Both the position numbers and the translations under genes were made by a program. From the NCBI GenBank assembly GCA_044229845.1, contig JBGASG010000011.1, positions 32,001 through 96,000 on the forward strand: DNA of 64,000 bases, in the 5' to 3' direction. This document shows, one piece after another, positions 1-64,000 of the stretch (positions within the stretch are counted from its first letter, which is position 1; every line of letters begins with the position of its first letter). The DNA comes from Candidatus Obscuribacteraceae bacterium (GTDB taxonomy: Bacteria > Cyanobacteriota > Vampirovibrionia > Obscuribacterales > Obscuribacteraceae). Under the pieces are notes generated by a model. It was not told the DNA's origin and made no database searches. It saw only the letters and a list, made by a program, of their open reading frames with translations.

Positions 1-284
1 GCAGCGGTAGATACTATGCTTCAACCGGACTGGGTCTTTACCTTTGTCGAAAAATCGTCGAACTGCACGGCGGTCGCATCGGCTGTCAGAGCCAACTGGG
101 AACAGGCAGTACGTTCACTTTTACAATCGACCCCTCGCACATCACAGAAAAAGTTCGCGACGATTCCCGAAGTGAGAGCGCGGAAGGCGCCGGTGAGAGC
201 GCGGAAGGCGCCGGTGAGAGCGCGGAAGGCGCCGGTGAGAGCGCGGAAGGCGCCGGTGAGAGCGCGGAAGGCGCCGGCGAGTAA
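1..284 (+). CDS. Sensor histidine kinase, C-terminal fragment (HATPase_c) with (ESAEGAG)x5 tail; 5' end outside window
   Basis: Not in the ORF track. The frame starting at nt 3 reads [42 protein letters not shown] (G2 box and terminal strands), ending at TAA 282-284. Confidence 0.88.
174..278 (+). repeat. 21-bp tandem repeat x5 (GAGAGCGCGGAAGGCGCCGGT)
   Basis: Units start at 174, 195, 216, 237 and 258; the last ends GGC. In frame with the kinase C-terminus. Confidence 0.97.
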
Positions 285-298
285 CCACGTATCGGTCG

Positions 299-841
299 CT
301 ACAGATATGGCTGCAGATGCTGCAACATGCAGTCCATAACGAGCGGGGCAAAGTGACCGCAACCAATAGGATCATCGACAGCCGCATGCGGCTTGTCTTC
401 GAATTCCTGCCGGGCCGCCACCAGGCAGGACCGCACTTTATTGATGATACTCTCCACCTTGCTGCTCATTGCGTCAGAGCCAGGCTTGATGCCGCGCTTC
501 ACCAAAGTAGACTCAATAACAGCCTTGGCCGCTTGCAGAGCCTGGCATGACGCTATGCACGCAGGTTGATCTGGCGAATGCTCCAGCAGTCCAAAATCCC
601 GGGCGCTGTCTAACAGCGCCGCCGCGCAATTGTTGCGGTCCCGGACCAGGCGTTCAAGTACCGCCAACCGGGCATTTGGATAACGAAGACACATGCGGAC
701 CAGCCCGTGAAGTAAAGCACAATTCAGTCTCTCACTCCCCGCGCCTGAGAGCATCATCCCTGCGGAGGGTTGATAGGCACAAATCGGTCCGACTCGGGAG
801 TCCAGAGGAAATTGGTGAGTTGATACAATTAAGTCCGCCAT
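299..841 (-). CDS. Hypothetical protein
   Basis: Longest ORF between the kinase and hypF, trimmed to ATG 841 (MADLIV) to avoid overlapping hypF. No recognisable motif. Confidence 0.4.
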   Translation of the reverse strand: MADLIVSTHQFPLDSRVGPICAYQPSAGMMLSGAGSERLNCALLHGLVRMCLRYPNARLAVLERLVRDRNNCAAALLDSARDFGLLEHSPDQPACIASCQALQAAKAVIESTLVKRGIKPGSDAMSSKVESIINKVRSCLVAARQEFEDKPHAAVDDPIGCGHFAPLVMDCMLQHLQPYL

Positions 842-853
842 TGGAGTGTCGTC

Positions 854-3223
854 ATGTCCCCAGACTCCGCAGTTTGCCAGACCAGACGAGTGCGTGTTTG
901 TGTGACCGGCATTGTGCAGGGCGTGGGCTTCAGACCCTTTGTTTACAAACTGGCAACCGAACACAATTTGAGCGGTTTCGTGCTCAATCAGGGCGGCGCG
1001 GTAGTGATCGAGGTGGAGGGTCCGGCGCCCGCCATCGAACTCTTCGAAAAGAACCTAACAACGCTTTCACCCCCACTGTCGCATGTCGAAACCTGCACAA
1101 GCTCGGAACAGCCGCCAAGATTTGACGAGTCAGCATTTGCAATAATCGAAAGCGAGCAGTCATCGCAATTCGTACGGTCCGTCGCACCGGATTCAGCTAC
1201 TTGCGAAGATTGTCTGCGAGAACTGTTCGACCCGGCTGACCGCCGCCATCGCTATCCGTTCGTCAATTGCACCAATTGCGGTCCACGTTTCACGATTATC
1301 AATGACTTTCCGTACGACCGGAAGCGCACAACGATGGCTTCGTTTAACATGTGCTCCGCTTGCGCTTCTGAATACGCAGACCCGACCAACCGTCGATTTC
1401 ACGCTCAGCCGAATGCTTGCCCGGACTGCGGACCGCAGTTGCAATTGTTCTCACCTGAAGAACAGACAGGCTTTCTCCAAGGTGATGCCGCTCTTGCAGA
1501 AACCGCCCGGATTCTCCGGACGGGTGGCATCGCTGCAATCAAAGGACTGGGCGGCTTTCATTTGTGCTGCGATGCCACCAATCACGATACCGTTGAGCGG
1601 CTGCGCCGCCGCAAGCACCGCTATGAGAAACCTTTCGCCGTCATGTTTCGCTCTCTTGCCGAAATTCAAAGCGACTGCCAGGTTTCCTCCCTGGAAGCGC
1701 AATTACTTTTATCGCATCGACGCCCGATTGTGCTTTGCCGTCTGTCAGCCGAACACCGATTATCCACCGCGATTGCTCCCGGACTCGATCGTGTTGGAGT
1801 GATGCTGCCATACACGCCACTGCATCATTTGCTGCTCAACGATTTCCAGGGACCGCTTGTGATGACCAGCGGCAACCTCAGTGACGAACCCATCTGCATC
1901 GATAACCAGGAGGCGCTGACTGAGTTGCGCTCCCTGTCCGATGTGATTCTTTTGCACGATCGGTCCATCGCCTCCCGCTATGATGACAGCTTGATGGTTT
2001 GCACCGGCAATGGTGGCAAGTCGAGGGCATTCTCACTAAGGAGAGCACGCGGTTACGCCCCCGATCCCATCAAACTGACGACTCCCCCTGCAAAGACAGT
2101 TCTGGCTGTCGGAGCGCATTTGAAAAACACGTTCTGCGTCACTGCCGGATCGTCGGCATACGTCAGCCAGCACATCGGCGACCTGGAGAATCTGCAAGCA
2201 ATCAGGCACTTCCAGGAAACGCTGGACCGTTATCTTTCCCTGTTTCAGCTGCAACCCGAATTGATCGCCTGCGATCTGCATCCAGATTATTTATCAACTT
2301 CACTGGCGCACGAACTCTCTCGGCGCCTGGAAATACCCGTCCGGACTGTACAGCATCATCACGCTCACATCGTCGCCTGCACCGCGGAATTCGGCATTAC
2401 CGAGCCGGTCCTGGGTGTGGCACTGGACGGCTCAGGTTACGGCAGCGACGGCACCATCTGGGGAGGCGAATTTCTCTTTTGTCACGGCAGTCAATTCAAG
2501 CGAGTGGCACACTTCGAGACAGTGCCGCTGATCGGCGGATCAAAAGCCGTCAAAAGCCCCTGGCGCATGGCACTCGCTTACCTGTACAAAAGAGAAAACT
2601 TCTCCTGGTTTGAGTCGGCAATTGCCGAGCAGATAAATCCAGTCCTGATTCGCGGAGTTCACCAACTGCTGGAGAAACACAGCAGCGCCCCGGAATCCGG
2701 TTTCAGCGCGCCGCTCACATCCAGCTGCGGACGCTTGTTCGATGCTATCGCCGCCGTGTCCGGTTTGCGACTGGAAGGAAGCTATGAAGGACAGCCGGCC
2801 ATGGAGCTGGAAGCAGCGGCACGCTCCGCGCTGCAGGCTGGCAACGGCGAACACCCGCGAAAGGACACCACCCACACCACATCTGACACCACATGCGACG
2901 CCGTGCTGCCCGTTGCCGACCTTGTCGAGCAGGCGGCTACGCAACGCCTGGCTGGATTGACACCGCCTGAGATAGCACTGCAATTTCACGTCAGACTGGC
3001 CAACCGGCTAAGCAGGAAGATCATCGCCCTGTGCAAGTCTTATTCTGTATCTACAGTCTGTCTGAGTGGCGGGGTGTTTCAAAATATGCTTCTACTGGAC
3101 TTGCTTATCAATCTGCTTGGTGACAGCATGCCCGATTTGCAGATTCTGCATCCCCGCCAACTACCCTGCAACGATGGTGGCATTTCACTGGGTCAAGCAG
3201 TGATTGCCGGCAATCAGGAGTAA
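854..3223 (+). CDS. hypF: Carbamoyltransferase HypF
   Basis: Acylphosphatase GIVQGVGFRPFV, two Zn fingers (CEDC...CTNC; CSAC...CPDC), KGLGGF, QHHHAH, NDGGISLGQ. Confidence 0.98.
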   Translation: MSPDSAVCQTRRVRVCVTGIVQGVGFRPFVYKLATEHNLSGFVLNQGGAVVIEVEGPAPAIELFEKNLTTLSPPLSHVETCTSSEQPPRFDESAFAIIESEQSSQFVRSVAPDSATCEDCLRELFDPADRRHRYPFVNCTNCGPRFTIINDFPYDRKRTTMASFNMCSACASEYADPTNRRFHAQPNACPDCGPQLQLFSPEEQTGFLQGDAALAETARILRTGGIAAIKGLGGFHLCCDATNHDTVERLRRRKHRYEKPFAVMFRSLAEIQSDCQVSSLEAQLLLSHRRPIVLCRLSAEHRLSTAIAPGLDRVGVMLPYTPLHHLLLNDFQGPLVMTSGNLSDEPICIDNQEALTELRSLSDVILLHDRSIASRYDDSLMVCTGNGGKSRAFSLRRARGYAPDPIKLTTPPAKTVLAVGAHLKNTFCVTAGSSAYVSQHIGDLENLQAIRHFQETLDRYLSLFQLQPELIACDLHPDYLSTSLAHELSRRLEIPVRTVQHHHAHIVACTAEFGITEPVLGVALDGSGYGSDGTIWGGEFLFCHGSQFKRVAHFETVPLIGGSKAVKSPWRMALAYLYKRENFSWFESAIAEQINPVLIRGVHQLLEKHSSAPESGFSAPLTSSCGRLFDAIAAVSGLRLEGSYEGQPAMELEAAARSALQAGNGEHPRKDTTHTTSDTTCDAVLPVADLVEQAATQRLAGLTPPEIALQFHVRLANRLSRKIIALCKSYSVSTVCLSGGVFQNMLLLDLLINLLGDSMPDLQILHPRQLPCNDGGISLGQAVIAGNQE

Positions 3224-3229
3224 TGTGGC

Positions 3230-3511
3230 ATGTGTCTGGCGATACCGGGACTTGTGGAAACCATTTTTGAGGAGAACGGGCTCTCGATGGCGTCCGTAGA
3301 TTTTGGCGGTATCAGGCGAAACGTTTGCGTGTCGTACGTAGAGCATGTTCGCCCCGGACAATACGTGCTCGTGCATGTCGGCTTCGCATTGAGTATTGTC
3401 GACGAAGAGGAAGCAAAACGCTCCCTGTCGTCCATTGATGCAGCAGCCGAGCTGGGACTGCCCGAGCTGGGAGTGCCCGACGCGGGACGCGGGGAGGATG
3501 TTGAACCGTGA
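3230..3511 (+). CDS. hypC: Hydrogenase maturation chaperone HypC
   Basis: N-terminal [17 protein letters not shown]. Confidence 0.98.
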
Positions 3512-4611
3512 AGTTCTTTTCCGAATTTAGAGACGAGACTCGCGCCAAGACTCTCAGTCGCCGCATTCATCAGCGTGTCAGCCGCCAGTGGAAGATCATG
3601 GAAGTGTGCGGCGGACAGACTCACGCCATCATGCAATACGGCATTCCAGATCTTCTGCCGCCCGAGATCGAACTGGTTCATGGACCGGGCTGTCCTGTAT
3701 GCGTGACACCAATCGACGTGATAGACCAGGCCATACAGATTGCCGGATCTGCTGACACCATTTTCTGCTCCTTTGGAGACATGCTCAGGGTACCCGGATC
3801 CAAGATGGATTTGCTAGCGGTAAAGGCGCAGGGAGCGGATGTGCGCGTTGTGTACTCGCCGATGGATTGCCTTGCAATCGCCAAGACCAATCCCACCAAG
3901 CAAGTCGTGTTTTTCGCCATCGGCTTTGAAACAACGGCTCCGGCTAACGCTATGGCTGTGGTGCAGGCAAACAAGCTTGCCATCTCAAACTTCTCAATGC
4001 TTTGCTCGCACGTTCTGGTGCCTCCGATTATGGAGAGCATGTTGAGCATGCCGGAGACTACCATTCAGGCATTTCTGGGCCCCGGTCACGTGTGCACTGT
4101 GATGGGCTCCCAGCAGTACGAGCCTATTGCCAGCCGCTTTCATGTGCCGATCGTGATATCAGGATTTGAACCTCTGGATATTTTGGAAGGCATAGCTCGC
4201 GCGGTCGAACAACTGGAGTCTGGTCGGTCTGAGGTAGAAATCCAGTACGCCCGCGCTGTTCGTCCGCAGGGCAATGAAGCGGCGAGAGCCGTCGTGGCTG
4301 AAGTCATGGAGCCCTGCGAGCGCAGCTGGCGAGGTATAGGAACTGTCCCCGCCAGTGGACTGCGCATCCGCGACCAGTACGTCCGCTTCGACGCCCTGAC
4401 TCACTTTTCGCTGCACTCAAGCGGCGGGCGAGACCACGAACAGTGCATCAGCGGACAAATTCTTCAAGGTTTGAAGAAACCTCCGGATTGTCCGGCTTTT
4501 GGCAAGCAGTGCACGCCCGAGCGCCCCCTCGGTGCCACCATGGTGTCCTCAGAGGGAACCTGCGCAGCCTATTATCGGTATGCACTGACAGCTCTGCGGG
4601 GGGATGATTGA
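3508..4611 (+). CDS. hypD: Hydrogenase maturation protein HypD
   Basis: [36 protein letters not shown]. Confidence 0.98.
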
Positions 4612-5660
4612 TCATGGTGCAAGAAGACGGCGCCGCTTGCTCACTGCCGCTGTTTCACGATCAATTCGTCGTGCTCGGTCACGGCAGTGGTGGCAGGTTG
4701 ACCAACAGCTTGATCGAAAACGTCTTTTTACCATTGCTGGGTAATCAGCATTTGAGAGCCGCTGAAGATGCGGCCGACGTAGCTCAACTGACCGGCCGCT
4801 GTGTGATTTCTACCGATAGCTATGTCGTGCAACCGATTATTTTTCCTGGCGGCAATATCGGATCGCTGGCGGTCAACGGCACCGTCAACGATCTCGCGAT
4901 GCGCGCGGCACGTCCGCTCTACCTGACGGCCGGATTTATTCTCGAGGAAGGACTCTCGATCGAAACGCTGCGTCAGATAGTTTCTTCCCTGGCAGCCACT
5001 GCCCAAGCGGCAGCAGTGCCGGTCGTAGCCGCCGACACCAAAGTCGTGAATCGGGGAGCAGGCGACCAGATATTCATCAACACAACAGGCATCGGTGAAC
5101 TGCTGCAAGACCCACCTCCCGGTGTCAGCCGTGTCCGGGCCGGAGATGCGATTATCGCCAGCGGAGATATTGGGCGACACGGCATAGCAATCATGTGCCA
5201 GCGGTCGGGATTGCAACTGGAGAGCACCGTCACCAGCGATTGCAGCAGTCTATTTCCGCTTGTTCAATCGATGTTGCCGACGGCAGATCTGCATTGCCTG
5301 CGCGACCTGACGCGGGGCGGTCTGGCAACTGTCCTCAATGAAATTGCCTGCGGAGCCGACGTGGGCATTGAGATTTCGGAGAAGTCAGTTCCTGTGAGCG
5401 AAGCAGTAAGAGCCGCCTGCGAATTGCTGGGGCTCGACCCACTTTATGTGGCTTGCGAGGGACGCCTGATAGCAATCATCAGCGAGGATCAAGCAGACTC
5501 CACGCTGGAGGCAATGCGTCGACATGGTGGTTGCCCCGATGCTGGTATCATTGGACGAGTGACTGCTGAACATCCTCGTCGCGTCGTTATGCAATCAGTT
5601 ATCGGTGGCCGTCGTATAGTCGACCGGCTCTCCGGCGAACAACTGCCACGTATCTGCTAG
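4608..5660 (+). CDS. hypE: Carbamoyl dehydratase HypE
   Basis: [28 protein letters not shown]-terminal PRIC. Confidence 0.98.
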
Positions 5661-5965
5661 TGCCGTTGCACCGCTGGTGCACGACTGCAAAGTCGCAGTC
5701 CGGACTTAATGAGCGGATTCAAGAAAGGTCCTTGCAGATCGGCGGCCACCACCCTGGCCAGTCCGAGCGGTGTTACTGACACGCGCGGGACATCGGCACC
5801 GGCAAAGATCAGCGCCATCAACACTAGAAGAACCAGCAACCAAGAATTTCGTTTGTTAGTTCGGTGATGCGTCCGGTCGGTATTTGTCGCCGAGGTTGGC
5901 GGTTGGAAGACAGACACAGGCACATGCAGTGACCCGGTTGGTCTGTGTGTAGTAGTGGCGTACAT
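5657..5965 (-). CDS. Hypothetical small membrane protein
   Basis: ORF with one hydrophobic segment; GAGGTAAGGGG upstream of the ATG. Confidence 0.45.
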   Translation of the reverse strand: MYATTTHRPTGSLHVPVSVFQPPTSATNTDRTHHRTNKRNSWLLVLLVLMALIFAGADVPRVSVTPLGLARVVAADLQGPFLNPLIKSGLRLCSRAPAVQRH

Positions 5966-6117
5966 ACCCCTTACCTCGTTGACCTGAAACTGTCACTTTC
6001 AGTATCGACCTTTTGAAAGCTCTGCACATCGTCCATTCGACAGACTTTGCTAGTCCTCAGGAACGATGTTTGCACAGCTTCCAGCGGCAAAAATGTCTTA
6101 GTGAACGAGGGAAAGCA

Positions 6118-6807
6118 ATGAACACAGTCTGGATTGCACTGGCGCTGAGTGGTCTTCTCAGCGCCTCCATAGCCGCGACCGCCTCGTCATCGGTAGTGCC
6201 GGCGCCGGTGAGCGTCAATCCGCCCGCATCTCACACGTCAGCATCGCCGCAGTGGATACCGGTTCCGTCCTGGCTTGCGGGCACGTGGTGGGCAAAGTCT
6301 GAAGTCGTACTGTACTCGTACAATTACAGCACCAGGCAGTCCGTGACCACTGAGCCCTTAACTTTGACTATTTCCAGAGTCAGTACCATAGGCATGCAGA
6401 AGGACGGGCAGGGCACCATCTGGCATTACACGGGGCTGCCATACAATCGAATAACTCAGACCGACAGCTACACTGAGTTTCACGAAATAGAATCTACGGA
6501 GTTGCAGCGCAGCGACGCGCTGGAGGTGCGAGTGACAACGCGCGCCAGGGTAACTCGCACCGCAAAAGAGAATTCGCAACTTATCGACTCATTCTCCGAG
6601 TTAACCACTATCAGTTATGTGCCACTCCCAGAGGATGGTTTGATTCAGGCAAGCTTTTTGATCAGGGACTTCGACATGCAAGGCAGGCCGATGTATTTAA
6701 CCAGGGCAGTTTCTATCGAAAAGAGAATTAAGCCATTCGCGATCGTAGATTTGAATGAGCGCGGTAATTTACGACTCAAGTTTAATGAGTTCATGACAGG
6801 CCGTTGA
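6118..6807 (+). CDS. Hypothetical exported protein
   Basis: Signal-peptide-like N-terminus from MNTVWIALAL, Pro/Ser linker, then a beta-rich domain (WLAGTWW). Confidence 0.7.
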   Translation: MNTVWIALALSGLLSASIAATASSSVVPAPVSVNPPASHTSASPQWIPVPSWLAGTWWAKSEVVLYSYNYSTRQSVTTEPLTLTISRVSTIGMQKDGQGTIWHYTGLPYNRITQTDSYTEFHEIESTELQRSDALEVRVTTRARVTRTAKENSQLIDSFSELTTISYVPLPEDGLIQASFLIRDFDMQGRPMYLTRAVSIEKRIKPFAIVDLNERGNLRLKFNEFMTGR

Positions 6808-6867
6808 GCCGGCCCTGCGCACACATTTCTGCTAAAGTCGGGGCGGTTTTTCGCTTCTGGAGGTTCG

Positions 6868-7152
6868 GTGTCGAAGTTTCTTGTAATCTGGTCTCTGCAA
6901 CCCGACGGCTTACGTCAAGACTTAACGCAAGCGGTACTGCGCATGCCTGAGTATGCGAAAGACTTGAGAAACCGCAAAAAGCTCGACGTTCGGTATCACA
7001 TCGTCGGTGGACATGGCGGCGCATGGATTTACGACGTCGATAACAATGAAGAACTGGATCGGTTGCTGGCCATGTCTCCTGTCTACAACTTCGCAACTTA
7101 TACAGTTTATGCGCTAGCCAGAATGGATGATGACACGCCCTCTCAAAAATAG
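6868..7152 (+). CDS. Muconolactone isomerase-like / DUF3303-like small ferredoxin-fold protein
   Basis: GGAGG SD before GTG; YHIVGGHGGAWIYDVDNNEELDRLLAMSP resembles the MIase family pattern. Confidence 0.7.
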   Translation: MSKFLVIWSLQPDGLRQDLTQAVLRMPEYAKDLRNRKKLDVRYHIVGGHGGAWIYDVDNNEELDRLLAMSPVYNFATYTVYALARMDDDTPSQK

Positions 7153-7160
7153 ATCTGCGC

Positions 7161-9887
7161 CTATTGCACCCATCGCTTGCGGCAGCGCAGCACCAGATAT
7201 GCCGCCGCCTCACTTACCAACCAGCCGACCGTGACGATGCCCAGTATCTCGGTCATGTGACTGAGAGACAGTGGAGTCGTATCCAAGATGGTATTGAGAC
7301 CTGGTAAGTACAAAGCTGCCAAAAGCAAGCTGTACGAGCAGAGCATCGAGACTGAGATTTGCCAGTTTATGCGGGATAAGCGAAGTTGGCCGTCGGCGAT
7401 AAAAAGCCATGACCAGGCCTGATACATAAGCGACAAGGACAATGCACAAAGTGCGACGGTTGGCAGCGCTCCTTCTTCGTAATGACAGACATGCCAGTAC
7501 TCAAGGCAAATGAACGCCGACGTCGCCGCTACCACAGCGCGCAGACAGATCTGCGAAAACTGCTGCATTCCAAACAGTCGTTGATTCGTCTTGCGAGGCG
7601 GACGATTCATCACCTCAGGGTCGGACGGCTGCAAAACCATTCCCAGTCCAGGGAATACGTGCATGATCAAGTTTAGCCACAGCAATTGCAACGGCGTTAT
7701 GTGCGCCCCAAGACCCAATATCACCGAGCCGGATACTGCCATTACCGAAGCCAGACTGGCGGTCAGCAAATAGCCGACCGCCTGCCGAATATTCTGATAG
7801 ATGCTGCGGCCGAATTTTATAGCCCGAATGATCGTACTGAAGTTGTCGTCGGTGAGCACCAGGGCCGAGACGTCGCGCGCCAGATCGCTTCCGCGCAGTC
7901 CCATGGCAATGCCGATGTTTGCTTGCTTGAGAGCTGGCGCATCGTTAACGCCATCGCCGGTCATAGCCACCACATTTCCGGCTCGCTGCAACCCCTGCAC
8001 CACGCTCAGCTTGAGTTCTGGGGTAGCACGCGCGATTACAGCGACGGACTTCAGTTTCTCAGCCAGATCAGCGCCGGCGATTGACTCTAATTCCTTGCCA
8101 GTCACCACCGCGTCTTCCCAGCCCGGATGGAGGATCCCCAACTCCCGCGCGATTGATTCGCCCGTCGCCGACTGATCGCCGGTAATCATCACTACTTCGA
8201 TACCGGCCTTGTGAGCATCGGCGATTGCCTCGGTTACGCCCTCCTTGGGGCGATCCGCCATACCAACCAGTCCCAAGAGTGTCATTTCGTTCTCGCAGTT
8301 CTCGAACTGGCGCTCTCTCACAGACGTGCGCACAGCGACGGCCAGCACGCGCAGCCCGCGCGCTGCCAACAACACATTCTGCTCGATAAAGTGGGCACTG
8401 GCCGCAGGGTCCAGCAGTTGGATATTACCGCCATCTAAATAGTGTGAGCAAATCGACAGCACAGACTCCGGAGATCCCTTGGTGAAGGCAATGTATTGCT
8501 TGTCGATGCGGTGCAACGTCGTCATGCGCTTCCTGGACAAATCGAATGGCAGTTCGTAAGCCCGTGGAAACTGTCGCAGCAAATCGTCCGGCGAATAGCC
8601 GGCTTTGCCGCCGGCGACCAGCAAGGCTCCTTCTGTCGGGTCTCCTAGAACCGCCCATTTACCGGTTTTTGGATCCGCCGCCAGGCTTGCATCGTTGCAC
8701 AGCATGGCGGCTCTGAGTAATTCAGACAATCCATGATTGAGGGACGGATCAACAGTTCTGCCACCATCTGTGAAAGAGCCTGCCGGATCGTAACCGCTGC
8801 CTGTGACCTTAATATGCAAGCAAAAGAGAACGATATCACTGACGACCAGCTGATTCTCCGTGAGAGTACCCGTCTTGTCGGTGCAAATCACGGTTGTGCA
8901 ACCGAGAGTCTCGACAGATGCCAACCGCCTTACCAGGGCTCCGAGCCTGACCATGCGCTGCGTGCCGATAGCAAGAGCGAGCGTGGCAAGCAGTTGCAAC
9001 CCTTCAGGAATGGCGGCTACGGCCAGCGCGATACCCACCTGAACCATGTACCAGAAAGGCTGTCCGACGGCCACACCAATGCCGCAGATGGTGACGGAGA
9101 GAATTACGGTCAACCAGGTGAGCTGGCCACCGAGATGATCCAGTTCCTTCTCCAGAGGGGTTGCACCACTGGTAGTTTCACTCAACAGTTTGCCCAGTGA
9201 GCCCAATCGCGACGCGCGACCGGTTGCTGTAACTACCGCCATCGCCCGACCAGCGGCAACAGTAGTGCCGGCGAAGACTTGCATGTCTTCAACCTTGCCA
9301 CCCGGCAGGGGCTCCGCCGATTTGAACACGCAGACACTTTCGCCCGTCAGAGCAGACTCATCCACGCTAAATGAAGCACACTCGACGATGCGCATGTCGG
9401 CGGGGACTCGCACACCAGACTCTAATTTCACAAGATCGCCGGGAACCAGTTCAACTATCGGCAACTCCACTTCCACTCCGGCGCGGAGCACGCGGATTTG
9501 ACCGCCAGCTAGTTTCTTCAATCTTGCCAACGAAACTTCAGCCTGCCTTTCAGTAAAAAATCCAATCGCTGCATTGATAAATATCGCGGCACCGATGGCG
9601 GCAGCTTGAGTATATTCTTTTAGAAGCACAGACAGGACGAGCGCAATTAACAGCAGAACAACTACAGAAGATATAAATTGGTGGATCAATGTTTGCCACC
9701 AGCGAGTGGCGGCAACGCTGGCGACTTCGTTGGGACCGTACTTGAGCAGTCGTCCCTGGGCATCCTCCGCCGCCAATCCATGACTGAGATCGGTCTGCAT
9801 GATCTCGGCCACCCGAGCCGCCGAAGCTGTCAACAGTTCGGCATTGCCCGCAGTAGGGGCTTTGGTGTCGGGTTGTGGAAGCGACAT
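7161..9887 (-). CDS. P-type ATPase, type II (Ca2+-ATPase-like)
   Basis: LTGES, IPEGL, DKTGTLT, KGSPE, MITGD, TGDGVNDAPAL. Start may be 9887 or 9947. Confidence 0.95.
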   Translation of the reverse strand: MSLPQPDTKAPTAGNAELLTASAARVAEIMQTDLSHGLAAEDAQGRLLKYGPNEVASVAATRWWQTLIHQFISSVVVLLLIALVLSVLLKEYTQAAAIGAAIFINAAIGFFTERQAEVSLARLKKLAGGQIRVLRAGVEVELPIVELVPGDLVKLESGVRVPADMRIVECASFSVDESALTGESVCVFKSAEPLPGGKVEDMQVFAGTTVAAGRAMAVVTATGRASRLGSLGKLLSETTSGATPLEKELDHLGGQLTWLTVILSVTICGIGVAVGQPFWYMVQVGIALAVAAIPEGLQLLATLALAIGTQRMVRLGALVRRLASVETLGCTTVICTDKTGTLTENQLVVSDIVLFCLHIKVTGSGYDPAGSFTDGGRTVDPSLNHGLSELLRAAMLCNDASLAADPKTGKWAVLGDPTEGALLVAGGKAGYSPDDLLRQFPRAYELPFDLSRKRMTTLHRIDKQYIAFTKGSPESVLSICSHYLDGGNIQLLDPAASAHFIEQNVLLAARGLRVLAVAVRTSVRERQFENCENEMTLLGLVGMADRPKEGVTEAIADAHKAGIEVVMITGDQSATGESIARELGILHPGWEDAVVTGKELESIAGADLAEKLKSVAVIARATPELKLSVVQGLQRAGNVVAMTGDGVNDAPALKQANIGIAMGLRGSDLARDVSALVLTDDNFSTIIRAIKFGRSIYQNIRQAVGYLLTASLASVMAVSGSVILGLGAHITPLQLLWLNLIMHVFPGLGMVLQPSDPEVMNRPPRKTNQRLFGMQQFSQICLRAVVAATSAFICLEYWHVCHYEEGALPTVALCALSLSLMYQAWSWLFIADGQLRLSRINWQISVSMLCSYSLLLAALYLPGLNTILDTTPLSLSHMTEILGIVTVGWLVSEAAAYLVLRCRKRWVQ

Positions 9888-10105
9888 CGATGCGCACCTG
9901 GAAAACACTGATATGGCTATTATCCTGAAAGCCTGTCCTCCGGTCATCGTCCAGTTGGTACGCGGACTGATTGTTCCAGGTCATCCTGTCGACTTAGGCG
10001 CAGTCAGTCACCGACAATAGACATTTCGGTGGATGCCCTCCCCGGCGCCTACATTGGAAGATGCTCGTGTGAACTGTGACTGCGATTCGCGAGGATAGCG
10101 ACCCC

Positions 10106-10639
10106 ATGAAAATTCTGATTGCCACAGACGGCTCCGAGTACTCGCAAGCCGCTCTTGAGTCTGTCGCTGAGCGCCCGTGGCCCGCAGACACGTCGATCGT
10201 AGTACTGCATGTGGTGCAGACGCTGGCCCCCCAATACATCGGATTTAACTATGGATATGCCGAAGCGCTGGCAACCGTGGACGAAGCTGGGCGCAAAGAA
10301 GGGCGCAAAATACTTGATGATGCCGTCGACTTCTTAAAAGAGCGTTTGCCCGGTTGTCAGATAACAAATGTCATGTTAGACGGATACATTTTGGTCGGCA
10401 TCCTGGACGCCGCCGAAAAATTTGAAACCGACCTGATTATCGTCGGCTCACATGGGCGCACCGGGCTGGTTAAGTTCTTCATGGGCAGCGTCGCTGAAGC
10501 GGTGCTCAACCGTGCCCCGTGCTCTGTTGAGGTGGTGCGCAAACCAGTCAGACAGCAGCCCAAGCCTGAGCCGAAGTCGCAGTCGAAGTCGAAAAAATCA
10601 AGCAGCGCAGAAAAAACCAGGGCGGGACGCACCGGGTGA
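10106..10639 (+). CDS. Universal stress protein
   Basis: KILIATDGS; DLIIVGSHGRTG...GSVAEAV...APCSVEVV. Confidence 0.95.
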   Translation: MKILIATDGSEYSQAALESVAERPWPADTSIVVLHVVQTLAPQYIGFNYGYAEALATVDEAGRKEGRKILDDAVDFLKERLPGCQITNVMLDGYILVGILDAAEKFETDLIIVGSHGRTGLVKFFMGSVAEAVLNRAPCSVEVVRKPVRQQPKPEPKSQSKSKKSSSAEKTRAGRTG

Positions 10640-11568
10640 GCATTGCGGATACTACCAGGACGGGACAATTAGCCGCGGCCCGTCGTGTGTTCGCCCTCAC
10701 ACTGCTGCTCAATCTGTCTGTGGCTTTAGCCAAACTACTCTGGGGTTTTGCCACTCATACACTGAGCATGGTGGCAGATGGGTTTCATTCGCTCCTCGAT
10801 GCCTCATCCAACATCGTCGGGATCATTGGCTTGAGTATTTCGACCAAGCCTCCCGATGCCGGTCACCCTTACGGACACAGGAAATTTGAAGCACTGGCAG
10901 CGATATTCATATCGTTCTTGATGTTTCTGTCCAGCTTCGAAATTCTCCGAGAGTGCTTAAATCGGCTGCTGGCGACCAGTGCCGACAAGCCGGACGTCAC
11001 GATCGGCAGTTATGCAATCATGCTGGTCACCATGGTCGTAAATATCGGCGTCTCTCAGTATGAGCGGCGGCAAGCCAAAGCCTTGCGAAGCGAACTATTG
11101 CTGGCCGATTCCATGCACACATTGAGTGATGTATATGCAACTGTCGGCGTGCTCATCTCCTTAGCGGCGATTCAAATGCAGATGACAGTGGTCGATGTGG
11201 CGGCAGCCATATTGATCGTCGTGATTATTTTCAAGGCCGGCTTTGGAATTATTCTCGTGCATCTGAACAGCCTCGTTGATGCTGCCGGCCTCGACGCTGT
11301 GGAGATTGAGAGGCTGGCAGTGTCAGTTCCCGGTGTGCTCGGCTGTCATAAAATACGCAGCCGCGGCATGAGCGACTGCGTATTCGTAGATATGCATTTA
11401 GTCGTTGAAGAAAGTCTGTCAGTAGCCGCCGCTCACGAGATCAGCCAGAAAGTGGAAGCCCTCCTGCTCAACTCAGACCGAGGCATAGTCGATGTCGTCG
11501 TCCATATAGAGCAGGAGCAGCCTGAATCGAAAGGCGCTTGCCACGAAGAGACGACACCATCCAATTAG
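10636..11568 (+). CDS. Cation diffusion facilitator (FieF-like) transporter
   Basis: ADGFHSLLD, HPYGHRKFE, DSMHTLSD, C-terminal dimerisation domain. Confidence 0.95.
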   Translation: MSIADTTRTGQLAAARRVFALTLLLNLSVALAKLLWGFATHTLSMVADGFHSLLDASSNIVGIIGLSISTKPPDAGHPYGHRKFEALAAIFISFLMFLSSFEILRECLNRLLATSADKPDVTIGSYAIMLVTMVVNIGVSQYERRQAKALRSELLLADSMHTLSDVYATVGVLISLAAIQMQMTVVDVAAAILIVVIIFKAGFGIILVHLNSLVDAAGLDAVEIERLAVSVPGVLGCHKIRSRGMSDCVFVDMHLVVEESLSVAAAHEISQKVEALLLNSDRGIVDVVVHIEQEQPESKGACHEETTPSN

Positions 11569-11867
11569 TCGGGCATGTTTTCCAGGTTTTCCAGGCTGCC
11601 ACTGACTATCACATCATAGAGTCCGACAGCCAGTAGTCCTGCGGCACCGCCGACCGAACCGAAAGCAAGAGCAGCCATAATTACGCCTGTGAGCGTCATG
11701 TCCGGCAGCGGTCCGAAAACGAAGGGCACTGCCATCGCAGTAAAAACGAATCCGAGAATAATGCCGGCATTAAAAAGAACGTGCAGCGGCAGAGCCTTGC
11801 GTCGCACCGGCGCTACGGTCGTGGCGGTCCTGACTGTGCCGTGGTTGATTGTAAACATACGAGTCAC
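11565..11867 (-). CDS. Hypothetical two-TM membrane protein
   Basis: Two hydrophobic segments; GGATGAGAG before GTG. Confidence 0.55.
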   Translation of the reverse strand: MTRMFTINHGTVRTATTVAPVRRKALPLHVLFNAGIILGFVFTAMAVPFVFGPLPDMTLTGVIMAALAFGSVGGAAGLLAVGLYDVIVSGSLENLENMPD

Positions 11868-11994
11868 CTCTCATCCAAATGCATCCTACGTAACTGATTT
11901 TCTCGATTTCACCCGCGAGAAACATCGTCCGCAAGATGGATAGAAGGCCGCCCATCGATTGATACCATGTGGTCGCGATTCGAGAGGTATCTCC

Positions 11995-12789
11995 ATGTGG
12001 CTTTTTATTTGTGTTTTTCTGATTGCGTACATGTATCACGGACTTGGTATCACGCTCGGTTATCATCGTTTGCTCTCGCATCGAGCGTACAAGGCTCCGA
12101 AGTGGCTTGAATACTTGATAGTGCTCGGTGGTTACCTGGCTATGGAAGGCTCGCCGATTTTCTGGGTATCGACCCACCGCCTGCATCACCGGTTCTCAGA
12201 CAGACCCGGCGATCCTCACTCGCCGGTGGATGGGCTCTGGCACGCCTTTGCCGGCTGGATGATCAAACCGCGGGTTTTTGTTTCTTCAGAGGAAAGCAGA
12301 CGACTGGCACCAGACCTCTACCGCGACCCGATCTACAGAGCTTTGCATTGCGCCCACAGCGGCATGGAAGGCTGGCTGTGTTTGACGATCTCCGCGATAT
12401 TCAGACTGGGGATCTTCCTTCTATTCGGTCCCGTTGTCTTTTTCGCTCATTTGCTTGGAAGTTTGCTGGCATTTTCGGCGCCGCTGATCGTCAATCTTTT
12501 CTGCCACATGCCCTGGCTTGGCTACGAGAGCCATGCCTGCGGCGACCAGAGTCGCAATGTGCCGGTGGTGGCATTACTTTCCTTCGGCGAAGGATGGCAC
12601 AACAATCATCACGCGTTTCCAGGCTCGGTGCGATTCGGGCTAAACCCACGCGAATTCGATATGACCTTCCAGGTAGCCCGTCTCTTGCAGGCGGTGGGAT
12701 TGATCCGCGACCTGGCAATCCCTCAAATCGTGCCGGTCAGCCAGGTGGAAGAAAGCAAACCGCTGGTGAAAAATCATCCTAAAGGATGA
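11995..12789 (+). CDS. Membrane fatty-acid desaturase (delta-9/DesC-like)
   Basis: His boxes HRLLSH, HRLHH and GEGWHNNHH; DPHSP. Confidence 0.95.
   Translation: MWLFICVFLIAYMYHGLGITLGYHRLLSHRAYKAPKWLEYLIVLGGYLAMEGSPIFWVSTHRLHHRFSDRPGDPHSPVDGLWHAFAGWMIKPRVFVSSEESRRLAPDLYRDPIYRALHCAHSGMEGWLCLTISAIFRLGIFLLFGPVVFFAHLLGSLLAFSAPLIVNLFCHMPWLGYESHACGDQSRNVPVVALLSFGEGWHNNHHAFPGSVRFGLNPREFDMTFQVARLLQAVGLIRDLAIPQIVPVSQVEESKPLVKNHPKG
12774..12789. promoter_or_regulatory. TCATCC-N4-GGATGA operator candidate
   Basis: TCATCCTAAAGGATGA overlapping the desaturase stop, upstream of the PaaA-like gene. Confidence 0.6.
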
Positions 12790-12877
12790 TCGATTTATCC
12801 GCACGCTACGGCTCCCGGCTGATCACTTTTAGTCCTTAATCCTGAGATCATGGATGAAGCCATGAGGAGCTACTAAC

Positions 12878-13696
12878 ATGAAGATTTACGATACCGGCGA
12901 TACGCTGCCTGCGGAGTACCGAGCAGCTCTGATTGACCTGCTCTCATTCCAGGCTGACTCTGAATTTGCCGGCGGGCAGCGGGTGGGCGAGAATATGCGC
13001 TTTGCACCGCGCCCGGAGGAAGCCTATCGCCTCTCGAAAAAAATGATGGAAGAATGCGGCCATGGCTGGTATTGCTGGCAACTTCTGGAAGAGCTGGGTA
13101 TCGACGTTAACGCCCGGGTTGTCGAACTGGTCACCAATCCGCATAACCCAGACCCCAAGAAAGTGCGCGTCATCAATGGCTTCAAACACGAAAACTGGAA
13201 ACGTTTTTTCGACGAGTGGGCTGACGTTGCGATGTTTTCCACCGTGGTGACACCGGGTGCTGTTGCTTTTCTCGGACAATACCGAGAATCTTCCTATCTG
13301 CCCTGGCGCCGAGTCAGTGAGAGGATTTATCAGGAAGAGAAGGGGCATCTGGCCTTCGGCGTCTGGGCGGCGCGGCGCGTAATCGAATTCGATGGAGAAG
13401 CTGGGCGTGAACGCTTGCAAAAAGCGATACCCAAGTTTATGGCTATGGGACTCGGATTCTCCGGGCGTCCAGAGGACGAAAGCAAAAACTTCGCCCGTTA
13501 TTTCGAAATGGGCCTGAAATTAAAAACGTCCGACCAGCTGCAAGATGAGTATCTCGAGATAGTCTCGAAGCGTCTTTCCGTGCTGGGCTTAGAAATGCCT
13601 GCCAGCGTCGAACCCGACTACGAGATGAGGTTCGGCTATGGAATCGATGACGTCCAGACGCCCGAGCGGCTGCAGCCTGTCGGTAAGAGTAAATGA
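12878..13696 (+). CDS. PaaA/BoxB-like ferritin-fold diiron protein (acyl-CoA epoxidase family)
   Basis: LPAEYRAALI...QADSE, EECGH, WAD, SSYLPW, EEKGH align by eye with PaaA; GAGGAG SD. Confidence 0.85.
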   Translation: MKIYDTGDTLPAEYRAALIDLLSFQADSEFAGGQRVGENMRFAPRPEEAYRLSKKMMEECGHGWYCWQLLEELGIDVNARVVELVTNPHNPDPKKVRVINGFKHENWKRFFDEWADVAMFSTVVTPGAVAFLGQYRESSYLPWRRVSERIYQEEKGHLAFGVWAARRVIEFDGEAGRERLQKAIPKFMAMGLGFSGRPEDESKNFARYFEMGLKLKTSDQLQDEYLEIVSKRLSVLGLEMPASVEPDYEMRFGYGIDDVQTPERLQPVGKSK

Positions 13697-13974
13697 AACA
13701 TGACGGCAGTAAGGCAACTGCCACCAGCAAGCAGCACGTAACCGATCCGGAGACCTGCATCCAGTGCTCGGCGTGCGAACTTGCCTGCCCTCAGAAGGCA
13801 ATCGAGTCCATTCTCGGTCGTTATTGCATCGACTTCGATAAATGCAAAGCTTGCGGCGCCTGCATTGAAGACTGTCCAACAGGCGCCTGCGATTGCTTTA
13901 TCGAAACGGATTCACCGTACTCGCCATCTGACCAATCAAAGTGGCGAACTCTGCCGTCTCCACCTACGATTTAA
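13693..13974 (+). CDS. 2x[4Fe-4S] ferredoxin resembling the BoxA N-terminal domain
   Basis: KQHVTDPETCIQCSACELACP and CKACGACIEDCPTGA; ATGA overlap with the upstream gene. Confidence 0.92.
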   Translation: MKHDGSKATATSKQHVTDPETCIQCSACELACPQKAIESILGRYCIDFDKCKACGACIEDCPTGACDCFIETDSPYSPSDQSKWRTLPSPPTI

Positions 13975-14458
13975 TAACTGCTCCGGCTGCGGCGCGAATC
14001 CGATCTTTGCGTTGCACTTTCACCTTCGAGCGCACAATCTCAACAGAACACGGCGCATAAATTGCCACCGTTTGCGAGACGCTACCCAACGGGTGGTTGC
14101 CAGAGAAGTCCTTGTTGTGACAGCCGACGTATATTTTGTCGGCGCTCCATTCAGCGGCGGCATTGATAATCTCTGCTGCCGGTGCGCCTTCTCTAATATC
14201 GAAGTGCACCATAAGATGAGGGTCTTTCGTCAAGATTCGGCTTCGTACGCGTTCACAGAAGTGCCCGGCGCGCAGTTTCCTCTCGTTGACTATGGCATTG
14301 AAAGTTTCTTCGAATTGCGGTCCGTCCGCCGGTATTCGAATCGGCGGCAGCACGGTCAGAACCTTCACCTGTGTATTCGTCGGCCATTGCCGCGCGAGCA
14401 GGGCATTGAGAAGCTCCGTGGACATGGGTGTGTCGTCAATTGCAATGATTGCTTTCAT
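13964..14458 (-). CDS. Universal stress protein
   Basis: MKAIIAIDD; EGAPAAEII; LGSVSQTVAIYAPCSVEIV. Confidence 0.9.
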   Translation of the reverse strand: MKAIIAIDDTPMSTELLNALLARQWPTNTQVKVLTVLPPIRIPADGPQFEETFNAIVNERKLRAGHFCERVRSRILTKDPHLMVHFDIREGAPAAEIINAAAEWSADKIYVGCHNKDFSGNHPLGSVSQTVAIYAPCSVEIVRSKVKVQRKDRIRAAAGAVIKS

Positions 14459-14471
14459 GTCGTTACTCCGA

Positions 14472-15113
14472 TTACTTATTGATTTGAGCGCCAGAGCGCG
14501 CCAGATTGCCACGACCGATGCAGATCGACTCTTCGTCGTCGAAGTGGGCACGCAACTCTCGGTGCAACACAGAGAGCCGGTCAAGTAGAGACGCGAAGTG
14601 CGGCAATCCCGGGATGTTCATCTTAAACTCATTCGTCAGCCCGCTCAGGACCTGCATCGTCTGCACAAATTCATGATGGTCGCACTGCAACTGGTGCAAG
14701 AGTTTGTCGAGATTGGCTTTCTGTATTACCTCCGCATCCGGCTCCGCTGCGTTGAGGACTGCCGCAAAAAGCACTGACTCTTCCCAGTGCAGATGCTCAT
14801 CAAGTTTCGCTTTGAACGATAGAACCGTATCTAAAATCAATGTCACAACGCCATCTTCGGCCAGCACGATCCGATCCGTTTCATCGCGTACCGTGGCTAC
14901 CAATCGTTCGATGTGCTCCAACTGATGTGACAGATAGCTGTGCTGAATCAGCCGCAGATAGCGCAGACAGTCTGACAGTGTACGCTTGCCTGTATAAGGA
15001 TTATGAAGAGGATGATGCTGATCGTCGTTGAGATCAGCCCGTCGAATCCAATCCAGAACCTGCGCCGGCGTCACCGCGGCCGGCTTGTGCTTGTGCTTGT
15101 GCTGCTGTTTCAT
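14472..15113 (-). CDS. Hemerythrin-like (Ric-related) diiron protein
   Basis: QHSYL...HLHWEE...DH...HFDDE, the H/HxxxE/H/HxxxE pattern. Confidence 0.8.
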   Translation of the reverse strand: MKQQHKHKHKPAAVTPAQVLDWIRRADLNDDQHHPLHNPYTGKRTLSDCLRYLRLIQHSYLSHQLEHIERLVATVRDETDRIVLAEDGVVTLILDTVLSFKAKLDEHLHWEESVLFAAVLNAAEPDAEVIQKANLDKLLHQLQCDHHEFVQTMQVLSGLTNEFKMNIPGLPHFASLLDRLSVLHRELRAHFDDEESICIGRGNLARSGAQINK

Positions 15114-15129
15114 AGCAAGTCTCTAAAGC

Positions 15130-15633
15130 TCACGCGCGAGATGTATTCGGGACCCAGTCTTCGTGAGAACCAGAGTCCTTGATCTGGTTGATCATCTCCA
15201 TCGCTGCCTGCTGTCCTGAGGGCGTCCTGGTGTCAATCCCTTCCGAAACCGAGACCAGGCGCTTGTGCGCCGGTGCTCCGACAAACTCATGCAGCAACGT
15301 TCGCAGGTCGTGCCCGCGGTCGCACTCGTGTGATACCAAACGATCCAGATCGGACACAATCAAGCCGTCAGTGAAAGCCATTTGTCTTATGGCCTCCTGG
15401 AGAGAGGTCGCGCGGGTGTCTTGAAACACGATTTTGCGCGCCAGCTTCAGTCCGTGAATCTGGCAAAACTCGTTGATCAAATCGAGTTGTTGATTGATTG
15501 GCATGCTGTTATCGTCCTCTTTGAGGAAAGCCAGCAGGCTGCGGTTTCTCCCTGGCGCGTTTTCCGCCAGCTGGCTGTGAATCGTGCTGCGCAACTCAGC
15601 GCAATTACAGCGACTCTTGTTGTTGGAGATCAT
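15130..15633 (-). CDS. Serine-recombinase (resolvase) catalytic-domain homolog, probably inactive
   Basis: LIVSDLDRL and LVSVSEGIDTRTPSG are resolvase motifs; the YxRVS motif and DNA-binding domain are absent. Confidence 0.7.
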   Translation of the reverse strand: MISNNKSRCNCAELRSTIHSQLAENAPGRNRSLLAFLKEDDNSMPINQQLDLINEFCQIHGLKLARKIVFQDTRATSLQEAIRQMAFTDGLIVSDLDRLVSHECDRGHDLRTLLHEFVGAPAHKRLVSVSEGIDTRTPSGQQAAMEMINQIKDSGSHEDWVPNTSRA

Positions 15634-15749
15634 GGTTCTTTCCTCGGCAGGTAACAAATCCATTTTCTGCGGAAAAGCTCCCCAACGCATGATCCGCGCG
15701 GCTGCCGACGCTCATCCTTGAGAGGTAAAGGATGGGATGATCTTAGCTG

Positions 15750-16778
15750 TCACTGGGGCGGCAGCGACATCAGATACTCGGTGATACTCTTGACCTCTTG
15801 TGGAAACAACCCCGGGTTGACCATTTTGGTCGGCTGCTTCCCCTGGGAGATCCGCTTAAAGTGAGCATCCGGGTTGAAAATATGAGACTCAATATACTCG
15901 CGACTACGGCGCTGTCCAACGCCATCCAGTTTTGGCGCCAGTGAACCGCCTTGCTGACTGATGCTGTGGCAGGACAGGCAGCCCATCTCAACGATCAGCC
16001 TTCGCCCTTCAGGGCTTGGGTTCACAGCACCGCCGGCAACATCATCAGGCTTGACCGAAGCAGGGGTGGCGTGGGTCATGGGTGCTGCTGGTGTGGTCGC
16101 GGAGAGCGTGTGCAGATAGGCGATTAAAGCAGAAACGTCTTGAGAAGCGAACCGTGGATGCGGAAACAGCTCATCGTGCTTGATCAGTTTCACAAATTGA
16201 GCTTCGTTACTTTTGCCCAGTCGCAGGCGCAAATAGTTGTCGGTGCGTCGTTTGGTCACCGCTCCCAGAGGCGGACCCATGCAGCCACCGGCCGAACTTA
16301 TGCTGTGGCACATTACACAGTTGAGACTGTTATAAAGCTCCTTCCCTCGCAGCGCCGCCGCGCCGGTTTCGCTGTTTTTGCCCGCACTGGTCTGAACCGG
16401 ATTGGCAGCCAGCAAATAGTCGGCAATACTGCCTGCCTCCTCTTTGGAGAGCTGCATTTGCGGCATCAAGTTAGGATCGCCACCGAAAGCTTTTCCGTTT
16501 TTGGCGACGCTGGCTTCCGGGTCCAGCAAATGCTGAATGATGAAACTGCGCGTGCGATGCAAGTGATCGAGAGAAACACCACCCTCGGCCCCGGCACCGT
16601 CCATAGTGTGACACGTCAGGCATTGCTGAGCCTTGATCAGAGCCAGCCCACGTTTCGCCTGCGGCGAATTCTTGGCGGGCTGAGGTTGTTTGGGCGGCGG
16701 CGCTGAGTCAGCCCGGTCCCCGGCACAGACAAAAAGGCAGGCAAGGAATAGCAATCCGGCTTTTGCTGCTGTTTTCAT
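15750..16778 (-). CDS. Exported triheme cytochrome c
   Basis: Signal peptide; CLTCH, CVMCH and CLSCH, each in a repeated class I cytochrome c domain. Confidence 0.92.
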   Translation of the reverse strand: MKTAAKAGLLFLACLFVCAGDRADSAPPPKQPQPAKNSPQAKRGLALIKAQQCLTCHTMDGAGAEGGVSLDHLHRTRSFIIQHLLDPEASVAKNGKAFGGDPNLMPQMQLSKEEAGSIADYLLAANPVQTSAGKNSETGAAALRGKELYNSLNCVMCHSISSAGGCMGPPLGAVTKRRTDNYLRLRLGKSNEAQFVKLIKHDELFPHPRFASQDVSALIAYLHTLSATTPAAPMTHATPASVKPDDVAGGAVNPSPEGRRLIVEMGCLSCHSISQQGGSLAPKLDGVGQRRSREYIESHIFNPDAHFKRISQGKQPTKMVNPGLFPQEVKSITEYLMSLPPQ

Positions 16779-16818
16779 AATTTCCTTCAGAGGTTCGATA
16801 CGATTGTATTCGAGTTGC

Positions 16819-18141
16819 TCAAGAATACCAACGGAACGCAGAGCATTGCCGCTCCAGATCCTCCCTGAATTTAGGATGTGCGATAGTAATCAGCGCCCGC
16901 GCCCGCTCCTTCAGAGTCTTGCCATAAAGCTGTGCGATACCGAATTCGGTGACAACGTAATGCACGTCGGCACGGCTGGTCACCACACCGCTGCCAGGAG
17001 GAAGCAAGGCGCTGATGCGAGAAACGGTTTCATCTTTTGCGGTGGATGGCAGCGCGATAATCGCCTTGCCTCCGCGGGCCCTCGCCGCACCGCGGATGAA
17101 GTCCACCTGCCCGCCGAAGCCGCTGTAGAGAAAGCTCCCTATACTGTCTGCCGACACCTGCCCTGTCAAGTCCACCTGCAGCGCCGAGTTGATCGCTGTC
17201 ATCTTATAGTTCTGAGAGATTACAAATGGGTCGTTTATGAAATCGCTGGTTTGAAATTCGACGGCGGGATTGTTGTCCACGAAGTCATAAAGGCGCCGAC
17301 TGCCCATGACGAAACTGACCGCAATTTTGCCCGGCAAAATTGTCTTGGCGTCGTTCGTGATAGTGCCGCACTCCACCAGGTCGAGGATGCCGTCAGACAG
17401 CATTTCGCTGTGGACGCCGAGATTGCTCTTGCCGCGGATCGCACGCAATATCGCGTCGGGGATACGCCCGATTCCCAGCTGTAAGGTAGCTTCATCCTCG
17501 ACCAGAGACGCCACATTCAGTCCAATTCGCTCCTCTACCTCAGATGGTTGATCAGGCAGCAGCTCGGGCAGCGATTGGTCGCATTCCACAATGTGGTCGA
17601 GCCGACTGACATGTACGAAGGAGCGCCCCAGCGTGCGCGGCATTTGCTTGTTGACCTGGGCAATTACAATGCGCGCCTGTTTACGCGCGGCGAGCGTGCA
17701 ATCTACAGAGACGCCATAACTGCAAAAGCCGTGTCGATCAGGGGGCGAAACCTGTACCAGGCAAACATCAATTGGAATTTGCCCCGTCAAAAACAGATTC
17801 GGAATTTCGCTCAAAAATACCGGTAAATAATCGCCACGTCCACTGTTAATGCAATCCCTGACATTAGAGCCAATGAAAAGAGCGTGTACATTGAAAGATT
17901 GCGACAGCTCAGGCTTCGCGTAATCCGCCTCGCCCAAAGTTAGAATCTGGATGATATTGACGCCGCGAAGTTCCGGCGCCCGCTTCACCATGGCATCGAT
18001 GAGAGCACGCGGAGCGGCAGCGTTGGAGTGAATATAGACGCTGTCACCGGAACGAATCCGTCGCACCGCATCCTCGGCCGAACAAAGTTTCTTCCTGTAC
18101 TCAGTTAGCCAGGGCGCTTTTTCGATCAAATCACTGGTCAC
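16819..18141 (-). CDS. Acetyl-CoA hydrolase/4-hydroxybutyrate CoA-transferase family protein
   Basis: TLQLGIG, GVHSEML, GFGGQVDFIRGA, VVTEFG; GAGGAGG SD before GTG 18141. Confidence 0.95.
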   Translation of the reverse strand: MTSDLIEKAPWLTEYRKKLCSAEDAVRRIRSGDSVYIHSNAAAPRALIDAMVKRAPELRGVNIIQILTLGEADYAKPELSQSFNVHALFIGSNVRDCINSGRGDYLPVFLSEIPNLFLTGQIPIDVCLVQVSPPDRHGFCSYGVSVDCTLAARKQARIVIAQVNKQMPRTLGRSFVHVSRLDHIVECDQSLPELLPDQPSEVEERIGLNVASLVEDEATLQLGIGRIPDAILRAIRGKSNLGVHSEMLSDGILDLVECGTITNDAKTILPGKIAVSFVMGSRRLYDFVDNNPAVEFQTSDFINDPFVISQNYKMTAINSALQVDLTGQVSADSIGSFLYSGFGGQVDFIRGAARARGGKAIIALPSTAKDETVSRISALLPPGSGVVTSRADVHYVVTEFGIAQLYGKTLKERARALITIAHPKFREDLERQCSAFRWYS

Positions 18142-18275
18142 CGATTGCCTCCTCGAAGCGCAGCGTTTCACGTCACGGTCTCATTGTCACCGCGAGCCGG
18201 ACCGCAAACATCAGCCGGAAGGGTGGATTAAACCCGCCGGAGTAAGTATTGAGGCTACGCGAGACCGCAGTCCCG

Positions 18276-19232
18276 TTAGCTCACATAAGTCTTGAGCGAC
18301 GTTCGCTTGGCACGTTCGCGCAGCTTCCGCATAGCGGTTATCTCAAGCTGTCGTGCCCGCTCGCGGCTTATACCCAGTTGTTTTCCAGACTCTTCCAGCG
18401 ATTGACACTGACCGCCTGTCAGTCCAAACCGCAACTCGATTACTCGTCGCTCTTGTGGACGCAGGCATTGCAGAAGACCGCGAACATCACGCTGCAGAAG
18501 GCTGGTCTCAGCGGCCGCCTCCGGTGAGTTGCTTTCATTTGTGTCCGTGACCATGTCGTGCAGAGATACTTCCGACTCGGCATTCGGTTGCATATCCAGG
18601 GAGACTACAGGCACACCCGCCTTGATAGCAGCCTCGACTTTAGTGGCAGGCAGGTTACAGTTTTTGCCGATCTCTTCTATGGAAGGTTGGCGGCCGAGGT
18701 CATGACGAAGCTTTTGCGATGATTTGGCGACTTTCTGGCGCGCCTCTTGAATGTGCACCGGCAACCTGACCAGCGACGCTTTGTCTTGAATGGCACGCTG
18801 TATCGACTGGCGTATCCACCAGGTGACGTACGTCGAAAGCCGGAAGCCGCGCGAGGGATCGAATTTCTTGACACCGGTAATTAATCCTAACGTGCCCTCT
18901 TGAATCAGATCTTGCAAACTTAGATTTGGATTGGAACTCGAGTATTTTTTCGCGATACTCACAACCAGTCGCAAATTGGATTGGATTAACTTGTTTCTGG
19001 CTCTTAGATCGCCACCATGAGAGGCTATCGCCAGCTGCATTTCCTTTTCGCGGGACAGTATTTCGTGATTGCAGATACGCGACAAGAAGTCTGGGTCGGA
19101 TTTTTTCGACTCCTCGACTTCATCGACTGATGATTCAGTTTCGTCGTCTTCGGCGCTGTTTTCATCGGCAAAGTCTTCGAGAATCATGCCGATATCGTCG
19201 TGAAATTTACGCGATGTTTTTTTGCTATGCAT
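18276..19232 (-). CDS. RNA polymerase sigma-70 factor (RpoD/SigA family, group-2-like)
   Basis: NLRLVVSIAKKY, DLIQEG, FDPSRGFRLSTYVTWWIRQ, ISRERARQLE. Confidence 0.95.
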   Translation of the reverse strand: MHSKKTSRKFHDDIGMILEDFADENSAEDDETESSVDEVEESKKSDPDFLSRICNHEILSREKEMQLAIASHGGDLRARNKLIQSNLRLVVSIAKKYSSSNPNLSLQDLIQEGTLGLITGVKKFDPSRGFRLSTYVTWWIRQSIQRAIQDKASLVRLPVHIQEARQKVAKSSQKLRHDLGRQPSIEEIGKNCNLPATKVEAAIKAGVPVVSLDMQPNAESEVSLHDMVTDTNESNSPEAAAETSLLQRDVRGLLQCLRPQERRVIELRFGLTGGQCQSLEESGKQLGISRERARQLEITAMRKLRERAKRTSLKTYVS

Positions 19233-19350
19233 GCGGGAAGCTTATCTTTTAAGCCTTTGGAAACCTGATCACGCGGATCCGCGATCAACTACCAACTTCG
19301 ACGCCTGAAAAGCTCAGCTGTTCCGGGTTACGAGCTGAAGAAATAATGAA

Positions 19351-19378
19351 GAAACCGCACCAGGGATGGTGCGGTTTC
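19351..19378 (-). terminator. Probable intrinsic terminator
   Basis: Perfect 12-bp hairpin GAAACCGCACCA/TGGTGCGGTTTC followed by U-rich sequence on the minus strand. Confidence 0.65.
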
Positions 19379-19413
19379 GGCGTCAGTGTGTTCCAACAAA
19401 ACTAACCCTTTTG

Positions 19414-20820
19414 CTATACGGAGGCTGTGACCATATCCGTTTCGAGCAAATATCCGGCCGCGTCCCAGGACTCAGTGCCACCAAGCACATTGACAACACC
19501 GGTATGTCCCGCGCGCTCGAGAACGCTCTGCGCGATAGCAGAGCGATAGCCGGCCGCACAGACCACCGCCACTGTCACCTCCCTGGACAATTCATAAAGA
19601 CGCTCCGGCAAACTAGCCAAAGGTATGTTGACCGCATCGGGAATATGTCCCAGCTCATACTCGCGCAATCGACGCACATCGAGTATCTGCAGAATGGTGC
19701 CGCACATGACTTTCTCGTAAAGGTCATCGACATTGGTTATTAATGCCGGCGTCACCTCAAAGTCGTCTTCGTGCCAGTCCAACCAGCCGTCTTCAAGATA
19801 ACCGCCAATCTTCTCCAGACCAACTCGAGCAAGTGAGCAAACTGCCTCTTCTACCGCATCATGATTGGCTGCCGCGAGAATAATGGTAGCGCAGTGCGGA
19901 ATCAAAGTTCCAGCCCAGGACGAAAAGCCGAGACCGGACGGAATGTGCAGGGAACCCACCAGGTGCGCATCCGTGTATTCTTTGTTAGTGCGCACATCCA
20001 GCAAGACCGCACCTTGATTGAGCATTGCCCGCGTGCGGGCAGATCCGAGTGCCTGCGGACGCGGCAGGGAGCTGAACCATGTGGCGCCCTGCCGATTGAT
20101 TTTCACATCCTCGGAGAAGTAGGCCGGTATCTCCGGCGTATGCTCGGTGACAAGCGAGATGAAAGATTCTCTGGACATTGGCTTGAGCGCGTAGTTAATT
20201 CGCTTCTGTCGTCCAATCGTGGAAGTCAGCTCCTTGCCGATTCTCTTCCCACAAAGCGAGCCGGCACCGTGAGAGGGGTAAAGCTCAGTCTCATCTGCAA
20301 GCTTCAGTATTTTGTCGTGCAGGCTGTCATACAGAAGTCCTGCCATCTCGCCTTCAGGATGCCCCTGCGACGCGGCCAGGTCAACCCGTCCAACATCGCC
20401 GCAAAACAAGGTGTCGCCCGAGAACAACTTCTCGGGACTGGTGGCGTCACTGGTATCACGCACCAACAAGCAGATGCTATCAATTGTGTGACCGGGTGTT
20501 TCCAGAACAGTAATTTCCAGAGTCCCCAGTTTGATCACGGCGCCGTCGCCCTTTGTCACGTGCGGGAAACGCAATGCCCTCGACTGGGCGCCGACAATGA
20601 TCTGGGCTCTGGTCCGCTCCGCCAACTCGCGATGACCACTGACGAAATCAGCATGCATGTGAGTCTCGATCACGTACCGGATTTTCAGTCCCGCGGCTTC
20701 GGCTTCGTCTATATAGCAATCGACATCGCGTTGCGGGTCTATTACAGCTGCTTCGCCTCCAGACCCGATCAGGTATGAAGCATGCGCCAGGCAAGGCTGA
20801 TAGAACTGTTTGAGAAACAT
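19414..20820 (-). CDS. MBL-fold persulfide dioxygenase-rhodanese fusion (CstB-like)
   Basis: ETHMHADFVSG, TPGHT, FSGDTLF, HGAGSLCG, two rhodanese domains (CAAGYRS). Confidence 0.92.
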   Translation of the reverse strand: MFLKQFYQPCLAHASYLIGSGGEAAVIDPQRDVDCYIDEAEAAGLKIRYVIETHMHADFVSGHRELAERTRAQIIVGAQSRALRFPHVTKGDGAVIKLGTLEITVLETPGHTIDSICLLVRDTSDATSPEKLFSGDTLFCGDVGRVDLAASQGHPEGEMAGLLYDSLHDKILKLADETELYPSHGAGSLCGKRIGKELTSTIGRQKRINYALKPMSRESFISLVTEHTPEIPAYFSEDVKINRQGATWFSSLPRPQALGSARTRAMLNQGAVLLDVRTNKEYTDAHLVGSLHIPSGLGFSSWAGTLIPHCATIILAAANHDAVEEAVCSLARVGLEKIGGYLEDGWLDWHEDDFEVTPALITNVDDLYEKVMCGTILQILDVRRLREYELGHIPDAVNIPLASLPERLYELSREVTVAVVCAAGYRSAIAQSVLERAGHTGVVNVLGGTESWDAAGYLLETDMVTASV

Positions 20821-21017
20821 GCAGATACCCCTTTTTCAGACGAGCAACTGCAATTGATACTAGCTGGCGAACGCAACTAATTCATCATCCCTGAGAGGTA
20901 TGCGTTTGTGTCAGTCGACTGCCTCCCCCGAGATTTGCAGTCAGATAACCAATCCAATGACCGATGCGTCGTGCCTTGCCGGTTGCTAGATTGCACAGTA
21001 GGAAACTGAGCGATGAG

Positions 21018-22319
21018 ATGAGTTCGATGGCAAATGAGGTGCTAGAGTCGAATAAAAAAGGCCCAGCGCGTCTGTCCTCTTTGATCAAGAGTGTTGGACC
21101 TGGCGTGGTGACCGGCGCCGCCGATGACGATCCATCGGGGATCGTCACCTATACGGCTGCGGGATCGTCCTTTGGCTTTGGCTTTCTCTGGACCGCGCTC
21201 CTCACCTATCCGCTTATGTGCGCGGTAGAGTACATGTCGGCTAAAGTTGCTCTCGTCACAGGAGAGGGGCTGTCCGGGGTAATCAAAGAGCATTACGGAT
21301 CGAAAGTTGTTTTTGCGACTCTGGCTATATTGCTAATAGCCAACACGATCAATGCAGGTACTGATATTGGAGCAGTGGCGGCCGCAATCAATTTGCTGGC
21401 ACCAAAACTTCCTATTAGCTGGTTGATCATTCCCGTAGGTATGGTTGTGATTGCGCTCCAGGTTCTGTGCTCGTATGCAATGCTGAGACGAGTATTACAG
21501 TGGCTGACCGTCTCGCTGTTGGCCTATGTGGCCACCATCTTTTTCGTGAAGGTAGACTGGTCGTCCGTCATCTACAACACTATCGTTCCCCATCTGCAGC
21601 TCACTAAAGAATCAATGGCGATGTTGGTTGCAATACTGGGCACGACCATTTCGCCGTACTGCTTATTTTGGCAAGCGACGGAGGAAGTGGAAGAAGAGAG
21701 GGCGCAAGGCCGCGTAGAACGCAGTCAGAGGCTTGGCGTCACCGATAAGGAATTACGCGGTGCTGTTGACGATATCGACTTTGGCATGATGCTTTGTATC
21801 GGCGTCATGTACTCCATAATGCTCACGAGTGCCTGTGCCATTGACGGAGTTCACGGCATACAAATCAAGACCGCCGCGGATGCCGCTAGAGCCTTGCGAC
21901 CGCTGGCCGGTCCGGCAGCCGAACTGCTCTTCGCCGTTGGCATCATCGGCACCGGCTTGTTGGCAATTCCTGTACTAACCGCATCAGCAGCCTATGCACT
22001 GTCAGAAGCTTGGGGCTGGCAAGCGACCCTAGACACCAAACCATCTAAGGGTATCGGGTTCTACACCGTCATAATTGCGTCCGTCGTGATCGGCATCACT
22101 CTCGTCGAAGCGGGCGTCAATCCCATCTCTGCTCTGGTGTGGACCGCAGTATTGAACGGACTGCTGGCGCCACCGCTTCTGGTGCTGCTGATGTTGATTG
22201 CCAACAACAGGAATATCATGGGCACACGAGTTAATAGTTTGGGCGAGAATATCTTGGGCTGGTCAGCAGCCGGTATTATGACAGTCGCAGCCCTGCTTCT
22301 ATTTTTCTTGATGTTTTGA
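21018..22319 (+). CDS. Nramp-family divalent metal transporter (DDDPSG subtype)
   Basis: GPGVVTGAADDDPSG, LGTTISPY, about 11 TM segments. Confidence 0.92.
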   Translation: MSSMANEVLESNKKGPARLSSLIKSVGPGVVTGAADDDPSGIVTYTAAGSSFGFGFLWTALLTYPLMCAVEYMSAKVALVTGEGLSGVIKEHYGSKVVFATLAILLIANTINAGTDIGAVAAAINLLAPKLPISWLIIPVGMVVIALQVLCSYAMLRRVLQWLTVSLLAYVATIFFVKVDWSSVIYNTIVPHLQLTKESMAMLVAILGTTISPYCLFWQATEEVEEERAQGRVERSQRLGVTDKELRGAVDDIDFGMMLCIGVMYSIMLTSACAIDGVHGIQIKTAADAARALRPLAGPAAELLFAVGIIGTGLLAIPVLTASAAYALSEAWGWQATLDTKPSKGIGFYTVIIASVVIGITLVEAGVNPISALVWTAVLNGLLAPPLLVLLMLIANNRNIMGTRVNSLGENILGWSAAGIMTVAALLLFFLMF

Positions 22320-22332
22320 TTTCGTGCAAAGA

Positions 22333-22380
22333 AAAAACTGCGCAGAACCGGAGATTTCAGCATGGTACTGCGCAGTTTTT
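22333..22380 (+). terminator. Probable intrinsic terminator
   Basis: AAAAACTGCGCAG...CTGCGCAGTTTTT inverted repeat just after the stop codon. Confidence 0.65.
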
Positions 22381-22667
22381 GAGTTGTCTTTACAAGGTCG
22401 AGCTTCGGTCGTTGCGGAAGTGGAAGTGGAATCAGTCTCAGGTATCAGTGTATGCATCAATCTATCCGAACAAAAGACACAAGACATCCGCACTGAGGAT
22501 GATTACCGTCTGGTAACTAGCTCAAAGACTCCCGCTCAGCCTTTAGGATGACTGCAATTCTAGATTCACTCCTGGGATTGAAGACATGATGTTCCCTCGC
22601 GCTGATAATCCAAGTATAGCTACAAGGAGTTCCGTCTCTCTTAACTTCAGTCTTCAGTCAGACTCTC

Positions 22668-24446
22668 GTGTTAAGCGCAAAATACAATCCGTTCCGCGCT
22701 CTCACTTCGACACTGCGAGGTCGACTAGTCCTGCTCGTCTGTCTGGCTACATTGCCTGCGGTTCTGTTTACGCTTTATATGGCAGAAGGTGAACGGACGG
22801 CAACCTTGAAGCGGCATGAGGACGAAGGACAGCAAATTCTGAGAACCATTTCTCGCGATCATCTATACCAGATTGCCGGGGCCAAGAGTCTTTTGCAATG
22901 GCTGGCAGACAAGCTGGAAAATGACGAGAGTATTTCTTTTCTGCGTGACGCCAATTATCTCAACGCCTTTCTCTCAGGCTACCCGCAATTGGGAAACATT
23001 GCCGTCCTTGAGCCCAACGGAAATGTTTACGCCAGTGCTCGACCGCTAACTGAGCCGATTAACATGTTCAATTACGAGGCTATTCAGCGAGCCCTGAAAT
23101 CCCATGAGATTGAAACAGGCGGATATGCAATCGGTCCGATTGTAAAACGCCCGCTTTTGCACCTCTCGAAAGCCGTACGAGATAAAAGAGGAAACGTACG
23201 TTGGGTTGTCTTTGTGGCGCTCGATCTGGAGTACTTAAGCAAGCTGTGTGAACAGGCACAACTACCCGGCGAGCAAGTGCTTCTAATTGTCGATCGCGAT
23301 GGAACTGTACTGGCACACTCCAAAGCCGAGCACTCGACAGAGTACGCCACAGGTAAGCGAGTTCGTGAATTAGCTGAGCACGAGAACTCTCAAGGCGGTG
23401 ATCAAGTTCGACAGCCGGGCGCCATTGTTTTTAAACAAACGCCTTTGCAGGTGCCCGGTCTTTCGCTGGCAGTTTCCATTCCCACCAAACGAATACACGC
23501 CGAGGCCAATGCATCGTTTATTCGCATGACCACTATTCTTTCACTCCTGACTCTGTCTACAGTAGCTTCGGTTGTCTTTCTCGAAGAATTTTCGTTGCTC
23601 CGTTCTTTGCGATATCTGTCCACATGTACCCGTCGCTTTGGAGATGGAGACTATTCGGTGCGCATGAAAATTCCTCGCGGCTACGGCGAGCTGGAGCGCA
23701 TGGCCGATGTTTTCAACACCATGGCTGAACAGCTGGCGCAAAGGCATCAGGAAATCATAGCCTCCAACGCTCACTTCGACAAACTAACTCGTCACCTTCA
23801 AATTGCTCGCGAATCGGAATGCTTGAGAATTGCTCGGGACCTGCATGATGAGGTCGGGCAGGTATTGACCAGCATTAAGTTGGATTTGAGTTGCTTTCAG
23901 CCGCACTGCACTCAAAAGGATACGCTGCCCTGTGAAAACCACGTCGATCTGATCAAGACCAAGCTCGACGACCTGATTTCGTTTATCCGCACAATCGCAT
24001 CAGACTTGCGTCCACCAGTCCTCGATCGGATGGGGCTGGTAAAAGCCATTCAACTTCTGGCAAGAACCATCGAACGACAGAGCGACTTGATGATCGAAGT
24101 CGAAGCGCAGGTGGAAGAACCCCTCGATTGGCTGACATCAATCACCGTTTATCGGATTGTGCAAGAATCGCTGACAAATGTAGTAAGACACGCCCAGGCA
24201 ACTGAGGCAACCGTACGATTATCCACGGATGGGAGTCATATCCAGTTGAAAGTGCAAGACAACGGCAAGGGGTTTGTCGAGCCACAGAGCAACGAGCGAG
24301 AGGCACTGGGCATTCTGGGCATGCGAGAGAGGACTCGTTTGATAAATGGCACGTTCCTGATCTACAGCGGGATCGGCCGCGGCACCACTGTTGAGGCGTC
24401 TATTCCACAAGTGCAGCCTAACGAAAATGCGCATCTTGCTAGCTGA
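22668..24446 (+). CDS. Membrane sensor histidine kinase (Cache-like, HAMP, HisKA_3)
   Basis: IARDLHDEVGQ, QESLTNVVRHA, DNGKGF, LGILGMRER; two TM segments. Confidence 0.95.
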   Translation: MLSAKYNPFRALTSTLRGRLVLLVCLATLPAVLFTLYMAEGERTATLKRHEDEGQQILRTISRDHLYQIAGAKSLLQWLADKLENDESISFLRDANYLNAFLSGYPQLGNIAVLEPNGNVYASARPLTEPINMFNYEAIQRALKSHEIETGGYAIGPIVKRPLLHLSKAVRDKRGNVRWVVFVALDLEYLSKLCEQAQLPGEQVLLIVDRDGTVLAHSKAEHSTEYATGKRVRELAEHENSQGGDQVRQPGAIVFKQTPLQVPGLSLAVSIPTKRIHAEANASFIRMTTILSLLTLSTVASVVFLEEFSLLRSLRYLSTCTRRFGDGDYSVRMKIPRGYGELERMADVFNTMAEQLAQRHQEIIASNAHFDKLTRHLQIARESECLRIARDLHDEVGQVLTSIKLDLSCFQPHCTQKDTLPCENHVDLIKTKLDDLISFIRTIASDLRPPVLDRMGLVKAIQLLARTIERQSDLMIEVEAQVEEPLDWLTSITVYRIVQESLTNVVRHAQATEATVRLSTDGSHIQLKVQDNGKGFVEPQSNEREALGILGMRERTRLINGTFLIYSGIGRGTTVEASIPQVQPNENAHLAS

Positions 24447-25056
24447 CGATCACTCGATGTTCCGCGCCGGACTGCGCCGGATAATCGAAGACTGCCGACC
24501 TGGTGTTTGTATCGTAGAAGCCGCTTCGTGTGATGAGTGCTTGCAGATTGCCCGTGCCGGCAAGTTGGATTTGATAATTCTGGATGTGTCCATGCATTCC
24601 CAAAACAGTCTGGGCATCTTGCCTGAAATCAAGAATTGTCAGCCTCATACACCGATCATGATGCTCAGTATGCATGCCGACACTGAGTTTGTTGTGCAGG
24701 CACTGCGAGCCGGAGCGTCGGGCTATTTGACAAAGGAGCACACTGCAGAGGAGCTGATTCGAGCAATCGACACTGCCCTCTCCGGGCAGCGCTACGTCAG
24801 TTCATCGCTGGCAGAAAACCTGGTTGATCTTATCGCTGGCGGCACATCGGACAAGCCGCACGAAGCCCTATCGGTACGCGAGCGAGAAGTATTCTTGTTA
24901 ATCGCAGCCGGAAAATCACTGTCCGAAATTGCCAGGCTTCTCTCGTTGAGCACCAAGACGGTAAGCACATACAGAACCAGAATCTTGGAAAAAATGGCGC
25001 TCGGTTCCAATGCCGAGTTGATGCGATATGCACTACGCAACAAACTGGTTGACTGA
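24427..25056 (+). CDS. NarL/UvrY-family response regulator
   Basis: MRILLADDH, ILDVSM, GASGYLTK, LuxR HTH LSVRERE...KTVSTYRTRILEK. Confidence 0.96.
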   Translation: MRILLADDHSMFRAGLRRIIEDCRPGVCIVEAASCDECLQIARAGKLDLIILDVSMHSQNSLGILPEIKNCQPHTPIMMLSMHADTEFVVQALRAGASGYLTKEHTAEELIRAIDTALSGQRYVSSSLAENLVDLIAGGTSDKPHEALSVREREVFLLIAAGKSLSEIARLLSLSTKTVSTYRTRILEKMALGSNAELMRYALRNKLVD

Positions 25057-25080
25057 CCAACGCTCTGCAAGCATTTAGCA

Positions 25081-25099
25081 TGTAGGAATTCTTCCTACA
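25081..25099. promoter_or_regulatory. Palindrome TGTAGGAA-TTC-TTCCTACA, candidate response-regulator site
   Basis: Perfect 8-bp inverted repeat between the regulator and the TDT transporter gene. Confidence 0.5.
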
Positions 25100-25179
25100 C
25101 ACTGCGTCGTCTTAATTCCGACTGAACAATGAGAATTTCGCCGATAGGCAGAATTCGGCTCTGGGGTCACACTGTTAGT

Positions 25180-26328
25180 ATGGAAGACGCTATATGCACT
25201 ACCAAACAAGTTGAGGCACCACCCGAGGCCCGCCTCTGGCTAGGCTACGTGACAAAGACACTAGCTCAACTCCATCCGGCCTATTTCGCCCTGGTAATGG
25301 CTACAGGAATCGTATCTCTCGATTGTCATCTTCTGGGACTGGAAGAGTTCGCCCGCTTCCTCTTTCTTGTCAATGTCGCGGCATACTCCATACTCCTCGT
25401 TCTATACCTGTCGCGACTCGCCTTGTTTACGTCCAACTTCATAGAGGATTGTTTTTCCCACAAGCGGGCCTTCGGCTTCTTCACTATAGTTGCTGCTACT
25501 AATGTCCTGGGCTCTCAGTTCTCTCAACTGGCAGGAAATATGGCAGTTGCACAAGCGCTGTGGTGGCTGTCTCTGGTCTTCTGGCTTGCATGCACGTACA
25601 GCATTTTTGTGTTCCTGGTGGTCAAAAGAGAGAAGCCCAGCTTCGAAGACGGCATCAACGGCGGCTGGCTGGTTGCAGTCGTCGCCACGCAGTCGATGTG
25701 CGTGCTGGGCACCCAGGTTAGACCTCAACTGTTCGCGCATCCGGATCTCTCAGTTTTGCTTTTGTTCTCATTCTGGCTCTTTGGTGGCATGCTCTATATC
25801 TGGTTGATCTCGCTGATCTTCTACAGATACATGTTCTTTAGATTCGAGCCATCAGATCTGATACCACCTTATTGGATCAACATGGGAGCAATGGCAATCA
25901 GCACGCTGGCGGGCGCCGAGCTGGTCAACAGATTTGGCGGCCTACATCCGATTACCGAAATGCTGCCTTTCGTCAAAGGGCTGACGCTGTTTTACTGGGC
26001 AACCGCCACCTGGTGGATACCCATGCTATTCGGACTCTTTGCCTGGCGCCATCTGGTACGGCGTTTCAAGTTTACTTATGACCCTCTCTACTGGGGGCTC
26101 GTTTTTCCCCTGGGTATGTATTCAGTTTGTACGCTGCGCCTGGCAGCCGCCATAGATGTCCTGGCTCTGTCCGGTCTGGCTCAAATTTTCTTGATCTTCG
26201 CTCTGGTTGCCTGGCTGCTGACTTTCCTCAGCATGGGGCAGCGGCTCGTGTACCCGGTCGTGTTGGCTTTGAGAGTGGTGAAATTTATTTGTTTTGGAGG
26301 AATGAAAGATGACAGCGCAAGGAAGTGA
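25180..26328 (+). CDS. TDT/SLAC1-family (tellurite resistance/C4-dicarboxylate) transporter
   Basis: PAYFALVMATGIVS, GGWLVAVVATQS, PPYWINMGAMAISTLAG, YWGLVFPLGMY. Confidence 0.92.
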   Translation: MEDAICTTKQVEAPPEARLWLGYVTKTLAQLHPAYFALVMATGIVSLDCHLLGLEEFARFLFLVNVAAYSILLVLYLSRLALFTSNFIEDCFSHKRAFGFFTIVAATNVLGSQFSQLAGNMAVAQALWWLSLVFWLACTYSIFVFLVVKREKPSFEDGINGGWLVAVVATQSMCVLGTQVRPQLFAHPDLSVLLLFSFWLFGGMLYIWLISLIFYRYMFFRFEPSDLIPPYWINMGAMAISTLAGAELVNRFGGLHPITEMLPFVKGLTLFYWATATWWIPMLFGLFAWRHLVRRFKFTYDPLYWGLVFPLGMYSVCTLRLAAAIDVLALSGLAQIFLIFALVAWLLTFLSMGQRLVYPVVLALRVVKFICFGGMKDDSARK

Positions 26329-26644
26329 CAGTGCTTTGACTTACGCACCATGCTTGTTGGACGTATGCAGACGAGACTCCAGCCGGCACCGCGAGAAGGA
26401 ATGCCCGGTTGCTCGACTAAAATCCGGAAAAAATCTGGTTATGGCAGGATTTGTGGTGTGCCTGACTGGCGTACTAGCTTATTGCGCATTCGCTTTGATA
26501 CCGCCTGATCAATTTCTGGTGAACCCAACATTCTCCGCCGGTTGCGTATCTGTGATCGCTATCGGGTTTTTGTTGTGGCTAGTGGGCGCAATTCGCTACT
26601 TCAACGCGGCCATCGATGCCGGTGATGCCGAAAACCTGTTCTAG
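26309..26644 (+). CDS. Hypothetical two-TM membrane protein
   Basis: GGAGG SD, overlap with the upstream gene, two TM segments. Confidence 0.65.
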   Translation: MTAQGSDSALTYAPCLLDVCRRDSSRHREKECPVARLKSGKNLVMAGFVVCLTGVLAYCAFALIPPDQFLVNPTFSAGCVSVIAIGFLLWLVGAIRYFNAAIDAGDAENLF

Positions 26645-26763
26645 ACGTCGAGTTCTCTCTCGGATACCTAATAAGGATGACCTTCTTTATCCTCTAGAAT
26701 CATGCACCGAAACGGATTACTGGCGACAATGTGCACAGTCCGAATTGCTGGCAGGTGCATAAT

Positions 26764-27495
26764 ATGGTCAAGGATTCACTTTTCGACACCACAAGTCTAA
26801 ACGAGGAAATATTCAGCGACCGGCAGCACGCCGGCAAGTACATCGGCAGCCGCCTGCGATCTATGTATTCCGCCGCCGATGACGCTCTACCAATGGTAGT
26901 AGCGATCGGTAGGGGCGGCATACCTGTCGCTTACGAAACATCCAGAGTGCTGGGAGTGCCGTATTTCAGTGCATTAGGTTGCCGAAAGATCCCCTGCAAT
27001 ACAAACAGAATGGTTCCTATTGGGGTGGCTACCGCCGAAGGCGTCGCGGTAGTTAACGACCAAATGGTGCGAATCACCGCTCTTCCCGAACCGGTGCTCG
27101 ATGCTAAGAAAGCACAGGCAATCAAAGACGCCAAGTTTGATCAAACTGCGTTCGATGCATCCTCTCATTTAGGATGTGCAGACTTCACTGCTCGGGACGT
27201 TGTGTTGGTTGATGATGGTATCTCTACCGGAATGACTGCTCTGTCCGCTATCCGGTCGATGAAACAGCGAGCGGTACGCAGTATAACGCTGGCTGCGCCT
27301 GTAGTGTCCAACGATGTCCTGCCACAGCTTGAGCGTGAATGCGACGCGGTTGTCTATTCTTTCAAGATGAACCATATCTTGTCGCTCGAGGACTATTATA
27401 ACGATTTCCCCCGCGTAACACTGGCTGAGGCGACGAGACTGCTATCTACCCAGTTGATGTTCGAGCAATCGTCGAAGCTTGCCTCTGCCGTGTAG
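26764..27495 (+). CDS. Phosphoribosyltransferase-domain protein
   Basis: FSDRQHAG, RGGIPV, VVLVDDGISTGMT PRPP loop. Confidence 0.9.
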   Translation: MVKDSLFDTTSLNEEIFSDRQHAGKYIGSRLRSMYSAADDALPMVVAIGRGGIPVAYETSRVLGVPYFSALGCRKIPCNTNRMVPIGVATAEGVAVVNDQMVRITALPEPVLDAKKAQAIKDAKFDQTAFDASSHLGCADFTARDVVLVDDGISTGMTALSAIRSMKQRAVRSITLAAPVVSNDVLPQLERECDAVVYSFKMNHILSLEDYYNDFPRVTLAEATRLLSTQLMFEQSSKLASAV

Positions 27496-27524
27496 AGCGC
27501 TTCGCCGCCGGTGCTGGGCAAAGA

Positions 27525-27540
27525 TCATCCGAAGGGATGA
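27525..27540. promoter_or_regulatory. TCATCC-N4-GGATGA operator candidate
   Basis: TCATCCGAAGGGATGA, intergenic. Confidence 0.65.
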
Positions 27541-27619
27541 TCGCGATCCGTCTTCAGCCTGATCGTAAGCAACTGGATTTGCGTCAGAATCAAGGAAGAT
27601 CGTAGCGAGACTGACTTCA

Positions 27620-28030
27620 ATGTCCACGAGTCTCAAGTTGAAGCGCCCGAAAGCCACCGCCCTCTCCGGATTTGCTCCGCTTTTCCGGCCCCCCGACCAC
27701 GTTTATCTGCAGAGTATCGCCTCCTGGTTGACCGCAGTCAGTATGTATTACCCAAAGTCAGGGCGTCATCTCCAGAAGTTTCATATTGAAGCTACTGAGT
27801 GTGGTGTTGATAAGATGGGTGTTTTGTTCAAGCTGGCTTTCGGCACTCCCAAGCAGTATGCGGCAATTCTTGAAAGCTGCCAGTCATTGAGTGAAGAAGA
27901 TCTGAATGACCTTGCCGAGAACGCATTGCTTCGCCCCCTTACGCAGTTAGCAGAAGATTTGCGAGCGGCCCGAAGCCCGTACAAATGGCTGGCGCTGAGC
28001 GTGGTCGAGGTTTTGAAAACGACGAAGTAA
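27620..28030 (+). CDS. Hypothetical protein
   Basis: ORF fills the gap, preceded by a perfect TCATCC-N4-GGATGA site. Confidence 0.55.
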   Translation: MSTSLKLKRPKATALSGFAPLFRPPDHVYLQSIASWLTAVSMYYPKSGRHLQKFHIEATECGVDKMGVLFKLAFGTPKQYAAILESCQSLSEEDLNDLAENALLRPLTQLAEDLRAARSPYKWLALSVVEVLKTTK

Positions 28031-28055
28031 GGTCACGTTCGATAACCACGGATGC

Positions 28056-29060
28056 TCAATCGATTTTTCCGTAGGAATGCAGCCCGCCAAAGCCCAGGAC
28101 GTTGAAGCCCAGATAGGTAAGAAGTGTCAACAAAAGCCCGAGGACTGCAACGACGGCAACGGCATCGTTTGATCTGCCTGACCTGCCTGACCTGGTGCGC
28201 AAGTGCATGTAAATTGCATAAGTGAGCCAGGTCACCAGCGACATGGATTCCTTTGGGTCCCAGGACCAGTATGTGCCCCAGGCATGGTTAGCCCAGAGGG
28301 CACCGCTGATGATGCCAAAGGTCAGGAGCGGAAAGCCCAGCGTAATACAACGATGTGAAATTTCATCATACATGCGCGCCTTTGGCAAGTCGGGTCCGAC
28401 AATCTGCCGCTCTTGCTGCAAAAAGAAGGCGGCCAGTATCAGCAAGAATATGCTGCCGACCCAAAAGATTACATGCAGCAGATTTTGGGCGAGCGCATGA
28501 CTCAGCCCTAGGGCAATTGAAAGAAACGAAACCAGGATAGCTCCTGCCAGTGCCGCGGTTGTTTTGCGACGAAACTGCGTCCACAGATAAGCTACGGCGC
28601 TTGCGCCACCACACAGAAACAGAGCATAAGAGATCATCAATGGCGGTACATGGACAACGCGCCAGTTACTTACCAGGGCAGGCATCAACGGCATGACTGT
28701 GCGTTGGGATTCCGGCAGCCAGCTGCAGAAGAGAAAGATGGAACATACTGCCAGGGCTGTTGCAACGCCGAAACGAGCGTCGCGGTAACGCCAGGCAATA
28801 TAAAGGTAAACTCCGGTGAGCGACCAAGCAAATAGCACAAGGCTTTCATAGAGATTGGCTGTCGGAAAGCGTGCCGCCTGAAGTCCCCTAAACACCACAG
28901 CTCCAGTGATACCGATAAATGTGATGGTAAAAGCGATCAGAGCCAGTCTGCTACACCATTCCTGCTTGCTTCGAAAGGCCTTTCCCATAATGAATAACCA
29001 CAAGGAAACCAGTCCGGCCAATCCTGCGACATTTGTCAGTGCTGCATCGGTTGCTATCAT
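28056..29060 (-). CDS. ccsA: Cytochrome c biogenesis protein CcsA (system II, WWD domain)
   Basis: NLYESL, PALVSNWRVVHV, GALWANHAWGTYWSWDPKE, GLHSYG. Confidence 0.96.
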   Translation of the reverse strand: MIATDAALTNVAGLAGLVSLWLFIMGKAFRSKQEWCSRLALIAFTITFIGITGAVVFRGLQAARFPTANLYESLVLFAWSLTGVYLYIAWRYRDARFGVATALAVCSIFLFCSWLPESQRTVMPLMPALVSNWRVVHVPPLMISYALFLCGGASAVAYLWTQFRRKTTAALAGAILVSFLSIALGLSHALAQNLLHVIFWVGSIFLLILAAFFLQQERQIVGPDLPKARMYDEISHRCITLGFPLLTFGIISGALWANHAWGTYWSWDPKESMSLVTWLTYAIYMHLRTRSGRSGRSNDAVAVVAVLGLLLTLLTYLGFNVLGFGGLHSYGKID

Positions 29061-30451
29061 GAGTTGTTCGTCCTCACTGAGGTGGTGGGCAACAATTCGA
29101 AATTCGAAGTACCTGACGCAGGTTTCAAATGCGGAGCTACGACTTGAGCAATGGACTCAAGCTCATTTTCAGCCAGAGATTGGAAAGGTGTTGGTTCCCA
29201 ACCCAGATAAAGAGAAAGACGGCTGTCATCGCCGGTTTCCAGGCAGGCGAATATGCGGCAACGAGGTACTGATACCAGCGCTGCACCCATGAGTAAAAAG
29301 ACGAAGGATGCATGCACAAGCGGCAACCCCGGATCGTATTTGTACTGCAAAGTGGTGACGGCAACTGGGGCTTCGTAAGCAATTTTCAACGCATCAAGAG
29401 TGACAGTTTGTTTTAGTTTCAGGTCCGCAAGGAAGTTTGCCGACGGCTGCTCATCCAGTACTCCGTATATCTGCAAAGACGCGCCGTCGGAAGCAACCAC
29501 AACAACCAGAGAGAGGTCTTTCGAGAGTGAAACCACTCCGGCAAGTGAATTGCCAATTCTCTCAAGCGGCACCTGCGCAAGTTGTTTCCCGAACTTGAGG
29601 GTGACTGCTTTGAGCTGCCAGTCAGCCTGGTAGTAAGTCACACTGTTTACTGTCAACGGATTGTTGACAGAAGTTATGCCTTGCGATCGAAGATGACCGT
29701 GTTTGTCCAGAATCTCCAGTTCTGTTTTCCATTGCTTGGGCTCTCCGGACGGATGATTTTCTCGCCTGGTGTCTTTGATCACCAGCCAGTCTTGCTCAGC
29801 CTTTCCCAGCAGTGGTTGTTGCGCATGAATCGCCGGCACAGACAACCTGGAGCCGACGGTGCCAGAGACACAACCTGAATAACCGCAAGCCGCCGAGAAA
29901 GCTACTCCTCCCAGCAAGAGGAACAGTCCCAGATGTGTGCAGGGGCCGGCCAGGTAACCCATTCGTCCCTTCTCGAAAATGAGCCGGCTTCCCGCGTCGG
30001 TAACTAAGAAGCGGCGGGCTCTCATGAATTTCACCAGTTCCAGTCGACTTTCGACGCTGTCACTTACATCAATCGAGATTGAGTGGGACATAGACGCGAT
30101 TTCTCCTGCGCTCTTACCTCTGCCCGGAATCAGCCTGTGAGTTACGCGAGAACGCTGCCGTGAGACGCTGCAAGCAACGAGATTGAGAAACAGCATACCA
30201 GTGACAAGCAAGAAGAGGCTGGAGCTGAATACTCTATTCAACCCGAGCATCGCTATAATTCTGGCTATAGCGTCGCCGAAGCGGGCACAAAGCTCTTCCT
30301 CATTGATGCTCTGTGGGATGTAGGCACCAGCGAAAACAAGCAGGCACAAAGCCACCATCAAGAGAATTGTCAATTTAAGGGAGGATAGTGAACTCAACAT
30401 AGCTTCTCGCACAGCAGCTGTTCCGTGTTCAAGAGCGGCCGGTCGCGGCAA
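29057..30451 (-). CDS. ccs1: Cytochrome c biogenesis protein Ccs1/ResB
   Basis: LSSLKLTI...IPQ, FLNLVACS, KGRMGYLAGPCTH, SVNNPL, YQADW, DPGLPLV. True start may be the later Met (MLSSL). Confidence 0.92.
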   Translation of the reverse strand: MPRPAALEHGTAAVREAMLSSLSSLKLTILLMVALCLLVFAGAYIPQSINEEELCARFGDAIARIIAMLGLNRVFSSSLFLLVTGMLFLNLVACSVSRQRSRVTHRLIPGRGKSAGEIASMSHSISIDVSDSVESRLELVKFMRARRFLVTDAGSRLIFEKGRMGYLAGPCTHLGLFLLLGGVAFSAACGYSGCVSGTVGSRLSVPAIHAQQPLLGKAEQDWLVIKDTRRENHPSGEPKQWKTELEILDKHGHLRSQGITSVNNPLTVNSVTYYQADWQLKAVTLKFGKQLAQVPLERIGNSLAGVVSLSKDLSLVVVVASDGASLQIYGVLDEQPSANFLADLKLKQTVTLDALKIAYEAPVAVTTLQYKYDPGLPLVHASFVFLLMGAALVSVPRCRIFACLETGDDSRLSLYLGWEPTPFQSLAENELESIAQVVAPHLKPASGTSNFELLPTTSVRTNNS

Positions 30452-31478
30452 AACGGCGCACTACATATGGTGTCCAACGCCGGTCGAGGATTTCAGCGAT
30501 GATTTTGTGAGCCCCGGCGCATAAAGCCGCACGTTCCGCCAGATTCGACTCGACTACTTGAGCCAGATCGTCGACCGTGTATAGTTTGGTCTCTGAGAAA
30601 CCGCCGATTGCGGGATCTACATTGCGCGGCACCGACAGATCTATCACCACACCCGGCACAGTTGCCTGTTTCTCAAGCTCTGCCCGAGTCAGCACGAACT
30701 CCGGCGCCGCCGTGGTCACGATAACAACGTCGGCTCCAGCTGATAACTCATGCCTCTCTTCGTACGAATGACAGAGAGAGAGCCGCCCCTCCACATTCAG
30801 CTCCTGCATACCCAGAAGACCCTCGCCGCTTCGATTGACGACCTGAATGGATGGACAGTCGCGCGAGGAAAGCAGCTGCTTCGCGCACATCTGGGCGGCT
30901 CTTCCTGCTCCCACCAGCAAGAGAGTGCGACTCTTCAGCCCGCCGAAATTCTGGCGTGCAATTTCGATGGCAGCAGCGCCTGTAGAAACAGCTCCGCTGC
31001 TAATTTTGGTTTCTGTGCGCACACGCTTGCCACAGTGCAGAGCTAAATCAAATAAACGTCTCAATACAGGTCCGGCGCAGTCAGCATCGAGAGCCGCCTG
31101 GTAAGCATCCTTTACCTGCGCCAGAATTTGCCCTTCGCCCACCACCATGCTCTCCAGACCACTGGCAACCCTGCACAGATGAGCTACAGCCTGCTCATCC
31201 GTCTTCACCATACTCGGTGCAAGATCGTGATGATCAGATACTGCCTGCACTGCCTGGAAGAACGATTTGACCTGTGAAGTTCCTTCCTCGCGTCCCGTTG
31301 TGACTGCATAAACCTCAAAGCGATTGCATGTCGCGATGATTGCTGATTCATTTATCGCCGGCAAAGACTGGAGATGCTTGAGAGCTTGATGCAGGCAGGA
31401 AGGCGGGATGGTCAGCCGCTCGCGTACGGCGACCGGCTGTGATTTGTAATCGAGTCCGCAAGCGATCAGGTGAGGCAC
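30429..31478 (-). CDS. hemA: Glutamyl-tRNA reductase (C-terminally short)
   Basis: ATCNRFEVY, SGLESMVVGEGQILAQVK, GAGRAA, DLSVPRNVD. Confidence 0.95.
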   Translation of the reverse strand: MPHLIACGLDYKSQPVAVRERLTIPPSCLHQALKHLQSLPAINESAIIATCNRFEVYAVTTGREEGTSQVKSFFQAVQAVSDHHDLAPSMVKTDEQAVAHLCRVASGLESMVVGEGQILAQVKDAYQAALDADCAGPVLRRLFDLALHCGKRVRTETKISSGAVSTGAAAIEIARQNFGGLKSRTLLLVGAGRAAQMCAKQLLSSRDCPSIQVVNRSGEGLLGMQELNVEGRLSLCHSYEERHELSAGADVVIVTTAAPEFVLTRAELEKQATVPGVVIDLSVPRNVDPAIGGFSETKLYTVDDLAQVVESNLAERAALCAGAHKIIAEILDRRWTPYVVRRFAATGRS

Positions 31479-31804
31479 TTTTATCCACCAACCTAAGACA
31501 TTCAGCTTTAAAATAGCAATAGTTTCCAGACGGTAACCACAACCGGAAGGCTGATTTCAGGAAGGATCATTCGCTTGTATGTTCCTAAGAACCCTCTCTG
31601 AATTCTGCTTGTGCAAAACTTCGCCCATCTTCTCGTTCGAGCGATTGATACCAATAGGTGGCCAACTGGAAGATAACGGTCGCAGCCCGATTCAGTGCCC
31701 GAAAAGCAGTGCTGCATACGAATTGGTGTATCCATCTGTCGGTGGATGTCGACAGTTGCAGTCCGCAGTAGTATTCAGATGTATGGTGCTTTAGAAACTA
31801 CTGC

Positions 31805-32149
31805 GTGAGGTCTTTGACTTTGATTCTCCATGATAAAGAAATTGTCTGTCGCGACTGCTCTGCACCGTTTCTGTTTTCTGTTGGTGAACAGGAGTTCTTT
31901 CACGCGAAAGGACTGACCAATGAGCCTAAGCGATGCGCCAAATGCCGGTTGCTTGCCCGCCACCAGAGAGAAGGAGCGGAAAGCCCCCTGAATAGAATTC
32001 CGTGTGCAAACTGTGGCGCTGAAGCGTTCGTGCGTTTTACTCCAAAGGGATACCGGCCAGTGCTTTGCATAGACTGCCTGCTCTCGCACCGTCACTCTTC
32101 GGAGTTAAGCGATCTTTCTGCCGGCGTTGGCATTGACCCCGCCTGCTAA
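31805..32149 (+). CDS. Zinc-ribbon / CxxC-x17-CxxC domain protein
   Basis: DKEIVCRDC...FSVGEQEFF...PKRCAKC; CANC...RPVLCIDC. Confidence 0.88.
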   Translation: MRSLTLILHDKEIVCRDCSAPFLFSVGEQEFFHAKGLTNEPKRCAKCRLLARHQREGAESPLNRIPCANCGAEAFVRFTPKGYRPVLCIDCLLSHRHSSELSDLSAGVGIDPAC

Positions 32150-32883
32150 GGTGAGCACGCAGCCCCGAGATACCGCTCCGCCTCCACCGCTTTTGGAAAA
32201 AGAATGCTACTTTCTTTATGAATGTGCACGCGCAGATCATGATCCATGCGGCTCAGTCCATCCAACAATGCACGCCAGCTATTGCATGCGCCCTCTGGAG
32301 GCGTGTAATCGTTGGACAGTTCCCTGAGTTTCTGGAGCGCCAATCCTGCTTCCTGATGCTCAAACTCCATCTGATTGATCGGATTTTGCACCGAGCCGAA
32401 GCAACCGGGCTTGGGACGACCGGAGTCCATGCCACGCAGGAAGGGAAACAAGATCATCTCCTCTTTCATCATGTGCGGCTCCAGTTCCGCTCGCAAAGCC
32501 TGATAAACCAAGGAGAACTCCACCATCTGTGGTGCGCGCTCGCCGTGGACGCGAGCCACCTTCTCGGCTAAGGCTGTTAATCGCGGCAGTTCCTGCTTCA
32601 AATAGGTATGATGAGTTTGCTCGATATGGTCGACCAGCTCAGTCAAGCTTCTACCCAACCAAACTTCTGCAGGCTCCTCGGACCGCGCCGCTTGAGCGTC
32701 GGCATCTTGCAACTCCTTGATCACACCTTCGACATTCAACCCGCGAGCGCCACATGCATCAGCGAGCGTCTTGCCGCCACCGCAACAAAAGTCGATTTTA
32801 TACCGATCGAACACCGCCGCTCGTGTGGGCTGCTCAGCCAGCAAGCTGCCGACAGTCTTCGTGCCGAATCCGTTGGTATCCAT
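32146..32883 (-). CDS. ric: Iron-sulfur cluster repair diiron protein Ric/YtfE
   Basis: IDFCCGG (ScdA_N), HHTYL, HMMKEE.ILFP, EH, HIHKE. Confidence 0.96.
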   Translation of the reverse strand: MDTNGFGTKTVGSLLAEQPTRAAVFDRYKIDFCCGGGKTLADACGARGLNVEGVIKELQDADAQAARSEEPAEVWLGRSLTELVDHIEQTHHTYLKQELPRLTALAEKVARVHGERAPQMVEFSLVYQALRAELEPHMMKEEMILFPFLRGMDSGRPKPGCFGSVQNPINQMEFEHQEAGLALQKLRELSNDYTPPEGACNSWRALLDGLSRMDHDLRVHIHKESSILFPKAVEAERYLGAACSP

Positions 32884-33012
32884 AACGACTCCTTTATCCC
32901 CTGAATGAGAAATTCGCAATAGCACGATGTTAATGGTGCCATATCGGGAACCAGCTCGTATGCACCGAAAGAACGATTGCGAGCGTGAGTGTCATTCAAA
33001 CTGTCCGAAAGA

Positions 33013-33028
33013 TCATCCTTTGGGATGA
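33013..33028. promoter_or_regulatory. TCATCC-N4-GGATGA operator candidate
   Basis: TCATCCTTTGGGATGA between divergent ric and nnrS-like genes. Confidence 0.7.
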
Positions 33029-33104
33029 CTCGTTAAAATCGCTCCTGTTATGGACGAATGATAATGCGTCCGGTGCAACAATTGAAACAGGATATTGATA
33101 ACAG

Positions 33105-34922
33105 GTGAGAGCATTGGCTTCTTCAGCAACAGTTTTACTGACCGGTGAAACACTCATACCGGAAATCCTCAGACAGATACCACACAGCCGAGTTGTGTTT
33201 GACAAATATGGACTGAAGGGTTGCGGCGGGGCCGACGGACCATACGAATCCCTGCGGGTGTTTGCGCGCGCGCACGAAGTCGATCTGCAGCGCTTGATCC
33301 AAGAGCTGGAAGAATCGAACTCATCGGTGAATGAATCGAGTTCAGATCAAATAGCACCAGCCTTGGGTGATGTCATTTATCGCCGCTTTTTTCTGGCGGC
33401 TGTAGCATTTCTATTAACTGTGGGAGCAAGCTGGGGAGCTGCCATTCTATGGTCTATAGGTAGTTCCGGAACGTTTCAGACTGCATCCGTCTTCGACATA
33501 CAAGCACACGCTCAGGCTCAGGTGTTCGGCTGGATGGGGCTTGTGATCATGGGTTTTGCCTACCAGGCTTTTCCCCGCTTCTGGCATACAGAACTGAGAA
33601 ACGCCACCCGGGCTAATCTTTCCTTCTGGGCAATGGTAGGCGGCGTCGTTGCTTCGATGATCGGCATTTACGCGGCTCAATGGGCGCCGTTCGCGTTGCC
33701 GCTTACCATCTTGGGCGGGTGCCTGGAAGTTTTCGCCGTTTCACTATTCGCCCTGGAGCTCTACTGCACTTACCAATACAGCCGTAAGCAGTTTGAGCCT
33801 TACATGGCATACGTATTTATCTCCGTTTTCTGGTTTCTAATCGGCACCATCCTCAATGGCATACATAGCGCTGCTCTCGTTAGTTCAGTACATTACTTGC
33901 CGATGACGAATGCCGCCTTCTGGTTGCAAACTCCCATGCGTGATGTGCAGTTCCATGGTCTGGGAATGACAATAATTATCGGCGTGTCACTGCGCACGTT
34001 GCCTCATATCTTCGGAGTCAAACAGCCTTCGCGCGCGTTTGCCTGGTGGGCGCTTGTGGCGTTGACTGCAGCTGTTGTGGTCGAGACGGTCTTATCCCTG
34101 ACAGGTAAGTATCCCCACTGGTCGGTATCCTTGGTGCTTTTAACGGTGGCAGCGACGGCAGTTTGCAGTTTCCGCCTCTGGCAAAAGTTTCCCGACGGCG
34201 ATCGCTCGGAAAAATTTATCAAGGCAGGCTGGATCTGGGTCTTGATCTCACTTGTGATGATGGTAGCTGCCAGTGTCAACTTCCAACTAACCGGGCTGCC
34301 TGCTACTCACGCTTACATGGGCTCGATCCGTCATGCCATTACAGTCGGTTTTATCAGCTTGATGATCATGGGTTATGCAGCGAAGGTCGTCGCTACGCTA
34401 AACGGACTGGACACACACAAACTGACCTCGCTTGCCATTCCTTTCGTGTTAGTGAATCTCGGCTGCGCCATTCGGGTAATCGGTCAATCTTTGACAGACG
34501 CGTATCCTGGAGCATTTCCTGTGGCGGGCGTGAGCGGCACTCTTGAAGCTTGCGGTATGGCAATCTGGGGGCTGCACATCACGAGGATTATCCTCACCGG
34601 CAAATTCCATTCGGCCGCACCGCGCCCCGCCGGACCGTCCCCTGAGAAAGTGGCTGTCGACATGATCGTGGCAGATGTACTGACCTGGTTTCCGGAAACG
34701 GAATCTGTGTTTGTGGAATTTGGCTTCCGTCCAGTTACCAACCCTTTCATGCGCAGGACGGTCGCACGCCAGGTCACCTTGCGTCAGGCTTGCCAACTAC
34801 ATAATATTGAACCAGAGGATTTCGTCGCAATTTTAAATGAAAGCCTGCGTGGTACTGGTTGCAGCGGCAAATGCAATAGCGGACAATGCGAGGCACAGGC
34901 AATGCATGGTCACCATGATTAG
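33105..34922 (+). CDS. NnrS-like multi-TM protein with ScdA_N-like N-domain and DUF1858-like C-domain
   Basis: VFDKYGLKGCGG N-domain; HAQAQVFGW...FPRF and HAITVGF membrane motifs; VADVL...FGFRPVTNP...VTLRQAC C-domain. Confidence 0.8.
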   Translation: MRALASSATVLLTGETLIPEILRQIPHSRVVFDKYGLKGCGGADGPYESLRVFARAHEVDLQRLIQELEESNSSVNESSSDQIAPALGDVIYRRFFLAAVAFLLTVGASWGAAILWSIGSSGTFQTASVFDIQAHAQAQVFGWMGLVIMGFAYQAFPRFWHTELRNATRANLSFWAMVGGVVASMIGIYAAQWAPFALPLTILGGCLEVFAVSLFALELYCTYQYSRKQFEPYMAYVFISVFWFLIGTILNGIHSAALVSSVHYLPMTNAAFWLQTPMRDVQFHGLGMTIIIGVSLRTLPHIFGVKQPSRAFAWWALVALTAAVVVETVLSLTGKYPHWSVSLVLLTVAATAVCSFRLWQKFPDGDRSEKFIKAGWIWVLISLVMMVAASVNFQLTGLPATHAYMGSIRHAITVGFISLMIMGYAAKVVATLNGLDTHKLTSLAIPFVLVNLGCAIRVIGQSLTDAYPGAFPVAGVSGTLEACGMAIWGLHITRIILTGKFHSAAPRPAGPSPEKVAVDMIVADVLTWFPETESVFVEFGFRPVTNPFMRRTVARQVTLRQACQLHNIEPEDFVAILNESLRGTGCSGKCNSGQCEAQAMHGHHD

Positions 34923-34990
34923 TGATTCACCGGAATTCCACTTCGATTTGCGGTCAGTGAAATAACAGGCTCGTCGCCGGGAGAACCTTT

Positions 34991-35446
34991 GTGGGCGGTA
35001 TAAAGCGACATCCAGCTCTGCAGCCTTTTTCTCGCGATCATTTGATTGGTCTGTTTCATGCTCAGAAGTTGATCAAGTTACAAACGTCAGTCACACCGGA
35101 ATTGTTGGACGATGTTGTCTCGGCATTCTCGCTGTCCTGGCACCAGGAGATATCGGTGCACTTCGCCGATGAAAATCGACTAATCGGTCCTATGCCACTC
35201 AAGGAGAGCACCTTGAAGCGCCTGCATGATGAGCATCTAGAGTTGGCGCAGGCAATAGGATCTCTACTCCAGAAACCCCACTCTGCACTGAATGCGGTGC
35301 AAGTCGGGCGGCTTCTCGAGGCACACATACGCTGGGAAGAACACACACTGTTCCCTGAGATCGAGACCACTTTATCCGTCCAAGCACTAACAGAGCTGGC
35401 TGAAAGAACACAATTGATCGAAAAGTCGAGGAGACGAAAGCTATGA
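34991..35446 (+). CDS. Hemerythrin-domain protein
   Basis: SRDH, HFADE, EH, HIRWEE.LFP. Confidence 0.9.
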   Translation: MGGIKRHPALQPFSRDHLIGLFHAQKLIKLQTSVTPELLDDVVSAFSLSWHQEISVHFADENRLIGPMPLKESTLKRLHDEHLELAQAIGSLLQKPHSALNAVQVGRLLEAHIRWEEHTLFPEIETTLSVQALTELAERTQLIEKSRRRKL

Positions 35447-35817
35447 TTGCCCACCTTATTTTCTACGTCACTGATCAGGAGATAAGCACCTTCTTTTATA
35501 GTCACGTTCTGCAATTGGCTCCAACACTGAATGTCCCGGGCATGACCGAATTCCAATTGAGTGAAACTTGCGTGCTGGGGATTATGCCAGAGTCGGGAAT
35601 CAAGAGGCTGATCGGCTCCTCGCTTCCAGATCCGGCGAGCGCTCAAGGCGTACCGCGCGCCGAGTTGTATCTGGTCGTCGTAAATGCCAACGACTACTAC
35701 AAGCGCGCCCTAGCGGCTGGAGGTACGGCATTGAGTGATGTATGCGAGCGCGATTGGGGTCAGAGCGTCGGCTACTGCCTGGATAAAGACGGACATGTGC
35801 TGGCTTTCGCTCACTGA
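35443..35817 (+). CDS. VOC/glyoxalase family protein
   Basis: FYVTDQ...FY, RAELY, RDWG...CLDKDGHVLAF. Confidence 0.9.
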   Translation: MIAHLIFYVTDQEISTFFYSHVLQLAPTLNVPGMTEFQLSETCVLGIMPESGIKRLIGSSLPDPASAQGVPRAELYLVVVNANDYYKRALAAGGTALSDVCERDWGQSVGYCLDKDGHVLAFAH

Positions 35818-35866
35818 TCTCGCCATTCCTGGCGGCTAACACAGAGCTGGGATCGACCAGCAATCT

Positions 35867-36091
35867 CTATTTAGAAGGCGTCTGAGTTGTGTCGCCGGAT
35901 GCCTCTTTCGATTCAGATTTCTTCTCTTTCGCTTCCTTCTCCTTTTTGGCTTTTTTCGCTGGTTTATCAGCTTTCTTTTTCTCGCTGGCTTCCTTTTTGA
36001 CGGTCTTGCCTAAGTCGTTGCTTGCTTCCTCAGCGGCAAGTGCTGGAGCAGCTATTGTAAGGACGACTGCCAGTGCAAAAAGATTTCGCAT
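35867..36091 (-). CDS. Small exported Lys/Glu-rich protein
   Basis: GGAGG SD, signal peptide with ALA cleavage site, low-complexity tail. Confidence 0.75.
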   Translation of the reverse strand: MRNLFALAVVLTIAAPALAAEEASNDLGKTVKKEASEKKKADKPAKKAKKEKEAKEKKSESKEASGDTTQTPSK

Positions 36092-36257
36092 ACAACCTCC
36101 ATGAGTAAATTAGACTCGACAGTATATTTGGACTACACTTTGCAGACATTAGAGCCAGAGCGGTTACCAGATGGTAACCAGTCCTGTGCAACTGGTAGCG
36201 GGCGCAGCAGAACTGCGCTTGCAACAAAATCAACTGCGCCGACGGTTCAGCCCTCGC

Positions 36258-37427
36258 TCAGGAGCGAGCTGCAGCCGGAACTTTGGCTTCGCCGAGCAGG
36301 TGGCGGGCGATGATGATTCGTTGTATCTGGCTTGTTCCTTCATAGATTTGGAAAATTTTTGCATCGCGCATCAGTTTCTCCACCGGGTACTCACGAGAGT
36401 AACCGTAGCCGCCGAATATCTGCACTGCATCGGTCGCCACTTTCATCGCAGTGTCGGCGGCGAATGCTTTAGCACGAGCTGCCTCGCGCGTATTGCGCTT
36501 GCCCTGGTCGATGAGCCAGGCGGCGTGCCAGCACAAAAGACGAGCCGCCGCAATTCCCTGATCCATATCAGCAAGCATGAAACTGATTGCTTGATTATTG
36601 GCAATTGGCTTGCCGAATGCCTCTCGTTCTTGCGCGTAGCGCACTGCATGTTCCAAGGCAGCTCTGGCTAATCCCACGGCGGCAGATGCGACCAACGGGC
36701 GAGTGTGGTCGAAAGCGGCCATCGAGATTTTGAACCCTTCACCTTCGTTGCCCAGACGATTTGCAGCTGGTATCACCACATCCTCAAATGAGATGGCACG
36801 AGTGTCACTGGCGCGCTGACCCATGTTTTGTTCTTTCTTGCCGAGGGTGATCCCGGCATCGTCAGCCGGCACCACGAATGCCGTCATGCCCTGGTGACCC
36901 TTAGTTTGGTCTGTATAGGCAAGCACGTAGAACCAGTCTGCGACGCCCGCATTGGTTATCCACATTTTCTGTCCATTCAGAACGTATTCCTCGCCCTGTC
37001 GCCTGGCTGTGGTTTTAATACCGGCAACATCCGATCCCGCTGCCGGTTCTGTCACGCAGTATGCAGCGAATGTCAGTTGCTCGGTGAGCGGGGTGAGAAA
37101 CTTCTGTTTTTGCTCTGTCGACCCGGCAACGATAACGGGCGCGGCGGCCAGATTGTTGGCTTCCATGGCTGTGCCGATGCCGGTGCAGCCGCTGGCGATT
37201 TCCTCGGCAATCAAACAAGCATCGAAGACGCCCAACCCCAGACCGCCGAATTCCTCCGGGATATGGACATTCATCAGTCCTTGATCGAAAGCCTGCTGGC
37301 AGATGTCTCGCGGAAACTCACCAGTTTCGTCATGGTGTGCAGCTTTGGGCACTACGACTCGTCGAGCGAAGTCGCGAGCCAGTTCTTGTATTTGGATTTG
37401 GTCATCAGTGAGGTTGAAATCGGCCAT
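36258..37427 (-). CDS. Acyl-CoA dehydrogenase (MCAD-like)
   Basis: [38 protein letters not shown]. Confidence 0.97.
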
Positions 37428-37720
37428 AAAGAAATCTCCAAGATTACTGATATCAGGCTATCCGCATACGTCCCGCGCAAAATCACCCTAAAGGCTGACT
37501 TGTCTTGGGTTCGATTCAAGAGAGCATATCGATCTACGAACGGACGTAGTTCACTTTCGGAATCAATCTTCTGGAGGATGTAACTGCACCGTCGAGATGG
37601 CATCATAATGTCAGAGATACGAGATTGGCAGAGGCACAAAAAACCAAACAAGACGTAACGCGAAAGCAAGACGCTAACCACAACAAAGCATACCCGCCAA
37701 TCAAAGAGACAAGAACAACG

Positions 37721-37757
37721 TAACAGAGTCCGCCCTCAGGTAAGGCGGCCTCTGTTA
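37721..37757 (-). terminator. Probable terminator after nrdG
   Basis: TAACAGAG.CCGCC...GGCGG.CTCTGTTA hairpin with U-rich flank on the minus strand. Confidence 0.5.
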
Positions 37758-37781
37758 TCGCGTTGATATGCAGCTAACGAT

Positions 37782-38462
37782 TCAGCGCACAGAAAAGCTA
37801 GCAAATATGTTGCTCAGCGCCTGGCATGTCGGCACCGAAAGAGCATAGGAAGCCAGATCTTTTACAACCGGATTGTCGCAGCCAACGTTCCTGAATTGTT
37901 GAACGACGTATCGTTCGACCCCGCTGTCAGAAAGGCGGCGTGCCAAATCAAGGAGTGTAGATTCGGCAAGATAAGCTGAGTGGACAGTGGTGCGCACTTC
38001 ATATTCGACACCGCTATCAAGGACCAGTTGCAAGCTTCGAAAGGCCGCCGCGGCACCGCCTTCCGCTCCGGCAATCGCTTGATAATTCTGTTCATCTGAC
38101 TTGATATCAAGCCCGACCCAATTTAACAGTGGCAGTATCGATTCGAGCGCCTGTGGATTGACACCAGCTGTATGCAAGCCGACTTTAAATCCCAACTCCT
38201 TGACCTCTTGTATCGCCTCCTTAATGTCCTTCTGGACGGTAGGCTCTCCGCCGCTGAATACGAATGCATCCAGGAGGTGGCGTCTACGCTCAAGGAAGCT
38301 GATGATAGCGTCCCATCTGATCGCACCTTCGCCTTTGAAGACCTGCAACTGCGGATTGTGGCAATATACGCACTGCCAGGGACATCCCTGACAGAAAGCC
38401 ACTGCGCTCAACTCACCAGGGTAATCGATGGTGCTAAGTGGTGTCAGCCCGGCAACTTTCAC
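37782..38462 (-). CDS. nrdG: Anaerobic ribonucleotide reductase activating enzyme
   Basis: STIDYPG, CPWQCVYCHN radical SAM motif, SGGEPT; in the nrdD operon. Confidence 0.95.
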   Translation of the reverse strand: MKVAGLTPLSTIDYPGELSAVAFCQGCPWQCVYCHNPQLQVFKGEGAIRWDAIISFLERRRHLLDAFVFSGGEPTVQKDIKEAIQEVKELGFKVGLHTAGVNPQALESILPLLNWVGLDIKSDEQNYQAIAGAEGGAAAAFRSLQLVLDSGVEYEVRTTVHSAYLAESTLLDLARRLSDSGVERYVVQQFRNVGCDNPVVKDLASYALSVPTCQALSNIFASFSVR

Positions 38463-38683
38463 TTCAAGACTTCCGAATCGCTCTTATGTCTGGCAAGTTC
38501 ACCGCACCCAGCCGAACCGCATTGTTCGGTAAAGTGCTGGCGCTCCTCGTGTTCAGCGCGTTTACCGATGTTGAAGGACGAAACTGGCCTGTGGTAGCCC
38601 ATGACTCTGGTCCATACCTCACAGACTTGTCGCTCGTCATCGTTCAAACTAATCTCGCTGCAAATTGTGTGATTGTGATTCAT
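38459..38683 (-). CDS. Stand-alone NrdD glycyl-radical C-terminal domain
   Basis: CEVWTRVMGYHRPVSSFNIGKRAE; own SD AAGGAGA. Confidence 0.9.
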   Translation of the reverse strand: MNHNHTICSEISLNDDERQVCEVWTRVMGYHRPVSSFNIGKRAEHEERQHFTEQCGSAGCGELARHKSDSEVLK

Positions 38684-38710
38684 GTTGTCAGTCTCCTTAT
38701 CGGTTGTTTG

Positions 38711-40768
38711 TTACTGATTCTCTGCCTTGCAGCAAGCTGAAAGCCTGGCTCGTTTTTCGACGAGCAAGACTTCATCGCAATGCGGGCAAAACTTGTGCTC
38801 ACCGACCAGATATCCATGCTTCGGACATATGGAAAATGTGGGAGTGATGGTAATGTAAGGCAGGCGGAATCTTTCCAGCACTCTACGCACAAGTTTCTTG
38901 CAAACCTCTCCGCTGGAGATCTGTTGGTTCATATAGAGATGCAGCACCGTGCCGCCGGTGTATTTGCGCTGCAAATCATCTTGCCTCTCCAGCGCTTCAA
39001 ACGGGTCGTCTGTAAATCCTACGGGAAGCTGTGACGAATTGGTGTAATAAGGTGCATCCGCAGTTCCTGCCTGCAGAATATCGGGAAACCGTTTTCGATC
39101 TTCTTTCGCGAACCTGTACGTGGTGCCTTCGGCTGGTGTCGCTTCCAGGTTGTACATGTGCCCGGTTTCTTCCTGCAATTGAACGGCACGAGCGCGGATA
39201 TGATCGAGCAAGCGATGTGCCATACGCTCACCAAATTCGGTGGTGATATCATCTCGATCGCCGGTGAAGTTGCGGATCATTTCGTTGATGCCGTTGACAC
39301 CGATCGTCGAAAAGTGATTGCGCAAGGTGCCCAAGTATCTCTTTGTGTAGGGAAACAGCCCGTTGTCCATGTGACGCTGTATCACCTTGCGTTTTGTTTC
39401 CAGACTGTTGGCCGCCAGGTCGAGCAAATAATCGACACGATTGAGCAGGGCAGTTTCATCACCGGCAAACAGGTAGCCCAGTCGAGCACAATTTAGCGTG
39501 ACGACACCGATAGATCCCGTTTGCTCAGCCGAGCCGAACAGCCCGTTGCCGCGCTTCAAAAGCTCACGCAAATCCAGCTGTAAGCGGCAGCACATCGAAC
39601 GAATCATGTTCGGTTTCAAATCGGAGTTCACAAAGTTCTGAAAATAAGGCAGTCCGTACTTGGCAGTCATGTCAAACAGCAGTACCGCATTCTCGCTGTC
39701 CCAGGGAAAGTCGCCGGTTATGTTGTAGGTCGGAATTGGGAAGGTAAACACACGCCCTTTGGCGTCTCCTTCCGTCATAACTTCGATGTATGCCCGATTG
39801 ATCATGGCCATTTCCTGTTCGAGTTCGCCGAAAAAGAATGGCAATTCCACTCCCCCGATACGCGGCACTTGATCTTTTAGATCATCCGGGCAGGTCCAAT
39901 CGAACGTCAGATTGGTGAACGGAGTCTGTGTCCCCCAGCGGCTGGGCACGTTGAGGTTGTATATGAGTTCCTGAATGTTCTGTTTTACCTCCGCATACGA
40001 CATGTTGTCCTTGCGAATATAAGGCGCCATGTACGTATCAAAGGAGCTGAATGCTTGCGCGCCCGCCCACTCGTTTTGCAAAGTTCCCAAGAAATTGACG
40101 ATTTGTCCAACGGCGCTGGACATGTGCTGAGGCGGGCTGGCTTCCACTTTACCGGGAACGCCGTTCAGTCCTTCATTCAATAAGGTTCTGAGCGACCAGC
40201 CGGCGCAATAGCCCGACAACATGTCCAGGTCGTGGATGTGCAGTTCGCCCTGGCGATGAGCCTCCCCGATTTCCGGGGTATAGACATGGTTCAACCAGTA
40301 ATTTGCCACCACTTTTCCGGATACGTTCAAGATCAAGCCGCCCAGTGAATAACCCTGGTTGGCGTTGGCTTTTACTCGCCAGTCTTGCTGGTCGACATAT
40401 TCAGTGATAGAGGAGAACACATTGATGGCACTTTTCGCGTCTTCGCGCAACGTTTTGTGCTGCTCTCGATAAACTATAAATGCACGTGCAGTCTTGTGAT
40501 ATCTGCCGGCGAACAATGCAGCTTCTGCCTCATCTTGTATCGACTCGATAGAAATTGCTCCGGTTGGGTGCTCCTCCTGCAAGGCGCGAATCACCCAGCC
40601 GGCCAGAATGTTCGCGACTGCATCATCATATTCGCCGGTGGACCTGCCTGCAGCAAGCAGAGACGCCTTGATTTTTTGGCTGTCAAATTCCACTTCTTGC
40701 CCGTTGCGTTTGCAAACGACTCGCGGCACGCAAATAAATGGAGTGGAAACCGTGATTGGACTTTGCAT
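38711..40768 (-). CDS. nrdD: Class III anaerobic ribonucleoside-triphosphate reductase (ATP cone; no glycyl-radical tail)
   Basis: KRNGQEVEFD ATP cone, HIHDLD, YCAGWS, FTFPIPT, SMCCRL, EATPAEG, CPKH...CPHC; GAAGGA SD before ATG 40768. Confidence 0.96.
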   Translation of the reverse strand: MQSPITVSTPFICVPRVVCKRNGQEVEFDSQKIKASLLAAGRSTGEYDDAVANILAGWVIRALQEEHPTGAISIESIQDEAEAALFAGRYHKTARAFIVYREQHKTLREDAKSAINVFSSITEYVDQQDWRVKANANQGYSLGGLILNVSGKVVANYWLNHVYTPEIGEAHRQGELHIHDLDMLSGYCAGWSLRTLLNEGLNGVPGKVEASPPQHMSSAVGQIVNFLGTLQNEWAGAQAFSSFDTYMAPYIRKDNMSYAEVKQNIQELIYNLNVPSRWGTQTPFTNLTFDWTCPDDLKDQVPRIGGVELPFFFGELEQEMAMINRAYIEVMTEGDAKGRVFTFPIPTYNITGDFPWDSENAVLLFDMTAKYGLPYFQNFVNSDLKPNMIRSMCCRLQLDLRELLKRGNGLFGSAEQTGSIGVVTLNCARLGYLFAGDETALLNRVDYLLDLAANSLETKRKVIQRHMDNGLFPYTKRYLGTLRNHFSTIGVNGINEMIRNFTGDRDDITTEFGERMAHRLLDHIRARAVQLQEETGHMYNLEATPAEGTTYRFAKEDRKRFPDILQAGTADAPYYTNSSQLPVGFTDDPFEALERQDDLQRKYTGGTVLHLYMNQQISSGEVCKKLVRRVLERFRLPYITITPTFSICPKHGYLVGEHKFCPHCDEVLLVEKRARLSACCKAENQ

Positions 40769-40810
40769 TATTGATCCTTCAGTGGAGTAACGTGCACCCG
40801 CCACATAAAA

Positions 40811-40978
40811 GCTTGGCTTCGTTTGCCAGGAAACGATACTACCGGCGGCGGCAGATGGCAATACCTACCGAAGTAGCACCACGGGCGGTGCGAGCAGATA
40901 TCTGCTCGCGGCAGTTACCGCCGGGTGCTCATCCCTGCTAACCCAAAAGAATCCACCTTTGGGATGATAAAGCCGACC
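40811..40978 (-). ncRNA. Candidate structured cis-regulatory RNA in the nrdD 5' leader
   Basis: Closing stem GGCUU/AAGCC encloses five helices, including a C(UUCG)G hairpin and a perfect 20-nt palindrome. Confidence 0.6.
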
Positions 40979-41048
40979 CGGCAATTATCGGCAGTATCGC
41001 TGCATGAGCATTGTCTATATCAAAAGTAAACGTAAACGGAGATTCCAG

Positions 41049-41740
41049 TTGTTTGCGGAATGCTAAATTCAGATATCTGGTAACAATTCAACTCAAGTGT
41101 GCGAAATTCTTTGTCGTCAGATGAAGAGCGATGGATTCAGAAAGCTCGAGAACCTGACGGCAGATTACGTTTCGACAAAGACCGCTGACCTGCTGGTTCG
41201 GCGGTCCCACCCCTGTCCGGTACCGTGTTCTTAATGCTGGCAGGTTTGGCCTTGAACTTCTTGTGTGGCTTTCTGGCACCATCGCTGGCAAAATTGGCAC
41301 TTCTGTCAATGTTCCACACGGGACTACATATAGGTACTATCTGGCGCCAAAATGCCGACGGAGATAGTTGGCATACCGATTTGCAGTTGGTATAAGGTAA
41401 CAAAGTTGTTGCTTCCGGTATTGCCCGAACCAGGAGAGTCACACTGTGCGACGTCGATCTGCATAACTTTTCTTGGCATCCTGCAGAGAAAGTCACGGAC
41501 AACCTGTCCGCAGCACCACCGATTGGTCCTCGCTGCGGGTTATTCGCATAACCCTGGAGTTCCCTTGATGAGTACGGCGCTAGCTAGCTATAGCGCTAAG
41601 CGGTGCGCTGCTCATGCTAACACCGCGATCGCGAATATGGTGCCAGGTTTATCAATCGCGCATTGCAATTCGCTGGGAACCCACCGCTCCTGCCTCATTC
41701 CAGCAGCTCGCAAATATTCGCGATCTTTTAGGCTGGGTGG
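41049..41740 (+). pseudogene. Degraded duplicate of the short Ccs1/ResB-like gene at 42632-43333
   Basis: Colinear nucleotide similarity from TTGTTT..GAATG through ATGAAGAGCGATGGATTCAG to ATTCGCTGGGAACC, with an early TAA and frameshifts. Confidence 0.85.
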
Positions 41741-41886
41741 AGTTTCTGCCGCCCAATCTTAATGCGAGACTAATCACACAGAGTCGATCCTGACAAAACT
41801 GTTGTCTGAGCACCGTTTGGTAACCAATTGCAAAAGCAATGCGATGCCTCTAGAGTCTCGGCGTTCGATGGCGAAAGGAGAAAACT

Positions 41887-42422
41887 ATGTTTCCGACAGT
41901 AGAGAAGACCGGTACGCCTATTCAGCAATTCATCGGCGTATTCAATCAAGAGCACGAACACATTCTTGACTTGATCTTGCAATTAATTTCTAGCTGTGAG
42001 GACTCGAACTTAAAAAGTATGCGTTCAATTGTGGCAGAAATGCGTGCATACTGCGGTCCCCACTTCAGATATGAAGAAGAGTGCCTCTATCCATCCCTCA
42101 TTCAATTCTTTGAGCGTGGGCATATTGAGAGTCTGATCCGCGAGCACGTACGTTGCTCGCAGCATCTGATAAGGTGATTGCGATTGCCAACCAGAGCGTC
42201 CTGAGTCAGTCCGATGCCGTGGAAGCAATTCATCTGATTCGCTCTGGCATTCTGCCACATGTGGGAGGATGTGATGGACTTTCAATATTGATTGCGCGCA
42301 TGCCGGCTGAGAAAGGCATAGAGCTTCTAGCGGCGCGAGAGTTTTCATTGAGAGAGGGTGTCGAATTGGTTGATTGGGTGCGCAAGATTCGAAAGCCAGT
42401 TTTTGCTGCCGCAAGCACTTGA
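41887..42422 (+). pseudogene. Hemerythrin-domain protein split by a frameshift near 42150
   Basis: ORF1 FNQEH...GPHFRYEEECLYP...EH continues in another frame as LAASDK...HVGGCDGL; AGGAG SD. Could be a sequencing error. Confidence 0.7.
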
Positions 42423-42631
42423 GTTCAACATTATCACTTCTGATTCCGACCAGACTTTCCACTCAAGGGAAGGTCTGGTTAGCGTACCGATAACAGCTTG
42501 GTGCTATTAGCAGTACACGATACCCGTCATCCCTGTTGCCGACCGCCTGAGTGATACGCCGCGGCCGCGTTTATCGACACTATAAGCAACCATTACCATG
42601 TTCGCAGTGAGAGCCTGACTGGAGGACGCAG

Positions 42632-43333
42632 TTGTTTCCCGAATGTGAAATTCACGTACTTAGTAATGACCCATCTCAAATACGCGACTTAGTTTGTCGA
42701 CAAATGAAGAGCGATGGATTCAGAGTGGCTCGAGAGCCTGACGGCAAATTGCGCTTCGACAAAGGCCGCCTCGGCTGGTTCGGTGGACCGCTGGCGTACG
42801 GTGCTGCATTCCTGTTGGTTGCGGGTTTGATCTTTAACTATCTATGCGGCTTCTCCGGTACCATCACTGGCAGCACAGGCACCAGTGTCAACATTCCACC
42901 CGGCACTCTTTATATAGGTACGACCTGGCGGGGACCGCGGGCCGATGCCAGCGGAGACAGCTGGCAAGCCCAGCTGCAGGTGGTCAAAGACAACAAAGTT
43001 ATTGCCTCCGGAATCGCCGCGCACCATGAACCACTGTCGTTGTTCGGAGTCGATTACTCTAACTTTTCCTGGCGCCCTGCCGAGGCGAGACATAACAACA
43101 GCCAGGGATCGTCGCCGGTAATCTTTCATGCGGATTATTCGCACAACCCTGGTCTTCCCTTAATTGCTACTGCACTATCGCTAGGGCTGATCGGTACAGT
43201 GTTAATGCTCATACCGAGAGCGCGAGTGTGGTGCCAGGTTTATCCGTCGCGCATTGCTATTCGCTGGGAACCTACAGCGCCACCATCAGTCTGGCAACTG
43301 GCAACCATTCGCGATTTGTTGGGGCACGGTTGA
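42632..43333 (+). CDS. Short Ccs1/ResB-like paralog
   Basis: FDKGRLGWFGGP, CGFSG, HEPL, NPGLPLI, PRARVW match Ccs1 at 29057-30451; GGAGG SD before TTG. Confidence 0.75.
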   Translation: MFPECEIHVLSNDPSQIRDLVCRQMKSDGFRVAREPDGKLRFDKGRLGWFGGPLAYGAAFLLVAGLIFNYLCGFSGTITGSTGTSVNIPPGTLYIGTTWRGPRADASGDSWQAQLQVVKDNKVIASGIAAHHEPLSLFGVDYSNFSWRPAEARHNNSQGSSPVIFHADYSHNPGLPLIATALSLGLIGTVLMLIPRARVWCQVYPSRIAIRWEPTAPPSVWQLATIRDLLGHG

Positions 43334-43483
43334 GCGATCGAGTGCACCAGATATCACAATGAAAGTCACATCACCGGTCTGATAACCAATGGGTATCGTT
43401 CTCTGGGACGATCCAAACAATCGTCGATTCAGAGATTATGATCCCGGCGAGAAGATTTTCAGGCTCTTGCCGCAGGGGGTTGG

Positions 43484-45172
43484 TTGAGCGTTCTTTTGAC
43501 GTCAGTATTCGGACCGTATGGCGTTGATGACGAATATGGCTGCCGACTGAACGTGATGGAGTTGTTCCACAACCAGGTCACTCGGGAGCAGGGCATATTT
43601 TCGCTGCGCATGAATCACCCCAGTTTCGGGCTCTATATGATCGCCGAGAATCTGAAGTCGCCGGCGGTAGTTCTGGATTTTCCGCTCTTGGAGCGCTTTG
43701 TCGCGGAAGTTAAGCGGGGCTATGAATACATAGGCATCTCGTCGATTGTTGCTAATCTGTGCAAAGTCCAGAAGATGACTGCGCTGATTCGAAAGCATAG
43801 TCCCAAATCCAAAATTGTTGTCGGCGGGCATATTACGGCTATCCGCGACCTGAGCCAACTGGTAGATTGCGACTTCATTTGCAAAGGCGAAGGCGTCTCG
43901 TGGTTCCGTGAATTGTTGGGTGAATCGCCTGAAGATCCGATTCGGCATCCCGCGATACTGTCAACCTTGAATCGCCGGGTAATGGGCGTGCCGTTGCCCG
44001 GTACCGCCGCAGTGCTGATACCAGGTTTGGGTTGTGTCAATGCCTGCTCATTTTGCGCTACTTCGCATCATTTTCAAAAGAAGTACATCGGCTATCTGAA
44101 CACCGGTCAAGAATTGTTCCACACCATGCAAGATATAGAGCGCAAGATTGGTTGTCGCGAGTTCTTCGTCATGGACGAGAACTTCCTGAAGCATCGCACA
44201 CGCGCAGAACAACTGCTCGAAGAACTTATGAAGCACGACAAGTTTTACTCACTGGGCGTGTTTTCTTCAGCCGAGACGATCAATGCCATCGGTGTGGAGT
44301 TTATGGCCAAACTTGGAATAGATTTCGTTTGGATCGGTGTGGAGTCGAAAGCCTCAGTCTTTGCCAAGACGAAGGGCGTCGACTTGAAGGAGACGATCAG
44401 GCAACTGCGAGGATATGGTATTCAAGTCCTGGGTTCGGCAATCCTGTTTTTAGATCACCATACCAGAGAAGGGATGCAGGAAGACATCGATTTCACTTTG
44501 GATCTGGAATCCGACTTTGTGCAGTTCATGGAACTCGGTCCTTTGCCGGGAACCGCGCTCTACGCCGAGTACGAGGAGCAATGTCGCATTCTAAACGACG
44601 TACCCTACAAAGAATGGCACGGGCAGGACAAGATATGGTTCAAGCATCCCCATTTCACACGCGCTGAAACGTCAGTTTACTTGAAAGATGCATTCGAGCA
44701 AGATTACAAACGCCAGGGTCCATCTCTGCTCAGACTGGCAGACACTTCATTGCGCGGATATCGTACGGCCAGCCGGCATGGCGATCCTCGAATTCGCGGG
44801 TTATTGCCGCGTCTGCTCGAGCGATGCAGAACTCTGCGCATCGTGCTGCCGGTCGCCCTGAAGTTCGCAGAGAATGAAAGAACAACGGAGCTGGCGATCA
44901 GCCTTATGTCAGAGTACGACAAAGAATTTGGTGCTACTCCCATCACCACCAGGCTCTCTACTCATCTAATGAAAGGTTTTGCCGAGAAGGAATTGCGTCG
45001 CCTGCGCTCAGGGTATATGCAACAACCGCCTCTGTGCTATCGGCAGTTTAGGATGCCCGTCATCCCTGTGGCGGACCGACTGAAGTCCGCAATTGGAGCA
45101 GCGTGGAAGAATCTCTTTCAGGGCAAAGATGAAAGGCAAGTCGGAGATTGCCATCCTCACTTGCCGGACTGA
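43484..45172 (+). CDS. B12-binding-domain radical SAM protein
   Basis: N-terminal cobalamin-binding-like domain (IGISS...VVGGH), GCVNACSFC, MDENF, IGVES, PLPGTALY. Confidence 0.9.
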   Translation: MSVLLTSVFGPYGVDDEYGCRLNVMELFHNQVTREQGIFSLRMNHPSFGLYMIAENLKSPAVVLDFPLLERFVAEVKRGYEYIGISSIVANLCKVQKMTALIRKHSPKSKIVVGGHITAIRDLSQLVDCDFICKGEGVSWFRELLGESPEDPIRHPAILSTLNRRVMGVPLPGTAAVLIPGLGCVNACSFCATSHHFQKKYIGYLNTGQELFHTMQDIERKIGCREFFVMDENFLKHRTRAEQLLEELMKHDKFYSLGVFSSAETINAIGVEFMAKLGIDFVWIGVESKASVFAKTKGVDLKETIRQLRGYGIQVLGSAILFLDHHTREGMQEDIDFTLDLESDFVQFMELGPLPGTALYAEYEEQCRILNDVPYKEWHGQDKIWFKHPHFTRAETSVYLKDAFEQDYKRQGPSLLRLADTSLRGYRTASRHGDPRIRGLLPRLLERCRTLRIVLPVALKFAENERTTELAISLMSEYDKEFGATPITTRLSTHLMKGFAEKELRRLRSGYMQQPPLCYRQFRMPVIPVADRLKSAIGAAWKNLFQGKDERQVGDCHPHLPD

Positions 45173-46011
45173 ATCACACAAATGGCCGTCGGACATTTCA
45201 CACGCAACGCGAGGGATTCATAAACCCTGAACCTGTAGTTCATGTCCGATGGTCCCAGATATGCAATTTGAAGGTCTTCGGCAACAGCAATGTCGAAATT
45301 CTGGACGCCTGTCGATACGAGTGCCGCAGTGCCGGCAGGTATTTGTGGGCTCCACATGATGCCGTCTTCGACAAGCTTGCCCAACTGTTCAAGCTCAAGT
45401 GCCGGCGACTCTTTAACTGGTTTGATTAGCGCTTCGTACATATCGACAGAAGTTACCAGCGCGTAGGGGAAGTGGTGCTTTTCTTCCAGAAGCCTGCTGA
45501 TGGCAGCATAGACATCTCTGGCCGGAGCGCCGGCAGTTTTCCAATCGCTCTTTTCGACCCGCAGAGTGCCTGGATAGTTGAGCAATCCGTGCAGGCCGAG
45601 TTCCTGATTTCCGTTAAAGATCAGATTATCTTCGGCATCGCCAACCTGATGCGCAGCCCGCACTGCGTTGGTCAAATCTAGAGGCGCATGCATCTCTTTG
45701 CTCCACTGGACATCTCGCCAATGAAGCAGAAAGTCCTTATATACAATGGGTACACGAATGTAGGTCTGCTGCTCGTGAGTCCTAATTGGCTTGGAGTCGG
45801 GCTTTCCCTCGAGATCGATCTCGGCAGGACCTTCTTCCTCAATCTTCTCCAGAGGCACGCTTTCCACTCCTGCGCCCAGCGGACCATACAACGAGATGAT
45901 GCGGCGGCCAACAACTGTCCTGCGCACCTCCTGGACCGCAGCTTGCATCATCTGAGTTGCCTGCTCTTCGCCCAGCGGCAGTTCAACTACCTTCTGATAC
46001 GATTGCCACAC
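45157..46011 (-). CDS. Family 1 encapsulin nanocompartment shell protein
   Basis: VGRRII.LYGPLGAGV, PIVYKDFLLHWRD, AEDNLIFNG, GLLN, FRVYESLALRVK closely resemble Myxococcus EncA as recalled; AGGAGG SD. Confidence 0.95.
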   Translation of the reverse strand: MWQSYQKVVELPLGEEQATQMMQAAVQEVRRTVVGRRIISLYGPLGAGVESVPLEKIEEEGPAEIDLEGKPDSKPIRTHEQQTYIRVPIVYKDFLLHWRDVQWSKEMHAPLDLTNAVRAAHQVGDAEDNLIFNGNQELGLHGLLNYPGTLRVEKSDWKTAGAPARDVYAAISRLLEEKHHFPYALVTSVDMYEALIKPVKESPALELEQLGKLVEDGIMWSPQIPAGTAALVSTGVQNFDIAVAEDLQIAYLGPSDMNYRFRVYESLALRVKCPTAICVIQSGK

Positions 46012-46402
46012 GCTGACCTCCTTTCGGCCACAAAGGGCCTACAGTCCACTGCCTACCCGTTTTTTCTGAAGATAGTTCTGTCGCCCAAATTTCGTGTTCT
46101 TCAATAAAATGATCTAACAGCTCTCGTATAAGAGCCTGTGACATAGCAGCATCTTCCTCAATCATTCTGCGAAGAAAGAAGCTGTGATCAATGGCCTTTC
46201 GAATTAGAATCGAAGGATTGTCACCCCCCATGTCCGTCAGCGCCGCGGCGGTCTCCTCTTCCTCCATCAGGATGTGATGTTTCAACCTGGTCACCAAGTC
46301 TTCAGGAGTTGACGGCTCATCAAGCAACTGCAAAAGCGTGCGCGCGTGGTCGTCAATGTTATGCAAAAGCTGAGGTAGAGTCACGACTTTCCGGGGACGC
46401 AT
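45983..46402 (-). CDS. Hemerythrin-like encapsulin cargo with C-terminal targeting peptide
   Basis: DH...HILMEE...DH...HFIEE ligands; WTVGPLW resembles the (L)TVGSL cargo-loading peptide; directly upstream of the shell gene. Confidence 0.82.
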   Translation of the reverse strand: MRPRKVVTLPQLLHNIDDHARTLLQLLDEPSTPEDLVTRLKHHILMEEEETAAALTDMGGDNPSILIRKAIDHSFFLRRMIEEDAAMSQALIRELLDHFIEEHEIWATELSSEKTGRQWTVGPLWPKGGQRVAIVSEGS

Positions 46403-46415
46403 TTAGTATTGCTCT

Positions 46416-47741
46416 TCATTCAAGTAGTTGATCGACGTGCGTACGTTGTCCAAACGTCAAAAGCATGTTCACGACAAATACTAAGACAGCCGACAGTTCG
46501 ATCACTGCCGATACAGGGAGCAGCCGCCAGGCGGCTCCGAGAAAACCTTCGTAAGCGGCAACCTGGGAGAAGACACGCAACGCACAGCCGCCGGTGAGAA
46601 GAAGTAAGGCCGCAAACATCAGTTTGCTGCTGAAAATGTAAGTTCGCCCCAGAAATGAGGGGAGCACACGTGGACCGACAGCAAATACGAGGGTTGACAT
46701 GAAACCGACAGTGACGGCGTGTCGCGAAGCACCGGCAAAACCGGCGGCATCACCGAAGACTGCGGACAGAAGTCCGAGCAACGCTGATACTGCCAACCAG
46801 ACGTAGGCGAGGCGCACAAAAAGAGGAAACGTGCTGTGAACTCCGGTGATTTTTGCCGCCGCTACCGGCGGGTGGAATAACTTAAGAGAGGCTATTGCCA
46901 CAAGGACCGAAATAACGATACCTACCGCCGAAACTAGATGTGCTCCGGAGGCAAACGCTACGGCAGAAAAGAAGTTTAAAGTGGTGGCAGCTAACAATCC
47001 TTTGCCAGAGCATTGGCGCAACCCGAGAAACGCAGGCATCCACTTAGCAGTCAGTCCCCAGGCCACCGGCAATATAAAAGTCCAAACTGCAAAAGTGACA
47101 ACGGTCAGCCTTTCGGCAGCAGACATCGCCGGCAACTGAGCTGTCCAAGCCGCGCAGAATGCCTGCCAGAGATTGATAGTGGTTGCGCACAAAAGCCCTA
47201 CAGAACCGATAACCACAGCCAACGCGGCACTATCCACTGCGCGATTAGTGTGCTTCTGCGCTCGGTGTCCTCTAATCGAGCTGCCGATGAAACACACAAC
47301 TGCCGATAGTTCGAGCACCGCCGACAGTGGCAACAATACTTGCCACATGAAAGGACACAAAGTTACGCCGAAGCGTAGTGATACTCCCATCGTCCAGAGA
47401 ACGAGTATCGTCCAACCGTCGAAGAAGCGAGCATCAGCTAGTTTACGCAGGTTGGGAAGAGAGTAATACCCGATACCGAGAATAAATGTGGTGATCCAGC
47501 CAAAGAGCTGTGCATGCCCATGAGCTTCTACCCAGGCAGCCGAAGCTGCTGAGCTCGACTGACTGTGACTGATGCCCAGAAGGTTCCATACTCCGACCAG
47601 GGTTCCTGGAACCAGCATAAAGAAGAGCCCGGTGCCAACATACGACATGAGCAACAAAATCAAATGTTTTTCGCGCAACAGGAACTCCGGCGCGGAGTTG
47701 AGGTGCGATCGGCATTTCTTTGCAGGCAAGCTATGTTGCAT
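46416..47741 (-). CDS. NnrS-like multi-TM protein
   Basis: HGHAQLFGW...YYSLP and RHAVTVGF...GPRVLP motifs; paralog of the membrane core of 33105-34922. Confidence 0.8.
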   Translation of the reverse strand: MQHSLPAKKCRSHLNSAPEFLLREKHLILLLMSYVGTGLFFMLVPGTLVGVWNLLGISHSQSSSAASAAWVEAHGHAQLFGWITTFILGIGYYSLPNLRKLADARFFDGWTILVLWTMGVSLRFGVTLCPFMWQVLLPLSAVLELSAVVCFIGSSIRGHRAQKHTNRAVDSAALAVVIGSVGLLCATTINLWQAFCAAWTAQLPAMSAAERLTVVTFAVWTFILPVAWGLTAKWMPAFLGLRQCSGKGLLAATTLNFFSAVAFASGAHLVSAVGIVISVLVAIASLKLFHPPVAAAKITGVHSTFPLFVRLAYVWLAVSALLGLLSAVFGDAAGFAGASRHAVTVGFMSTLVFAVGPRVLPSFLGRTYIFSSKLMFAALLLLTGGCALRVFSQVAAYEGFLGAAWRLLPVSAVIELSAVLVFVVNMLLTFGQRTHVDQLLE

Positions 47742-47846
47742 TCTAGCGCCATCCGTAAGATATCGAGACACTTTAAAATATCCCACGTTATTGCCTTATT
47801 TGTGTCCATCCTGCGATGGATCGACGTCTGCCGCAGGCGGTTTCGC

Positions 47847-47862
47847 TCATCCTAAAGGATGA
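47847..47862. promoter_or_regulatory. TCATCC-N4-GGATGA operator candidate
   Basis: TCATCCTAAAGGATGA about 105 nt upstream of the nnrS-like/encapsulin operon. Confidence 0.7.
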
Positions 47863-47906
47863 GCGGATCTGACAGACAGGCGAGCACCGCCCCACAACAG
47901 CGCGCC

Positions 47907-48644
47907 TTAGCGATTTCGTCTGACATCACACAGTGTATCTGTCATGGCTTGCCTCACGTGTTCGCGAAGCACGCGGAAGTCTCCTCCATAACTTTCGGGA
48001 TGAACAGGCGGCAAAACCTTTACGGTGATTTTCTGACGGAAGTTGATGCGTTTCGACTGTTTCGAAAAGATCTCATACGTACCATCTACAACTATTGGTA
48101 CGACTGCGACGTTGCAATCAACTGCAAGCTTGAACGGGCCATCACGAAAGCTACCCAGCTCACTGGTCTCAGATCGCGTCCCTTCAGGAAAAATCAAGAT
48201 AGAGGCGCCCCGTCGCAGCCACTGCCGGCAGGACTCCATCATCTGCTTGATACTTTTCAGGTCTCCGCGCGCTATTCGAACATATTGATTGAGCAACATG
48301 TTCCATCCGATAAACGGAATGCGCATCACCGATTCTTTCGAAACCCACTTGAAAGGTTTGAAAATACCGTAAAGAACAAAGATATCCCAGAGAGATTGAT
48401 GATTGGCGACCAGTATGTAAGGGCTCTTGCGCGTATCGATATTGTCCACGCCCTCGAAGGTGCACCGCCAAAAAGGATTGATCCAGATGTAGTGATGTCC
48501 CCACAAGCTGGCCCACATATGAAGGAGTTTGCGATTGCGATCAAACCAGCAAGTGAGCACGCAGATGATTGCTGCGCCCACCACAAAGAATGCCGATGAC
48601 AGGAAAAAGTAGACGGCATAGATATAACTGAGCAATTTGTCCAT
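47907..48644 (-). CDS. plsC: 1-acyl-sn-glycerol-3-phosphate acyltransferase (PlsC family)
   Basis: NHQSLWD and FPEGTRS motifs. Confidence 0.93.
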   Translation of the reverse strand: MDKLLSYIYAVYFFLSSAFFVVGAAIICVLTCWFDRNRKLLHMWASLWGHHYIWINPFWRCTFEGVDNIDTRKSPYILVANHQSLWDIFVLYGIFKPFKWVSKESVMRIPFIGWNMLLNQYVRIARGDLKSIKQMMESCRQWLRRGASILIFPEGTRSETSELGSFRDGPFKLAVDCNVAVVPIVVDGTYEIFSKQSKRINFRQKITVKVLPPVHPESYGGDFRVLREHVRQAMTDTLCDVRRNR

Positions 48645-48817
48645 TGCGTAAGCCTTTTGTATGTATCGATCGGTTGCGACGATTGGTTGGACGCAGCCCA
48701 ACGAAAATGTAAGCACTTTTTGTTGCGCAGTTTCTAGTCACCTTTCGGTAACCATTTGTGCGCATGGGGAAAAGCAGGTTACTATGCTGGCGCAAACAGC
48801 GAGGGATAGGTAAAAGA

Positions 48818-50308
48818 ATGCAAGACAATTCGCAGCATCCTGTAGTTATCCAGGGCGGTATGGGAGTTGCAGTTTCAAACTGGCGTCTGGCGAAGGCCGT
48901 TTCGGAATGCGGACAGCTGGGAGTGGTATCAGGAACGTTTTTAGACAATGTGATGGCGAGACGGTTGCAGGATGGCGACCCAGATGGAGCGGTGCGTCGT
49001 GCTCTGGAGCACTTCCCGGTCCAAGCAGTGGCAAATAGGATTCTGGAACTCTATTTCATAGATGGTGGCAAGGCGGAGTCGACACAGTACAAACGTGTTC
49101 CGATGCATGGCATGAACGCGCCACAAAACCTGATCGATCTCACTGTGGCGGCCAATTTTGTAGAAGTGTTTCTGGCTAAAGAAGGACACGACGGACTGGT
49201 GGGCATTAACTATCTGACCAAGATCGACTTGCCCACTTTGCCCTCCCTTTACGGTGCCATGCTGGCGGGCGTGGATTATGTCTTGATGGGAGCCGGCATA
49301 CCGAAGGCGATTCCGGCAATTCTCGATCGGCTGAGTGTGCACGAGGCAGTTACTCTAAAGGTAGATGTCGAGGGTGCTGCCGCCGGTGACATGCACGAAT
49401 TGTCTTTCGAGCCATCTGCCTACTGTGTGGATCGCTCTCGGCATTTGCGGCGCCCGACATTCCTGGCTATCGTTTCATCCTTTACGCTCGCCCTTTCGCT
49501 GACGAAAAAGGCCAGTGGCAAGGTAGATGGCTTTGTTATAGAACATCATTCAGCCGGCGGACACAATGCTCCACCTCGCGGCGGCATCACAGTCGACGAG
49601 CGCGGTGAGCCTGTTTATGGTCCTAAAGACGAAGTTGATCTGTCCGAATTCCGGAAGCTAGGTTTGCCGTTCTGGGCTGCCGGTTCATCCGCTTCTTATG
49701 AGCAACTGCAAGCGGCGCGAGAAGCCGGGGCACAGGGGGTGCAGGTAGGTACGGCATTTGCTTACTGTCGAGAATCAGGAATTACAGATAAGCTGAAAGC
49801 GCAGGTAATAGCCGACGTTCTTGAGGGCACTGCAGAAGTCTTCACAGACCCGCGTGCTTCATCGTCCGGCTATCCCTTCAAAATTGTTCAACTCGACGGC
49901 TCGTTGTCAGAGGACTCAGTGTACACAAACCGGCGCCGCATCTGCGATCTGGGATATCTGCGCACTGCCTACATAGCCGAGAACGGGACGGTCGGATTCC
50001 GTTGTCCCGGCGAACCCATCGACGATTTTTTGAGGAAGGGCGGACAGCTCAAAGACACCATCGGCAGAAAGTGCCTGTGCAATGGTTTGATGTCGACAGT
50101 CGGACTACCTCAGGTGCAAACGAATGCTTACGAGGAGCCTCCCCTGGTGACCGCCGGCGATACACTTGCTTCGATCAAGAGCTTCATACCCGCCGGTGCC
50201 ACTACTTACTGCGCCCGCGATGTGCTGGAAAATCTCCTCGGTTCTTCAGAAGTCTCGGCACCGGTCCGAAGTGGACATCAGGCTGCTGTAAGCACCGCAG
50301 CCGGCTAA
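48818..50308 (+). CDS. Nitronate monooxygenase/FabK-like flavoprotein with Cys-rich C-terminus
   Basis: IQGGMGVAVS, MGAGIP, AGGHNA, GVQVGTAF, CDLGYL...C...CLCNGL. Confidence 0.88.
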   Translation: MQDNSQHPVVIQGGMGVAVSNWRLAKAVSECGQLGVVSGTFLDNVMARRLQDGDPDGAVRRALEHFPVQAVANRILELYFIDGGKAESTQYKRVPMHGMNAPQNLIDLTVAANFVEVFLAKEGHDGLVGINYLTKIDLPTLPSLYGAMLAGVDYVLMGAGIPKAIPAILDRLSVHEAVTLKVDVEGAAAGDMHELSFEPSAYCVDRSRHLRRPTFLAIVSSFTLALSLTKKASGKVDGFVIEHHSAGGHNAPPRGGITVDERGEPVYGPKDEVDLSEFRKLGLPFWAAGSSASYEQLQAAREAGAQGVQVGTAFAYCRESGITDKLKAQVIADVLEGTAEVFTDPRASSSGYPFKIVQLDGSLSEDSVYTNRRRICDLGYLRTAYIAENGTVGFRCPGEPIDDFLRKGGQLKDTIGRKCLCNGLMSTVGLPQVQTNAYEEPPLVTAGDTLASIKSFIPAGATTYCARDVLENLLGSSEVSAPVRSGHQAAVSTAAG

Positions 50309-50400
50309 GCTCAGCTTTGTGGAAGGCATAAATACCTCCTTAGGTGGAGGCAAGGCGAGCTGAAAAACGCAAAAATGGACATTACGCCGAAGAAGGCTTG

Positions 50401-51813
50401 ATGTTTGTGAGCACCGTGTTGTTTCAGCAGATTACAATTGGGAAAAGTCCTGATGAGAGCGTGGACCGCTGGTCACCGCCTGTAGTTGTGGTTACAGCAT
50501 TGCTGGTGGCCTTTGCCCTCTTCCTCTCGCTGGAAATCATTGAGCAGAGTTTGTTCGCTGAGCTCACGAGAAACCAGCTGCGAGCTTTTCACTTCCTGCG
50601 TGGATTTATAGCCACCGCCGGTGGCATGTTTTTCACATGGATGATAATGCGGAGAAAGGAAGCCCAGCTGGTTGCGCTGCGCAATAGTGTTGAACAGACG
50701 CTGTCGATCAGAACGGCGGAGCTGAATGAAGTCCTGCATTCGCAAGAGCAACAGCGCATGAAGCTGGATGCCATTCTGGCATCTATGGCAGAAGCGCTCA
50801 TTGAAGTAAACAAAGAAGGACTGATCCAATCAGTCAACGACGAGTTCGAGCGCAAACTCGGAATTGAACGAAAGGATGTAATTGGTCGGACAGCGTCCGA
50901 GTTCTTTCTCCAATTCGCTGCGTCGCCAAGTGAGACATCTCTTGCGCAAGCATCGCTCGAATGGAACAAACCCCGCACGGGCACAGCGACCTATGAGCGT
51001 CACTACGGACAGCGTCTGGTATTTCACTGGGCGTGCTCTCCTATACGAATCAATGCGCAAACAGTGGGAGCAGTAGTCACACTGGTCGATCTCACCGAGC
51101 GTTGCCGCCTGCAGGATGATTTGTCCTGCCAGAGAGAAGACTTTTTGGGCGTGATTAATCATCGGCTTCGTACACCCGTTTTGGCCAATATTCGTGCCAA
51201 CGTATTGTTGCTGGAAGATGCCTTCGGAGCTCTCAGTGACCAACAACGCCAGCTTGTAGAGGCTATGCGCGATAACAGCGAAGATATCGATCGACTCCTG
51301 ACCATGCTGGTAGATATCTATCGCTATAAGAATAATCACAAGCAGTTGCAGAAAGAAATACATTCGGCCAAGACTCTCATAGAGAATTCGCTGCGCCGTA
51401 TTCAAGCAAAGGTGCGGCAGCGGAACTTTACCCTTTCGGTAACTCTACCTGCGGATGACCTGCTAGTGGCAGTCGATGAGCAAGAGTTCCTGAAACTACT
51501 TGGACATTTAGCGGACAATGCAGCCAAACATGCTCGCTCCAAAATATCCATTTCGGCACACCTTGACGATGAGCAAGTGCACATCGTCGTTGAAGACGAT
51601 GGGGCGGGCATATCTGCGGAGGATATTCCGAGGTTGTTTAACCGTTTCTATCAAGTCTCAGCCAGCGGCAGCCATTCAGCGGTGACAGGTACGGGCCTTT
51701 GTCTGTGTGCTGAGATTGCCCGCGCTCACAACGGCAGGCTCTCGTGCAGCAGCGAGCCGAACCTTGGCACCCGTTTTACCGTGACGTTGAGAACAGCCGG
51801 CACAGGTGTCTGA
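50401..51813 (+). CDS. PAS-domain membrane sensor histidine kinase (orphan)
   Basis: Two TM segments, PAS domain, NHRLRTP, DNAAKH, DDGAGI, GTGLCLC, HNG. Start uncertain. Confidence 0.9.
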   Translation: MFVSTVLFQQITIGKSPDESVDRWSPPVVVVTALLVAFALFLSLEIIEQSLFAELTRNQLRAFHFLRGFIATAGGMFFTWMIMRRKEAQLVALRNSVEQTLSIRTAELNEVLHSQEQQRMKLDAILASMAEALIEVNKEGLIQSVNDEFERKLGIERKDVIGRTASEFFLQFAASPSETSLAQASLEWNKPRTGTATYERHYGQRLVFHWACSPIRINAQTVGAVVTLVDLTERCRLQDDLSCQREDFLGVINHRLRTPVLANIRANVLLLEDAFGALSDQQRQLVEAMRDNSEDIDRLLTMLVDIYRYKNNHKQLQKEIHSAKTLIENSLRRIQAKVRQRNFTLSVTLPADDLLVAVDEQEFLKLLGHLADNAAKHARSKISISAHLDDEQVHIVVEDDGAGISAEDIPRLFNRFYQVSASGSHSAVTGTGLCLCAEIARAHNGRLSCSSEPNLGTRFTVTLRTAGTGV

Positions 51814-51814
51814 G

Positions 51815-52144
51815 CTACTTGGTCTCAGACTCTTTCAGCACGTCATCCACCCAGGACAGCGTGGCCATCATAGCTGGGAAGCCAATGGTAGTGACGGACA
51901 GCAATACGCAATGGCGAATTTCGGCGGGCGTAACACCGGCTTCCAGGGCGCGCCGACAATGAGAATGGACAGCCCCTTCCATACGAGCACCAGATGCGAT
52001 ACCAAGCTTAACGAGGGCGCTGTCGCGCGCAGTTAACGGACCAGCGGCGCGCACGGACTTACCGAGTGCATCGTAGGCTGAAAAAACTTCAGGGTAATCG
52101 CGTTGAAATTGGAGGTAACGCCCCGGCAGCTTCAGCCCGCTCAT
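51815..52144 (-). CDS. Carboxymuconolactone decarboxylase/AhpD-like protein
   Basis: AGPL...LVKLGIA...GAVHSH...ALEAG...TTIGFP; GGAGG SD. Confidence 0.9.
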   Translation of the reverse strand: MSGLKLPGRYLQFQRDYPEVFSAYDALGKSVRAAGPLTARDSALVKLGIASGARMEGAVHSHCRRALEAGVTPAEIRHCVLLSVTTIGFPAMMATLSWVDDVLKESETK

Positions 52145-52281
52145 GTCAATTTCCTCCGTCAATTCGTCCGTCCGGTGAATATACCACGACGGGGCGAACA
52201 CCGAGATCAGTCTCCGGACTGATGCCGAAAGACTGCCGATTGGCTACTGTTCTAATGTGAAAGCTAAGAGCTACAAATGTA

Positions 52282-52779
52282 ATGCAGCCATTGAAAACCA
52301 TACCCTGTCCGATCACACTGGTTATCGACCACATAAGTGCAAAATGGACGGTGGAGATTTTACGCGAAATAGCATTGGGTCCGGTTCGTACGCGCCGATT
52401 CCTTGTTCATATTCCGGGCATCAGTATGAAGAGCCTGCGACAGAGGTTGCAGTCCATGGAAGATGCTGGACTGGTCAAGAGAACGCAGTATGAAGGTCGC
52501 CCTTTGAAAGTCGAGTACAGCATCACTGAAAGGGGTAAGCAACTGTTTGATATCTTCGCCGCCATGAAAAGGCTCGGCGATCAGTGGACAGGGTCTACCT
52601 GCGTGTGCTCCTTCGAGACGTGCGGCGATGCTCAATGCGCATCACGTCTTTTGTGTCCCCACCGGCGCGAACGCACCAGGCAGCGTGGCCCGTGCTCTCT
52701 TTCCCAGCCGGACTATCCCGACCATCCGAACGAGTCATCAGACCTGGGCGAAGGTCCGGGTTGCTCAGGGTGCATCTGA
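52282..52779 (+). CDS. HxlR-family winged-helix regulator with Cys-rich tail
   Basis: CPI...KWTVEIL, PGISMKSL..RL, VEYSITERG. Confidence 0.9.
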   Translation: MQPLKTIPCPITLVIDHISAKWTVEILREIALGPVRTRRFLVHIPGISMKSLRQRLQSMEDAGLVKRTQYEGRPLKVEYSITERGKQLFDIFAAMKRLGDQWTGSTCVCSFETCGDAQCASRLLCPHRRERTRQRGPCSLSQPDYPDHPNESSDLGEGPGCSGCI

Positions 52780-52795
52780 GATTCTCAATGTAGCC

Positions 52796-54250
52796 TCAAA
52801 TATCGAAATTGATCGGAGCAAACTCCTTGTCGGAGCATATAGTGGGCGTGCTCGCGCTCCGGTCATCAGTATTTTGTCTGAACTGAGCCTGGAAAAAGCG
52901 CAAGGTCTCCGGCTCGAAGGTCATTGAGAGTCCTGGAATTTGTTCCGCAGTTTCACAGCACCGTTCAACGGCATATGCGACCAGATCCATATGGGATTGC
53001 GTATAGACGCGACGAGGAATCGCTAGACGCACCAGCTCCAGTTTAGGATAAATATGATCACCTGTGACTTTGCAACGTCCGGCTGAGACGACTCCACGCT
53101 CCATGCCTCGAATGCCCGAATCCACATAGAGAGCCGCGGCCAGGCTCTGAGCTGGAAATTCGCTTTGCGAAAGATGTGGCAGAATCTGTGCAGCATCGAG
53201 ATAGACCGCGTGTCCACCGATCGGAAGCACGACGGGCACACCAGCCCTCTTGAGCTTCTCTCCCAGGTATTGAACCTGTCTTATGCGCGCGCCCAGATGT
53301 GCATCATCAACAGCTTCTTCAATGCCGCGCGCCATAGCTTCCATGTCGCGTCCCGACATGCCGCCGTACGTATGCAAGCCTTCATAGACCACCGCCATCG
53401 CGCAGGCTCTCTCGTACAAGCGTCCATCTCGCAGAGCCAAGAATCCGCCAATGTTGACGAGCAGGTCCTTCTTCCCGGACATAGTACAAGCATCGGTCAA
53501 GGCGCATATCTGTCTCAGGATTTCCGCACAACTTACATTGTGATACCCCGGCTCTCGTTGTTGAATGAACCAGGCATTTTCCATCGCGCGTGTCGCATCG
53601 AGCACCACTCTGATGCCATGGTTTTCGCACACTCTGCGTACCGCCCGCAGATTCGACAGCGAGAATGGTTGGCCGCCGGCCATGTTGACGCAGGCTTGCA
53701 CATTGATATACGGGATGCGTTCGGAACCGACGCGATCGATCAGCGCCTCGAGCTTATCGATGTCGATGTTTCCTTTGAACAGATGCTCGCTGGTAGGGTC
53801 GTGGGCCTGATCGATGATTACGTCTTCGAAACTTCCCCCGGCGATTTCTTGATGAGCACGGGTGGTAGTGAAATACATGTTGCCGGGGATGACGTCGCCG
53901 GCTTTAATCAGGAGTTGCGAGAGAATGTGCTCAGCGCCGCGCCCCTGATGTGTGGGCAGCACAAATTCATAGCCGTAGTATCTGCGCACGGCGCGTTCCA
54001 GATTGTAGAAATTGCGAGACCCCGCATACGCCTCGTCGCCGAGCATCATGCCGGACCACTGATAATCGCTCATTGCAGCAGTGCCACTGTCTGTCAATAA
54101 GTCGATGTAGACATCTTCCGAACGCAAGAGAAACGTGTTGTAATATGCAGCGGCAATAGCGGCTTCGCGAAACTCACGGGTGGTTTGCTTGAGCGGCTCC
54201 ACCATTTTAATTTTGTAGGGCTCCGCATACGGTACTACATCTTGAGTCAT
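52796..54250 (-). CDS. tpl: Tyrosine phenol-lyase
   Basis: AEPYKIKMVE, DLLTDSGT, YFTTT, SGKKD (PLP Lys), MERG, LRFF. Confidence 0.92.
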   Translation of the reverse strand: MTQDVVPYAEPYKIKMVEPLKQTTREFREAAIAAAYYNTFLLRSEDVYIDLLTDSGTAAMSDYQWSGMMLGDEAYAGSRNFYNLERAVRRYYGYEFVLPTHQGRGAEHILSQLLIKAGDVIPGNMYFTTTRAHQEIAGGSFEDVIIDQAHDPTSEHLFKGNIDIDKLEALIDRVGSERIPYINVQACVNMAGGQPFSLSNLRAVRRVCENHGIRVVLDATRAMENAWFIQQREPGYHNVSCAEILRQICALTDACTMSGKKDLLVNIGGFLALRDGRLYERACAMAVVYEGLHTYGGMSGRDMEAMARGIEEAVDDAHLGARIRQVQYLGEKLKRAGVPVVLPIGGHAVYLDAAQILPHLSQSEFPAQSLAAALYVDSGIRGMERGVVSAGRCKVTGDHIYPKLELVRLAIPRRVYTQSHMDLVAYAVERCCETAEQIPGLSMTFEPETLRFFQAQFRQNTDDRSASTPTICSDKEFAPINFDI

Positions 54251-55683
54251 TGATTCCGTCCCCTCGTTGTTCCTTGTGGTTTTCCTTTTACCGGCATGTG
54301 CACGCTGCGATCGCCCGCCTCCTTGCACTCAACTTTGCCTGCAGGTTCAAAATCAGCTGTGAAATGACGCAGCGGCCCGCTCTCGTTATTGGCGATTGAG
54401 AATCCGCGAATCTGGTCTCGTCGGTGAAAGACATTGATAATGGCCTCTGCCACATAGTCATAGTGTGACTCGCTGTATACACGCCTTGGCAGCGCCAGGC
54501 GCACCAGCTCCTGACGAGGTGAGGTTTCTCCGCCCAGCATAACCGTACCGATTTCGCAGGCACGGACACCGGCCTCCAGATACAGCTCGCATACCAGCGC
54601 CTGTCCAGGTAGTTGGGCGCGCTCTAAATGAGGTAAAAACTCCAGGGCGTCAAGATATACGGCATGCATCGCTGGTGGTGTCAGAGTCGGGACATCGTTG
54701 GCAACCAGTTGCTCCGCCAGGTGCTTTGCTGTTTCCCACCTGTGAGACAGGTATTCCAGATCTGTCACTTCGTCGAAGCCGACTGCAATTGTTTCCAGAT
54801 CGCGGCCGCTCAACCCGCCATAGGTTGGAAATCCTTCTGAAACAATCAGGCTTTGCTTGAGAGCTTCCGTCAGCTGTGCATCGCGTAGAGCGATCAGTCC
54901 ACCCGTGTTGGCTATACCGTCTTTTTTTGCGGACATGAGACAACCGGCGGCTGGTTTCATCAGTGCGCCAACAATTTCCTTTATAGTGTGATGGCGAAAT
55001 GCCGGATCTCTGAGAAACACCAGATAGGCATTTTCGACGCAGCGCGCCGCGTCTATATACAGCTCTTTGCCGAATGAATTCAGCAGTTTCGCGGTCGCCA
55101 GTACATTGTCGTACGATACAGGTTGTCCGGCACAAGCATTGTTAGTCAAAGTCAACATGCCGAAGGGTACTCGCTCCGGCTGATCTCTTAAGAGTTGTCT
55201 GAGCCTCTCCAGGTCGATGTTGCCGCGAAACAGCAAAGAATCAGCTTCAGCATTTTCAACCGGCAGGTCGCAAGGTATACCTGATAACCGCTGGATGTTC
55301 GCCCTAGTGGTATCAAAGTGAGTATTGCTGGGAATGATGTCTCCGCAGCGGACTTTCGCACCGAAGAAGAGACGCTCGGCCGCCCGCCCCTGATGGACCG
55401 GCAGGATATGCGGAAAGCCCAGAAGGTCTTGTGCGGCCCGCTCGAACTTGAAGAAGCTGGTGGCGCCGGCGTACGACTCGTCAGCCGACATAAGCGCCGA
55501 CCACTGTGCAGCCGACATTGCCGACGTACCGCTGTCGGTGAGCAGGTCGACGATCACGTCTTCTGCTCGGAGCTTAAACAGGTTGTATCCAGCAGTCCTT
55601 AGCAGTCTCGCCCGCTCCTCCTTGCTGGTAAATTTAATCGGCTCAGTAACTTTGACCCGGTAAGGTTCAATCACCGTCTTCAC
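54247..55683 (-). CDS. tnaA: Tryptophanase
   Basis: IEPYRVK, DLLTDSGT, HFDTT, SAKKD, LRHFT; GTG start at 55683. Confidence 0.88.
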   Translation of the reverse strand: MKTVIEPYRVKVTEPIKFTSKEERARLLRTAGYNLFKLRAEDVIVDLLTDSGTSAMSAAQWSALMSADESYAGATSFFKFERAAQDLLGFPHILPVHQGRAAERLFFGAKVRCGDIIPSNTHFDTTRANIQRLSGIPCDLPVENAEADSLLFRGNIDLERLRQLLRDQPERVPFGMLTLTNNACAGQPVSYDNVLATAKLLNSFGKELYIDAARCVENAYLVFLRDPAFRHHTIKEIVGALMKPAAGCLMSAKKDGIANTGGLIALRDAQLTEALKQSLIVSEGFPTYGGLSGRDLETIAVGFDEVTDLEYLSHRWETAKHLAEQLVANDVPTLTPPAMHAVYLDALEFLPHLERAQLPGQALVCELYLEAGVRACEIGTVMLGGETSPRQELVRLALPRRVYSESHYDYVAEAIINVFHRRDQIRGFSIANNESGPLRHFTADFEPAGKVECKEAGDRSVHMPVKGKPQGTTRGRNQ

Positions 55684-55860
55684 AAGAAACCTCAAGATAT
55701 CCTGTGAGGAATTTTCGCGCAATAAGCCATTTGTGGCGATCATCTGAAAGGTGGATTCCTCCAGGTAACCATCCTCGGACATACAGAATGAGGTTGATGT
55801 TGAGTCGCCGGCGGGTTGGAGATACTTGGAATAAGTATGCTCCCGCTTACGGTGATCAAC

Positions 55861-56847
55861 ATGGCAACGGATAGAAACTTGAGTCATATCTGGAGTGCTT
55901 ACGTAGCCTCCGGCAAGAAAGCCTATGAACGAGGTGAACTCGATGAGGCAGAACAAGAACTGGTGGAAAATCTCGAGCAGCTTGAGCACATAGTGCACGA
56001 TCGGCAGGTGGTCATCTCGGAGGTCCTTTTCCAGCTTGCCAATGTTTGCCGCGACAAGGAGAAATTCGGATCGGCAGAGAGGCATTATGAACGGGCGCTG
56101 CGCGTCAGGAAGGAAGAGTCCGGCGAACTGGGAACTCTGCCCATACTCGAGCAGCTGAGCCTGTGTTTCAATGTGCAGTGCGAATATGAAAAGGCTTATC
56201 AAACCGAAAAGTGCATCTTTAAACTCGAAGCCCTTCACGGCGTCCAAGATGCCAGAGATGGACATTGTCTCCTTCGTATAGGCATACTGTGCTTGCTGCG
56301 CAACCAGACAGACGAAGCGGCAGACAATTTCAGGCGCTATGTGCGCTCGATGGAAAAGACGCAGCCGGCAACAGATGCGACATTGCTGACGGCTCGGGAA
56401 TTACTTGCACAATGCCTGTACCAGGCTGGCGACTCCGCTGAATCAGAAAAACAATATCGGCAACTATTGCAAGCAAAGCAGTCCGGACCGGGGTCCGATG
56501 ACGATCAGACACGAAGGGTGCTGAACGGGTTAGGGCTTGCTTTGTGCGCGCAGGGGAAACATACTGATGGACAGCCTCTTTGCCAGCGCGCTTTGCAAAT
56601 TGGGGAGAAAACAGGCGGTGACTGCGGGTTGAATGAACTAGCGGATGTGTTTTGTGAGCAGGGCCAATTCGCAGAAGCCAGACCGCTTTGCGAAGCTGCC
56701 CATGATGCCGCCTGTGGTTCTTACAAACAATCGCCCGTTCAGGCGCTTGAGAGGCACGCAACTATGCTCGAGTCGGTCGGTATGACCGCCCATGCTGAGA
56801 AGTTAAGGAAGAGAGCGGCTTCTCTGACCAGCGCTCTGGTCGTGTAA
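55861..56847 (+). CDS. Tetratricopeptide-repeat protein
   Basis: Repeated LA..Y/C..QG....A..L...AL helical motifs. Start uncertain (55816-55861). Confidence 0.85.
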   Translation: MATDRNLSHIWSAYVASGKKAYERGELDEAEQELVENLEQLEHIVHDRQVVISEVLFQLANVCRDKEKFGSAERHYERALRVRKEESGELGTLPILEQLSLCFNVQCEYEKAYQTEKCIFKLEALHGVQDARDGHCLLRIGILCLLRNQTDEAADNFRRYVRSMEKTQPATDATLLTARELLAQCLYQAGDSAESEKQYRQLLQAKQSGPGSDDDQTRRVLNGLGLALCAQGKHTDGQPLCQRALQIGEKTGGDCGLNELADVFCEQGQFAEARPLCEAAHDAACGSYKQSPVQALERHATMLESVGMTAHAEKLRKRAASLTSALVV

Positions 56848-56922
56848 GATTCGCGACACCCGATTAAAGCAGCGCCACCTGTCTTATCCAACAGAATGCG
56901 CTGCTGAGATTGGGAGCTGAAG

Positions 56923-56950
56923 GCGAGCCCGAGCAAATGTTCGGGCTCGT
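56923..56950. terminator. Hairpin between convergent genes
   Basis: GCGAGCCCGAGCA-AA-TGTTCGGGCTCGT. Confidence 0.5.
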
Positions 56951-56983
56951 CGCTTTGCTCGTGCGTTTTGCGGACGAAAGGGC

Positions 56984-57427
56984 TTAAGTGCATCCCTTTC
57001 GTGGTGTCATCGGCACACTGCTGCACAGAGGACTCTTTGACTCTTCGACCAAGTCATCAAGACTGACTTTGGCAAAGGCCGACTCCACCGCCAGCGTTGC
57101 TTCGGATAGTTGCCGATGAAGCGGACAGAGATTGAATCCGTGAGACTCGATTCCCAGTGGGCAGGACCTGATCCGTTCAATCGGATCGACAGCATTGACG
57201 ACATCGAGAATGGAGATTTTCTTCGCGGACTTGCTTAACGAGAAACCGCCTCCCAGCCCGCGTTGAGAATTGACCAACTTTGCTCTGCCCAGTTGCTGCA
57301 TTATCTTATTCAGGTAACCAAAAGGCACTTTGGTTACCTCGGCAATATCTTGTCCTCGGCAAGAAGCGTCCTCCATGGCCAGATAGACCATAGCCCGCAG
57401 GGCGTACTCAGCAGTTTGAGAGAGCAT
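56984..57427 (-). CDS. Rrf2-family transcriptional regulator
   Basis: MLSQTAEYALRA, SQRGLGGGF, CPLG...LCPLH, distal Cys. Confidence 0.95.
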   Translation of the reverse strand: MLSQTAEYALRAMVYLAMEDASCRGQDIAEVTKVPFGYLNKIMQQLGRAKLVNSQRGLGGGFSLSKSAKKISILDVVNAVDPIERIRSCPLGIESHGFNLCPLHRQLSEATLAVESAFAKVSLDDLVEESKSPLCSSVPMTPRKGCT

Positions 57428-57598
57428 TAGCGACCTGTATATATGTAGACCTTGTTATACAGATTACCATGAACACTAATGTGCAGCATGGTGTAGTTCA
57501 GAATCAAACCCGCAGAATCATCCTTTTGAATGAGGCATCTTCTCTGTTGAATTGTAAAATGGATATTGAGGTCCAGATATCAATAAAGGAAATAAATC

Positions 57599-57832
57599 AT
57601 GGCAAGCGGTAAGACAATTTGTACTGTATGCAACTACATTTTTGATGACACATTAGGTGAGCCCAGACAGCAGATCGAACCCGGTGTTTCTTTCGAAACA
57701 CTGCCGGCTGATTGGCTCTGCCCAGAGTGCAATTCACGCAAGGAGATGTTCCAGCCATGCTCCTGTGTCAGCCTGCACATATACGAAATGTCGTGTGTAG
57801 AGTTCAGAACTAACACAGGCGTCCAGCCCTGA
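57599..57832 (+). CDS. Rubredoxin with extra C-terminal cysteines
   Basis: CTVCNYIFD...GEP...LPADWLCPEC; AAAGGA SD. Confidence 0.93.
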   Translation: MASGKTICTVCNYIFDDTLGEPRQQIEPGVSFETLPADWLCPECNSRKEMFQPCSCVSLHIYEMSCVEFRTNTGVQP

Positions 57833-57863
57833 TTGAGCAACGGGAGCTTCGCGAGATCTGAGA

Positions 57864-58466
57864 CTAAGCGACGTCTTCAATGCCGCTTAGTCTGTCCAGA
57901 ATATTACTTCGCTCGGCGGCGGAAGTCACAGGACTCACCCGTGTGTGTGGTATTAACGGTAGCAACTTCTCCAGCTCTGTGGTGCGTATGGAAGGGGTGC
58001 TCAAGACATGGATCACAGTTTCGTCGCCGCAACGTTCCACTATCACCACCTGGCAGGAAGTATTCAACGCAAGTTCTTCTGCTAGTTTGACATTGAAGAG
58101 GCTCATTCCGAGAACGATCACATTGTCTGCACTGGCTTTCTCCGCGAAAAATTGCGCCGGTCTGGCAAGCTGAATTTCATCATCGAGCATGACGCCGCAT
58201 CCTGCAGCCCTTGCCTCCAGTGATTGCATCAATGCACGGCAAATGTCGCACACGATTTCTACAATTCTCTCGCAGCCCTGCAGATAGATTCCGCTTCCGC
58301 ATAATCCAGCGTTCCCAGAAAAACCTGTGGCGTCAAGGATGCTGTTTTGATCGACGAATGCGTAGGCTTTCAGTCCATTACCGAGTTCTTTAGAAAGCGC
58401 AATGGCAATTCGAGCGGCGTCCAAGATCTCCGGGCTACCATCGACAACCAGGCTTATGGTAAACAT
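57864..58466 (-). CDS. Divergent universal-stress-protein-like protein
   Basis: LVVDGS near the N-terminus, VIVLG, SCQVVIV; GGAGG SD. Confidence 0.65.
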   Translation of the reverse strand: MFTISLVVDGSPEILDAARIAIALSKELGNGLKAYAFVDQNSILDATGFSGNAGLCGSGIYLQGCERIVEIVCDICRALMQSLEARAAGCGVMLDDEIQLARPAQFFAEKASADNVIVLGMSLFNVKLAEELALNTSCQVVIVERCGDETVIHVLSTPSIRTTELEKLLPLIPHTRVSPVTSAAERSNILDRLSGIEDVA

Positions 58467-58619
58467 ACCCCGAACCTCCGCGGTGGACAATATTCCGCAA
58501 TGCAAGCAGGCATTAACGTAACTCTAATATTTCCGGTCCGACCCGGCATCCATCAGAGGGACGAGATTTCAGCAAGATTTCAATCGCCGATACCTACATT
58601 GGGCGATTGTCTGGGAGAG

Positions 58620-59795
58620 TTAGCACGATTCAATTTCTTTGCTGAAGCTCTCCTGCAAGATTCGTTGCTGTGCCATGGCCTGCTCGTCGCACTCGTCGTA
58701 AAGGCAAAGCGGATCCTGGGCGAGGTAATCGTCATAGCCAGCGAAGGCACGGGCTCTAGATCCTCCACAGATTACTTTGAATTTGCATCTTCCACACTTG
58801 CCCTGCAAAAGCGATGGATCTCTCAGTGCGACAAACAACGGATGGTCCCGGTATATTTCCACTACGGACTGCTTGCGCACGTTAGCGCTGCTCACAGGCA
58901 AGAATCCGCTGGGATGAACATCGCCGTTGTGCGAAATGAACAGCACGCCACGGCCATCATTAACCGACCGGTAAGCACGCAGCGCACCCAGTCTCATAGT
59001 CGGCGATAAAGTGGCGATGTCCTCTGGAACAGGAGACTCCCTGGAGACATATTCGATCAACACGCGGCGGAAAAATGGACCCGCCGTCGCTTTAACATCA
59101 AAGGGAGCCACGCAGGCCAACTTGGCCATCTTGATCATAATCTCTTCCGCTTCGACGGGTTCGATTTGCATATCTTCCGTTGCCCGACCTGTGGGGACCA
59201 GGAAGAAAATGCTCCACAGGACGGCTCCCAATCTCTGCACCAAACCGCTCATCTCATCGAATCGATCAACGTTTCCTTTCCATACCGTAGTGTTGATCTG
59301 TATGGGCAAATCGGCCTCTCTGGCAAACCCGATTATCTGCATCGACAGCTCGAAAGAGCCGCTCACTCCTCGCATGCCGTCATGACAAAGCTGGTCAGGT
59401 CCATCCAGGCTGATCGCCATGCGTTCCACTCCCGCATCCTTGATACGTTGCACCACATCCCTGCTGGTCGAAGGCGTGGCACTGGGGGTGATCGCTACCG
59501 GAAAATCTCTGTCTCGAGCAGCTTTGATGATCTCGAACAAATCGTTTCGCTGCACCGGATCGCCACCGGTGAAAACAATTAACGGGCGCCCGAATTCCTT
59601 CATCTCATCCAGAAGAGAAGTGCATTCGGCAAGCGATAGCTCTGCAGGATCGTGCGCACGAATGGCTTTGGCGCGGCAATGCCGACAGGCCAGATTACAG
59701 GCGCGGGTAAGTTCCCAGAGCACCAGAAATGGTGCCTTTTCAAAATCGACTCTGTTTTTGGGTGGTCCGGCATTTGATGCTGCAAGTCTAAGCAT
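58620..59795 (-). CDS. Radical SAM/SPASM protein (NirJ/AhbD-like)
   Basis: WELTRACNLACRHCRA, FTGGDP, ISLDG, GKCGRC...CGGSRARA...DPLC; overlaps the narK stop. Confidence 0.9.
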   Translation of the reverse strand: MLRLAASNAGPPKNRVDFEKAPFLVLWELTRACNLACRHCRAKAIRAHDPAELSLAECTSLLDEMKEFGRPLIVFTGGDPVQRNDLFEIIKAARDRDFPVAITPSATPSTSRDVVQRIKDAGVERMAISLDGPDQLCHDGMRGVSGSFELSMQIIGFAREADLPIQINTTVWKGNVDRFDEMSGLVQRLGAVLWSIFFLVPTGRATEDMQIEPVEAEEIMIKMAKLACVAPFDVKATAGPFFRRVLIEYVSRESPVPEDIATLSPTMRLGALRAYRSVNDGRGVLFISHNGDVHPSGFLPVSSANVRKQSVVEIYRDHPLFVALRDPSLLQGKCGRCKFKVICGGSRARAFAGYDDYLAQDPLCLYDECDEQAMAQQRILQESFSKEIESC

Positions 59796-61500
59796 TGCGA
59801 AATTCCTTTGTACGCAAGTAGAAGAACCAATTAAGTAGCACGCAGACCAGATAGAATGCTGTGAAGCCGTACAATGCCACTTCAGGCGAGCCCAGCTTGA
59901 TCTGCTCGCCGAATTCCATCGGAATGATGAAGGCACCATATGCTGCTACGGCGGAAGACCAACCTAAGACCGGACCGGCTTGCTCTTTACTGAACACCAC
60001 TGCAACTGTTCTGAATGTCGACCCGTTACCGATTCCCGAGGCAAAAAACAGCACCAGGAAAAGAAGGAAGAAAGGCAGAAAATATTGCTCCGGCGTTGCG
60101 GACTGATAGGCCAACTTCATGAAGTAAGCCACACCCAGACCTGCCGCTACCATGAGCACTGAAACAGCCTGTGTTACCTTGGCGCCGCCGAACTTGTCAG
60201 CCAACCATCCACCAATCGGTCTGATCAGAGCACCTATAAAAGGCCCAATCCACGCAAACATAAGGGCGCTAGGGGCATTCGGGTTAGCGATGTGCGTCCA
60301 AGCTCCGTCTGCCCCGGGCAGATGGGAAAAGCCAAAGATCAGTTTGATTGATAAGGGCAACGCTGCCGAGAATCCAATGAATGATCCGAAGGTCATGGTG
60401 TAAATGATGGTCATCACCCATGTGTGATGATTGCCAAAAATCTTGTACTGCCTGTTGAGGTTGTCTTTCAATCCAGGAAGCATTTTGAGCAAGAATACCG
60501 TGGCAAAAATCTCGGCCGGCAAAATTATCCACTTGCTGAGATTGAATCCGGCACCCGATGCAGTGGCTGGAAGCATCAACCAGAGCGCCACTGCCGATGT
60601 AATGAACCCGATGCTCAACATGAGCGATATTCGAGCAAATGCTGCAGCCGGGCTTCCGAGGCCGGGCGACACCTGCTCGTCCTTGATATTGTTCATGCCA
60701 AACCAGGAAAATATCGCCAACGGTATCAATAAGGCGAGCCATATAAATGAGCCATTAGCTATGAAACTCTCCGCGCCAGGCGGAATTTTGCCAAACAAAG
60801 TACCACTAGCAGACTTGAGGATAAGCGGTGCCTGCCAGGCAAAACCAAAAGTCATCGCCAACGGTACCAACACTTGCATGGTCGTTACACCAAAGTTTCC
60901 CAGTCCCGCATTCAGACCAAGAGAAAGCCCCTGCATCTTTTTCGGAAAGTAGAAACTGATGTTGGACATTGAGGAAGCAAAGTTACCGCCGCCAATTCCA
61001 GATAGCAATGCCATTGCCTGGAAGACCCATAGTGGAGTAGCGGTGCTCTGCAACGCAATACCTGTCCCAATAACGGGAATCGTCAATAGCGCGGTCGTAA
61101 ACCAGATTGTGTTCCTGCCTCCCGCCAGACGAATAAAAAACGTGCTGGGAATGCGCAGAGTCGCACCAGCCAGCCCGGCGATTGAAGTTAACGTGAAAAG
61201 CTGGTCTTGAGTAAAGGGAAAACCCAGATTGAGCATCTGGACAGTAAGCACCCCCCACGCCATCCATACCGCGAAAGCACACAATAAACTCGGGATTGAA
61301 AACCAGAGATTGCGAAATGCTATTGCCTTGTCGTGGGCTTGCCACTGAGTGTCGTCCTCTGGGTTCCAATTAGTCAAATTGCCCGAGTCGATGCGCGGCG
61401 CGCCGGCCTTCCCGGAGTTGTCCAGGCTGAATTCTCTTTGCTCACCACCTGCTTGATCTAGGCTTTCTTGACTCCGATGTGAGGCTACCATGAGCTTCAT
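59788..61500 (-). CDS. narK: NarK-family nitrate/nitrite MFS transporter
   Basis: WNPED, GATLRI, GIGGGNFASSM, FGSFIGFS, RPIGGWLAD, GIGNGSTF. Confidence 0.93.
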   Translation of the reverse strand: MKLMVASHRSQESLDQAGGEQREFSLDNSGKAGAPRIDSGNLTNWNPEDDTQWQAHDKAIAFRNLWFSIPSLLCAFAVWMAWGVLTVQMLNLGFPFTQDQLFTLTSIAGLAGATLRIPSTFFIRLAGGRNTIWFTTALLTIPVIGTGIALQSTATPLWVFQAMALLSGIGGGNFASSMSNISFYFPKKMQGLSLGLNAGLGNFGVTTMQVLVPLAMTFGFAWQAPLILKSASGTLFGKIPPGAESFIANGSFIWLALLIPLAIFSWFGMNNIKDEQVSPGLGSPAAAFARISLMLSIGFITSAVALWLMLPATASGAGFNLSKWIILPAEIFATVFLLKMLPGLKDNLNRQYKIFGNHHTWVMTIIYTMTFGSFIGFSAALPLSIKLIFGFSHLPGADGAWTHIANPNAPSALMFAWIGPFIGALIRPIGGWLADKFGGAKVTQAVSVLMVAAGLGVAYFMKLAYQSATPEQYFLPFFLLFLVLFFASGIGNGSTFRTVAVVFSKEQAGPVLGWSSAVAAYGAFIIPMEFGEQIKLGSPEVALYGFTAFYLVCVLLNWFFYLRTKEFRNA

Positions 61501-61676
61501 CCTCTAATTTGGGCGCCAAAATTTGGCAACAATCCAATTGTCCACGTGGTGGCTCAGGCAGGCATTAGGACTGCGGTTGATTTTCTGTAATCGCAAGGGT
61601 GAGAGTTCGCTCAATCCAAAGGTGGATACCAGACAGTGCCCAACGTCTCCGGAAATAGGGCGACATTCTGAGCGCT

Positions 61677-63425
61677 CTAAGGAGAAAGTTGCCTGACAGA
61701 CTCACCAAGTTCGAGCAGCTTCGCTTCTCGGTTCTTCAACTTTTGATGGGGTAAAGCTGACTGTGAGCCCAGGCTGTACACATCCAGCTCGCCCCGCAGG
61801 CGCGCCTGCAAAGTATCCAGAATCCACACGCCCGTGCCAGGAATATACGACGTTGATCCCTGCGCAACTCGCTTAGCAAACAACTGGGCGGCCGTCTTCG
61901 GTCGCTTGACCGGCAAGCGGGATGATGACGCAGATGGGCCCGCAGCTGCTCGCGGCGCAGGCGGTGTCGGGGCAGGTTGCTTGAAACCATAGCCGGCATT
62001 GGTCAACTGGATGCCCCACGCCATCTTGGTGCCGCCAATCGATGCATTAAACAGGCAGCGTTCCAAAAACTCCTTATCCGCTTTTTTCTTTTCAGCGGCG
62101 TTCATCTGGGATTGTTGCTTGAATACCAGATCCGCAGTCTCATAAGCAGAAACACGGGCTGCCAATCGTTCGTCGTGGGCGGTAAGCATGCCCTTCAGCA
62201 CGCTTATGTGCTCACTCAATTGAACCGGTCCGATTTTGCCGCATTCGCGATCGAGCCGTGTTTTCGCACGTTTGGCGGCATAGTTACCGGCAATGCGGCC
62301 AATAATGGGACCCGTAACGATATTGGCACCAGATATGGTGAAGCCAATGCCGGCCGGTCCAGCCAGTCTTGGGTTACGATCTGCAACCGCTAACAAACCG
62401 CAAAGCGAACCCATATAGCCACCTGTAGTGGCGGCGGACAACTGGTTGAGATATGAGACGTTGCGTGCTCCCAGGCGGCGCTTAGCCCGTACATGAAACT
62501 GGATATACTCAGCCAAAGCCATGTTGCGAAAATCTTTCAGAACGACTCCTTCCGCCGCCAGCATCTGTCGCTCCGACTCAGGCAAAGAGCTCGTACGCGC
62601 GAGTAATTGCTCACGTTCGGCCAGTGTGCGGTCGATGGCTACACACAACTCCATCGCTCGTTTTTGGGTGGCTTTGGCGTCGAGCCCTCGTTTTCGCAGC
62701 TTACAGTCGTTGACGGCATCGAGTAAGGCTTCGATGAGAACGCCTCCGGTCATGATTGAATGACTAGTCAAAAGCAAAATTGGACCAGCCTTAAGTGCTC
62801 CTCGATTGGCTGTTGCAGGTCGTTGCCACGTGCGCCATCTTTCAGCTGCAATTGTGGTGATACCGGCTGTAGCGACTCCGGAGCCGGCCAGGTTGTACAC
62901 GAACACACGCCATGGCTTAATTCGACTCTTATCAGTCGTGGACATGCGGAAGCGGGTATTTAGTATCAACAGCTCCACTTCATCTTGCAAAGCTTGATTG
63001 GCCAAACTATCAATGCGTGCTGTCACTACTGGCAGGTCGCTTTCATCAGCAGACTTACTCTCCGCCCAGTTGTTCACAGCAATCAGTTTTTTGGGGGCAC
63101 CTTTCGCCATTGGCTCGGCCGTTGCCGTATCGTCTTGCGCCAACCCTGCTTCGTGTGCTGAATCGGTTGCGTATGCTGAATCGGTTGTCGCCGTTGCCTC
63201 GTCCGTCACCGCTCCGTCCGCAACATCGATGCTGGTCATTGTTCCGAAAACTTTCGCAGCGCTCCCTGATTCCGAATCTGAAGAAGCCGCAGTAGCACTT
63301 GCACCTGAACAGTGCAACTTCTGCGAAGGTAGCGCCGAAAAATCTTGCGCTCTAGCATAGTTGGTGCTGCCAGTAACCAGACAGCAGACACTCAGAGCAA
63401 CATGAAAGGCTGGGCGGATATTCAT
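61677..63425 (-). CDS. Hypothetical exported/membrane-associated protein
   Basis: Long ORF, signal-peptide-like start, Ala/Ser/Asp linker, alternating coiled and Gly-rich hydrophobic segments. Confidence 0.75.
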   Translation of the reverse strand: MNIRPAFHVALSVCCLVTGSTNYARAQDFSALPSQKLHCSGASATAASSDSESGSAAKVFGTMTSIDVADGAVTDEATATTDSAYATDSAHEAGLAQDDTATAEPMAKGAPKKLIAVNNWAESKSADESDLPVVTARIDSLANQALQDEVELLILNTRFRMSTTDKSRIKPWRVFVYNLAGSGVATAGITTIAAERWRTWQRPATANRGALKAGPILLLTSHSIMTGGVLIEALLDAVNDCKLRKRGLDAKATQKRAMELCVAIDRTLAEREQLLARTSSLPESERQMLAAEGVVLKDFRNMALAEYIQFHVRAKRRLGARNVSYLNQLSAATTGGYMGSLCGLLAVADRNPRLAGPAGIGFTISGANIVTGPIIGRIAGNYAAKRAKTRLDRECGKIGPVQLSEHISVLKGMLTAHDERLAARVSAYETADLVFKQQSQMNAAEKKKADKEFLERCLFNASIGGTKMAWGIQLTNAGYGFKQPAPTPPAPRAAAGPSASSSRLPVKRPKTAAQLFAKRVAQGSTSYIPGTGVWILDTLQARLRGELDVYSLGSQSALPHQKLKNREAKLLELGESVRQLSP

Positions 63426-63655
63426 GACAGGGTCTCGGTGGAGATGCAGCAATGGTTAGAGTGGCACAAACAAAGGCCTTATGGCACACCCTGTAGAACG
63501 AACTGACATCGTCCCGAGGATGCAAATAAACAGATCGAAAGTGCCGAAGTAATACCTCCGGCACTTTCGATCTGGTACAAAGCTGAATTTTGCGCGATGG
63601 GTAAAGCGATACCTGTTTCTGCTTTTACGATAGTCATCGAATGCAAAACAGCGCA

Positions 63656-63671
63656 TCATCCTTTCGGATGA
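63656..63671. promoter_or_regulatory. TCATCC-N4-GGATGA operator candidate
   Basis: TCATCCTTTCGGATGA, intergenic. Confidence 0.65.
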
Positions 63672-63706
63672 TTCCCTCTAATATAGTCGAGAAGCGCTCA
63701 ATCTAA

Positions 63707-64000
63707 TCACTGCTCGGACGTGCCGCTGTGACTCTGGTCACCTTTGATCTTGCTCTTGCGATAACTCAAGCCCATGCCTTTCAAGAGATGCACGAAGCCG
63801 TAGTCAAGCAATACAATGGCAAGAAATGCCAGACCAACGTGCGGCGCATATTTTTGCAAGTTCTGAAGAAACAATGACCAGGGGTCGCCGTGATGCGGAT
63901 TCAAAGCGTCAGTCCCCTGCGCAAACTCCTTGCCATCAGCAATACCGTCCTCGTCCAAATCACTTTGACCAAGTGCGTCCGCCAGCTTCGCCGGGTCGCT
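63707..64000 (-). CDS. Hypothetical membrane protein, C-terminal fragment with DxDxDG Ca-binding-like motif
   Basis: Frame open to the window edge: SDPAKLADALGQSDLDEDGIADGKEFAQGTDALNP, then one TM segment. Confidence 0.7.
   Translation of the reverse strand, partial: SDPAKLADALGQSDLDEDGIADGKEFAQGTDALNPHHGDPWSLFLQNLQKYAPHVGLAFLAIVLLDYGFVHLLKGMGLSYRKSKIKGDQSHSGTSEQ

Follow-up and report, generated by a model that had tools for sequence, protein, structure and literature searches.

The locus analyzed here carries a gene for an NnrS-family membrane protein directly ahead of genes for a small putative cargo protein and an encapsulin shell, which raises the question of whether the three make up one nitrosative-stress compartment. 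The window, by which we mean the whole stretch of 64,000 nucleotides that was analyzed, comes from a host that is one sludge bacterium. Direct reading of the sequence confirmed three co-oriented genes, all on the minus strand. By open reading frame the order is the NnrS-family gene (46416..47741, 441 aa from an ATG at 47741), the 139-aa cargo gene (45983..46402) and the family 1 encapsulin gene (45157..46011, 284 aa, GTG start), with a gap of 13 nt (46403-46415) between the first two and an overlap of 29 nt (45983-46011) between the last two. The longest reading frame of the NnrS-like gene begins at a GTG at 47786 (46416..47786, minus strand), and the ATG at 47741 is likely to be the true start.

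The cargo gene codes for a four-helix domain, a short linker, a targeting peptide and a 10-residue read-through tail. The initial annotation had the protein ending in GRQWTVGPLW, which is incorrect, because this peptide covers residues 116-125 and is followed by 14 more residues (PKGGQRVAIVSEGS). The cargo proteins of relatives stop directly after the sequence W-P-x-G-G, and we therefore conclude that the stop was lost here and that 10 further residues are read into the shell gene. The Shine-Dalgarno sequence of the shell gene, AGGAGG (46017..46022, minus strand), does lie in the codons just after the peptide; it overlaps cargo codons K127-G128-G129 and ends 5 nt ahead of the shell GTG start at 46011. 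Ten relatives also have GGAGG in the final cargo codons followed by GTG, and in locus L007 GGAAAGG followed by ATG takes its place. RNA-library (metatranscriptome) contigs of 100% identity bridged the cargo/shell junction in three runs and the NnrS/cargo junction in one. The three contigs across the cargo/shell junction had zero differing letters, and thus the overlap is not an assembly error. Co-transcription, which had been proposed, is consistent with contigs that span both gene junctions, although strand and a single transcript cannot be told from such contigs. No contig was found over 47788-47950 or over the middle of the cargo gene, and in three studies the contigs stop at 47746-47759.

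The shell gene product is a family 1 encapsulin, in agreement with the initial annotation, and scored 224 bits against NF041155 (encap_f1, cutoff 100) and 191.9 bits against Pfam Linocin_M18. Among solved structures it comes closest to M. xanthus EncA (215 bits) and to the T=4 shell of Q. thermotolerans, 6NJ8 (210 bits), whereas T=1 shells reached only 30-42 bits. These scores place the shell with the large, iron-storing shells of the EncA/IMEF group and not with the T=1 group of the published hemerythrin systems. The targeting peptide reads WTVGP(L/M)W throughout the Obscuribacterales clade and has the canonical (W/L/P)TVGSL form in distant members of the cargo family. Compared with the usual TVGSL motif, WTVGPLW is a variant that carries proline and tryptophan. 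A complex model of cargo and shell scored 0.68, compared with 0.00 for the best control, with run-to-run contact agreement of at least 12% and partner pLDDT of at least 32; 116 of 157 solved complexes attain the mark used for such models, as do 2 of 215 mismatched pairs. In the model, cargo residues 116-126 (the targeting peptide region G116-P126, GRQWTVGPLWP; 46025..46057, minus strand) lie against shell residues 22-47, 245-248 and 265, so that the peptide would sit in the cargo-binding site of the shell. Because solved encapsulin-peptide complexes exist, this pass may mirror likeness to known structures. Taken together, the conserved targeting peptide and the complex model support the proposal that the middle gene codes for a cargo of the shell.

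The cargo protein has no match in Pfam, NCBIfam or PDB sequences. Its family is rare, with 37 representatives in 1.84 billion proteins, and is without assignment in the published census. Family members consist of a conserved domain, a linker of highly variable length and the invariant peptide. In an alignment of 33 members, H19, H43, E47, E48, H73, H98, E101 and E102 are invariant, and H19, H43, E47, H73, H98 and E102 make up an invariant H/HxxxE/H/HxxxE pattern; the ligand pattern noticed initially is therefore real and conserved. Structure prediction with AlphaFold2 gave a confident four-helix bundle (mean pLDDT 91; helices 9-28, 34-59, 65-82 and 89-115), and model and alignment together define the bundle domain as residues 9-115 (46058..46378, minus strand). 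Counted from the shared helix ends in the model, each of the four histidines lies 9 residues into its helix and E47 and E102 each lie 13 residues in. The four histidines and two glutamates, all in one bundle, would most likely coordinate two metals in a di-iron site like that of hemerythrin and RIC.

The pattern stood up to examination, but the name "hemerythrin cargo" did not receive the same support. Pfam Hemerythrin matched none of the 33 family members even with the E cutoff relaxed to 10, nor any of 36 representatives at a cutoff of 0.01, and hhalign of the family against 21 hemerythrin domains was not significant (probability 0.9%, E 0.062, 28 columns). With the cargo model as query, Foldseek returned zero matches at E up to 0.001, and the fold matches of a VIA search (top Z 10.4) were only generic helical bundles. 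The closest named protein-language-model clusters are all Hemerythrin HHE, with scores of only 0.78-0.80, which we treat as a lead only. We conclude that the likeness to hemerythrin is a resemblance, and that the HMM and profile tests do not show membership.

Cargo and shell genes adjoin in 18 of 18 related loci (L002-L008, L010-L016, L059-L062 and L066), which are not all independent, since L004/L005, L002/L011 and L006/L013 are identical matches and the values for the metagenome loci L059-L062 are those of L003, L004 and L007 again. In 16 of these loci the cargo gene immediately precedes the shell gene; L008 has its cargo divided between two frames, and L066 has a cargo-like gene downstream of a divergent shell gene that is 46% identical. 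The shell family is present in the same 11 same-family genomes as the cargo, with a remnant in a twelfth. A sister species of the same genus has a shell remnant only, and thus the system is dispensable. No NnrS gene was found beside the cargo-shell pair in 11 loci with 5-6 kb flanks or in 7 further loci with ~1.5 kb flanks, and neither cargo nor shell was found beside any of 11 NnrS-like loci of relatives. The initial annotation had looked to conserved nnrS-cargo-shell synteny, and this expectation failed in all 18 related loci: the conserved unit is cargo and shell only, and the NnrS-cargo-shell order was found in this genome only.

What, then, links the pair to nitrosative stress? The palindrome TCATCC-TAAA-GGATGA upstream of the operon (47847..47862; no strand is assigned to the palindromes) is indeed a perfect TCATCC-N4-GGATGA site, as had been reported, and extends to GCTCATCC/GGATGAGC. 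It is one of 7 perfect copies in the 5.16-Mb genome, well above chance expectation, as 60 palindromes with permuted half-sites averaged 0.43. Six of the seven lie within one 66-kb stretch (C20:29372-95656), and contig C20, with 2.8% of the genome, holds 10 of the 27 sites with at most one mismatch. The sites in the window stand ~60-205 nt ahead of starts, most of them ~80-105 nt. One perfect copy (33013..33028) lies between divergent genes for RIC (32146..32925, minus strand; 239.7 bits against TIGR03652, cutoff 204.7) and for an NnrS-DUF1858 protein (33105..34922, plus strand; NnrS 49.7 bits, DUF1858 83.4 bits). Others precede a gene for a PaaA/PaaC-like di-iron protein by 89 nt (site 12774..12789; gene 12878..13696, plus strand), a 136-aa gene without known family by 80 nt (27525..27540; 27620..28030, plus strand) and a 591-aa gene without known family by ~204 nt (63656..63671; 61677..63452, minus strand). 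Also in the window, nrdD is preceded by a copy with two mismatches. Outside it, on the same contig, a perfect copy separates a divergent Usp gene from a rhodanese-Usp-protoglobin kinase operon, and the hcp reading frame has a one-mismatch copy at its start. The palindrome is predicted to be a real operator, common to RIC, the second NnrS gene and other stress genes.

A one-mismatch copy (57518..57533) stands 91 nt before an Rrf2-family gene (56984..57427, minus strand; Pfam Rrf2 104 bits), a candidate regulator that among NCBIfam equivalog-level families most resembles NsrR (60 bits, under the cutoff). An alternative candidate is a pair made up of a dCache/HisKA_3 kinase and a NarL-type response regulator (22668..25056, plus strand) with a one-mismatch copy ahead of it (22536..22551). 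The published NsrR, NorR and DNR regulons have dnrN, nnrS and hcp as their core genes (Rodionov et al. 2005, PMC1274295), and the sharing of this operator with RIC, NnrS-DUF1858, hcp and Rrf2 genes upholds the claimed nitrosative-stress link for this genome. The operator's arrangement differs from the NsrR consensus gATGyAT-N5-ATrCATc given in that source, which it does not match. In the literature searched, we found no report of an encapsulin within an NO-responsive regulon of the RIC/NnrS type. Of 24 same-family genomes, 17 carry the operator motif, with 40 copies in total (reversed control 0), and at NnrS-like loci of two other genera it stands before the NnrS-like gene (L022) or between RIC and an Rrf2-NnrS-like pair (L024). 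In 7 of 11 NnrS-like loci of relatives, RIC, Rrf2 or NnrS-DUF1858 stands immediately upstream. With at most one mismatch allowed, the motif was absent from 14 of 14 cargo-shell loci scanned (L002-L008, L010-L016) and from L066, which confines the stress link to this genome. The operator centre is ~95-110 nt upstream of the RNA contig ends, which is far for a simple repressor. A second, different palindrome, TCCATC-GCAG-GATGGA (47805..47820), lies between the operator and the NnrS start, and TCCATC-N4-GATGGA occurs once in the genome.

We judge it reasonably probable that the locus holds a two-gene encapsulin with a putative di-iron cargo, made here with the nitrosative/hypoxic stress response. 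An EncA/IMEF-group shell would package the small four-helix-bundle protein via its near-C-terminal WTVGPLW, and the invariant residues at matching helix depths would hold the two-metal site. Only in this genome has the cargo-shell pair lost its own stop codon and promoter spacing, and it follows 13 nt behind an NnrS-family gene whose promoter carries the shared operator. The compartment would be co-made with the stress response, and the shell would enclose an iron-handling or NO/peroxide-binding di-iron protein. Our verdict is that the cargo is new and the kind of encapsulin system known, and that it was recruited here into a nitrosative-stress regulon.

A tentative alternative, to which we give clearly less weight, is an iron-storage compartment, in which the cargo would oxidize ferrous iron and mineral would form inside a large shell as in EncA/IMEF, the NnrS gene and stress operator being secondary or incidental. 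The closest solved shell relatives are iron-storing, and 6NJ8 is identified as such a shell (PMC6668986). A four-helix bundle of ~110 residues, joined to a targeting peptide by a flexible linker, is a layout that the cargo shares with IMEF (cargo 6N63) and the M. xanthus EncA system (EncB/C/D), and IMEF, too, is described as lacking a ferroxidase motif that could be recognized in its sequence (PMC6668986). At most one ferritin-family match is present in 7 of 11 cargo-bearing same-family genomes and in 1 of 25 without cargo, these being matches rather than copy numbers, from related and partly incomplete genomes without correction for phylogeny. Several relatives have long His/Gly/Ser-rich linkers, and a palindrome that may loosely resemble Fur-family boxes lies upstream of the cargo (TTCTCAT-N5-ATGAGAA in L003 and L004, TTCTCA-N7-TGAGAA in L015, a variant in L014). 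Its three copies in the present genome, however, are all inside reading frames, one of them near a start, and this genome retains three ferritin-family matches. Ferritin-like ferroxidase centres are carboxylate-rich (E, ExxH), whereas the candidate ligands here are His-rich (H, HxxxE, H, HxxxE) and all within one bundle. The IMEF site is described as lying between subunits (PMC6668986), whereas the ligand candidates here belong to a single subunit. No sequence relation was found between the cargo and IMEF, EncB/C or ferritins, nor similarity to any solved chain, and no gene for a ferredoxin partner was seen.

The model of the initial annotation, a dedicated machine of NnrS, cargo and shell whose membrane protein would handle NO or iron in direct cooperation with the encapsulated di-iron protein, is unlikely and in our view distinctly less probable than iron storage. 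The first gene product has many hydrophobic segments and scored 23.6 bits against Pfam NnrS over its full length, below the gathering score of 28; most of its 1163 homologs carry PF05940 and several are named NnrS family protein. The short gap, the shared operator and the RNA-library contig over the NnrS/cargo junction would fit such a machine. In relatives, a di-iron protein with a hemerythrin domain is a regular neighbor of the NnrS-like gene (L018, L025 and L027 have RIC directly upstream, and L019 has a hemerythrin-domain ORF downstream), and V. cholerae NnrS is reported to shield the cellular iron pool from dinitrosyl-iron formation (PMC9246220). Against this, the adjacency was seen only in this genome, and the genomes G004, G006 and G009 carry both NnrS-like and cargo-shell genes at separate places. 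It is not evident how substrates would pass between a closed cytoplasmic shell and an integral membrane protein, and no paper in the literature searched names both encapsulin and NnrS.

Very improbable is a cargo that is not a metalloprotein, its conserved His/Glu binding flavin, haem or a similar cofactor or serving oligomerization: the lack of detectable homology to any metalloprotein family, the generic fold matches and flavin binding by EncD, also a small helical encapsulin cargo, would allow it, but the exact ligand pattern with one element per helix at matched depths, the Hemerythrin HHE lead and the description of EncD as a two-helix hairpin rather than a four-helix bundle (PMC11126975) speak against it.

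Among the closest known counterparts of the putative di-iron compartment are the hemerythrin ("Heme") family 1 systems of Actinobacteria, such as that of Streptomyces sp. AA4, in which the gene just ahead of the shell likewise codes for a small four-helix cargo that ends in a targeting peptide (10.1101/085266; PMC8346489), and whose ligand pattern the present cargo resembles. In E. coli, the published system confers protection from H2O2 and NO, and a nitrosative-stress role for hemerythrin encapsulin compartments is thus already in print (10.1101/085266; PMC8346489). The present system differs in its lack of a Pfam Hemerythrin match, in WTVGP(L/M)W rather than TVGSL, and in a shell that groups with EncA/IMEF, Heme systems being placed only in the T=1 cluster in the account given by 10.1101/085266. 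It also differs in its Obscuribacterales host, the census having counted 42 actinobacterial and 3 proteobacterial hemerythrin cargos.

The three genes lie head to tail on the minus strand: the NnrS-like gene (46416..47786), the gene for the 139-aa cargo protein (45983..46402), and the gene for the 284-aa encapsulin shell (45157..46011), which starts with GTG. We found the 13 nt gap between the NnrS-like and cargo genes and the 29 nt overlap between the cargo and shell genes as the initial annotation had described them, and direct reading of the sequence placed AGGAGG 5 nt ahead of the shell GTG, within cargo codons K127-G128-G129, also as claimed. The cargo protein had been described as ending in GRQWTVGPLW. 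This peptide is present as cargo residues 116-125, but it is not the end of the protein, which continues for 14 residues. In 10 relatives the final cargo codons contain GGAGG and the shell GTG follows a few bases on; the related locus L007 differs, with GGAAAGG followed by an ATG start for the shell. The window cargo gene lacks the stop codon of these relatives, and as a result 10 extra residues are read and the gene overlaps the shell gene. We consider the loss of the stop codon to be real because contigs from three RNA libraries span the cargo/shell junction with zero differing letters. It is not unique to the window, since the family representative P0007 likewise runs about 10 residues past the conserved ...WPKG end. 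At its other end, the shell gene overlaps by 16 nt (45157-45172) with the 3' end of a convergent gene for a B12-binding radical SAM protein (43484..45172, plus strand).

DNA of the window was present in 14 sequencing runs from 6 studies, labelled as sludge, activated sludge, fermentation and drinking water, each a possible source, and 21-53% of sampled words were found in six metatranscriptome runs. We mapped RNA contigs at 100% identity from four libraries, each from a different study. The contigs cover the NnrS-like and shell genes, with the cargo/shell junction bridged in libraries X15, X16 and X18 and the NnrS/cargo junction bridged in X16. Contigs from three studies end at 47751, 47759 and 47746, one of them bearing a terminal adapter. 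Gaps between contigs in four runs fall at 46076-46345, in the middle of the cargo gene, and at 47788-47950; such gaps carry no proof. The contigs, which show neither strand nor a single molecule, are consistent with a single transcript that begins shortly before the ATG at 47741.

The cargo protein had no sequence match in Pfam, NCBIfam or the PDB, and comparison with the PDB using both the single sequence and a profile gave only chance-level rows (E ≥ 0.43). A word-indexed search of 5.8 billion clusters recovered three relatives, and a full profile search of 1.84 billion representatives recovered 37 proteins at E up to 0.001. One of the 37, a 1207-aa TPR protein, is clearly no relative. Apart from this TPR protein and two chance rows, the 36 cargo representatives scanned had no Pfam family at E up to 0.01. 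A metagenome scan with A1, one of our cargo-family alignments, found four cargo-shell loci, which seem to be repeats of genome loci, and two weak partial matches without a shell. We also rejected a PqqD-like identity for the cargo, as the match of 17.7 bits is under the cutoff and no stretch passes.

In the 33-member alignment (A2), H19, H43, E47, E48, H73, L96, H98, E101, E102 and G122 are invariant, and H14, N15, S74, T120 and V121 are almost so. The AlphaFold2 model of the cargo, built from the alignment, has a mean pLDDT of 91 and a pTM of 0.76, with helices at residues 9-28, 34-59, 65-82 and 89-115. The H/HxxxE/H/HxxxE ligand pattern that had been noted from the sequence holds throughout the family: H19, H43xxxE47, H73 and H98xxxE102 are invariant in all 33 sequences, and in the model helices 1-4 carry one of these elements apiece. 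With alignment and model combined, and with depth counted from the end that the helices share, the four histidines H19, H43, H73 and H98 lie nine residues in and the glutamates E47 and E102 thirteen. These depths, which depend on the alignment and the predicted helices, would be the geometry expected of a two-metal site within an up-down bundle.

The initial annotation had called the protein a hemerythrin cargo, and this is where the ligand pattern and family membership part company. The Pfam hemerythrin model (PF01814, gathering threshold 25.3 bits) matched 0/33 members at E up to 10 and 0/36 representatives at E up to 0.01, and a PF01814 scan of the whole genome did not pick up the cargo. 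When the cargo profile was compared by hhalign to a profile of 21 true hemerythrin domains from the window genome and its relatives, the match covered 28 columns around HxxxEE, with a probability of 0.9% and an E of 0.062. Foldseek with the cargo model found nothing in the PDB at E up to 0.001. When VIA-align was run on 48,161 chains, the best 50 matches listed were all generic helical bundles, with a top Z of 10.4; they included the designed di-iron protein 2lff (Z 9.3) but no chain of hemerythrin, ferritin or IMEF (iron-storing encapsulin cargo). Protein-language-model look-alikes reached 0.78-0.81 at best, which is lead level only, and at the same lead level the nearest named clusters, with scores of 0.78-0.80 and similar length, were all hemerythrin HHE (PF01814). 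We therefore term the cargo hemerythrin-like in its ligand pattern and keep it out of the Pfam hemerythrin family. A hemerythrin-domain frame elsewhere in the window, at 41887-42462 on the plus strand, is broken by a TGA; a single hemerythrin-domain gene, broken or frameshifted, may account for both ORFs there (41887..42177 and 42153..42422).

Judged from its sequence, the cargo has the predicted layout of a classical encapsulin cargo, with a domain of about 110 residues, a linker, and a conserved peptide. In the Obscuribacterales clade the peptide reads WTVGP(L/M)W-x-x-G-G and is followed by the stop codon, and in distant members it is the canonical WTVGSLIG, LTVGSLIG or PTVGSLLG, with the general form (W/L/P)TVGSL. 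The family carries the TVGSL-like C-terminal peptide after a variable linker that marks encapsulin cargos. Linker length varies widely, and Gly, Ser and His are often abundant. At six loci (L003, L004, L006, L008, L012 and L015) the linkers are rich in His, Gly and Ser, with repeats such as SHG or HGG, and reach about 130 residues, whereas that of the window cargo is merely about 10 residues long. Such linkers could be metal-binding or a plain spacer.

We modelled the complex of the shell with cargo residues 100-139 and obtained a score of 0.68, compared with 0.00 for the best control. In our benchmark 116 of 157 solved complexes attained this mark, as did 2 of 215 mismatched pairs. Agreement between runs was at least 12% of contacts, and partner pLDDT was at least 32. 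The confident modelled interface pairs cargo residues 116-126 with shell residues 22-47, 245-248 and 265. The model supports binding of the peptide to the shell without showing it, and since encapsulin-peptide complexes have already been solved, its passing score may reflect likeness to them.

The shell exceeded both curated models for its family, with 224 bits against NF041155 (cutoff 100) and 191.9 bits against PF04454 (Linocin_M18; cutoff 24.3), which bears out its assignment as a family 1 encapsulin. At E up to 1e-5, 33 PDB sequences matched. The top solved shells were Myxococcus xanthus EncA (4pt2, 215 bits), which we take to be a T=3 shell, and that of Q. thermotolerans (6nj8, 210 bits), and T=1 shells (T. 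maritima, M. tuberculosis Cfp29 and others) scored only 30-42 bits. The 6NJ8 structure is described in the available part of its report as a T=4 iron-storage compartment (PMC6668986). The window shell thus groups with T=3/T=4 shells, and an assembly of this kind is predicted from the grouping. By the same bit-score comparison to solved shells, it does not fall in the T=1 cluster, as the published "Heme" systems do.

We next considered the NnrS-like protein. Its match to PF05940 scored 23.6 bits, under the gathering threshold of 28, with residues 62-442 aligned to profile positions 20-364 of 371. With E up to 1e-10 as the limit, the search returned 1163 homologs. PF05940 is present in the homologs with 88% and 69% identity and in most of the 120 listed, several of which are named NnrS family protein. 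A Kyte-Doolittle scan of 441 residues gave 16 overlapping windows that merge into about 8-10 hydrophobic regions by a crude count, as expected of a polytopic protein. With homologs that carry PF05940 and a full-length alignment, the identification as an NnrS-like membrane protein stands, though the Pfam score falls just short.

The initial annotation had treated the three genes as one functional unit. To ask how far this unit extends, we surveyed related loci and genomes. Cargo and shell genes are adjacent in 18 of 18 related loci, a set that includes duplicate records (the hits are identical within the pairs L004/L005, L002/L011 and L006/L013, and the values of L003, L004 and L007 recur in L059-L062). 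The cargo gene is upstream of the shell gene in 16 of the 18; at L008 it is split over two frames, and at L066 it lies downstream of a divergent shell. Among same-family genomes the cargo occurs in 11 of 36, compared with 0 of 24 other genomes of the class, and the shell family occurs in the same 11 genomes plus a remnant in a twelfth. NnrS-like genes also occur in 11 of these 36 genomes, and a second family has them in 3 of 3 genomes. In three genomes (G004, G006 and G009) both the NnrS-like gene and the cargo are present in separate places. By tblastn, we found no NnrS in the flanks of 11 cargo-shell loci with 5-6 kb of flanking sequence, and no cargo or shell gene lay beside the NnrS-like gene in any of the 11 loci fetched. 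We conclude that the cargo-shell pair is conserved and that the NnrS-cargo-shell synteny is not. Pfam domains in the genes flanking six of the pairs (L002-L004 and L006-L008) identified MnmG, a PLP enzyme, an EF-hand protein, a peroxiredoxin-like protein and unknowns.

The genes directly upstream of NnrS-like genes in relatives form a recurrent set. An iron-sulfur repair protein gene (RIC; ScdA_N and Hemerythrin domains) occupies this place at L018, L025 and L027, an Rrf2 regulator gene at L021 and L024, where a hemerythrin or RIC gene comes next, and an NnrS-DUF1858 gene at L019 and L023. One of these three is directly upstream in 7 of the 11 NnrS-like loci. According to the available text of PMC1274295, dnrN (RIC), nnrS and hcp recur in regulons that respond to NO. 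NnrS of V. cholerae is said, in the accessible portion of PMC9246220, to guard the iron pool against dinitrosyl-iron formation.

The palindrome reported upstream of the NnrS-like gene is present as TCATCC-TAAA-GGATGA at 47847-47862. We rejected the idea that it terminates the upstream acyltransferase gene or is a repeat element spread over the genome, since a T-run is lacking and the copies are few and precede genes. Perfect copies of TCATCC-N4-GGATGA number 7 in the 5.16-Mb genome, 6 of them within C20:29372-95656 on the contig of the window, compared with a mean of 0.43 copies and a next best of 3 for 60 permuted half-site palindromes. Allowing one mismatch gives 27 sites, of which 10 are on C20 (2.8% of the genome), and 9 of those 10 have an A/T-rich centre. 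Sites in the window lie about 60-205 nt ahead of starts, mostly about 80-105 nt. The perfect sites are at 33013, between a divergent RIC gene (TIGR03652, 239.7 bits) and an NnrS-DUF1858 gene; at 47847, before the NnrS-cargo-shell operon; and, elsewhere in the window, before a gene for a PaaA-like di-iron protein, before an unknown 136-aa gene, and about 204 nt before an unknown 591-aa gene. Beyond the window, C20 has a perfect site between a divergent Usp gene and a rhodanese-Usp-protoglobin kinase operon. One-mismatch sites lie before an Rrf2 regulator gene (57518), before a two-component pair in the window, and, at C20:118957, where the frame of a hybrid-cluster-protein (Prismane, hcp) gene begins; a two-mismatch site in the window precedes nrdD. 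The positions of these sites are 12774, 22536, 27525, 33013, 40952, 47847, 57518 and 63656 in the window, and G000:C20:29372 and C20:118957 outside it. The hcp-like gene (L068 2391-3353; G000:C20:118890-119852) matches Prismane profile positions 1-199 of 513 only, has an HTH_17 gene after it, and may have been truncated by an insertion.

Taken together, C20 is a stress island joined by one palindrome, with two NnrS genes included, and the palindrome is a candidate operator of this local regulon, as judged from site positions. As in NsrR-type regulons, one palindrome is common to the hcp, ric and nnrS promoters and to a regulator gene, with one-mismatch sites at hcp and Rrf2. The NsrR consensus given in the available part of PMC1274295, gATGyAT-N5-ATrCATc, is not matched by aTCATCC-N4-GGATGAt; the half-site letters are alike, but the arms have the opposite orientation and a different spacing. 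As candidate regulator we prefer the Rrf2 protein to the alternative, a NarL-type regulator, because the Rrf2 gene is preceded by a site and is co-located with NnrS-like genes in two other genera, and because the protein is about equally like NsrR, RirA and IscR. The regulon and its regulator appear to be new to description for this lineage.

The motif is present in 17 of 24 same-family genomes, with 40 copies compared to 0 for the reversed control. It lies before the NnrS-like gene at L022 and between RIC and Rrf2-NnrS-like genes at L024. In a scan that covered 14 cargo-shell loci (L002-L008 and L010-L016) and L066, it was not found at up to one mismatch. Most simply, the operator would be that of the NnrS gene, and the cargo-shell pair would have come under its control, in this genome, by placement behind NnrS. 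Four relatives have another palindrome upstream of the cargo, TTCTCAT-N5-ATGAGAA at -139 (L003) and -152 (L004) relative to the cargo start, TTCTCA-N7-TGAGAA at -176 (L015), and a variant, TGAGAAC-G-ATTCTCA, at -116 (L014). We take palindromes of this type to be loosely like Fur-family boxes. The window genome has three copies, all within open reading frames and one near a start, and consequently no regulon can be derived from them.

What the compartment does can be read in two ways. A compartment that encloses a predicted di-iron protein, which would bind NO, O2 or peroxide, or hold iron, like the published hemerythrin system, is suggested by the His-rich site within one subunit, by the RIC-like pattern and by the stress operator. 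Other features point to iron storage, namely a shell type closest to EncA/6NJ8, the His-rich linkers of relatives, and the palindrome before the cargo gene in some relatives, if its presumed likeness to Fur boxes is accepted. An inverse relation to ferritin-family (PF00210) matches points the same way: these number one or none in 7 of 11 same-family cargo carriers compared with 1 of 25 non-carriers. They are counts of matches in related, partly incomplete genomes, uncorrected for relatedness or completeness, and the window genome has three. The enclosed di-iron protein and storage are compatible, provided that the compartment sequesters iron released under nitrosative stress. A more specific proposal, which we regard as unlikely, is that the encapsulated hemerythrin/RIC-like di-iron protein would be a shielded iron or NO sink in nitrosative stress, replacing the free RIC partner of NnrS genes in relatives, and that NnrS-family proteins and the nanocompartment would cooperate so that iron released when iron-sulfur clusters are damaged does not enter dinitrosyl-iron chemistry.

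Protection against NO by hemerythrin-loaded encapsulins has already been published, and in the available part of the preprint that first described hemerythrin cargos the Heme systems belong to the T=1 sequence cluster only (10.1101/085266). The window system differs from this type in both components, with a shell of the EncA/6NJ8 group and a cargo outside Pfam Hemerythrin. A 2021 census (PMC8346489), in the accessible part of its supplementary file 3, records a single shell from Melainabacteria, for which the cargo type is "Minor" and the cargo fields are empty. In the literature searched, encapsulin and NnrS do not occur together in any paper, and encapsulin goes unmentioned in the ten papers listed for it with Melainabacteria, Obscuribacter or Vampirovibrionia. 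New here are the cargo family and its peptide variant, the unusual pairing of shell and cargo types, and the genome-specific recruitment into a newly defined stress regulon. Encapsulins are classed by cargo, which defines their function, and this cargo family has neither a Pfam domain nor a solved relative; naming it would provide a new cargo class and possibly a new enclosed di-metal chemistry. The family combines a His-rich hemerythrin-like site with a large shell of the iron-storing type, so that the present line between encapsulins that detoxify and those that store iron becomes less sharp. With the operator, a nitrosative-stress regulon open to testing is in hand for non-photosynthetic cyanobacteria common in activated sludge, and the locus is a naturally occurring example of simple gene fusion wiring a compartment into a stress response.

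Two further loci bear on the cargo-shell pair. The sister species in the same genus (G001) retains only a shell remnant at about 5920-6443 of L065 (G001:C39:311000-323000), which covers residues 101-274 in two frames and has no cargo. The remnant adjoins a homolog of the window's NMO-like gene that is itself split by a Mutator-family transposase, and from the two-frame remnant beside the split gene we conclude that the system has decayed in this species. At L066 (G027:C69) and at G029:C332, a more divergent shell (46% identity) is followed downstream by a cargo-like gene (35-39% identity over about 95 residues), which is a second arrangement of the cargo-shell system.
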